Counted from the stretch's first letter, positions 1 through 64,000 are shown. The stretch: 64,000 nucleotides of DNA from Nitrosopumilaceae archaeon (GCA_965207375.1 CBDBMG010000002.1:32001-96000), one strand, 5' to 3'. The notes: a model not told the origin generated them from the sequence alone. Translations and numbers: made by a program.

Positions 1-329
1 GTATTATTATCCTCGTTATTTTGTTAGACAATTGAAGACCTAGAACCAGACCTAGAACTAGAAACAAGACCTAGAATCAAACTCGACCATTAGCAGCCTG
101 TTTTGTCGATTATTCATTACAATATTTTTTGGCAAACTTAAACAAAAGAGTGGATTATTAACTCATCAAATGTAACTAGCTCTGTGTGTGTGTGTGCGTG
201 CGTGCGCGCATACGTGCGTGTGTGGTGGTGTGATTGGTACCATTGTTAAGAATTTTACCATCAAAATAATCAGTTTTACTGGTGTTGTGAAGGGTGCGTT
301 TTTGTGTAGTGGAGCCAGGAGGGGTCTCT

Positions 330-3300
330 TTCATGTAGCAGCACTATATCAGGTGTACAAAATGTGGCGCCTGGAAGATATACTGCTAGTGAGCCATCAT
401 CAAAAGACAGATTATCTTAATTATAAACTATAACAGTATATGGCTTCAGGTGCAGTGACCATCAAAAGATAAATTATCCAATTAAAAATGACCACACACT
501 TGAGCAATACCTTCATGCCAACAGTAACAGAAACCATTTAGGAGTACATTCCATGACAAACGATATGTTAACTATAGCTATTATAACTGAAGAATAAATG
601 TGTACATAATAAAATTTCCAGTAGATAAATTCTATTGATCAATTTAGTCAAGTTGATTCGGAGGTTTTGGTTACTTCACCAAAGTTGGTCAAAACACAAT
701 TAGATGCTTCTCAACTATCAACAGAGTTGGTTATTCAACCCTCAAACAAAAGCTCCTCAGACAAAACCTCAAACAAAACATTTGTTGTTGTTTTGAAATA
801 TACAGTTCAAGTAATGCGGGTCACAAAGTGGATAGATGTGCAGGTTCAGGAACAATCAACTGTAATTCATCATAGAGCTGATGTTGCACTTTGTTCCACT
901 GATACAGAAATTCCTGAACAGTGTAGTGAGCCTAGTATTCCACAGCATCCTCGCACCAGATAAATTTGCAACAGAGCAACTACTTACCAATGATTGTTCC
1001 AGATAGAAATATGATTGGTAATAAACAGTGTGACTTTGCAGATGGAGTTTGCAGTTGTCAAGAATTGAGTAAAGTGCCACTAATGAATAGGGGAACACAG
1101 CCACAAGTGTTCAGAAAAGGAACTGTAGTTGGTCACTTAGAACCAATTAATATTGTGAGCCGTGATGATCCAATTTGGAAGGATTTTTGGGGAGAGTTAC
1201 CTGATTGCAGTGTTGAAGATGTGGTTAGAATGAGAATCGATTGGATCAGTTGCAACAGCAAATTAAAATAAGTGATCATTGTTCAGAGGCTGAAAAACAC
1301 CAATTACTAAACTGCTTACTTGAAAGAAATGAAGTATTTGCACTTCAGATGAAGAATTGGGAGAAACGGATGTAGTTGAACATACAATCAACACATCTGC
1401 CAGTAAAAGAACCACCAAGAAGATTGCCTTATGCATTAAGGAAACAATTAGAAGAAGAATTGGATAAGCTTCTCAAAATTAATTGTATCGAGCCTACTAA
1501 CAGTCCTTATGCATCTCCATAGTGTTAGTGAGGAAACCAGATGGAAATCTGTGACTTTGTGTGGATTATCGCAGCATTAACAAAGATACTATTTTAGATA
1601 GATATCCTTTGCCACGCGTGGATGAATTGCTAGATGCAATTGGAAATCAAAAGGCAATGTATTTCACAACATTAGACCTAATGAGAGGGTATCATCAAGT
1701 CAAAATGGCTGAAGAGTCTAAAGAAAAAACAGCATTAGTGTGTCATCGTGGTTTATACCAGTATTGTAGAATGCCTTTTGGATTAACCAATGCGCCAGCC
1801 ACTTTTCAAAGGTTAATGGATAAGTTATTCAATGGTTGGAATTTTGTGTTCATATATCTAGATGATATTCTAATTGCTTCCAGAAGTTTTTCAGAACACA
1901 TTACTCATATTATGCAAGTACTCCAAAGACTGCAAGAAGCTGGATTAAAAGTAAAGCCATCAAAATGTACATTGGACAAATAAATTACCTGGGATTTAGT
2001 ATTTTAGCAAAGGGAGTATGTCCTACATTCAAGAATGTCTTAGCTGTTAAGGAATTTCCTTGCCCTACCTCTGTGAAAGAAGACAAAAGATTTTTGGGCT
2101 TAGCAAAACTAGACACTTACAAAACATGGGAATCATTTGTAGACCACTAACAGCACTCACCAGAAAGGACAAACAGACTGGTCAGCCAGTAAAATTTGAA
2201 TGGAGTACCCTGTGTGAGGAATCATTCCAAAAGATTAAAGAGATGTTGATCTCTTCACCTGTGCTAGTCCCTCCTGACCTGGATAAAGAGTTTTTTCTGT
2301 GGGTTGATGCAGGTGAAGATAGATTTGGAACAATAATGGAGCAAAATGGTGAGGATGGCTTGAGACATCCTGTGGCTTATGCAAATAGAGCAACAAATGA
2401 AGCAGAGAAGAAATATCCTCCTACTAAGTTGGAGATGGCAGCAATTGTATTTGCTTTATTAAATCATTTTGAAGTATACTTGATAGGACATAAAATAACA
2501 GTATACACTGATCATCAAGCACTTGTTTCAGGATACATGTCATATATATGAAAGGCCAATCAAAGGGATTATTATCAAGATGGTATTTGAAGATTTCTCA
2601 GTACCTTACCTTTGAACATAAACCTGGTAAATCTAACGAAGCAGCTGATGCATTATCACGAGCACCAGTACCAATGGAAACAGCACCTGATGACATAGGC
2701 ATGGTACTCAACTTATACTGAAGAAACATTACTGCAAAGTATTCGGACTCAACAGAGAAATAATCAATATTACAAAATAATCTGGAGAAGAAAATATTGC
2801 CTACAGATACCAAAGAAGCATAACATATTGCTGCTATAGCAAAGAAAGGATACTTTGTACTAGATGAAATATTGTATTATGAGAGTAGTGATGTACCAGG
2901 TAGACGACGTTTAGTGGTTCCTGAGCAACCAAGGTTGTATCTGAAAATCATGATGCTCTATTTTCAGGACATTTTTCAGCTAAAAAGATGTTACAAAAGT
3001 TAAAACAATATTTTTATTGGCCAGGAATGAGCTCAATGATATTTAAGAAGTGCGAGTCGTGTCTTGTTTGTGCAACAACACAAGGTCAAGAAAGAAGACA
3101 AAAGCTGGAGCTACACAGTGTACCAGTTGGAGAACCTTTTGCTTGTATAGGCATGGATTTTAAAGAGATGGATAAAAGTTTTGATAAGAATCGATTTGCT
3201 TTGGTATTTCAGGATTACCTATCAAAATGGCCGGAGGTCTATCCTGTAGCCGATCAAACTGCATCAACAGTTGCTAAATGTTTAGCAGATCTTATTTATA

Positions 3301-3870
3301 GGCATGGAGTACCATCATGACCGTTCCCCAGAATTTTTAAGTTGAAAGATTTACACTAGTAACCTGTGATTCATAGTGAAACACTTAATTGTGGGCTTGG
3401 GATTTGAAATTTCTGATACTCGACATATGCAGGACACATCAAATGTTCTTGAGCATAAAATTACAAATAATGCCGTAAAGCATTAATTAAATTAATAGTG
3501 CCAATAACATGACATTTCCTATTAATTGAAAATTTTCTATAGATTTCCTGCAGCTTTTTAAGGCAGGAAATTTGACTTTTCCAATGATATAGGTACATAA
3601 GATGTGCCCTGTACTTTAGGATTCATTCAGTTCTAGGTGAACTGTTCTACAATAAAGGAAAGGTGCATAAGAATTCCATATGTCTGATGCAGGCCAGGCA
3701 AAGGAAATTTGATGGCTGCATGTCCTGCATATTTCCTTACCTCGCAGACTATAGGAAATGTCTATATTTTTCCAGTGTTAATAGAACACTAAAAACTATG
3801 TTGTCAAAACTAGTAGTAAACAAAGGACGTGATTGGGACCAAGTGTTAGGACCATTTTTATTTGCGTATC
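330..3870 (+). mobile_element. Degenerate Ty3/Gypsy LTR retrotransposon gag-pol remnant (RT, RNase H, integrase) with stops and frameshifts
   Basis: ORF fragments: RT 1561-1983 (DYRSIN..YPLP, MPFGLTNAPATFQRLM, IYLDDIL); RNase H 2060-2551 (WVDA..HPVAYA..E, VYTDHQAL); integrase 2988-3320 (YFYWPGM..C..C, GMDF, DYLSKWPE, HGVP), resuming at about 3778 (NRTLKTML..DWD..L..FLFAY). Possible zinc-knuckle remnant near 350. No LTRs recognised. Confidence 0.92.
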
Positions 3871-5899
3871 CTTTAGCTACCCATCATTCAATACACAATG
3901 TAAGCATGATTGTTTCACAGATTTCTGCCACATGTGGTATAAATCTTGTCTGTAAACACACAGTACAGTACTATATATAATATGAATTTAGGGAAAATTG
4001 GGGTAACTGCATGCATGGGGCTGGGTTCAAGTGTCAACAGCAAGAATAGATACAGCACATTCATGGACACATTTAACAATATTAACACTTGACACAAGTA
4101 TAACTCTACATCGGTTGCCTATCGCAACAAGAGACAGCATGGCTCTACCAATAAACATACTATCATGTCAGCATATATTAGACATGAATGGCTTCTAATG
4201 GGACACACAATAGCTACGTATATGACTAAATTTTGAAAAACCTACCATCTGCACACAAGTGAAATAATTAGAATATCCAACTTAGCCGCCATATAACTCA
4301 GACCTACAAGCAAACCTTTAAGGGTGAGTGGGTTCAAGTATTTGAATGTTCTTCCTATGAAATTCACACCAATCCAATACAGTGCAGGTTTCAATTACAC
4401 AAGAGCTTCTGCTATGCACATATCATAATGAGTCAAACTGGATGCAAGCCCACCTCATCAATGAGCAACAACTATTAACTGCTGTTAACTGTAAATTATT
4501 AATTGTTAAATATTAAATGTAAATATAAATTGTTAATTGCACACAGTAATCAACAAAATTAATAATCTGTACTAATTCTTGACTGTAATCTGTAAATTAA
4601 CTTAGCTTAGCTAACAGGTCGCAAATCTTCTGTTTGTATAACTTTGGTGGCCCCGGTGATTTTATTGTGTGAGATCTATAGAGATGCTTCCTGTAGGTGG
4701 AAGTACCTTCTTTAATATGTATATTGCAGCCCTGCAGCAACAGTTGAATAAGGTATGCAACAACTAAACTTCTACATATTTACCTGTATGGGGCAATATA
4801 GTGGCAATTCCCACTGCATCATTCTTTTGGCTATTATTTCATTGGATGGAACCTGTTATATTATATCAACAGTAGCTCCAAAATTAGCCTAATATTTACC
4901 ACTGCAGCTGCCTGATGCAGACCCAATATTTTTGCTTTTCCTCTCCGTTGCGAAAGTATTAAACTATAATAATAATAATAATAGTTTACATAACTAAATA
5001 ATATACCACCTGAATGTGATATGAAATGAAATGTACAGGCAACATTTCTTGTTTAGCTACACAATTAGCTACACAATTATATGCAATTAGTAAAAATCTC
5101 ATTGCCAGCACTTACATTGGGTGGGGTAGGTAGTCCCTGAAAGATAATTAAATGAAATAAACTGTCTGTGATTACAGTTACAGAGATGCATGCACATATT
5201 AATTTGAGTGTGCATGTGTATATAGTAACTAGTTAAGTTTATTAGAAATCAATGACACTGTGAGAGATATTTGCATATAATGATATAAATTTTTTTGATA
5301 TCATAGCTACAATAGAAGCCTTCTAAAGTCCATATATTACTGCCAGCAGCATGGGAAGCAATAATGTAGTACACAGTGTACACTTAGTTGACTAGATTGA
5401 TCAATGCAGTAGCTACGTACTCCAATGTAGTTACTCAGTCACAATTAAGTGGTATTTAGCTGATCTGGCCCTTTTAATTTCCTCAGTATATGTATGTTCA
5501 CCTCCAATAATATTCCATGAGCAGACAAAATTTACAGGTATAGCTAAGTTTTGTTGCAAGACCAAGACTTTTATTTTGGATTGTGCACTCAAGGGTCAGC
5601 TATACCTGACAGTAGCTAGTAAGTATAGCTATAGTCTGGCATTGCCACACATGTATGTGCTCACTGAGACACTCCCTGTAAAATATTTAATTGATGGAAT
5701 CTTGCAATGTAGCTAGCTAGCAAGTATCTAAATCTAGTTTTAAGTTAAAATTAAAGTATTACTATAGCTAGTTATTTTCACTTAGCCAAACATTTTGCTG
5801 TATAATAACCACTAGCAAGTGTACCTGCTCTGTCGTGCAGGGTATAGGCTGCATAGCTAAATGCATAGTGTTCCCTAAGCTTGTCAACGCTTAACTACG

Positions 5900-6200
5900 T
5901 AGCTTAAGTCTCCTACCTAGACTACTATATGCCTACCTAGTTTCCTATGCTTTAGTTTTCTAACAGTTCTATGTCACCTAGTCTCCTACGTTACCTAGTC
6001 TCCTATACCTACCTACAGATTCCTAGTCTCTTATGCCTACCTATAAACTCCTATGCATGCATACCTAGTTTCCTAGTTCCCTATACGTTCTACCTATAGA
6101 CTCCTAGTCTCGCTCCTGGTTCCCTATTATAGTTTCCTATGCCATCCTATAGTGTTCTATGTCACTTAGTCTTCTATGCTTACCTATAGACTCTTATAAA
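5900..6200. repeat. Degenerate CCTA-rich minisatellite
   Basis: Repeated imperfect units such as gtctcctatacctacctag and tttcctatgc. Confidence 0.6.
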
Positions 6201-6469
6201 ACTTCATTGTTTAGATTTAACACCTTGTATAGTAGGCTGTACCATAATTAGCAGCCATAAAACCTTGTCTGCATGCCCAGGGGTTTCATTGTTTATTTAA
6301 TGCCTAGTAGGCTGTAACAGCAGCTTTTATTATAGTCTACTGAATAGCCAATGCAGCCATGTATATAGACTTCTATATAATGCTAGTGCTGTTATAGACG
6401 GTCTAGTCTATACCTAAGTAATTGTGTATTCCTGCATGCCACTGTTGAAGTAGCCAGCTGGATTTCTAC

Positions 6470-7010
6470 AATTTCGATCGATGGAAATGCCCACTTATCT
6501 GCTGCAACCGTGGCTTTACCCGTGTTCCAAGTAAGTGTTTTCCTGCATGGTTATTTACATCTGTAGGCAATATGCATTGCTGCATGGCTCTGAATACCAG
6601 TAAATAAATGTTATTACGTGGCGGTCACACATACCTGTAGAAAAACAGCCATAACTCTGTGACCAGATTGGGTACTGACCCCAAGTTTGGATCATTTTGC
6701 TCTTTATTGAATGGTGATTCGTTTGAGCTATGGCATGTTTCCGTGGCTGATGTTTAAGCGAGTCTACACAGATTTTAAAACTTTACATGACCAAAAATGA
6801 TGGCAAAAAGAGCAACACCAGCGTGTCTGAAGTACTCGTGTGCTCAGCAGAGGGGTCTCAGAAACTTTTTAAAACATGCATTCACATGCCAGATACCACA
6901 GCTCTACATAAACCAAGTCCCATGTCGATCCACTGAGCTATTGACATGATGGTCAGACAGACTGACGGACAGACAGACGTCATTTCAGCTTTATATATAT
7001 ATATAGTAGA
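6470..7010 (-). mobile_element. Non-autonomous Helitron-like element, 5' part
   Basis: Minus strand begins TCTACTATATA..AAAGCTGAAATGACGTCTGTCTGTCCGTCAGTCTGTCTG, a TC start followed by a GTCT microsatellite. A similar end occurs at 10749 on the + strand. The left limit is approximate. Confidence 0.55.
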
Positions 7011-8073
7011 AGATAAGTTAATGAAATCTGAAATTTAATAACCTTACAGTAAGCATGATAACACCTTAAGATTTTGTAACTATATAAAACTATATAAGTC
7101 ATTCTTCGAATTACACAAAATGCAAACATAAAATTTAGATATAGCTATTACCTCATTATGCAGATAGCTTCCATCAGTACCTGTTTGGCTACATAAGAAA
7201 GCAAATAACTATTTTTATTAATATATTTACTTACACGTAGCTATGTATATACATTATATAGCATCACAATATATATTTACATTTTGCTTGCATGTACATG
7301 AACAAGATCCTTACCCTTGTGATTCATTTAGATCTTGGTCCTATAAATTGTTGCACATAAAGGCACATAGCTACATACATACACATTCCTACACCAATTT
7401 GTACATATATAGCTACGTAGCTACGGCTACTAGCTATATTGGTGCAGACTTTCAAGGAGTTTCAATTTCTAGTTTATATAGCAATCCACCCTGTAGCTAT
7501 CTACAAGATTAAAGATACATAGCTAGCTATACGTAGCTATTACATGATGCTTCTGTTGCATTATAAAATGATTTTGAGTTGATCATGTATGCCTCACTGC
7601 CAAATATTATTTATCTTTTTAATTGCTATGAGGAGACAGTATTTAGGGGTAAAAGCTTTGTTGCAAGTAGCAAGTTATTATTACCATGCTTGACAGTAGC
7701 CAATCAGCATATAGTCTGGCACTTTATATGTGCTTACAGGGGCACTCCTTCTAAAATATTTATGTAATGTAATATTGCCTATGTAACAAATATCTAAGTG
7801 TAGTTTTTAGTGTAAAGGTATCACAACAACCCATGGATTCTGAAATTCTGGCTGGTTAGTTTGTTTCTCATTGTCAAACATTTTGTTGCACCAAAAATAA
7901 ATATGTGATTAGCTCTGGGAAAACTCTCCACGTTTCACACAGCTTCACTTTTGCCGATTAAATGTAGATGGATCATTGTCTACCGATACGAAAATTTCTA
8001 CAATGTTACATAGAGTGGTAAAGGAGTTATGTGATTTAGTTCCAGTGTGACAAGAAGTACAGCAGTTACTAAC

Positions 8074-10579
<2,506 letters not shown>

Positions 10580-10748
10580 CTGAATATAATATGTACTTAG
10601 CAATAATGCTTCCACCAGAAGTACCCTTACTTGCACAGTAAACACATACACATAGCTATGTTTATTTTATGTATTTATTCAATTTTAGTCACAAAGACAG
10701 GGGTCATACAAAAGGCAACCCAAACATGCGTACATACCAACATCTAGA

Positions 10749-11007
10749 TCTACTATATAAAGCTGAAAAGCCATCTGTCTGTCTGTATGTTTGCAGTTTT
10801 GCTGTGCAGGAGATAACTCAGTAATATCTCCATCAATTGATATCAGACTACATGCCTCAATGTGATAGCAATGTCTATGAGTTTATTTCTAAGACCTGCA
10901 TGTAGTTCAAGCCCAGCTGATTAATCCTAGTGCTAAAGTAGGCCATTTGCAATCATTTTTATATTAAAATCAGTGTAGATTTGCTTCAACATTAGCCTTG
11001 GTAATAT
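10749..11007 (+). mobile_element. Helitron-like 5' end fragment
   Basis: A|TCTACTATATAAGCTGAAAAGCCATCTGTCTGTCTG, the same end type as at 7010. The 3' extent is unclear. Confidence 0.5.
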
Positions 11008-11015
11008 GCTATCAT

Positions 11016-11475
11016 CAGAGTTGGGGGTAACTAGTTACTTTGTAACTAAGTTATGTAATATATTACTTTTAAAGTAACTAAGTAACTTAACGAGTTACAT
11101 TTCTCAAAAGTAATATGTAACTAGTAATAATATTAATTTACTTTTGCAAAGTTTCATAATAAGTTATATTACTTTCCGTATTTTTCTGTGAAAGTCCGTT
11201 TACTGATAGTAATTTCAATAAAACTCCTTTAAAATTGTGTTAGCAATCATGAATAGTGTTACACAGACATATTTTAACTACTTAATATCAGAGAATTGGT
11301 TGCTAAACATGATTTTTACTACAAAACAAGTGAATTTTAATGTAAAAAGTAACTAGTAATATATTACTAGTTACTTATCTGAGAGAGTAATATGTAACTG
11401 TAACAAGTTACTTTTCCTGAAAGTAAATAGTAACTTGTAACTAGTTACTTTTTAAAAGTAACGACCCCAACTCTG
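11016..11475 (+). mobile_element. hAT-type MITE
   Basis: TIR CAGAGTTGGGG..CCCCAACTCTG with an 8-bp TSD, GCTATCAT/GCTATCAC. Confidence 0.9.
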
Positions 11476-11970
11476 GCTATCACTCAAACAAATCAGCACT
11501 TAGTGAGCAATAAAATAGCAGAATATTTTCCAGACTTATAGCTAATTATTTTTATGCACACATGCAACACTCAATTGGGCTCATGTGTAACTTTTATTAA
11601 AAGGAACCATTAGCTACCCAGCCCAAGCATATTTGCTGCAGTTGTAAATAGCTGCTGAGGCACTTATACTTTGAAGTGTCTAAAGCCTGCAATAACAGCA
11701 GAGCCATACATACAGGATAGCTAACCTGCCTAAACTCTATGACTCATGGAAGATAAGTGCATGGGTATATCCTTTGTAATTGCCTTCTTCAGCATGGGCT
11801 GAGTGGCTATAAAGGAGCTAGAAGAGCAGCAACAGGCTAAGAGATAAACAGGTAGCTATACAAATTCAAGTGTTGTCAAACCAATAGATTAAGTTGTTAG
11901 CTGGTATGACCTACTACAAGGCATTAGGTGTTAAACATGAGTAAATAAGTGCATGGTGACTGTACTATAG

Positions 11971-12275
11971 TATGCTAAGCAAAAAAATTTAAAAATGAGT
12001 GAGACCAATCAGAAGCAGCAATGTAAATGGTGGTTATGTGTGACCAAAACTTTGAGGCCAATTGGCATCGAGCTACTTGAATGATACAACAGTTTATTGC
12101 TAGCTATAGGGTATTTTCACCACTGTGATCATGATTGACTTTGAAATAATGCATGGAGGTGCAAAAAAGGTAGCCAAGTGACTGCAAGCCAATCATAGTG
12201 GTGAAAATATACTGTAGCTAGCAATAAACTATTGTCATTCAAGTACGTAATTTTTGGTCACACGTAACCACCATG
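11971..12275. repeat. Decayed long hairpin related to the 13733-14150 palindrome
   Basis: Shares atgctaa.caaaaa, ccaatcagaagc, tacttgaatga, tattttcac and ccaagtgac..gccaatcatag blocks in inverted arrangement. Confidence 0.65.
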
Positions 12276-12536
12276 ATATAAAAGCTATAATCTATAATCA
12301 AGCTATGTAAAGCATGTTTTTTCGTATCGTGTAACTAGTGGATATCAGGCCCCCAATCCCACACCCATTTCTACCCCTTGGTGGGTGGCTATAATAGCAA
12401 CTGTACAGTTATCTATACACTCACATACTTAGGGCACTCCTCACATACTATAGCTATAGCTATGCAATACACTGATGCTTGGGGATTATAAGCCTCATGT
12501 ACTTATTTCTATAGTTATCCTTGTTCCGTAACACGT

Positions 12537-14152
12537 TTTATTATCAAGACTCACGATAGTGAGTCGCGAGGCCAAGAAGAAGCACCCGTACGCGACGAAT
12601 GAGTGAGTTATTTACACGTAGCACCGCTCTGAAATTTGAAAACGCTGTAACTAAGCCGCCACGACAGCTATCGCCTAGTTATTCAGGACTCAGAACGTTC
12701 TAACCATATAGAATTAGTAACCCGACAATGGAGGAAATCGGCGCCACCAATCCTAAGTACCAGCCATTGCGAGTTTTATGGCACCCGTTCGTGCGCCCAC
12801 GCTCGAAAAACCATCCCCTTGGCACCTACTTACTCGTTTACTAAACAAATAGTACCTTCAATGTATGAAGAATCGTTGACCTGAAGTCGTTTGATATTAA
12901 ACTCCTTCCTGTAATCAAAAATATTTTAGGCGCCCGTCGTTTTTTTTTCTTTCTTCTTCTTTCTTTCATTTTCATCGCACACTTTTTGTGCGCTTGCGCG
13001 TGAATTCCGGAATTTCTATTTAAAACACTCACACTTATTTGTCTAATAACTCACTCATTTCTGCATGGATTTCAACCAAATTTGTATCAACACTTCTCCT
13101 ATGTATGCTCTACCAGAAAAACAACTTTCAGCATAAAGCAAATACCTAACTATATTTGAGAGATACTTTTACACTGCATGTTGATAGTTTCCATAACTCG
13201 GACCCCCTCTAAATCATTTGAATAAAATTTCAGATACACAAACTATATTGATACATGAATCTTCAGGATAAGTTTAAAGAAATTGTGACACTTCAGTTTG
13301 TCAAAATTAGCCTTTAATGATCATTCATGCTTATGTGCCATGCAAGATAATTATACCAAACAACACGAGGTGAACAGTGGCCACACATTATAAATAGGAG
13401 ACCACTGTCCTGTTAGCATGCACAAAATTTATTTATAGCATTATAATATATCTTCTCCTGTAGATCAATCAACAGTACAGGACATGATGGCAATGATGTA
13501 GCCTTCATTGAGGTTCTTCACTGTTCTCCACCTATATACATAGCTAACAATTATAGTAATACGTACTTTATATGTTCATTAGCTACTTGAGGGAAATACA
13601 AGCCAAGGAAACACCTAAAGTATTAACTTCCAGCTCCTCTACCCTTTAAATTTTTATTACTCTGCATACTTCATATAAGGTTTCTTGTCAGAACTTGTTT
13701 ATAATTGTAATCCATTTACAAAAAGCAGTGATATGCTAAACAAAAACAGTCTGGCTGTAAAAAAGTGCGAGGCCAATCAGAAGCCACAATGGCTATAAGC
13801 GACCAAAATCTCTGATATCAAGTAAGGCCAAGAAGTTGAACATTTTATTAAGAATCCTTTTACTTGAATGACATACAATAGTTTACAGGGCATTTTCACA
13901 ACTATGATTGGCTTTGTCACTTGGCCACCTTTTTGTACTATCATCTTTTATAAGGTGGCCAAGTGACAAAGCCAATCATAGTTGTGAAAATGCCCTGTAA
14001 ACTATTGTATGTCATTCAAGTAAAAGGATTCTTAATAAAATGTTCAACTTCTTGGCCTTACTTGATATCAGAGATTTTGGTCGCTTATAGCCATTGTGGC
14101 TTCTGATTGGCCTCGCACTTTTTTACAGCCAGGCTGTTTTTGTTTAGCATTT
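12537..14152 (+). mobile_element. Helentron/HINE-like non-autonomous element (family 2) with a giant 3' palindrome
   Basis: Starts in a T-run with a short hairpin GACTCAC-GATA-GTGAGTC. Ends in a palindrome at 13733-14150 (arms about 199 bp, 20-bp loop) followed by TT. Segment 13403-14150 recurs at 31630-32368. Linking the 5' part to the palindrome is inferred from contiguity. Confidence 0.65.
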
Positions 14153-15559
14153 GTAATATACGTATATACTGGGTGAATGTATGACACGTATAGCAAGGCA
14201 CCTAAATATTGTATGAAATGAAGTGTTAGCCTATGAATGTTGACTTGCGTGATTATTAATGCAATATTGGATGATTGAATCCCATCTAACAATCACTAAA
14301 CCTTGAACTAAACACATGTGCAATAGTTAGCAAAACAATAACATACTTTTACGCCCTGACTTGTGGTGTTTATTGTAGGTGCCCGTCTGCTTCAGCTTAT
14401 ATATTTAATATGGTAGTAGCCCTTAGCTAAGGAAATACAGCTGGGGATTCTCATTTCACATCCAATAAAGGTCTTTGTGCTGGATCAACACTGAGTTATC
14501 TCGAGTGCTTGCAATCGATTGTCGCACATACTGAATTTCATAGTTTACAGAGTTTAGAGCTGTCGTACACTAAATATACAAGCAAGCCTTGGATTCACCA
14601 AAGTTTTTTCACAAATATATCAAAAACACTATTTTGCCACAATTTTTACTGTTAAAGTTTTTTGCTGTACTGTAGTTTAAATGTTTTTATAGGCCGTATA
14701 ATATTTAAGCAAGCCCTGTTTGTTTGCTTGCGTGTGGTTAAAAACCGGTTTACTGGCTTATGTCGGTTTTAGACCCAAAGTGTCTAGGCCAGTCTACTGG
14801 TCTATGCGGGTATAAGGGTTAAGAGAATAGTGCCTTTGGAGGGCACTGCGATTGGGTTGCCATGACCTGGAACTGCTCCCATTGCTAACTAGATTCCTTG
14901 TAGTATGGTGTGTCTATGTTGAGTGGCTAGTAGTGTTACTAATGCTCCAATTAATATTTAATGATGTAATTGTTAACCTACACAGTAGTTGTATATGATG
15001 TACAGTGAGAATAAGATATAAATTAAAACCCACAATCAATTCTATTATGTGTGACTATATAAGAACTGAGTAAACCTTTACTAAGTGTATGATGATAAGT
15101 GTACTATGTTGATGTTTGAAATGTCTTAAAAATTTTGCAAGGCCTATAGCTGTTGCTATAAGGGCCTCATGTAATCACAAAACAGTGTGTACATCATTGG
15201 CACATGTGGTAGAGCTTAGCGATACTGCCATTTCATTATCACCATTGATACTCTGTCAAACGTTTACAATATGTATATTTCACGATATTTTATGAGCTCT
15301 CAGGTTTGATGTATTCCTATCATTTTCTTCAAAGTTTATAACACACCTTTTGGCTTTTGATCTGTTTCAATGTATTTATAATAATTAGCTGGAGAAGCTG
15401 AAATACTTTTCAAAATTCAATTTTGAACCTGCTACGTAATGGCAATAACTCTACAGCATCATCAACAATTTTGACTACAGTCATTACAATGGTGATACTG
15501 AAATGACAATATCACTAACTTGTGCAATGATATACACACTATTTTGTGATTCCATTAGG

Positions 15560-15722
15560 ACGTACGTATGTATGTACGTATATATGTATATGTATGTATG
15601 TTTGTACGTATGTATGTATATGTGTACATACATACGTACATACGTATGTACGTATGTATGCACGCACGCATGAACGTATGTATGTATATATGTACGTGTT
15701 ACTCCATATACGTACGTACGTA
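15560..15722. repeat. TACG/TATG low-complexity repeat
   Basis: Direct reading. Confidence 0.85.
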
Positions 15723-15723
15723 G

Positions 15724-15839
15724 GTGATACAATCAGAGACACTAGAGCAACATAAGATACTGGAATAGTTGAACAGCAAGTGTTCAGTATTTCTAGAGGA
15801 CAACTCCAGCATACCAGCCAAGTTGAAGCAATCCTGGAG
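15724..15839 (+). pseudogene. Exon-like segment, possibly spectrin-repeat, with an in-frame stop
   Basis: AG|VIQSETLEQHKILE*LNSKCSVFLEDNSSIPAKLKQSW|GT, with TAG at 15766-15768. Confidence 0.35.
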
Positions 15840-17060
15840 GTATATACGTATATATGTGGCTTAGTGTTATATATCATGATATAACAAATTGTGACCCGGG
15901 ATGAGAAAATAGGGCTTGTGTGCATACAAAATTTGACCATATTTTTAAAATTCAAGCTTAAATCACTTTATAAGTAATCATAGGAGTGTAATAAAATTTA
16001 TACAATTTGGTGAAATTGCCAAATCCCCACTTTTTCCCTTACGTACGTATGTCACGGTTACCTGATATAACGTAAGTCATCAATATTATCAGTTATCGGC
16101 ACATGAAACCAATTATCGATGGAGCAAAAATGGTGGATATTCAGGCAAACACGTTTGTTTGTGTGAAATCTTCTGAAACTTGCCAATAAGGAAAAGTTAT
16201 AGCTAAGTTTGTTATCAATTTAAAAACGAGTTATAAAAGAAATGGGTTGGTTGTTTCGTTGGTTTCTTTTGCCTGCCTGAAAAAACTTGCCAATACAAAA
16301 TAGCTATATCGATGAATAAGTTTGCTAACCAATATGAAAATGTGTTCTAAAAAGAAACGGGCTCAAAAGTTGGTTGTTTTCTTGGTTTCTGTCACCATCC
16401 TGTGATGACCGCATATGTATTGCTATCCTTTGTTCGAAAGTGGATCAAAAACAGTTCCGTGAACAATCGCTTTATGCAGGAAAGATATAAAACTAATATG
16501 TATGTAAGTACAAAAATAACAGTAAGGTTGATTTTTCTTACAACGATAATTGATGTACTGCTGGCTATGACAACTGATAATTAGCCTATGCGGAAACAAT
16601 AACTGATGCAAGCTACAATAATTGATTTCACACAAAATATTTAGGTTGCGTTTATTACATTATCGATTTGTTTTGTGGGAATTATACGTCATTGCATTAT
16701 TTTACGTATATATTCTACTTGTATCGAGGCTACTGTGTGTTCTATAAAGTGTTTTAATGGCTGAAAAATCGTATAGTTTTTTCTGCGAATTAATCGGTAA
16801 CTAACACTATGTTAATGCTTGAATACTACGTACATAACAATTGGTCTAATATGTGTACATTTCTACTACAAAAATGTCAGGACATAGCTACGTATGTATC
16901 TATGCATATAATTTAATTATGCTAGTATAAAGAGTATACATATACGTATACGTATGACCAGGCCCGATAAAATCAGTCTTATCTACACAAAATACACCTA
17001 TTTATATCTATCTCTCTGTGTATGCTGTACCTTTTACTCAATTCCTTAGGAAATTTTATG

Positions 17061-17279
17061 TACCGAATATGCGATACATTTGGAAGTGATTTTAATTTGG
17101 CAGCTTGGCAAATTTGGCTTTAATCACCAAATTTTGTGTCCGCCAACACTGATTGTAGTCAAGTAATTCCTTTTATGTCAGTTTTATTAATCCTATTCGC
17201 CAAACTAAATGCCCACCAATTTGCATTACATTCCAATTCACTAAACTTAATGTTCGCCAAATGTACCGCATATACGGTA
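17061..17279. mobile_element. Tc1/mariner-pogo (Tc2-like) MITE with TA|CCG..CGG|TA ends
   Basis: taccgaatatgcgatacatttgg..ccaaatgtaccgcatatacggta. Confidence 0.7.
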
Positions 17280-18109
17280 TATGATGAAATTCGTGTTAAA
17301 GCATTATTTGAAAACTGAAATTACGTAGGTCAATTTTTACGTGTAGTATTCTCAAGCCCGGTCACACATTTCAGTGACTTTCTATATAATTATAAATTAT
17401 GTTATGGGTCATTAATATTCTATAGGAAATCATTGTATATTTAGTTATGAGGGGAAGCCATGCTAATGTGATTATCAATAAACTCAATCCCACAATGCAA
17501 TCATTTACATGTCAGTATAAATACTGTAGCAGTAGCTCATCTGTCTCTATTATTCAGCAAGTCCTGTATTCAGCAAGTCCTGTGTTAGGCAATGTGAGGG
17601 CTTTAGTCCATACCAAAACTTACCAATAATTTTTGAAGGCACTCCTATTATTGAATAGCACGGTGCCATGCCGAGTATATCTAAAGTGACGTATAATTTG
17701 CACAGCTATGTACTGACTTGCATATACGCAGGTTTAAAAGCAGTTTTACCTATTTGATAAATGTTGGATATGTTTGATTGTGGGTTTGAATTTTTAAATG
17801 CTGTTCTAAATCCAGTAATCTGTTCAGTTCCCTAACAAAATGCTATTAATGGACAATGCAAGTACTAAAATCCATACCAATACTTGAAGTACTGGATGCC
17901 TAAGGCATTGAGTACTTGTTGAATTTCTATTCCTATTATCACACGAATTTTGACTTGCAGAAGCTATTATCATACAGCCAAAAATAAAGGTTTAAGCATC
18001 AAACATATTCATATTCCCAATATTCATCAAGTCTTTGTTTAAACAGTGAAAGAGTGGATACCGAGATCACTGCTACAGGTAGAGAGTTCTACATAATATT
18101 ATTGACAAT

Positions 18110-18275
18110 TCTCTGAGTATGTAAAGAAATTTGATTTTAGATGACTTTTCCATAACTTTATGTGATGGCCTCTCGTGTTTTGGACTGTACTTAACATAAA
18201 GAACTTGGTTCAATCAATGTCAAAGTACCCATTTAGCATTTTATATACCTCAATAAGATTACCGCATTGCCGTCA
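18110..18275 (-). mobile_element. Decayed CR1/L2 LINE 3' fragment
   Basis: Minus strand reads RQCGNLIEVYKMLNGYFDID..TRGH, the same C-terminal motifs as the LINE ORF at 34321-35835. Confidence 0.6.
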
Positions 18276-19151
18276 ACAAAATAAGGAATAAATTCCAAGT
18301 TCTCTTAATCTCGGAGTATTAAAGATGACACTAAATGTAATACTGTATGTTATATTGATTTTCAATAGAGATGTACTCTGCAGTTGTTGATATTTGTAAC
18401 TACGTGTGTACGTATTTCAAATAAAGATAATGTGAAAACATTCCAACACCACATTAAAATTTTTCAAAGCCAGGTTGCAAGTATTTGGAATGTACGTACG
18501 TACGTACCTACGTATCAAATGAAACTCACTGGTGTCAACCATGCCTATGATTCAACAACCTTTCCGGAATGTAACATGTTGAACTCCTCCAAAAATGTAG
18601 TTCCCTAGCAATACCTTTAAGATACGTATGTACCTACTCAACTAAATTGTCCAAAGATTTTGTACCAACTGTTGTTACGTTTGATTGGTAAAAGTACACT
18701 GCTTTGGAGGTCCAGAGAAAATTATAAAATTTTGCAATTGATCTTTCATTATGTCAGACCATACATAAAATTGATCTGACATTTATGGTCACTCTTACAG
18801 TCCACCAAACATATACAACTCAATCCTTTAGGCTCCCTCCTTATTATTTGATCTGACGATCTGTCAGACTGTACCTCATTATTGTCTGACAAATATGCTA
18901 CGTACTTGGCCTAGGAATGTTGACAGGCTATTATAATTGTCTTTGAGGTCTTAAAATCAGACATATGTAGTTCAGCATAGGCAGCAGAAGTAGGATGGCC
19001 AGGGTCATGGTCCCTCTTAAATTTTAAGGCTCTCCATAGAAATTCAATTTTTGCAATAGAAAGAGTTTAGCAAAGTGGCCTCCGCATCTTTTAGTAGCTT
19101 CCTCCACCACTGCTTAGGTATTAAAATGCTACTAGGCATACGTACATATAC

Positions 19152-19979
19152 TAGAGATGCAACAACATATCGATATATCGCCATATCGTGATACATTAGG
19201 CAGTGATACTGTATCGATACATATTTAGGTCGTATCAATATATCGAATATCGTGATATATCAATGTATCGACAACAAAACCGTATACTTGTATACACAGT
19301 GCTGTAGGGCAACTTATTATCGAGCTTTAGACAAAAGTTTCGTGGATTAATTTTCAAGGATGAGCAAACCTGGCAAGATGCGATATATCAGTCGTTCGAC
19401 ACGTGCTGAGGCAAAGCACGAATCGCAAGGGTCTCGTGACCATCGCAAGTATGTAATTACGTAATGCATAGCAGCATAGATTATAAAAGGGGCACGAACC
19501 TTCGCTATCCTTTATAACCTTCTGAACTTCTTTATTGCTGAAACTATTCCACTGGTAGAAATTACCCCAGATAAACTACCGCTTGGCGATGGCAAGGGAG
19601 TTTTAACGTCACTTTCCAGCACAACTGCCGGTCGACACGTATGTTATTGTATGGGCTCCCCAGCTATAGCTACCTATAATTAGCTAGGGTTAAAAATTTC
19701 AAGGATAATATTTTCGAGGTTCTGTAAAAATCCTCGAAATCCTTGAAAATTTTTATCCTCGAAAATAAGTCGCCCTACGGTATTTTATGACGATGCTGTA
19801 GTTTGTATATTGTGGTTGCCAGTTTTACAGCTCTGCAACTATTTTAGTGCTTACAATTTTGGAGAAAAGTTCTAAAAATCAGCTAATTCACACTTAACCA
19901 TATCCAACAATATATCGCTGTATCGTGATACAAAAGTGGCAATATATCGATATCCAAATTGTGTATCGTTATACCTCTA
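19152..19979. mobile_element. hAT-type MITE containing a nested TA-flanked MITE (about 19302-19782)
   Basis: Ends TAGAGATG..TACCTCTA with ATCG-rich subtermini and TSD ACATATAC/ACATATCC. The inner element has inverted ends gtagggcaacttatt..cgag / ctcgaaaataagtcgccctacggta. Confidence 0.7.
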
Positions 19980-21512
19980 ACATATCCGTAACTGCTAGGA
20001 GAGACTGGAATAGTAACTTTTACTGGCGGTTAATGTATATCTGCGCTTGTTTATTTGCAGCTGAAAATGAAACAACTTTTGAGATGTTTGTAAACAAACT
20101 TGTTGAGAGCTGCAAGTATATTACATTAACAAAGCATTAATGATACATACTTGACATTATAGATACAAATGTAATAATGCCTACAATGAATGAATGGATC
20201 GTTTTCTTGATCTTCTAATTAGCATTTAAATGCTACATATATATACTGGCATGTATTAGCAATGATTGTGGGATTCAGTTTTCAGGGTGTCAAAGGTGAA
20301 TTACAAAGGTTTGCATGAAAGTGCATATTTTCCATAATTTTATTTTGGTGTTTTAATTTAAACCCACAATCAATTGTAATAACAGTTAGTAAAAAAGACA
20401 TGACTACTTATGAATGTTTTGGGATATGATGTTTCCACTGATTTGTTGATCAGAGTAAGGAATTTTTGGAAGAATCAAACAAAACCATGTTGGATTCTGT
20501 TCTGCAACTGGTAATATCTGATGGTAGCTAAGTTTTGAGAGCTTTAAAATTTGCGAGGTTTTGTTTATGCTGTTGACAGATTAAACTTGTGTGTCAATAT
20601 ATAACTCCATACATGTCCTATTAGTGCATCAACCAATGTCAATGTATACTCTTTGTCTAACCTTCAAAGCTTCAACAAGTGTTTCTTACTACACAAATTT
20701 ACTTACTGTGTTTTTGTCACAGATTTAATGTTAAATACATTACAAAAGTTACCTACAAAATACTTTCTTCTCTGTGAGGTACTCATGTAATAACAGCCGA
20801 CAACTATAAATCCTTTTGGCTGCTCACTTAAGAGGTAAGGGATGCACAAATTACCAGCATACTCCATTATGTAGTTTATATAAACATTTTGAATATTACA
20901 TTTAACAGTCAAAGGTTGGTACCTTCGAATGTTTGTTTATGCACTACATAATATTATGTCGATATACATAGTTTTAAATACGTAAAATCACGAAATTGGT
21001 TACCCTGCATGTTAAAACTGAATCCCACAATCAAATGTTATAAGTGCCAATATATTAGGCTGAAGGGCAGTTGAGAGCAGATTGTGTTCTATGTTACAAT
21101 TTAATGGTCAAATCTTCGTTTCCCTGAAAGGAATAGAAATTTTTGGAAGAGGTTTTTTGGGGGGACTCAAAAAACCACACAAAATAACACAAAAGATATT
21201 TGTGACCGATTTTGGAAAACAGTTACAAATCACACATGAAATCCAGTGTATTTCTGCATGTATTTAATGATATTTCTACTTATGTGTATGTTATTTTTTA
21301 CATTCTTTCAGTAATTTGAGCATTGAATTCCTTGTAGTGCTATGAAATATTATTGGTGTAGCGTTTAGGGGATTATTAATAGCAAAGAATGGCAACTGAA
21401 CACAGCGTATAACCACACTCTATTTATAGTACAGTGGGAAAACCTATAGCTAGGATGTTTACAGAGGTGACAGTAAGCTTGTTTACAAAAACAAGTGTGT
21501 TTACCTATTACA

Positions 21513-23291
21513 CTAGAATGATAAAAAATTTAAAATTTAAATGGTGAGTAGGGATCGAAGGGATCCACTAGTACAGTGCTACAAAAAGTAAGGAAACAAG
21601 AAATAAGATTCTGGCACAAATGAACACTGAAGATTCTGGTAAGAGATAATTTATAAAAGTTTAATCCCTACTTTTGGCTCATATTAGAGCTGTGCAATAC
21701 TATCGATACTACCCGGTATCGTGATATCAAGCAGTATCGATCTACTTCAAGCTTTGGTATCGTAGGTATCGATTATGCAACATATAACCAGACAGGTGAT
21801 GATTTTGGGTCACATTTTCAACTGATTTGGATCAAACTTGTTGGATAAGATCTCTATTAATGTGATAAAATTTGCAACTTCATATACTAAGTGTGAAAAG
21901 ACCAAATTTTATATGCACATTAGCCTGGTTATCTCATGTAGGCCATATCATGTGAAATGTCAATACCTAAAGTATATCGTGATACCCTGACTATGGTATC
22001 GTGATACGCAAACTTGAGGTGGTATCGCACAGCTCTAGCTCATATTAGTCATTATAGTACATTTGCCAAAAGTAGGGATTAAACTTTTATAAATTATCTC
22101 TTACCAGAATCTTCAGTGTTCATTTGTGCCAGAATCTTATTTCTTGTTTCCTTACTTTTTGTAGCACTGTACTAGTGGATCCCTTCGATCCCTACTCACC
22201 ATTTAAATTTTAAATTTTTTATTATTCTAGTTTGTAACCTTTTTATAGGGTATTATAATAATCATTCAGATGCCTACATAGCAGCTACACAAAATTATAC
22301 AGGCGCTTACATAATTATGGCTTCTTTACAGGCGCTTGTTAACAACTTGCTTGTGTAGCAAAGCAGCTGTGCAAGCAAATTACGTCCTTTAAAAACAGCG
22401 AATATATTTGTCCAGCTGCTTGTCGATGTTCAGCTTATAATCAGGAACATCGATAAGTGGCTGGCGCGTAAATTAGTCTGGCGCGTCAATTGGTCTGGCG
22501 TGCGAGACAAAGACTGGTGTGCGTTTCAGTTGAATTAGTTTAGTTATAATTTATGGAGTCGTATAAAGTATAATCGTTTTGGAATAGTTGTTAGTTATCA
22601 AGTAATGTAACAGTGGATGTGGCGTAAGTTGATGCTGTGTGTTTTTGTGTAATGGGATAGCAACTACGTGTGTATGCGCATGCGCAACATTTAAGTATTG
22701 TAGCCTAGAATGCTTCTAAGCCATAACACAATATTCCCTCTGAAAACATCGAAGACATATGCAACATTCCATGCATGAAGCGATTTGTAACTATAAAACG
22801 GCAGGTGCACACTATTGTACCTGTTTACACCTTGTATGGAATGTTGTGGTCAAGCTGAAATTGTTTACGCATTCCAATCGATAGAGAAGAAAGTAAAGAA
22901 AGGAAGTATAAAAGAATCACCATGGCGCAGTGGATAAATCGTCTTCGGAACAACAGTTTCGTAAATGGGAAGGGATAACCTTTGCTGTGCTGAATTTCTG
23001 GAGCCATACACCTAGCGAAACCCGGTCTTACGGCAGGCAGGCCGGCAGGCTGGCAGGCCGGCAGACGAAATCCAGGTGATTTTCGAATTTTTTAAAATTC
23101 ACTATAGATCGAAATAATCGACATTTCACTTTGTTAAACAAATGTAAAGCATTATTATAGCTGTGCCAGTGCGTTTAAGTTGGTTTTTTCGGCTAAAGTA
23201 TATTGTAAGGTGGGTTTTTAGACGTGTGAAAATTCCGCATTCCATACATTCCTTATCGATCCCTATTATTAAGTACTACCGTACTTAATGA
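21513..23291 (-). mobile_element. Helitron-like non-autonomous element (family 1, copy A) inserted in the 3' LTR
   Basis: The intact 5' LTR defines the insertion exactly, with no TSD. Minus strand reads TCATTAAGTAC-GGTA-GTACTTAAT...CATTCTAG. Terminal palindrome at 21513-22230. Confidence 0.88.
21685..22037. mobile_element. hAT-type MITE inserted at the loop of the family-1 palindrome
   Basis: TIR TAGAGCTGTGC..GCACAGCTCTA with a perfect 8-bp TSD, GCTCATAT. Confidence 0.92.
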
Positions 23292-23422
23292 ATATCACCA
23301 TAAAACGAAGTGCTAATAAAAGTGTAAATTATAACTAATTCCATACACAATAACAATGTGTGTTACAGGATTCTATTTACTTAGCTATAGTGTATGCATT
23401 ATGTCACATCTCCCTCCTGAGC

Positions 23423-26400
23423 TCAATCATATGTCAATCTGTTTGGTGGTCTAATGTCAGCACCAGTTTGGGTTCTAGTCATGATTCTGTTTCTTTCAGG
23501 TTCAGCACTTGTGGTCGAAGTAGAATAGTCATCTGTTCGGCTCAGTCTTTGGTTGAGATGTTGTCTGTTCCTGCGTACTAGTCCGGAAGGTGTAGTCACA
23601 AGGTAAGATCGGGGAGTACCAACATTGGATACAACTCTTCCAGGGGTTTGGTTATTACCAGTTGTCACCCACACTAGTGAATCATCAGGTAATGTATCAA
23701 CTGGTTTCACACGATGTCGACGGTCATAGTCCTTTTTCTGCTTCTCTTTAAACTTGTTTTCTTTTTGTTGAAAATCAGGAAGGAAGTGCCATTGCGGAGT
23801 GAAATGATTGGCTGTTTGAGGAATGTCTGTCTTGACTTTTCTACCCATTGAAAGCTCTGAAGGGCTGAAGTTACACCATGGAAGTGGTGTGGATCGATAG
23901 CTAAGCAATGCTAAATAAGGATCATTTGTTTGCCTTAATAATGCCTTTATGATTTTCACTGTCCTTTCAACCAAACCATTGCTCTGTGGGTAGTGAGGGC
24001 TGCTTGTAATATGATTGAAACCGTAAGTATTAGCAAACTCTTTCATATCACTAGAATCAAACTGTGGTCCATTGTCACTCATCAGCACAGAAGGAATACC
24101 ATGGCGAGAGAAAATGGATTTAAGACTGGAAATTACTGACTTGGAAGTGGTAGAAGTGAGTTGTATTACTTCTGGGTATCTCGAGAAGTAATCCACAACT
24201 AATAGGTAGGTCGACCCATTAAGTTGGAACAAATCAGCTGCAACTCTTTCCCAAGGATGATTCGGCAAAGGTGTAGTCAGTAGGGGTTCCCTGGGGTTGG
24301 GAGCTAGCTTCACGCATTCTGGACATTTTTGCACAAAAGCTTCTATATCTTTTGAAATTCCTGGCTACCAAACGGAGGAAGTTGCTCTGAGACGGCATCG
24401 CACTATGCCCTGGTGACCAGTGTGTATCTTCTGTAACGTTACTGCTTGTAGCTGCTTTGGAACTACTATTCTTCCCCCATAAAGGAGTAGCTCGTCATGA
24501 AATTGCCTCTGACACTCCAGTAGGGCATTAATTCAGGATCATTGCAGATTTTTGGCCATTCTGATTTGCAGTGAGAGATAACTCGGGAGCAAACTGAGTC
24601 TGTTGCTTGAGCCTTTTGGTACACTTGAAGTCGCTGGCAAGTGAGAAGTAATAGTAGCAATAAATATTTCTGTTTCAGATTGCTTCTCTCATGTTTGAGG
24701 ATCAGTATTGTTGTCCCTCAGTGGAGCTCTAGATAATGTGTCTGCAGTATAGAGAAGTTTCCCAGGAACATGTTGAATTGAGTAGCTGAATCTCATCAGT
24801 CTCAGACGAAATCTCAATACTCTTGGTGGGAGATTGTCTAGCTGTTTACACCCTAATAGTGGAACTAGTGGTTTGTGGTCAGTCTCAATACTGATATGTT
24901 TTCCCAGAATGTAGGTAGAGAATTTCTCACAAGCCCAAGTGATAGCAAGAGCTTCTTTCTCGATTTGAGTATATCTAGTCTCTGTCTCTGACATTGCTCG
25001 GGAAGCATAAGCCACTGGTCGCCATTCCTGGTTTTTCTGAAAAAGCACAGCACCCAAACCATGAGAGGAGGCATCAGCAGAAATTTTAGTGTCTGCCTGT
25101 GGGTCATACAAGGCCAAAACTGTGTGTGCTGTTAGTTCAGCTTTCACCTTAACAAATGCTTCCTCTTGAGCTGGTCCCCAGTTCCAGGCTCGTTTGGTGC
25201 TGAGCAACTCTCTCATTGCCTTAGACAGATCAGCAATTCGTGGAGAGAATTTCCCCAACTGATTGACCATCCCCATGAAACGTCTCAGTTCAGTTGTAGA
25301 CTTTGGTGAAGCCATTTTGCTAATTGCGGCTGTCTTCTGGGGATCAGGAGAGATGCCTTTCCCATCAATAGTGTGACCTAGGAAAGTTAATGAGGTTTTG
25401 TTAAACTCACATTTGTCTTTGTTAAGGGTAACACCAGCTGCTTGAATTTTCTCCAAGGCTGCAGTCAATCTGGTATCATGTTCCTTCTGGTCTTTCCCAA
25501 AGATCAGGATATCGTCCATCAAACATAGAACCCCTGCTAGACCATCAAGGATTGTGCTCATTCTTTTCTGAAAATGTTCAGGAGCACTTGAAATAACAAA
25601 TGGGAGCTTATTAAAGTAGTAGCGCCCAAAGGGTGTAATAAATGTGGTTAACTCACAGGAATCCTTAGACAGTGGTATCTGCCAGAATCCACTGTTGGCA
25701 TCTAGCTTGCTCATCACAGTGGCTCCAGTTAGTTGTGCTAATGTCTCGTCTACACCAGGTAATGGATGTGTCTCTCTGAGAACACTTTCATTAAGAGGTT
25801 TCAAGTCGACACAAATACGAACATCACCAGACTTTTTGGGAACCACCACCATTCTAGCACACCAGCGGGTTGGCTTGTCGACTTTGGATATCACTCCAAG
25901 CTTCTCCATGCGTATCAACTCCTGCTTAACTTTTACACGGAGTGGTATTGGAACATTTCTCGCAGTATAGAGAGCATAAGGCTTAGCATCTGATTTCAAC
26001 TGGATCTGGTAGTCTCCTTTAAGAGTGCCCAGGCCTTGAAATAGTCTAGGAAAGCTCTTTTGAACATTCCCTGGCTGTATGCTGTCTACCTTAGTGAGGA
26101 GCTGTAGGGCTATGATTGCTGGTAGCCCCAGTAGATTGTTTTTCAGGCCCTCTACGATATAGATAGGCTGCTTGCAGGATCTCCCTTCATAGGTGAGTTG
26201 AACAACCGCTTGACCCAGCACATTTAGTGGTTGATTGTTTGGTCCGCACAAAATTTTGCATGATTTCTCCAGCTTAGTGTTTTTGAGAATATTGTAGGTT
26301 TTGGTAGATATTGCAGTAGCCTCGGCTCCAGTATCAAGCTTGAATAACATCTCCTGGCTATTTATTTTAATTGGAGCTGTCCATGAAGTGCCTTTTATCT

Positions 26401-27232
26401 CATGGATGGTGTCAAGGAAGCTGCTGTTTTCCAGCTGCTCTTCTGAGACTGTAGCAACTGCTTTGCTGCGGCATACTAAACTGTAGTGACCCTTTTTATT
26501 GCATTTGTGGCAGATCACCTGTCTGGCGGGACAGCTTTGTTTCAGGTGAGGTCCTTTTCCACAGTATGAGCATTTTTGACCCTGCGGAGGTCGTGGAGTG
26601 GTACCTTGCGATTGTCGGCTGCGGGAATTTCCGGGTCTCTTAGCTGGCTTCCGTGAACTAAAGGTTTGAACAAGAATTACCCCCTCTGGTTTACTCAAGA
26701 TAGCCTGTTGTCCACGTACTGCTTCTTGTTGACGAACCATTCGTTTTACATTCTCAAGAATCAAATTTGGGTCCATCTGCAGCTTTGTAGAGAGTGAAGA
26801 ATCTCGAATTCCGACGACAATTCGGTCTCGAATCAACTGTTCCTTGAGCTCACCAAATTCGCAGTCTGCTGCTAGACTGTATAAGGAAGTAATGAACTGT
26901 TCAGCAGTTTCTGTTTCCCCTTGGGAGCGTTGATTGAACCGAGCTCTTTCAAAAATCACATTTTTCCTGACTTTGAAAAATTCATTGAATTTCTGTAAGA
27001 CATCTGCAAACTTTTTCTGGCTTTCTACAGTAATGTTTGTTGAGGTTAGCACGTCATCGGCTTCTTCTCCAAGGCAGTAGAGCAGAGTGCTTACTTGGCG
27101 CTCGTAATCTTCTTTAGCCAGCCCTGAGGCAATTCGGTATTGCTTGAAACGTCTCTTCCACTTTGGCCACTCGTCGGGCGAGTTGAAAGGGAACGGAGCA
27201 GGAGTCTGCAGTACCGATGCTAGATATGCCAT
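23423..27232 (-). pseudogene. Gypsy gag-pol polyprotein (gag with CCHC knuckles, protease, RT, RNase H, integrase), disrupted between RNase H and integrase
   Basis: Likely ATG at 27232 (MAYLAS), just after the PBS. Motifs: CSYCGKGPH..C, CHKCNKKGHY..C, KLDTGA, LMDDIL, ADASSHGLG, TDHKPL. Stop at 24689 and frameshifts to about 24334. Integrase rve motifs VAADLF..SDNGPQF..SNGLVER. Confidence 0.95.
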
Positions 27233-27784
27233 ATACCACTTCTGACACCATGTAGCGTTTAGGGGATTATTAATAGCAAAGAACAGCAACTGAACACAGG
27301 GTATAACCACACTCTATTTATAGTACAGTGGGAAAACCTATGGCTAGGATGTTTACAAAGGTGACAGTAAGCTTGTTTACAAAAACAAGTGTGTTTACCT
27401 ATTACAATATCACCATAAAACAAAGTGCTAATAAAAGTGTAAATTATAACTAATTCCATACACAATAACAATGTGTGTTACAGGATTCTATTTACTTAGC
27501 TATAGTGTATGCATTATGTCACAATTGGGAATGCAATATTTTTCATGTTGCAGTGATAAATATACTGAAATAAAAATGTGTGATTTGGAACTGTTTTCCA
27601 AAATCCGGTCACATTTAAATAAATCATAAAATAAATAAATCATATATCAGAGCTGTAGCAAGCTGAAATGAAGTGGTATGACCAGGAGGAGAGTGATGAT
27701 GTGTGACCAAAGTGCAGAAAATTCGAATTTCATGAATATAATTTTTGTGAACTAACATTTTGACAAGAAGAGAAGTAAAAGGCT

Positions 27785-28002
27785 TTCAACCAGTAAGCTT
27801 TAATTTCCTTTACATTTGTTTGGAAGAAACAACATACAGTTGTACGGCAAAGTTTTCAATTGTTATGGTTTCATCATTGGAAATGAATAGGTTATGATGC
27901 TACAATAGATGCAGCCTTTTGCTTCTCCTGTTGCAAAGCTTCGCCGTACAACTGTTGTTTCTTTCAAACGAATGTAAAGGAAATTAAAGCTTACTGGTTG
28001 AA
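27785..28002. repeat. Fold-back element or MITE (arms about 75 bp)
   Basis: ttcaaccagtaagctttaatttcctttacatt.. versus ..aatgtaaaggaaattaaagcttactggttgaa. Confidence 0.8.
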
Positions 28003-29574
28003 GAGGATGACCAGGCAAATCTCGAATATCAGAAGATGAAGTTAACTATGTCTACGTATATCTAGTAAAACTACAAGGTTGATATAATACCATATAGTGT
28101 AATTTTTTGGCAGTGGGAAACTTTGACAAATTGTTGCCAATTTGTCGCAATTTTACTCATCAGTAAAGTGTTCCTGTGTGCTGTTTACAAGGGAAACCTT
28201 GCAAGCTGCTTTACAACTTTATTAACCAATGATTTGAGACTTATAAAACCAGTTTGTCTAATTTTTTAGAACCAAAAATTACGTTATATGGTAGCTAGCT
28301 GTTGGAGGAATGATTCTAGTGAATTGTGTGCAGTATATTAATCAAAATATTGAGGTTATAGCTTATAAAACTTAAATCTCAGGTTTTCTTGCTAAAACTG
28401 AAACCCACAATTAATAATTTTAGGTGAATGTATAAATACAGTATTTTAAGTGCTGCACTTGTGTTCACTTTTTCGATCAATTTATTTTATTTCTACAAAA
28501 CTTTTTGGAAGGGCTACTGTTACACGGTATGCCCTCACTCTTTACTAGAACTGTATGTGTGTAGGTAATGTTAATCCTTGGATAAGCATGGAGCTACAGC
28601 TGGTTGAAACTAGCTTTGTATTGTTTTTTGTAACGTTCCTTAAATGTGTAGCTTCCTCATGACATTATTGTGTATATTTATATTACAGTGGAAGGAGTTA
28701 ATGTGGACACTTGAAAACAAGGACACCCGCATAATCCACACACTTAGTTGAGGTCCCAAAGTAGCCCTTTAGTACATTAGCTGACCTGGAAAATCAGGAC
28801 ACCTTGATAATCAGGACTTGGTTTTGTCCCAAGATATCTATATTACATACACAGGTTCCAATAAGAATTTAATTTATGTATATAGCATCGATTTGTTCCT
28901 ATAGATGGTAAAGCATCAACTTGTTCCTAAAGCATCACACGTCACATTATACTTATCTAAATCCCTCAATGGTCTTCGCTATAATGCAATATCAGTAAAT
29001 TGTTGTGATCTTCAGTTCATAGTCACAGATCATTGTAAACCATAAAACCCAACCCAGTCAAGGAGCTACTGTCAGTGTTTGATATTTTCAGCTTGAGAGA
29101 CATATCTACTAAGTTGTATTGATTGTTGTCACATGTACAAGTAACCATGGTTACAATACCAACCAAACTAGTAGTTATTTTCATTGAAAGAGATCATTAT
29201 TCTCACTGTTCTAGTGTGTAAGGTGTAGATAGCTACGTACAACAGAGTGGATATCTCTAATGGTAAAATCAAATACTAGCTGTATACTTCACTGGCTTGG
29301 TTTATGTTGTTACAATGCTATGGGCCAGGTTTAAAATAACACCTAATATGTACTAAGGTATTGAGAACGAGTGTATCATCAATAAATAATACAAGTTACG
29401 TTTTAGACCTTTTCAGGGCTTCCAAAAATTTTATTTCTCTAGTAGTTTGTAGTGGAGAGGTCATGAACTTGTCAATGTTTTGGCTGCTCTTTTATACATC
29501 TACATGTGAAATCTGATTGTGGGTTTTAGTATATTAATTGTATTTACAGAAGTTTTATTATTTCTTGCAACAAC

Positions 29575-29726
29575 AAGGGCAAAATCTGTAAAGTGTAGAC
29601 CATCATAAAGCTTCTTAATTAGCAACAAATATGTTAATATTTCTTAGAAGCTTGTTTACCAAAAATGCATTCTTATGGCTAATTAAGAAGCCTTATGACG
29701 CTCTATGCTTCACAATTTTGCCCTTA
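29575..29726. repeat. Small fold-back element
   Basis: aagggcaaaat..gcttcttaattagc / gctaattaagaagc..attttgccctt. Confidence 0.65.
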
Positions 29727-30115
29727 AGGAGTAATAATATCTGTATACAACATTCACTAGACACTATATAGCTATCATTAAATTTAAACCATTGACATCG
29801 AAAATTATTCAGTAACTTTCAAGTAGTACTAAAAGTGTTTTTAACCCATTGCATATACATAACTACTATAACAGGCACAATATATATGTAGCTACATAGC
29901 TATGTATGTACATATGCATATAAGGTCAACTACTTCTTAAAGTATTTAATTATTTGTCCATGTGCTTATTTAGAACTCTAGGCAGTAGTTAACTTACATA
30001 ACTTTCATCTTAAGTATGTACCAATTTTTAGATAGTTTAATTATCACCTTGTTCTGATTTGTAAATACAATTTTAGATACGTATGTACATATAATGTATG
30101 TATTTCTGTCTTTAG

Positions 30116-30460
30116 GAGCTGCATCATTTGTTCATGTCAAAGGCTGATCTTAAACACAGTCTTCTCCAGCAGATCGACTCATTTGTTGCCTCCACTGCCA
30201 CCACTATTGCAACATACATCAACCCCGCTAATACTCAATCGAAAATTGTAGCAGATTTGTGCTGTAAAAAGAACGAGATACAAGAGGGTTGGTTAGTGGT
30301 AGTCGAACAGTTGACAATATTATGTGATGAAAGAACGTTAAGCACTCAAGTGATACGCCAGTGTGAGAAAGAGACCGGAATGATCATAGAAGGTGCTGAC
30401 TCACTTTCATCCGTTGGGGTTGATCTTACCGATGTGAAAAAGAAACACACAGCATGTCAA
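30116..30460 (+). CDS. Internal phase-0 exon (115 codons), helical and spectrin-repeat-like (nesprin/spectraplakin style)
   Basis: tttag|GAG..CAA|gtatgt, open throughout: ELHHLFMSKADLKHSLLQQID..KKNEIQEGWLVVVEQL..SSVGVDLTDVKKKHTACQ. The family assignment rests on residue pattern only. Confidence 0.55.
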
Positions 30461-31629
30461 GTATGTTATTTACGTATTTACTGTTTTATTATTACAAAGT
30501 GCATATAAATTATATACTGCAATTTATATCTATGTTTTCTTTCATTCCATGTGCTGTAGCTACGTAAGTGTTTGTGATTACCTGCTGTTTTTACTTAGTG
30601 TATTGCTTTTAATGATATAGTGGCTACATGCAGTGTACGTACTTTCTTTTATTATTTGACCTTATTACTAGGGCTGTGCAATAATGGAAAAACCTATATC
30701 TCCATAATGCTGATAATATATTACAAAATTATCTCGATAACGATAGTTATCACGATAAAATTATGATAGGGTATTATGCATATATTTTAGATTTTTGTAT
30801 ATGATATTGATACATAATTACATACACTAGAATTCATTACAATCGATTGTGGGTTTCTATTAAGAGAACAAAACTACCAAGACTTAATTTTCAATATCCT
30901 CATTATACCTTCTACGGAATCATGATGATAGCAAAGTTTTGGTCTCTTTATGCTCACCACATTTAGCTACATTGTAAAGTATCGCACTCTGCAAAGGAGG
31001 ATCAATAGTTTTGGCTTCCACAAAGCGACAATCGCATCATGGCTAAGCACGACTACCTACTGGCCAATCCGAAGGCAAGGGAGTGCAAACTTGCAGCAAG
31101 GTATGTTGAGTGTACTCACAAGGCGAGTGCAAGATTCACGCGAGTTTCTTGCAAGTAAAACGTTTGTACCCGTTACCTTGTAGCTAAGGTGTACTGCAGT
31201 TATAATACAATCAGTATACAATCAGTAGGACTATGTACGTACATATGTACTACACACATACGTAGTAATAAGTAGGGCTGTGTGATAAGTTAGATAAATC
31301 GATTATCGAGATAGTAAGTTCAAATTACCGGATACTATTGTATACGTACTACACAAAACACACAAATACATTTGTACACAGGAATTTCAGAATTGCTAGG
31401 AGATTATTATTATTATTATTTAGCTAATACTTATACGTATGTACATGTAATTACTTTGATTATTTTGTTATTGTTATTGATATTGTTGTTTACATACTAA
31501 GATTAAGCGCAATCTTTGTTTGTCCAAATGTTCGCACTACTCTATGGAACATAACATGTTGGCATACTTTGTTATATTGTTGGCATACTTTGTTAAATAG
31601 CTAATTATGATTTATACAAGGATTAATAC

Positions 31630-32370
31630 ACTGTCCTGTTAACATGCACAAAAATTTTATTTATATTGTCTTCTCCTGTAGATCAATCAACAGTACTAGT
31701 AGAGGATGGCAATGATGTAGCCTACATTGAAGTTCACAACTGTTCTCCACCTATATAGCTAACAATTATAGTAATAACACATACTTTATATGCTCATTAG
31801 CTACTTGGGGGAAATACAAGGGAAACACCCAAAGTATTAACTTGCACCTCTCCCCTATAAAATTTTATTACTCTGCATACTTTATTTAAGGTTTCTTGTC
31901 AGGACTTGTTTATAATTGTAATCTGTTTACAAAAAGCAGTGATATGCTAAACAAAAACAGCCTGGCTGTAAAAAATTGCGAGGTTAATCAGAAGCCACAA
32001 TGGTTATAAGTGACCAAAAACTCTGATATCAAGTAAGGCCAAGAAGTTGAACATTTTATTAAGAATCCTTTTACTTGAATGACATATATACAATAGTTTA
32101 CAGGGCATTTTCACAACTATAATTGGCTTGTCACTTGGCCATCTTTTTGTACCATCATCTTTAATAAGGTGGCCAAGTGACAAAGCCAATCATAGTTGTG
32201 AAAATGCCCTGTAAACTATTGTATATATGTCATTCAAGTAAAAGGATTCTTAATAAAATGTTCAACTTCTTGGCCTTACTTGATATCAGAGTTTTTGGTC
32301 GCTTATAACCATTGTGGCTTCTGATTGGCCTCGCACTTTTTTACAGCCAGGCTGTTTTTGTTTAGCATTT
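31630..32370 (+). mobile_element. Family-2 element, 5'-truncated second copy with giant palindrome (31944-32368)
   Basis: Colinear with 13403-14150 and followed by TT. Confidence 0.85.
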
Positions 32371-32565
32371 ATCTTACAAGTTTATTAATCCAGGCATGCA
32401 CCAGCTAAAGACTGAGACTTTATTGGCATTACTTTTGTCCAAAAGTCACTAGCTAAGGATAACTGTTTTATTAATAGCATAGAGCACATGTTTACACACC
32501 ACATGCACAAATGCACATATGCACATATGTACCTCCTCCTACTCTCCACTGCCATGGGGTCACAT

Positions 32566-32668
<103 letters not shown>

Positions 32669-32981
32669 CATATAGCTAGTTCTAGTTGTATGACAGTTAA
32701 TAAATTGATGTATCCTTGTGAGAATATCTGGCAAATAAGACTAATATAATTCTCTATTAGCCGTTTAGTTCATATCACCAGTTGTACGTATTTTAGTAGT
32801 GATAGTGACATGCAAGTGACAGTATATTCAAAAAGAAGACAGGCCTACTAAGAATTTCAGCATTATTACGAAGGCATCAGAGTATAATTTTAAATCTGCG
32901 TACATGTGTGTTGCTGTGTGTTGCTATGTGTTCCATAGTGATGGGTCACTGTAAGTGTGACTTCCTAATGACATCATTATA

Positions 32982-34062
32982 TCATTAAATATGGTAGTAC
33001 TTAATAGTAGGGATTGGTAAGAAATTGTACGGCCTCAGGAAAATTTTGCGCTTTAAAAATCAACCTTGCAATAGGCTTTACACGAAAAAACTAGCTGGAA
33101 TGCATTGGTAAGGCTGTAATGATGCTGTTCCTTGGTTAAACGAAACGACAAGTCGAATATTTCGACCTACAGCCAACTTTGAAAATTTCGAAATTCACCT
33201 GCATTTCGTCTGACTGCCGGACGGACGGACGGACAGCCAGCCTGCCGTAAGACCAGGTGTAGGGCTCCAGAAATTTCACACAATAAAGGTAATGACGGCG
33301 AATTTACGAAAATGTTATTCCGAAGACGATTTACCCACTGTGCCATGGCGATTCCCTTTATCCTTCATTCCTTTCCTTGTTCTTCTTTATTCCTTAGCAA
33401 GGTGCGAATTTCACCGAAGGTGACGATAGCCTGTAACGGCTTCTGCTTATTGCGTCACACAAAAACCTGGCTTGCACGTGATATAATTAGTTACAGTGGC
33501 ACGATGTTTTCGCGTGTACTTTATTACATCGTGAACTTCGAGATTATAGCCTTGGACAAATAGCTTTTGCTGTTTTTCGAGCGTTATTTGCTATCACACA
33601 GCTGCTTTGCCATGTCAGCGCGTTGTTAACAAGCGCCTGTAAACAAGCATAATTATTACGTAAGCGCCTGTAACATTTTGTGCGCCTGCTAAAAGATTAT
33701 TGAATGCTTAGCATGTATAAAAAGTAAACAAACTAGAATGATAAAAAATTAAAAATTTAAAAAGTAAGTAGGGATTGAATTTTGGATTCAATAGTGCTAC
33801 AAAAAGTAAGGAAACAAGGAATAAGATTTTGGGACGAGAAAACATTCTGGCATGAGATAATTTATAAAAGTTTAATCCCTACTTTTGGCAAACCTACTGA
33901 AGTGAGCCAAAAGTAGGGATTAAACTTTTATAAATTATCTAATGCCAGAATGTTCTCTCGTCCCAAAATCTTATTCCTTGTTTCCTTACTTTTTGTAGCA
34001 CTATTGAATCCAAAGTTCAATCCCTACTTACTTTTTAAATTTTTAATTTTTTATCATTCTAG
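32982..34062 (+). mobile_element. Helitron-like non-autonomous element (family 1, copy B, complete)
   Basis: A|TC...CTAG|T with no TSD. Internal GGAC repeat. 3' palindrome at 33733-34062 with 157-bp arms and a 16-bp loop. Confidence 0.88.
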
Positions 34063-34234
34063 TATTTATAACAATATGTATAGCAGTAGATTAACAGTAG
34101 TTTAACTTGTGTACCATTTGGTTTGTAGATGATAAATACTAACCTGTTCCTCAAACTCTGTTCTTCATTCCAACTTCTCTAGAGCTATATGCTGAGAGAT
34201 TGTAGGCATGCCAATTACATTAATAACTCTAAAT

Positions 34235-35825
34235 ATTATTATTATTAAAATTTAAGGATTAAAGGCACAGCCTGTACAATCCTGAAAATAACTGATTAGC
34301 TAATAAATGTTACAATATAATTAATCACTTATATAATGTTTATAAGACCAAAAAGAATCCAAAGAGTTTTTGAATGAATTTACAGTTGCTGACTCCACCA
34401 CACTCGCTGGCAAACTGTTCCAATTGTTTATAGTTCTCAAAGTAAAAAAGTTTACACGACAGAAGCGTTTTGCATGTGGCTTATAGATTTTGTAGTTATG
34501 GCCCCTGGTGGTAGTATATGTTTGATATCTGAAAAAATCATTGATATCAATATTAAAATGTTGGTTAATTAACTGATATAAGAATATTAAATCTCCCCTT
34601 TGACGTCTGTACACAAGTGATGGCAAGGATAGCTTGGATAATCGTTCTTGATAAGAGTCATGCCTTAACTCAGGAATCAACTTTGTTGCTCTGTGCTGTA
34701 TTTTCTCAATAGCTTGTTGGTCTGTAACATAATGGGGTCCCCAAATAACATTACCATATTCTATGATAGGTCGTATCAATGATTTGTATAGGCAAAGCAT
34801 TGTATCAGCATTAATGTACTCAAAGGATCTACGAATGATCCCAAGAAGTTTATTTGCTTTATTTACAGCAGTTGAACATTGTTTATGAAACGTAAATTTA
34901 TTATCAATCAAAATACCAAGGTCTTTCTCAGCATCAGAAACAGTAATAAAGTCTCCCCCAAGTCTATATTGTCTATAATGCTGATTAGAACCAATATGCA
35001 ATACCTTACATTTGTCCACATTAAAATAAAGTTGCCATTCACAAGACCATAGAAATAGATTATTGAGATCTTGTTGTAATTGTAGATAATCATCATCCGA
35101 CTGGATTGTGCGGTATATTTTTGCATCATCAGCAAATAATACTAATTCACTCTGTACAACTGATGGTAGATCATTAATAAATATGTTAAAGAGGAGAGGC
35201 CCTAAAATGGAGCCTTGCGGGACACCACTTGTAACTGAGGTCCAACTAGATGATTCATTATTTAATACCACCTTTTGTTTTCTCCCAGTAAAATAATTGT
35301 ATAACCAGTTGTAAAGTTTACCACCAATACCATAAGCTTGTAGTTTACTAAGGAGACGGGTATGAGGAACGGAATCAAATGCTTTTTTGAAATCTAAATA
35401 TATAATATCAACAGGAATTCTTTGTTCAAGTGCCTTAGTCCAGTAATCCATAGCAATTAACAACTGAGTGGTGCAAGATCTGCCAGGCATAAATCCATGC
35501 TGATTTACACTAAGAAGATGATTAGAGTTCAAATGATCATAAATTTCATCTTTAATAATTGATTCCATAAGCCTAACAATAGAGGAGGTTAAACTTATTG
35601 GTCGATAGTTATTGGGTAGATGACGGTTTCCTTTCTTAAAAATTGGTGTTACATGGGCGGATTTCCAGTCCTGTGGTAATAAGCCTGTTTCAAGAGATTG
35701 TGTAAATAATATCGAAAGTGGTATACATATTTGCTCAGCTGTTTCTCTGAGAGCAATCAGTGGCCAGCCTTCAGGGCCTGGTGATTTTCCTGGATTGATG
35801 TCAAGTAGCTTTTTATGTACAATCA
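34235..35825 (-). mobile_element. 5'-truncated CR1/L2-group LINE; RT ORF 34321-35835 is open
   Basis: Motifs PGPEG, NYRPISLTS, QHGF, YLDFKKAFDSVPH, SGVPQGSILGP, LFADD, RGDLI, TRGH. Short (TAA)n tail. Confidence 0.95.
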
Positions 35826-36223
35826 AACAAAGCAACAGTATACACTTTAGTAATGTAAAAAATTAAAACCCACAATCAATTGTATATGCAATGTTTAACT
35901 ATTTTGACATTTGTCAAATGCATAATACAGCTACCTAACAATGCATATAAGCTATGTATACTAAGTACTAAAGACTTCCAACTATTGGTGTGTAAATTTA
36001 AACCCACAATTATTTGTTATAAATGCTACTATAAAACTAGCTAGTAAACTTCAACAACAACGGTAACTTAATAGTATGGCAACAAAGTGATTGCTAGCAT
36101 AAGAAATTCATGTAACTGTTTGGAAAACCTTCTTTAATTTCAAAGAGGCTTGATATCTTGCATATCTTGCATATCATATTAGATCACATTACCATGTAGG
36201 TCACTAATGTAAATGTGTAATGA

Positions 36224-36470
36224 TTTTATTAAACCAGGCGCGCACCGGCCTTTAGGTTTCTTAAAATTAATATCGTGCAGACGTCGGTATGCATGTGTGT
36301 GTCTGTGTGTGTCCGCCCCCGGGCTATTAAAAACTATTCACGTGAAATGAAGTCTGAATAACCTATCAAACAAGTCCTACTTTCTCTGTATGGCACTTGC
36401 TATCGATACTGTTTATGGGCGGGGCCTTAGTTACGAAGCGCGTCGTAAGTTACTTCCAAAGAAGAGCAAG
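36224..36470 (+). mobile_element. Helentron/HINE-like 5' fragment
   Basis: TTTTATTAAACCAGGCGCGC.. start, partial fold-back ggtttc, then a GT/GTCT microsatellite. CpG-rich. Confidence 0.4.
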
Positions 36471-36472
36471 CT

Positions 36473-36800
36473 TATATGGTTTGTGTAATCGTCCATGTCA
36501 CGATAAGTGAACGGCGTAGATTACAGCGCGTTCTTATATGGTTTGTGTAATCGTCCATGTCACGATAAGTGAACGGCGTAGATTACAGTGCTTCCATATA
36601 TGGTTTGGTGTTATCGTTCATGCCACGATAAGTGAACGGCGTAGATTACAGTTCTTCCATATATAGTTTGGTGTTATCGTCCATGCCACGATAAGTGAAC
36701 GGTGTAGATTACAGGGTGTGGTGTTATCGTTCATGCCACGATAAGTGAACGGCGTAGATTACAGTGCTTCCATTATGGTTCGTCCGACGTCCATGCCACG
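36473..36800. repeat. Tandem repeat with a unit of about 62 bp (about 5 copies)
   Basis: Unit tatatggtttgtgtaatcgtccatgtcacgataagtgaacggcgtagattacag. Confidence 0.92.
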
Positions 36801-37153
36801 TTTTGTACGTGTGCGTTGTTTAGAAAAAATGAAACGTGAAGAGAGGTTGCAGCGACGAATAGACCTTTACAGACAACGAAGGGACAAGGAAACGGAGGAA
36901 GAAAGACAAGGAGAGGTTCATGTGTTACACTATGTCTTGAAGTCTCTACTCTCAGACACAGTACACAGGTTAAAATACAAGACTCGCTTAGTCAGCATAT
37001 TATATCAAGTGTTAAAATGTGTGTTAAGTGTTAATTGCTATGATCTATTGTACTACACATGCATACGTCACTATATGCAACTTACTGAATGATTAATTGA
37101 ACAATTAAAATTACGATCAGGCTCGCCCCTCGATGCTGTTAGCATCTGTCTAG
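36473..37153 (+). mobile_element. Internally deleted Helitron with a canonical 3' end
   Basis: Short hairpin GATGCT-GTT-AGCATC followed by tgtCTAG|T at 37150-37154. Upstream peptide REERLQRR..YRQRRDKETEEERQ resembles the STPR-like repeats of RepHel N-termini. Confidence 0.6.
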
Positions 37154-37706
37154 TATAAAAGAAGAGGAGAATATCCTACTCTGTAATAGCCTGTACAAAT
37201 GCGTATTGCAAAGTTATGACGTAACAGTAATAATCACCTTCGAAATGTTAAGTGATTGCACAACATTTTAAGAAAGATATCAATACTTTGTTCGTCACGT
37301 GAGTCCAATAGAGATGTTCAAGATTATATAGTTTTACAGGAAAGAAATTCCATATTTCAACAATTTGGCAGCTCAACTACCCAGGAAAAGGCTAAAGAGG
37401 CAGGCTATTTGCTGTGATCCTGTGTTGTTTGCTGACTTCACAGATGCATCATCGTTGTTATTGCTGGGGTCGCTACAACCCGAGAAATATCGCTTGGCTT
37501 CTTCAAAGCAAGCAGGATTCTTTGTGCAGGTATCGTCTGTTAGGGCCTTCTATTCTATTCAATCAATATCAATACCTTTAACACATCTTGAATACTGGTG
37601 TTACACCTGAGGTGTTAAGAACGTTTAATGAAACACAAGAAACATTTTGCAATACGTGTTTGTACAGGCTATTACAGAGTAGGATACTCTCCTCTCCTAT
37701 TATACT
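37152..37706. mobile_element. MITE with TIRs of about 55 bp
   Basis: agaggagaatatcctactctgtaatagcctgtacaaa / tttgtacaggctattacagagtaggatactctcctct. Confidence 0.8.
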
Positions 37707-38387
37707 GTGAACTCTTGACCAGACCCTTTCGGGAGTGGGCACTTATAATCTCCTATTGATAAGTGCCCTGCGGAGAAATTGGGTCTGGTTCCATGGTTCA
37801 AGTTATGAGACTAGAATGGACAGGTAGAATTTGCAAAGATAGGTTACTTTTATCCAATAAATCTCTGAAGAGCCAACCTAGTATATGATAACAAAAATGA
37901 ACTCTCACTGGTAGTACAGCAATGTTACTTTGTCCTGGAGATAAAATTTAAAAGGTGCGAATTTCACCCTTTATAATAACACAGATAGTCCCCAAGTTAA
38001 TATCACATTGTGAAACATATCTAATGGCGTTTAGTGATTTTTCAGATGTATAACATGAGTATGTACCATACAATGTCGTGAACCTTTGAGGCGAAATGCG
38101 GAAACACCTGTAATACATTGTAGCTCTTGGTAATATAACGTGCGTTTTTCAAATACTATAATTATGTCGATGGTGACAGTGCTAACAAACCCTGTATCCG
38201 TATCTGGGTCAGAAGTCTGCAAGGAAGTCTGCTGACTCGCTGTGGAAAGAGGGATCCTGAAAGTTGGTATCCATGTCTTGACACACAACGCACAGCTGCA
38301 CACTATACACCAGGAATATCAGTAATAAAATACCTATCGTTTACTTCAACTTACCAGGTAAATAACCAACGTTAGAATACTTCAGTC

Positions 38388-38600
38388 CGGGGGGTCTGTC
38401 ACGGATAAGAATCTCGTACGCCTTTTTGAGATTCTGGAATCTGGAATCTTGCCTTGGCAGGAAAACTCTGTATACCTTAGGATATTTTAGGATTTTATAT
38501 TTCAATTACCATGAAATCTTATTTGGAATCTGGAATCTTTGTCAAAAAACTGTGGGATTCAGAATCTCGTACAGAAATTTAGTTGGTGTCCGACCCCTCG
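38388..38600. mobile_element. MITE with CG(A)GGGGTC ends and an 8-bp TSD
   Basis: TSD CTTCAGTC on both sides. The ends are related to those of 44776-45220. Confidence 0.75.
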
Positions 38601-38863
38601 CTTCAGTCTCTACAATCATTCGAAACCGATATGAATAGAGGTTTTGCAGGGCGCCTGCTTCAACTTGAATGGCTTCAGAATTTGACGATTATTTTAGGAT
38701 TCTCTCGTTTATTCTTTGCTATGAAACATTTATTCCGCCATTTTGTATAGAGCTTATTCAGGGGGTGTGTCGTTCGTAGTTAAACGCACAGTGCTTAATT
38801 CTATTTAAGCGCCGTCGGCCATTTTGAGTGTATTCTAGTACGAGTGTATTGCAACAGATAATT

Positions 38864-40531
38864 ATTATTATTATTATTATTATTATTGGGTTTGTCAAAG
38901 ACAGGGGGCACAGAAGGCTATAAAGCCTATAGGAGTGCACCCTAATTACAAGATACATACAATTACAAAGCAACAAATACAACAAACACTAAATTACGTA
39001 GCTATAATATAATGCAAACATACAATTACAAGAACAATACAGAATACACCAAAAAAATAAAACAAATTAGGTACATCTAAGAATCTACACATAAAAATTT
39101 ATACACAGAAGAACGAAAAATATTACGACTGGAAACAGATACAATAGAAAAAGGTAGTCTATTCCAAATAAAAATAAGATTAACAAAAAAGGAGTAACGA
39201 TAAGCATTAACCACTGACTGTTTACAAACTAGTGTCATTGGGTGAGACTTGGTGGAGGATGTATTAAATTGAAAATAATCAAAAAAAGACATAGCAAATC
39301 TGTTGTGAAATAGATCAAATAAAAACAATAAACAAGAAACGGTAAGTCTAGTCATAATAGATGGCCAGCCAAGTCTAGAGATGCAAATGTCAGAGGTAGG
39401 GTCCCATGAACAACATGACGGGTCAAGCCGACTATTACATATCCAACGGGCAGCACGCTTCTGGATTGACTCAAGAACCAGAATATCCTTCTGATAGTGA
39501 GGTAGCCAAACCTGATAGGAATATAGGAACATTGGAAGGATCAAAGCACAGTATGCATGAGACTTAGCAACTGAAGAGCAGCAGTACAATTTTCTCCTCA
39601 ATAAATTCAAGACTCCAGTTGCCCTAGAACAAACACTCTTGCAATGATCAGACCAAGTTAAACGACTATTAATAACAACACCCAGGTATCGGACAGATTC
39701 ACTCCATTTAAGAGAATAGTTAGAGCATTGATATGTAAAATGAATTGGCAAACGCTTATTAGTAATACAAAGAGCCTCACACTTATGTGGTTGCAGTGAC
39801 ATCTGCCAACGTGAACACCACTGCATAAAGGAATCTAGATTGCTCTGAAGAAAACTACAATCATCATATGAAACAATTCGATGATATAGTGTAACATCAT
39901 CAGCATACATTTTGTAGTCACACGTAATAACATTATCCAGATCATTCATATACACAATAAACAACAGTGGGCCCAGAATGGAACCTTGAGGTACCCCAGA
40001 AGTCACTGGAAGCCAATTGGAGTAAATGCCATTTAATACTACTCTCTGTCTGCGAGTAGTCAGATAATTTCTAAACCAGAGTAACAAAGAGCCACCAACA
40101 CCAAACAATTGTAATTTCAAAAGCAATCGTTCATGAGGAATTGAGTCAAAAGCTTTAGACATATCTAAAAATAAACAATGAACACTCTGGTGGGAATTTA
40201 ATGTATTGCCCCAATCATTAACAGCAGAAAGGAGAAGAGTTGTGGTGGATCGTTGACGGCGAAAGCCATATTGGTGGTTGCTCAATAACTTGTTTTCTTC
40301 TAGCATTGAATACAGTTTAGCATGAACAATCTTTTCCAGCACCTTTGAAAGGATACAAGTTAGACTAATGGGGCGATAATTAGATACACAATGTTTATCA
40401 CCTTTCTTATAAACAGGACAAATGTTGGCACTCACCCAGTCCAATGGTAAAACAGAATCCTGAAGGGATTTGTTAAATAGATCAGCCAAAGACGATGACA
40501 ATTGTGCAGCTCCTTCTTTTAGTAAACGGGC
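38864..40531 (-). mobile_element. 5'-truncated CR1/L2-group LINE; RT ORF open to 39077
   Basis: Motifs NYRPISLT, QYGFR, FLDMSKAFD, SGVPQGSILGP, YADD, YLGV. (TAA)n tail at about 38861-38887. Apparent 10-bp TSD ACAGATAATT at 38854-38863 and 40532-40541. Confidence 0.95.
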
Positions 40532-40543
40532 ACAGATAATTTC

Positions 40544-40715
40544 ATGGCTGGTTCGGCTATTCAGTACTCTAACTACTACAGTGAGTTAGAAGGTGAAGCG
40601 AAATCCAGATATGAGCAAGAGGATGCTTGGTCGTGTGGATCCCTATTCAGTGTCGCCTGGAAGGCAGCACCAGTAGCTCTTCCTCAGTGGAATGGTATGA
40701 ATGGAACCGAACTAC
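40544..40715 (+). pseudogene. Truncated N-terminus of a DNA-transposon accessory ORF (ISL2EU/Kolobok-associated style)
   Basis: MAGSAIQYSNYYSELEGEAKSRYEQ then, after frameshifts, MLGRVDPY..VEWYEW. This fits a Y..L....K.RY..K.....DPY pattern recalled from such elements. Confidence 0.4.
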
Positions 40716-40791
40716 AATTAAATTTTTTTATGAAACCGAATCCCACAATCGGCCATCCTATATACTACCCTACAACAATGATTTGTGTTAA

Positions 40792-40920
<129 letters not shown>

Positions 40921-43109
40921 TATTATTATATACTTTCCATAGACAAGTCAGCCATAGGATAAAATCCAACATAAATACTGTATGGTAAAAATGGTCAGCT
41001 AAAATATCCTACACATGCACTTTAGTGAAGTGTACGTATATACAGAAGAAATACTAATATTATATTATCAAATGCTTTAGTGATGCGTACCCCATGCAAA
41101 TGCTAATTGTTGATGTCTCCAATATATAGTTGTTGCATTGTAGTAGTTGTTAGGCACTGGAGTATACTTCTACTAATGTTATTAATTTAGTTGTACACAT
41201 CACAATACTCCTGGTTGCTTCATAGATGTTACAGGGTGTATTTCAAGTTTTATGTGCATTCTTAGTAGCACTTTCATTTAGGTCTTATTGTCAAACTATG
41301 TTTACGGTCTCAGTGTTTCTCCGCAAAATACACAAAATACAATATAATTATTTTGACTAGCAAGTTCTACTATAGTAGTACTTCCTACATGTACAGTAAA
41401 GTGTATGAGACTGGTCATGGCTTAAATTTTGGTGATAAGGTGAACTATGCTGAGTTGGATGTATGGTTACATACATAATAGCCATCTATCTTTTGCATGG
41501 TTCATCCTATGACCTGTAAGCCAATTTGACAGATTTTATGCATGTCATCAAGAGTAAATAATGTAGAGGAGAGTATCCAACTGCCATACACTGCAGGCCA
41601 TTAAGTATATCTGTGTATGCTAGTAAAATTGTGCCACGTGTCAAATAAGTGTGTTTAACACATTCTTTGACAAGGTAACTGTACTTAATGAGCTCATTTT
41701 TGATGGAACATATGACAGTTAGATACTCTCCTACCATCTAAATCCAAGCACTCACTGTAAAACAACCATGTACAATTTACATTTGTCATGTAACACAATT
41801 AATTTTTATGTAATAGCCAGCTAGTTACTTTTGTACCTAGCCGTTTTTGTACTGATTTTACTATATTATGGCTCAGTCATATATAAGTGGGTGAACAGGA
41901 TGACTTGGTCCTTGCATGAAATGATAATTTAATTAAAGTTAATGAGCCAGAAATCCTACGAATGTATGCGTTTTAGGTCACATTATTAACACAAAAATAT
42001 TTTAGCCTTAACAACCCTCATCATAATTATGCTATGCCAACTAATAGTCCTATGGTATTTAATGAGTACATGCTAGTAGCTTCTTCCCTCTTGACAGAAA
42101 TGATGGTGCCTTTTGAAAATAAGTCACAAATCTGATTAGCTTAATTAGCTATAAATATTCTATAGCTGTATCCATAACAGTTGAACATCTGTTGTTTAGA
42201 TGCTTTATATTAACCACAATGCTTTCATGTGTAATAGCCTCCCATGCAAAGCAAGACCACTTTCTAGGCTACAACTTGAAGAAGTCACACTACATACCTA
42301 TATAGGAAGTGTACTGCATTCACAGTAGTCAAGCAAATGTCCATTTTCAACCTTTATTGTATAAGCATTGGTGTGATTCAGCAAAACTGTCATTGTGTTC
42401 TTGACCAAATTTCCACTATTATGAACCATCATGATTTTCAACCATGCCTATTTTCTAGGTGCTTTGCTCATTGCATATAAATGCATTATAAAAATACAAA
42501 ATTAAAATTACTGGCTATAGTGGTTTGTGTTTTTCTAACTAATTATGCCAATTTATAACTGTCATATTCAATAACTCAATAATTCAATAACTGCCATATT
42601 CACACAGGTCAGAACCTAAGTTGGCGTTCACTTGAATTTCCTGTTCAGCCATGGATTCCCCACTAATTTGTAGCAAAAATGTAGAGGGAAACTTTATGGT
42701 GGGTGCAAACTTTGGCAAATTCACTACAAAAACACTTTTGACGAAATAAACTTATTTGAATGTTTATAATGTTATTTAGTATCGAGCAAAGTATTTTGCC
42801 TGAAGAAACTTTGGTGAATTTATGGTCATTCACCAAATCCGCTAATGTCCAAAATTTCCCTCCATACAGTATAATCGAATTACATGCCAACTATAAAATG
42901 TATGACTATGCAATTTGATTACTCCCATTGTCCTGTAATCACTAGCAGGTTTGTATGGCATTGGGTAGTTTATACTTCTGAATGAATGCAAATGTACCAC
43001 TATAATATAGTATTTAGAGGTAGCTACATATCATGTTATAAATATATGATAATTACAATAATTTATAATTAACAATTTATTTTTTTAATTTTAAATGCCA
43101 CCATTTCTA

Positions 43110-44067
43110 TAAAACTAGGTTACGTAACTTACTAACTATATTACCATTACAATTACAAAAATGTCCATCCTTATTTGATCTAAAATATAACCTACATTTT
43201 ACAGGGTATGCTAATTTACGTCCAGTATTATAGTCGTCATCATCCCTATAGTCACTAAAACATTGGTCCCATCCCTCTTTAAAGTATTTCCTGTCAAAAT
43301 CATTATAATACAGTGTTGTTTTGTCTTTAAAAAGAAACCTAAATACATCGTGACGAAAATTTAAATTAATGGTAAAATCTCTACAGGACCCCCTCCTAAG
43401 TGACTTGTCTAGTTCAACAGTAAATGTACCTACATTGTCCTGTATAACGTCACTTCGAGGTGTGGGTGCATGATAATATCTGTGAGAAGTAAGTAGTATT
43501 TAATATATAATATTATGCATGATACACATGACTGTACCTTTTAACTGACTCTGTTACATATAAGACTGTATCCAAGAAGCATCTTCTTTGGGATAGCCTT
43601 TCCATAACAGTAAATACTCTGTGATGCCCCTCTGTGTATATATACCAGCTGCATGGTTGATATTATCATACGTATATAATTACCTTTGTTCTCTTATCCA
43701 TTGCTCTTTCCACTATGTATACATTAGGATCCTTAAACTTAGTATCATTGTTATCACCATTATCATCATCTTCATCATTATCCTCATTATCACCATTGTC
43801 ATCAACATCATTAACATCATCATCATAAATAACCAAATGTTACATATATGTACCACTGTCAGTATAAACACACAGTCAACCATGCAATAGTTATGTAATC
43901 AATTAAGCAGTTTATCACAGATATCATGCATATAGACATTGATACCTGTATAATATAGTATCATAATACTGATACCTTTACTATTGGTATACCTCTAATA
44001 AATAAACAAATAATTATATTAAAGTAACGTACTCCATCTTCTTCTTCACACTTTGATCTGCTTTCAT
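43110..44067 (-). pseudogene. Spliced chromodomain-protein gene with an acidic tract and an uncharacterised C-terminal domain; frameshifted
   Basis: Exons at about 44032-44067, about 43684-43835, 43538-43631 and 43479 to about 43110. They read DDD..-rich tract, PNVYIVERAMDKRTK|RGITEYLLLWKGYPKEDASWI (chromodomain with Y/W/Y cage residues), then YYHAPTP..NFRHDVFRFLF..EGWDQ..GRKLAYPVKCRL. Frameshifts near 43560 and 43310. Confidence 0.8.
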
Positions 44068-44101
44068 CCTGATAGAACATGCAATTATATGACATGAATT
44101 C

Positions 44102-44486
44102 TAGGCTTGTGCCTAATATGCCGACATAATTTGAGGAATAATAGGTACCATTTTATACGAGAATTATTCTGGAATAATAGATCCTTAGTGAGCATAAAAT
44201 TTATTAAACGATCGTCCGCCCACGCAATTAATTATAGCGCATATTGAAAATATTTCGTCTCCAACTCGGCAATCACTTTGTGGACTTTCTCATTGTTATA
44301 AAGTACTTTCTATGCAAGGTCTTTAATTCTATAGATAGTTAGTTAGCTATAGCTGTTATTTTCTTACTGTCAGAGCGGAATAATTTGGGAATAATAGGTG
44401 GTATTTTAAAGAATAATAGGGAACGATTTTGGGAAGTTCTGGAAGGAATAATAGGAAAATTTTTGAGCATATTAGGCGAATCCCTA
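44102..44486. mobile_element. hAT-type MITE
   Basis: TAGGCTTGTGCCTAATATGC / GCATATTAGGCGAATCCCTA with an 8-bp TSD, ATGAATTC. Confidence 0.8.
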
Positions 44487-44542
44487 ATGAATTCTATATA
44501 ATTTATGCACTTAGCTTTTATTATATAACTTAATTTAGCTAA

Positions 44543-45527
44543 TCATTAAGTACGGTAGTACTTAATAGTAGGGATTGGTAAGAAATTGTACGGCTTCGGG
44601 AAATTTCGCGCTTTAAAAATCAACCTTGCAATAGGCTTTACCCGAAAAAACCAGCTGGAATGCATTGGTAAGGCTGTAATGATGCTGTACCTTGGTTAAA
44701 CGAAACGACAAGTCGAATATTTCGACCTACAGCCAACTTTGAAAATTTCGGAAATTCACCTGTATTTCGTCTGACCGAGGGGTCGCCAACGACCATGAAA
44801 TCTCGTACACCTTCCATGAAATCCGTCAAGAAATCCATAGAAATATTTAGAAATACAGAAATCTGAAATCTTGTTGAGGTAGTTTTGAACCGTATATTTA
44901 CGTTTTTTTACGTAAACTTAAGTTATTTCCAAGTAATGCACAGTCGTGCGCGAGGTCGTGCGCAGTTAGCGAGGTCACGAGGACCGTAAAATGGAGGATA
45001 ATGACTTTGTGTTTTCAAAATGTTCGAGTAGTCCAAGGAGTAGCTAGAAAATAATCAGCAAAACCTTCGAATTCCTGCTGCATAAACCTGATTGCTAAAA
45101 TATGACTGAAATCTTTCATGAAATCCTTAAACTCATTTAAAATGAAATACAAAAGAAATCTTGAAATAACTTAAATATTTGAAATCTCGTACGCGAAGTC
45201 GCTTCGTTGGCGACCCCTCGCGTCTGACTGCCAGCCAGCCTGCCGTAAGATCGGGTTGCGCTAGGTGTAGGGCTCCAGAAATTTCACACAATAAAGGTAA
45301 TGGCGGCGTATTTACGAAAATCTTATTCCGAAGACGATTTACCCACTGCGCCATGGCGATTCCCTTTATCCTTCGTTCCTTTCCTTGTTCTTCTTTATTC
45401 CTTAGCAAGGTGTTTTCGCGTGTACTTTATTACATCGTGAACTTCGAGATTATAGCCTTGGACAAATAGCTTTTGCTGTTTTTCGAGCGTTATTTGCTAT
45501 CACACAGCTGCTTTGCCATGTCAGCGC
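44543..45527 (+). mobile_element. Family-1 Helitron-like copy C, 3'-truncated
   Basis: A|TCATTAAGTACGGTAGTACTTAAT start. Highly similar to 32982-33620. Homology stops abruptly at ..gccatgtcagcgc. Confidence 0.88.
44776..45220. mobile_element. MITE nested in copy C
   Basis: TIR CGAGGGGTCGCCAACGA / TCGTTGGCGACCCCTCG with an 8-bp TSD, CGTCTGAC. Absent from copy B. Confidence 0.9.
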
Positions 45528-45604
45528 ACCCGCTTCGCATACCGTATACGGGATATATACTGGGTCATATTACTATTTTTATACAGTAATATCCTGATCC
45601 TATA

Positions 45605-46380
45605 GGTGGGGTATATTTCACGGAACGGAACGGAACGGAACGGAACGGAACGGAAGTAGTATAAAATGCGGAACGGAAGTATAATATACGGAACAGAAAT
45701 ATTTTGGATAGCCATATGTACGTAGCTGCAAGTTAAGTGACCTTTGTGTACTTCTAACAATAACATAGTCTTGTTTAGTGCATGGCCAGACCCCTTAACG
45801 CGTCTGGAGTGTTAAATGTTAGCTATCAAATTAATAGTCTTAGAGGCCATAGCCATGCATAAGCCGAGCCATAAGCTAATGTGCAAATTCCCCACCTGGA
45901 GTATACACGCACATACATATAGCTATACTATCTCAGTATTCCGAATCTGGCTACGACAGAGCATAAGGATCTGACGCGGATTGAACTGTCAAATAACTAG
46001 CTAGCTACGTAAGTGTATAGCTATACAGTCGTATAGCAGCTAACCAACAGGGCAGAGGCTAGCTGGTCTAGCTACGTAGCTAGCTATTTCCTATTAATAG
46101 CTATAGTTAGTTAATTTGTGCCTCGAGTTGTGCTGCTACCATGCCGGCACTACATTTATAATGTACGCGGCCATGCAAAGTTTGCTAAAACCATAGATTA
46201 TACTAGCTATCTATGTTAAAATATATGCTAGCTCAAGCGAGTTTGTTAGCAAGGATGAATGAATGCATGAATTAATACAATCCGAAATACAATCGGATAT
46301 AATCAGTGAAAAAAAGTTTGTCGCTTCCGGCGGAAGTGTTCCGTTTCCGTTCCGTTCCATTCCGTGAAATATACCCCACC
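45605..46380. mobile_element. Mutator-like (MULE) MITE
   Basis: TIR GGTGGGGTATATTTCACGGAA with (CGGAA)n subtermini and a 9-bp TSD, GATCCTATA. Confidence 0.88.
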
Positions 46381-47602
46381 GATCCTATATGACTAATATA
46401 TGACAAGTATTTCTACATGATTTTTAAATCACGATGAATTATCTCGTGAATTATAGACATAGTAAATGAAATCCAGATCTCGATGCAGATCCAACCAGCA
46501 ATCCTGATTGATCTCCTGATTTTACCGAGATTTTGTAAGTTATGATTACCATTATGATTATGCTATCATTAGCTACTTACAGAAACTATTCCTTATCTTA
46601 GTTATGCTGTGTCCTCGGATTTGTTGCCGGTTTAAGTTATTCTGATTTGCCCGCCCGGAATTGCCACAATTTCAGTAGTTCATTGGAGGAGTATAAAACA
46701 GGCTTACCGATCCTTTTAGTATGTACATAGGGTTTAGGCGTTGCCACCTGCTTATTATTTTGCCAATTACGTACTAGCATTCACAAAAGGCAGAGCCTTT
46801 GTGGCATATAACCATCAAGTTCAGGGTTGTCTGTATAAGCATATATATGAAGAGGGTGTTTCAGTGGCCTTCTTCAGCACCCACATTATTCCCACCAAGT
46901 TGTACTTGTAGCTACTACTTGCTGAAAGTAATATCTACTGTGATCCTCCCTGTAGGAAATTATATACATAGTGGGACAATACATGATAAAGGAATACCGA
47001 TGTATGAGGGTTGAGCAATAATAAAATTTTGTCACGATATACGTATCACGAGAGTAATTTATCACAATAATCGATATTAATTTTAGCTACATGCAGTAAC
47101 AGTACTACATGCAGTCTAAAGGCACTAAAATTATGAACACAGGGTGAAGTGTTTTACTGATGTCACAAAATCCGGATACTTTTGAGAAATCAATAGTCAC
47201 TATGTTTACAATAATATTGTGTTGTCCGATATTACGATACTGATTATCATGACACTTTAATATGTATCACGAGAAATGATAATATTTCCCAACCCTATAT
47301 GATGCGTCATGTCAAAAGTATCATGATACCATGATACATTGCTGGTTTTTTAAAGCATTTGTGTGTATATTCTCTATGATAAACACCTGAAGCCAATGAT
47401 ATAGTTACATGGGATAAATCTAAACCCCAGTAAGTATGTACACAAAGCCTTTTCTCATATCATCTTCAACAAAAGTATTTATGCATTACAAATATATTGA
47501 CACCGCGAACCGAGTATCATTGCATCATTATTATAATGGTGAATATGCATATGTTGTATTGCAATACATCAATGCACCACCCCAGCATGTGATGTGTGTA
47601 CC

Positions 47603-47647
<45 letters not shown>

Positions 47648-48029
47648 ATAGGGTTTGTTTTATGTGTGAAACTATGTACAAGCACAGCCACCCTTCCTGC
47701 TGTCATACTCTATATAAGACTTTGTTTACCACCCATTTGTTTACCACCCATTTGTTTACCACAACACTTATGTACATAATACAACTAAATATCATCTACC
47801 TCATTTCAAATTTCCAACATATTTCAGCAACCCTTTAGCTATCCTGTTCACTACTGCCACACATTTGATTAGGTGCCATTGTTTGTGCAACCACTTTATA
47901 GTGTCAAAGTTTCCAAGCTTCATGATTATGATAATTTTATAACAAATGTAACAATATTATTTGTATTCCAGGACAATACGTATATACATGAAATCATTGT
48001 AGTATTATGTACGTATGCACATGTATTAC

Positions 48030-48136
<107 letters not shown>

Positions 48137-48225
48137 CGTGTACATGTCCATAAGTAACTACATATTTTGTGGTATATGGCTATGTTTTAAATAGAATACA
48201 GCTTACGTATATCATTGTGGCAATA

Positions 48226-55870
<7,645 letters not shown>

Positions 55871-56007
55871 TATGTATGACTGCTGTATAGGTTGACTCAC
55901 ATGTTGCAATTGATTATAGATTTAGTATGGAATTAATCTTCCAAAACAAAAAACTGGGAAGCTACGTAGCATAATTCACACACCCCATAGAATTACTAAT
56001 ATATATT

Positions 56008-56097
<90 letters not shown>

Positions 56098-56332
56098 GCA
56101 TTTATATGTACATTGTACATACATACACAGCATTTGCAATTATTAATGAATGATCATGATCATATGCATGCATGATCAGCAAGTGAATGATCAGAGCAGT
56201 GAAGCATACATACATTTCAACATGTAAGACATGTACATATAAGACAACGCATCTAATCAGTTGAAGAAAATCATGTATACTTGTGAATGTGGAGTGATTT
56301 AAAGTTACATTTTCAATTCATTACCATGCATA

Positions 56333-56572
56333 TGTGACCGGCTCTGGGAAAATCCTCCATGTTAGCGTATTTTACGTAGCTTCACACAAATAGCTGCTAG
56401 TTCCACCAATTTTTAATTCCTTTATATTAAAATGTAGCTGGATCATTTGTCAACTAATATGCAAGTTTCTACAACATAACAAGAAATGGTTAAAGAGTTA
56501 TGACTTTTTGAAGTTCTAAAATGGATCAAAATTTGCACACTAACATGGAGGGTTTTCGCAGAGCCAGTCACA
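56333..56572. mobile_element. TGTGACC-ended MITE, TA-flanked
   Basis: tgtgaccggctctgggaaaatcctccatgttag / ctaacatggagggttttcgcagagccagtcaca. Confidence 0.8.
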
Positions 56573-57819
56573 TATACGTAGGTGTACATGTTGTCATTAC
56601 ATACTTTCATTATGCATGTATATATGTATGCGCATATGCATAATTTATGGTGTACGTATATATATACACACATGTACATGCATCTTGCCAATATACGTAC
56701 ACTGAAACAGCTGGTTATAGTAATGTATAATATTATATCAAATTTTGAAAGCGAAAAATAGGCCTAGAGATGAGTACACATACATGCACATGCTGGAATA
56801 ATTCCAATACCGTATAGCAGGATATTTTCAAAATCAAAAAAAACATTAGTGGAAATGATTTCGAAAAAATATTTTCGAAAACCTATGATAGCATTTATAT
56901 AGCTATAATAGTTACCTAGCAATTTCGAAAATTCTTGACCATTTTTGAAAATTTAACCATTCAAAAATTTCCCGCTATACGGTAACAGGAATCGAAAGCA
57001 TAAATAATTCCAGGAATAAAAAAATAATGATAAAGGACAGCAATGTCGCATTGATGAATTTTAATGATATCATGATCAATAAATATAATAAACAGATCTA
57101 GAGTCCATCCCATGCAATAGGTTTAATTTAACAACAAGTTTCAGATCGTGCCCCAGATCTAGAGACGTGTTGCTATATTATTATATATACTGTTGCATGT
57201 GGACTGCTTTAATAGAGTATCTTGATCTTGCTAACCTGGAATCACTCAATGGAATATTGAGAATAGAAAGCTTGCCAAAAAGATTGTTTGTAAAAGCACA
57301 AATATATAATAATGTGCTCATCTTGAGGAAAGAGTTTTGATTCATTGATTCACTTCATGCATGAGAAGTGTGTGTGTGCATCCGTGTGTGTGTACACGTG
57401 AGTGTGTGCGTGTATGTGTGGCATGTGAGTGAAATTATATTATGTATAACATATATATATGTGTATAGTAATTACGTACACATGTAAAAGAAATTATATA
57501 TATGTGTATAGTAATTACGTACACATGTAAAAGAAATTGCAAATTAATTTTTTCTTGTGCACATGATTGTGTAATGCCATTTACATACGTATGTATTGTG
57601 CAAGTGTTATACACATAAAAACCACTTGATCTGATAATAATATGTTTATACATGTATGGTTAGTGAACGTACAAGCTGACAGTACATACATGCATATGTA
57701 GATATTATTTCCTACTGTTACCATTTACCATACATACAAGGTATATACTTGCACATGTACATGTACACAATCCATGATAATGCATATGGTTTGGTTTCAC
57801 TTAGAGGTACTAGATCGAG

Positions 57820-60800
57820 TTATTTCAAAAACAGGTCCTTTTGATATTAATCTCTGCAGTTTTTCCTGCTTCTCAGCTCTTTTTTCTACCAATTCAACTA
57901 ATCTTATTGAGTTTTTCAGAACTTCTACTGGAATGTCTTGGTAACTCATCGATTTCCGAGTAAATTCTACAGGAAATGTGATATAATTATATTATGTGCA
58001 GCTTTCATAACAACATTCCTAGCTACATATAGTTACGTGTACATATACATATACTATAATCAAGAGTATATTGAACACTTGCGTATCCTATTATTATAAC
58101 AATAGGGGTGAAACAAATATCAATCAAACAATCTTTGTCTATAACACAAACAAAGCAAAATAATCTGAGTATTACTGGTACGTGGTATGACCAATACAAA
58201 AAGGGATGCAAAATGTGATATTAGCTTAATAACAGCTATTAACAAGCATTAAGTTTCTGTTTACTTGTGGATTTTAACTGTTATAATGAGGGAATACTTA
58301 ATAGTTAATATGCAAATTCAAAATAAATTCGAATAATAATTAACAACGAATACCAATTATTCGGTAATATTTGTTTCAGCCCTAATACAGTTTACCACAG
58401 TCTATCGATGAAAATAAAATAATTGCAAAGCCGTATGTACATACATACATACATACATATGTAGGCAGGGATTTCAATGTAAGTATATAAGTGACTGTAT
58501 ATACGTACGTACATGTATGTGTATACAAGCAAGTGCATAGCATGTGTATATGTGTAGTGCACATGTGTATGAGTGCTTGTCTGTGTCAATACGCACCTTG
58601 TTTTCTCTCAGTTATTTTAAGTGGGCTTGGACCCTGCAAATTTGTCACAAGTTCACTCAAGTCATCATCAGCACTCTGCAATGTCAAGGTATGTATATTC
58701 CATGAGGTACATAAATTTTACAGTTTTACTTTTATTGACTCCAAGTAAGATTCACGCATATGTCTTTGTATTCTCCAGTTTTGTACTTCCATTTCTTCAT
58801 CTGATTCCTCCTCACTCTCACTTGTTGATGCTCCATTACGTGACTCATCATATGCATTATGAGGCAAATTACATTCTAAAGTTGTGATTCACAAAGCATT
58901 GTTGTTATTCACAACCACAGGTTCTATAGATTATGAGACAATTTTATGCGTAGCTACGTATGTAGCGAGCTACGTATGTATAATTTTTATGTATAACTTG
59001 GATTCCACAAACTTTCAAAGGCTTATACGTAGCTATTTAGTTCAAAAGTTCCTAACTTGGCATGATATTTATGTAATACTGATACTATTTTCTACTGTGA
59101 TCATAACTCAAAGTCATTTATTAAAACTGCTGCACTGCGGTAAATGTGCACCCTTTTGGGAGCGAAAACAAATAATTTATTTACGTACAAGATACGGATT
59201 TATATTTTAGTGCATTTATTGTAACTAATAGTAAATCTCTGTGGCAAAAGCAGGCATTCAACCTGTCATACGAACTTTCATAGGTTGTAATCGACATTCA
59301 TTTATGCATTATATATACAGTGAAAAATGAATAAGTTGGTTAGTTGCTTCTAGCTACAGACTAGATTATTTTAGCCAAACATGCAGTTAAGCATACAAAC
59401 ATAGTATTGACAACAAAATGAGATGATTGAATCAGACTTTATATTATAATAATCCTGATCACACACAATACTGAGTATTGTGTACTGTTTTACCTTGAAT
59501 TGAAACAGCAAATGAACTGCTTTGTTGACAACAAAGTGATTCACTGTAATCAGCATCAGTAGATGAATTATACTCTATATATGTACGTATACAGGTTGGC
59601 AGTAACATGTATGGTAAATCGCTATATCATACATACTATGCCACAAACACACAAAGAAGAGGCAATGCACACTTTATAGTATACACATGTACGTACGTAG
59701 CTCATACATTATACCTTGATTTGATGCACTAATACTGTGTTGCGGTTGCTCAAGACAAGCAAACGATTGCATGTCACTACTAGGATTCACATCAGAAATT
59801 GCACAAGATGGGCCTTGAAGTAAATCTAATAAGAAAACACAATACAAAATACATAATACATGATTCCATACAGTGTCAAGACATACGTATAATACAATTA
59901 ACATATGATTTCTACACTCTAAATAATAATTCAATGTGATCACTAGGCCTGATTTGAATTATGAAAAGTACTATGTATACGTATGTATGTACATACAAAT
60001 TATGTCCACATGGTTTTTAGCAGCTACGTAGCTAAGCAGTTAACCAGGTGAAACCATCAATAACTATATCTAGGGTTGAAATAAAAAATCTATATGCTTA
60101 GCTGTAACTAGTTCATAGTTTCTGCTAGTATATAGCTGTCAAGTACATACCTTGATTTGATGTGGCAACAGGATTTTGGTAAGAGCTAGCAATTTCATCT
60201 TCTGAACAGTCATCAGAACCAAGACATGTTTCTGTTTCAGAATCTTCTGTGTCAATTGTATATATACGTATATTACATACGTACATATGTTTAGCAGAAA
60301 ATATTACATAATAAATTAGTCACACATAGATGATTCTACTTTGTGAATCATGCAAGACCTGCTAATTTTTTGTCCTGCTGAGGGTATAAAAATTTGAGAC
60401 TCGTTCACCTTTACGATGCCTCTTTATTCACATTTTTGCTTACATTCACTGTTTTTATGGCTTTCAAGCCATCAAATGCACTGCTGGTCAAAACTAAACA
60501 TATAAAATGCTGAATACAGTGAAACTTCTAAATAACGGACACTTTGGAACCAGCTAATTTTACTTTTATAGAGAGGTTGTCCTCTTTAAGAGGTGTGTAG
60601 TAGCTATAGCTACATGTAGAAAATATGCAAATGTGAGATACATATATGGCAGCATCATACAGGTACGTAGTTATATATACATATATGTAGCTATAAACCT
60701 TGTTCTGATGTTGTACAATGCCTAGTCAAAAATGCATCCAATTCATTTGTGTCTATATATTTCGCAAAACACTGGAGAGATTTTAGCTGGTCAAGACATT

Positions 60801-63800
60801 TAATACTTGCTTTTTTCAAAAAACATATCTTTCCCAATTTGTGTAAATGTATTTCATCTTCTGAATGCTTGTAGAATTTAGCCTTTCTTATTAAGTGTTC
60901 ATAAATACCAATATAATAGTGGATACAATTCAACATTTCATCTTTAATTCTAACAACTTCTTCTTGAGCTCTTGATATTTGTTGGTAGAACTGAACAGCT
61001 TGATACTTCATTGAATTTGGAACTGTTGATTCACTATATAAACAATCTGCGTAAATCTGACTGGACAGATTTACAGCCTCTGGCCAAGACAAATGGCACA
61101 ACGGATTAATCCCAGTATTATATTCATTCAAGCACTTCTTTAGTGATTTGGTGACTACTGTGATTCGTCTTGCTAAACGAATAGCAATCTTTTGTCCATC
61201 TAGCAAAATATGGTGACAACAAAACCTTGGGCTATAGTATAGCTATGTATAACTTATATACTACGGCATATCATGTACACCCTTTAGGATTACAAAATAC
61301 GTAAATATCCTGTGATGCAACAAACATGTTTTAGTAATACGATTTGCCTAAATACGTATGTCAAGAAAAAAGCAGCTAATAATAAATCTTGCTGGTGTAC
61401 TGGAATGCTTTTGATATCTTGGTCAAAGTAGGCCTATGTTGGCTATGTACGTATGTAAAGTGCAAAATATACATGTACATACACTGATCGATGCACTTTC
61501 CCTTAGACATCTAGCTACTGTACCGTATACGTCAAAACAGTCGAGGGGGAAAACTTTCGTGGTTAGAGCAAAAACGAAAATTCAACGGGAAAACTTTTGT
61601 GGTAGAAGCTTCTTGTAATAATGAATGCCTAGTCTAGTGAAGTTTTCGACGGGAAAACTTTCGCGATTGAGCAAAAACCGCGAAAGTTTTCTGCCTCGAC
61701 TATTTTGACATATACGGTATTCCTTTGGGAGTTGTATATGTTACTATGATCACACAATTTCAACACGGCATAACATAACTATAGCTACATACCTGCATAT
61801 TTTGACTTCATCCTAAGTAAAAACCACCTTTCTCGTGCATATTGTCTTATCTGAATCTTCAGTTTGCCTCTTAGATTTGACTTTATCACTTTCTTAGTTT
61901 CCTTATATGCTTGACAGCTAGGTGTCCAACGTGAAATTCCATGTTCCTGCTCAATCTTTTACAGTAACATTTCTATCCTAAAGTATATAATGACATAGCT
62001 ACAACAGCTAGCTATATACGTACTTTAAATAGATAATATTTAAAATAGCATTAATAGTTATGTACGTAGCTACAAATGTGCATGCTATCTGCTTTTAGTC
62101 TGTAGATACCATAAACAGTAAAAAGAAAACTTTCCTGGATTTTCAATAAACCGTAAAACTGTTCCCTACTATTTTTAGAAATTTAACTCCTGTATGCTTT
62201 CATTCTTGCTAAGCAAAACTGCAAAACTTTTCCTACGTACATTATGCATGAACACGTTAAATCGTAAAAGTTTTGTCACTTATGGTATAGCTACGTAACA
62301 CTTCATGAAATACTGATACCTTTACTTACTTTATGAGATTACAAGTTACAGCTTGCATAGTAGTGCTATCAATTGTTGACTGTTGCAAAGAATTTCTAAT
62401 AATGCCAAATGACAATTTGTAATTGAATGTAAACATTAAGCTAGCTACTGCATGGGTACATACAAAAATATAGGGCGAGTAAACTTGCACCAGCGATGTA
62501 TAGCCATTGGCACCTTTGATTATGACGTCACCATCTTAGTATATAAAATAATTTATAATTATATATTAATACCTGATGGATAGAAAAGAGTCAAGATGTC
62601 TTATATAAGTTTTTTGCCATGTTGGAGGAACACTTCTTGAAACTAAGAAACATGTACAATGCATTTTCTATGTATGTAGCTAGATAATTAAATGTCTACA
62701 TATTTTACTAATACAAACTTAATTAGGTAACAACTTCCCAATACAATAGCTATACCAATATAGCTATACAACACACAATGTCATACCCAATTCATCAGAA
62801 AAGTGAATTTTAGCTTCATGTGCCCATGCAGAAATGCTTGCCTCAGTCACCTCCTCTGTACAATTATTGTACATATACATATGTACGTATATATAGCTAT
62901 ATGTATTATATTATATATATGCTTAATTATAAATTAATAGTATGAATCCTTTAACTATAATTATTTCACTTAGGACTAGTTGAAAGTATAGCTAGTTGTG
63001 TGTAACATGAGAAATTTCTAACTAGATTTGAATCCTTGCTTACAGAAGCTAAGTACATAGCTGCACAGACCAAAGATTGCATTAAGGATTTGTTTTATGT
63101 AAAGGTATATATACATATGTATACATATACCTGGAGATTCTGCCTGCAAATTTTGTAAATTTTCCTTGGCTTCTGATAATGCATGATTTGCATTATCCAT
63201 ACGTCTACACAACAGGACACCTATACATAGAAATCAAATATACACATAGATAGACAGATACATACACATATGAAACACAAAAAATCATGATCCTAATTAT
63301 AGCCACTATTTCTCGGATTTACCTATATTCTCAGTAGCATATCTACCATAATGTAAAAGCGCATGACTGAGTACATCAGTCCTATGTGATGGCCTCATTT
63401 CTTTAGTCATAGCAGCAAACCTCCTCAAATATGACCAAAGCCTTTCTACCGCTTCACCATCACTGAGGCCATAACCAGTGATATTCCTTGGGTTCCTCAA
63501 GACCTAATCAAAATACATGGACTTGTATAATGCAATAATGTATTTATGTAGCTACGTATACCTGACATTCGGCTTTGTGTCCATACGCATGGAACACAGG
63601 CACAGCAAAAGAAAACTTTGACAATAGATCATCACGTTTATTTGCCTATATATGCATATATGTGTATATATCTTTAAAATAATTTTCTAACTTCTAAATG
63701 CTTTGATAGCACACAAGCAATGTCATACATTGCTTGTACTTCATGATTACGGTACATGGAGTTCAGGCGTTCAAGAATGTACACGCAATAGGCAATTCTA

Positions 63801-63982
63801 TTATAGAAATATATCCAAGTAGCTATTTATCATTAAAGAGATATACCTTTCTCCATGAAAAAGGTTGATAAAAAGTAATGGATATTCATGGCGACACACG
63901 ACGCCCATTATGGCTGTCTCGCTTAATGCTGCAAATCTACTACGTGATCTTAAAGCGTGGCCTGCCAAAAATTCATTACAAT
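57820..63982 (-). mobile_element. Spliced KDZ (Kyakuja-Dileera-Zisupton) transposase gene; 5' part lies beyond the window; one premature stop
   Basis: Consecutive GT-AG exons read DCNEFLAG..LSETAIMGVVCRHEYPLLFINLFHGER | IAY..MYDIACVL | FAVPVFHAYGHKAECQ | PRNITGYGLSDGEAVERLWSYLRRF..KEMRPSHRTDVL, which are KDZ core motifs. A helical region follows (EHGISRWTP..ERWFL..KYA|DGQKIAIRL..RAQEEV). In-frame TAA at 61959-61961. The probable last exon ends at 57820. Confidence 0.9.
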
Positions 63983-64000
63983 CCTATGAAACATATAAAC

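Follow-up and report, generated by a model that had tools for sequence, protein, structure and literature searches.

Two spliced genes converge in the right-hand part of the window (the whole 64,000-nucleotide stretch of DNA analysed here), which raises the question of whether they form a single mobile element that encodes both a transposase and a helper protein of its own. The original prediction had placed a KDZ transposase gene on the minus strand and an HMG-box gene on the plus strand, within an invertebrate element of more than 18 kb that was labelled KDZ/Zisupton. Pfam matches to KDZ and CxC1, PDB matches to HMG-box proteins and splice joints in contigs bear out the convergent pair, and the host DNA is indeed animal (sponge-like). 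The locus is very probably a two-gene KDZ (Kyakuja-Dileera-Zisupton) cut-and-paste DNA transposon of 23.5 kb in sponge-like host DNA.

The element is 23,546 bp long, well above the predicted minimum. Its left end is window position 45527, the first base of a terminal motif and exactly the start that had been proposed, and its right end lies 5 kb beyond the window at window-equivalent 69072 (contig C3:101072). Perfect inverted repeats of 168 bp that begin 5'-CACCCGCTTCRCAT form the two ends, and the termini read CACCCGC...GCGGGTG, that is, 5'-CAC...GTG-3'. When 45513-45604 and 46381-46479 were aligned with 69084-68905 (E 4e-37 and 3e-48), the repeats were identical from the motif inward. The left repeat is split by a MITE-like insertion that has 43-bp inverted ends, a 9-bp duplication (GATCCTATA) and a relative at C4:423960-425333; once this MITE is taken out, both element ends read alike along the inverted repeat in the end sequences compared. 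The extent and ends are as follows.

45527..64000, no strand: part of the element inside the window; the rest runs on to window-equivalent 69072
45527..45604, no strand: outer 78 bp of the left terminal inverted repeat, beginning with 5'-CACCCGCTTCGCAT; reverse complement of window-equivalent 69072-68995
45605..46380, no strand: nested 776-bp MITE-like insertion splitting the left inverted repeat, outside the KDZ element proper
46381..46479, no strand: inner part of the left terminal inverted repeat, whose 99 bp match window-equivalent 69003-68905 at 100% in inverse orientation; its first 9 bp are the duplicated target of the MITE
window-equivalent 68905-69072: right 168-bp inverted repeat, beyond the window

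Read from the N-terminus, the transposase gene has a zinc-finger exon, followed by the CxC1 cysteine cluster and then by the KDZ catalytic domain; its exons are these.

window-equivalent 67249 to 65426, minus strand: N-terminal exons, with an ATG near 67249, the zinc-finger exon at 66738-66998 and an exon at 65426-65665, all beyond the window
window-equivalent 66068-66340, minus strand: CxC1 exon (PF18802), beyond the window
63306..63983, minus strand: KDZ catalytic-domain exons, frames 63306-63503, 63556-63627, ~63674-63826 and ~63801-63983
61793..61958, minus strand: KDZ exon upstream of the C-terminal region (tblastn 56% to locus C, 44% to locus B; join in an X9 contig)
60699..61199, minus strand: KDZ exon for the C-terminal helical region, which is conserved; identity 44% with locus C, 32% with locus B
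59494-59574, 59715-59825 and 60151 to ~60319, minus strand: KDZ tail exons with X8 and X9 joints, canonical sites and an open frame; the 60319 border is approximate
58718..58875, minus strand: last KDZ coding exon, an acidic Ser-rich tail with its stop at 58718-58720; joint 58875>59494 in X8 and X9

Among the cysteine clusters in Pfam, CxC1 (PF18802) scored 45 bits (cut-off 26.9), CxC2 35.4 and CxC3 25.6. The catalytic domain matched PF18758 (cut-off 26.6) at 41.9 bits in frame 63306-63503, 19.4 in 63556-63627, 16.7 in 63674-63826 and 28.5 in 63801-63983, and these matches span profile positions 53-213 of 217. The C-terminal helical region at 60699..61199 matched no Pfam family; the join 61199>61793 occurs in one X9 contig. 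No SWIM or CxC4 match was obtained at E<=0.01 when 103 frames on the same strand (36 aa or longer) were scanned, where short exons could mask a weak domain. The contig-supported chain keeps canonical GT-AG sites and an open frame through the stop at 58718-58720. The stop proposed at 57820 was not confirmed, and in this chain the stops of the two genes are about 2.85 kb apart instead of 2 kb.

The accessory gene on the plus strand is also multi-exon and encodes about 350 aa, comprising an HMG box interrupted by an intron, a middle motif, one GTF2I-like repeat and an SH3-like beta-barrel.

48226..48322, plus strand: exon 1, ATG and first HMG-box helix; splice sites from a GT/AG and frame search, donor predicted
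51980..52155, plus strand: exon 2, remainder of the HMG box, with predicted borders; locus B has its HMG exon in the colinear place
52275..52424, plus strand: exon 3, conserved middle motif (GGT..GKFL..PYSFLGYL); borders predicted
54001..54182, plus strand: exon 4, GTF2I-like repeat; acceptor 54001 or 54017, donor 54182 fixed by contig joints
54235..54310, plus strand: exon 5, linker; joints 54182>54235 (52-nt intron) and 54310>55449, both GT..AG, open frame
55449..55511, plus strand: exon 6, linker; joints 54310>55449 and 55511>55565 (53-nt intron), both GT..AG, open frame
55565..55870, plus strand: last exon, small SH3-like beta-barrel, with its stop codon at 55868-55870, as had been predicted

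These exons are colinear with a sponge protein of 377 aa, P0133, which carries an HMG_box (26.9 bits, cut-off 25.4), a GTF2I match (47.8 bits) and the same C-terminal domain. Exon 1 (48226-48321) aligns to residues 16-34 of P0133, inside that protein's HMG_box match (BLASTP, E 2e-5). The remainder of the box, in frame 51964-52167, reached 21.3 bits against HMG_box_2, just below the Pfam cut-off of 22.4, and its best six PDB matches are all HMG-box proteins (HMGB1, NHP6A and SSRP1 among the names; E 0.009-0.06). Scored separately rather than joined, either half of the window copy's box is under the Pfam threshold; the box is above threshold in P0133 and in locus B, a second copy described below (HMG_box_2 at 23.3 bits, cut-off 22.4). 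Exon 3 matches P0133 residues 95-135 (tblastn, E 2.5e-5), more weakly locus B, and no Pfam family. The domain that had been noticed as GLP..KHPSSYG in exon 4 exists and is a GTF2I-like repeat (PF02946, 40.9 bits, E 2.6e-10, cut-off 27), with PDB matches to TFII-I (2d9b, E 1.1e-4) and GTF2IRD2 (2e3l, E 7e-4).

The C-terminal beta domain is likewise real, with an AlphaFold2 pLDDT of 92.5. Its fold matches are generic: the best is to KOW (Z 5.8), with Tudor at 5.7 and PWWP at 5.5, none of which stands out, and SH3 and the integrase C-terminal domain score much as KOW does. A Foldseek search with the model returned no match at E<=0.001. As modelled, the domain is a small barrel of five to six strands and belongs to the SH3-like small-barrel fold class (KOW/Tudor/PWWP/SH3), an assignment that fixes the fold class and not the family. 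None of the three copies of the barrel matched any Pfam family at E<=1, and the Tnp1/En-Spm-like label suggested for it (the C-terminal domain of the plant type, Pfam Transposase_24) drew no Pfam support. A profile built from the three copies found 132 representative proteins at E<=1e-3, 54 of them at E<=1e-10, and precomputed annotation gives PF26133 for the homologues P0094 and P0133.

Intron-less forms of both genes, joined at GT..AG, occur in contigs from the small runs X8, X9 and X12 (run kind unrecorded) and are absent from the large run X5. The joints, which the predicted splicing called for, cover three plus-strand introns as well as minus-strand introns, and the frames remain open across them; joint 54182>54235 is present in all three small runs. 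These joined forms are expression-like evidence for both genes.

If the two genes belong together they should be found together elsewhere, and the 4.3 Mb of the assembly contain two more diverged copies (loci B and C) with the convergent pair and the terminal motif of the window copy (locus A). A hidden Markov model of the C-terminal domain, run against the assembly's full set of 96,165 six-frame ORFs, identified four places, which are three independent loci and one near-identical duplicate of locus B; in all four a KDZ gene is convergent and less than 5 kb away. This is the recurrent convergent arrangement with shared termini that had been proposed as a check. The terminal motif occurs ten times at no more than one mismatch in the 4.3 Mb. 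Eight of these occurrences are at loci A, B, B's duplicate and C, including both ends of B and two ends of C, and the remaining two (C3:330300 and C4:610127) are related ends that stand apart. All three GTF2I matches in the assembly fall inside loci A, B and B's duplicate, and the order HMG box, middle motif, GTF2I repeat and barrel is preserved between A and B. The accessory protein of locus B also has PF02946 (34.1 bits, cut-off 27) and, in addition, a homeodomain. The barrel exon is the sole accessory exon left at locus C, and the duplicate of B is missing 1.88 kb, including HMG exon 2. With identities of 54-70% for a transposase exon and 27-31% for the barrel, the copies are old and diverged.

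Locus B (C3:221733-236107) has inverted repeats of 928 bp at 94% identity, flanked on both sides by GCCCACT, a match of 7/7 after which the eighth base differs; by simple arithmetic, such a 7-mer match has a chance of about 1 in 16,384. The ends of locus C carry GTCTGGT and its reverse complement, again with the eighth base unmatched. The element family makes 7-bp target-site duplications.

Since both genes of the window copy lie inside one inverted-repeat pair and the convergent pair recurs at two other loci, the claim of a KDZ element longer than 18 kb that encodes an HMG-containing accessory protein has stood. It is very improbable that the HMG/GTF2I gene belongs to a different, unrelated transposon that landed beside or inside the KDZ element. 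The region is transposon-rich, a MITE sits within the left inverted repeat and short nested repeats occur within the element, but the same orientation and order are found at three loci whose proteins are only 27-70% identical, a single inverted-repeat pair encloses both genes at B as at A, the accessory gene has no further pair of ends around it, and only 849 of the element's 23,546 bp are multi-copy within the assembly.

The window copy itself has no target-site duplication when both flanks are compared. On the left it is flanked by a high-copy repeat that breaks off after GTCAGCG and that continues as CGTTGTTAAC... in 14/14 intact copies among the matches listed, and its right flank is single-copy DNA unrelated to that repeat; at least one junction of the window copy is therefore not original. 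The window copy has been rearranged after insertion, and its frames look intact. With neither an empty site nor a polymorphic insertion observed, we infer mobility from structure only. The missing duplication, the spliced products of both genes and the ordinary 'uncharacterized protein' label that NCBI gives the sponge homologues are what one might expect of a non-mobile host gene pair, whether domesticated or spread by segmental duplication. Such an origin is nevertheless the least credible of the alternatives we weighed: perfect inverted repeats bound the window copy, longer ones and a 7-bp duplication bound locus B, one terminal motif is common to all loci, the 4.3 Mb hold three diverged copies, and one copy is decayed while another carries a deletion.

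Within the KDZ group, Zisupton proper is argued against by the 7-bp rather than 8-bp duplication, by CxC1 as the best cysteine cluster, by the lack of a SWIM match in the frames scanned and by the presence of two genes, and that half of the proposed label is not supported. According to the accessible text of the sources, Zisupton makes 8-bp duplications and is described as one large gene (Bohne 2012, via PMC9297572, PMC12730594 and PMC11343200), and its canonical transposase has CxC4 and SWIM (PMC11343200); what it shares with the present element is a metazoan host, terminal inverted repeats, and a transposase gene of several exons with the KDZ catalytic domain. As excerpted, the fungal Kyakuja elements (Kojima 2025, PMC12730594) resemble the present one in their KDZ-type transposase, 7-bp duplication, 5'-CA..TG-3' termini and extra genes beside the transposase. 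They differ in that the described families (Kyakuja-1_LB and Kyakuja-2_LB) lack terminal inverted repeats, and their cargo is TET/JBP dioxygenase genes, as opposed to an HMG/GTF2I/barrel gene in animal-like DNA. These comparisons are by described features. The giant KDZ elements of Cryptococcus (KDZ1-3, PMC11343200) and of Ectocarpus and Chlamydomonas (PMC12477816) are, in the passages available, likewise large (9-32 kb), with a CxC1+KDZ transposase, inverted repeats and extra transcribed genes inside; the duplications in Cryptococcus are 8 bp, and the products of the extra genes are not characterised there. Those passages describe no HMG or GTF2I-like accessory protein. Fungal KDZ elements had been said to travel with HMG-domain genes; the available text of Kojima 2025 (PMC12730594) has 0 occurrences of HMG. 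We found no published description of an HMG/GTF2I companion gene in KDZ elements, and searches found no full-length relatives. The element is real, and its kind (KDZ) is known.

Host HMGB1 is a cofactor of RAG1/2 and Sleeping Beauty, bending DNA for end pairing, and PIF/Harbinger (with a Myb/SANT ORF) and En/Spm-CACTA (with TnpA) are two-gene DNA transposons with a DNA-binding partner. The Myb/SANT partner is mentioned in the part of PMC12730594 available. In these two-gene systems, whose transposase superfamilies are unrelated to KDZ, a separate DNA-binding or bending protein helps the transposase to find and pair the ends, and by this works-like analogy it is possible, at somewhat less than even chances, that the accessory protein is an architectural or targeting cofactor of transposition. 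The transposase would recognise the conserved CACCCGCTTCRCAT ends and cut and paste the element, the accessory protein serving as its element-encoded architectural and targeting cofactor. By bending the long subterminal DNA, the HMG box may allow the two ends to pair, much as HMGB1 does; the HMG function would here be encoded by the element, whereas RAG1/2 and Sleeping Beauty take it from the host. The GTF2I-like repeat could contribute further DNA binding, and the barrel might dock to the transposase or to chromatin. Taken whole, the explanation as a two-gene KDZ transposon with an integral accessory gene is probable, the cofactor role being its less certain part.

The accessory gene is present at three of the four independent KDZ loci of the assembly. 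A related KDZ exon occurs at 17 metagenome loci, and none of these has the gene (barrel 0/17 at HMM E<=0.01; any accessory exon 0/17 at tblastn 1e-3). KDZ transposases in general thus do not require the gene, which is not universal even in this KDZ branch. Seven of the 17 loci are one multi-copy family of about 20 kb each, with a convergent PHD + Ulp1-like ORF instead. It is conceivable, if rather unlikely, that the gene is integral but is cargo acting on the host or on chromatin; like TET/JBP in fungi, it might counteract silencing, or it might regulate transcription of the element. The chromatin-type gene in the same convergent position of related elements fits this, as do the Tudor, PWWP and Agenet chromatin readers among the barrel's nearest folds (Z 4.5-5.7), and the available text of Kojima 2025 (PMC12730594) interprets the TET/JBP genes carried by fungal KDZ elements as a way to evade silencing by methylation. 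However, an HMG box with a DNA-binding repeat is the expected look of an end-synapsis helper, and the similar scores of KOW, SH3 and the integrase C-terminal domain leave the chromatin-reader resemblance generic; the evidence fits either role.

The GTF2I-like repeat, or I-repeat, is known as the defining feature of the TFII-I transcription factors of vertebrates, among which GTF2IRD2 also has a transposase-derived tail. One could speculate, with considerable doubt, that the I-repeat was at root a transposon module, that in sponges it is the DNA-recognition part of an architectural cofactor (HMG box, I-repeat and barrel) encoded by a KDZ lineage, that the vertebrate TFII-I genes were domesticated from such an accessory gene, and that KDZ elements have an exchangeable, convergent second-gene slot. 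That slot would then be filled by HMG/I-repeat here, by PHD/Ulp1-like in the related family and by TET/JBP in fungi. The likeness to GTF2I, GTF2IRD1 and GTF2IRD2 lies in the repeat itself, with PF02946 above threshold and matches to solved repeats. The repeat has other partners here (an HMG box and beta-barrel, with the homeodomain in locus B) and is transposon-borne in sponge-like DNA. The vertebrate proteins have several tandem I-repeats, whereas the present proteins have one each, with a single PF02946 match per locus and one each in P0133, P0094 and P0070.

DNA transposons of the KDZ type rank with the largest and the least studied, and those of animals have been described as elements with one gene. 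The copy in the window (locus A) runs from 45527 to window-equivalent 69072 (the same numbering carried on past the window end), and consists of a minus-strand transposase gene and a convergent plus-strand accessory gene. The sequences flanking both genes contain a strong inverted repeat, whose arms are identical over 168 bp, counted inward from the motif CACCCGCTTCGCAT, once a nested MITE is removed from the left arm. The start that had been proposed from the sequence at first reading, 45527, is the exact terminus of the element, and the proposed size of more than 18 kb was borne out at 23,546 bp between the inverted-repeat ends. It had also been claimed that ORF-based annotation overlooks the element, and this was the case. 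Only 849 bp of it are multi-copy within the assembly, and the outermost 600 bp of its ends hold no subterminal 9-mer in three or more copies. In every feature tested the element belongs to the KDZ superfamily, and we regard it as representing a real and well-delimited two-gene KDZ transposon family whose companion gene is moderately surprising.

Features of locus A and its surroundings (window or window-equivalent coordinates)
1-45000: chiefly retrotransposon coding remnants, with RVT_1, RNase H, integrase zinc-binding and rve domains at 1555-3317, 23426-27313, 34324-35862 and 39080-40585
45228-45526: short repeat of high copy number (over 60 copies on contigs C2-C4) that abuts the left end of the element
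45605-46380: MITE-like insertion of 776 bp that interrupts the left terminal repeat; its inverted ends measure 43 bp and its duplication, GATCCTATA, 9 bp; a larger relative lies at C4:423960-425333
54183-54234 and 55512-55564, plus strand: introns of 52 and 53 nt, seen as contig joints in three runs
Near 67249, minus strand: start codon of the N-terminal transposase exon
Beyond the window end, minus strand: transposase exons coding for a zinc finger, for a CxC1 cysteine cluster (45 bits) and for one more conserved segment

Within the window the KDZ transposase domain is divided among three exons (Pfam, 28.5, 16.7 and 41.9 bits), and the gene extends beyond the window end. Evidence for splicing came from contigs of the sequencing runs X8, X9 and X12, which are small, of unrecorded kind and in no case on record as RNA; within the surveyed interval of 53900-67500, these contain joined forms with GT..AG ends that are not shown by the large run X5. 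On the minus strand the joints are 58875>59494, 59826>60151 and 59576>59720, plus a 61199>61793 join. When refined to canonical sites they keep an open frame that ends in an acidic tail and a stop at 58718-58720, and the stop predicted earlier at 57820 was not confirmed. The plus-strand joints are 54182>54235, 54310>55449 and 55511>55565, with an open frame kept through all three, while the junctions among accessory exons 1-4 are predicted. For this gene the stop originally placed at 55870 was correct.

The accessory gene model has seven exons. Exons 1 and 2, interrupted by a 3.6-kb intron, encode a probable HMG box, the second half of which scores 21.3 bits against a Pfam cut-off of 22.4; the best six PDB matches of this half are all HMG-box proteins, and the first half aligns with the HMG box of the sponge protein P0133 (E 2e-5). 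Exon 3 contains a conserved motif with no known fold, and exon 4 encodes a GTF2I-like repeat (40.9 bits versus a cut-off of 27) that directly matches the solved repeats of TFII-I and GTF2IRD2. The final exon encodes a small SH3-like beta-barrel. No further Pfam domains were found in 103 same-strand frames, and the window copy has no homeodomain exon.

The barrel is predicted with a pLDDT of 92.5, and a fold search returned general SH3-like small barrels only (KOW, Tudor, PWWP, SH3 and the retroviral integrase C-terminal domain), with a best Z of 5.8 and no match prominent. In the ESM Atlas the best score, 0.84, belonged to phage-like clusters and was under the useful range. A barrel profile built from three copies matched 132 representative proteins among 1.84 billion at E<=1e-3, and 54 at E<=1e-10, mostly short ORF fragments. 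In two of the longer homologues, P0094 and P0070, the barrel comes after a GTF2I-like repeat, and P0133 has an HMG box, a GTF2I repeat and a barrel, colinear with the window exons; the predicted fold of whole P0133 is poor (pLDDT 56), the barrel being its sole confident part. Both P0094 and P0133 come from one sponge species and are annotated as uncharacterised with the precomputed Pfam label PF26133, and a homologue search from P0094 returned proteins of one sponge species only. A look-up of the clusters of ten hits gave no names, and a protein search for longer homologues found none, either for the barrel alignment or for the transposase C-terminal exon. Another profile match, P0082, was rejected as a false match to a bacterial repeat protein.

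Pfam KDZ matches occur at five places in the assembly, namely locus A and the following.

Further KDZ loci in the assembly
C3:221733-236107: locus B, compact, 14.4 kb
C4: duplicate of locus B, matching it at 99.8% identity along more than 50 kb and so not independent
C4, about 611-635 kb: locus C
C3:443336-443818: locus D, a KDZ-like ORF that is divergent (Pfam, 34 bits) and has no accessory gene

When the barrel HMM was searched against every six-frame ORF (96,165 in all), it matched exactly at A, B, the duplicate of B and C, each time downstream of the KDZ gene and on the opposite strand; GTF2I matches in the assembly were confined to A, B and the duplicate. Locus B has the same exon order as A, plus a 5' homeodomain exon (24.6 bits), and is bounded by inverted repeats of 928 bp (94% identity) with the same terminal motif as A and by a perfect 7-bp target duplication, GCCCACT, the eighth base being mismatched. 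Thus the two genes co-occur convergently at several loci of the same assembly with shared termini and different flanks, as the original prediction had proposed to check. At the protein level the copies share 54-70% identity in a KDZ exon, 32-44% in the C-terminal exon of the transposase and 27-31% in the barrel, so the pairing of the KDZ and accessory genes is old and conserved.

Other copies are less regular. More than 50 kb of C3:200001-255794 recurs inverted in C4:1-52537 at 99.8% identity, as would be expected of haplotigs or a duplicated assembly region, and the C4 copy of element B is missing 1,877 bp (C3:232445-234321), including HMG exon 2. At locus C the accessory gene is reduced to its last exon, the barrel. 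The element ends there (C4:610127, 611295 and 634581) are all in the same orientation, and two of the flanks, GTCTGGT and ACCAGAC, are 7-bp reverse complements, a pattern that inversion of one junction or an aberrant transposition would give. Near locus D, an uninterrupted 755-aa ORF at C3:448343-450607 has by eye the look of a hAT/ZBED-type transposase.

No target duplication was found at the window copy at 7 or 8 bp, nor with shifted boundaries. The repeat on its left flank is cut after GTCAGCG, where all 14 intact copies printed share one continuation; the right flank is single-copy DNA unrelated to this repeat, and its lost half does not turn up within about 25 kb. Because of this interruption, the unrelated right flank and the lack of the missing half nearby, at least one junction of the window copy is secondary, whether by deletion, by recombination between copies, by aberrant transposition or by misassembly.

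Outside the assembly, a scan of metagenome contigs with the KDZ exon alignment gave 17 loci, four of them weak matches of 22 residues that may not be relatives. A single weak match in Paenibacillus, from the genome contigs, was taken as chance. Neither the barrel domain nor a single accessory exon occurs at any of the 17 metagenome loci, and a barrel search of the metagenome and genome contigs found no related loci. Seven of the 17 (L021-L023 and L025-L028, about 20 kb) form one multi-copy family with mutual identities of 94-99%, in which (for example at L025:7483-18139) the KDZ gene is accompanied by a convergent 373-aa ORF (L025:15735-16853, minus strand) with a PHD finger (27.5 bits) and an Ulp1-like peptidase match slightly below the cut-off (19.7 bits). 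Since the metagenome loci are without accessory exons and one family has the PHD and Ulp1-like ORF instead, the second gene varies among KDZ lineages and the HMG/GTF2I/barrel gene is lineage-specific. At the edge of L025 there is a fragment of a bacterial-type DctM transporter (17993-18841, 115 bits), which is odd beside a eukaryotic-style element.

The structure of the element, its two genes and their domains, the spliced products, the family termini and the 7-bp duplication are established; the roles of the transposase and the accessory protein we infer. The transposase would use its zinc and CxC modules to recognise the conserved ends, and would perform cut-and-paste transposition. A possible role for the accessory protein would be to aid assembly of the paired-end complex, with the HMG box bending DNA, the GTF2I-like repeat binding DNA, and the barrel docking to the transposase or to chromatin. 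Analogies are offered by host HMGB1, which acts with RAG1/2 and with Sleeping Beauty, and by the protein partners of Harbinger (Myb-like) and En/Spm (TnpA). The main rival to such a helper function is that the accessory gene is chromatin- or host-directed cargo; in favour of this, the related family carries a different second gene, and fungal KDZ elements carry TET/JBP cargo according to PMC12730594.

The Zisupton label given at first reading was not supported: the duplication is 7 bp rather than 8 bp, a CxC1 cluster is present, no SWIM match was found in the 103 same-strand frames and there are two genes, whereas Zisupton-type metazoan elements are described as single multi-exon genes in PMC9297572. 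Compared by description, the element resembles Kyakuja (Kojima 2025, PMC12730594) in duplication length and CA..TG termini, but Kyakuja, as presented in that paper, is without the inverted repeats found here. Giant KDZ elements with extra genes are described from fungi, brown algae and green algae in PMC11343200 and PMC12477816. A literature search whose scope excluded Iyer et al. 2014, Bohne et al. 2012 and supplements found no HMG/GTF2I-type accessory gene in any KDZ element. We have here a fully delimited KDZ family of animal type, for which the termini, the 7-bp duplication and a second gene, conserved and clearly DNA-binding in make-up, are described, and which offers a concrete system for studying how giant cut-and-paste elements pair ends 14-24 kb apart. 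Because this GTF2I-like repeat is borne by a mobile element from an animal lineage that branched early, the origin of the TFII-I family can be tested; a more speculative implication is that the TFII-I repeat could be of transposon origin.

The assembly of the window (G000:C3:32001-96000) comprises four contigs and 4.3 Mb. Of C1, 0.83 is covered by stop-free frames of 150 aa or more, versus 0.13-0.22 of C2-C4, which resemble host DNA that was binned with a prokaryote genome. The window region has eukaryote-like features (short GT..AG introns, microsatellites and SINE-like repeats), and the named homologues closest to the accessory protein are from a sponge; for these reasons we take the window for sponge-like host DNA that has been filed under a prokaryote genome. 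In practical terms, the element lies on host-like contigs inside a prokaryote assembly. Elsewhere on C3, an end at 330300, of a block reaching to about 346990, is a relative of locus B's terminal repeat (81% over 100 bp) and has an inverted partner block at 346405-346809. There is no KDZ match between them, and this is probably a non-autonomous or decayed relative.
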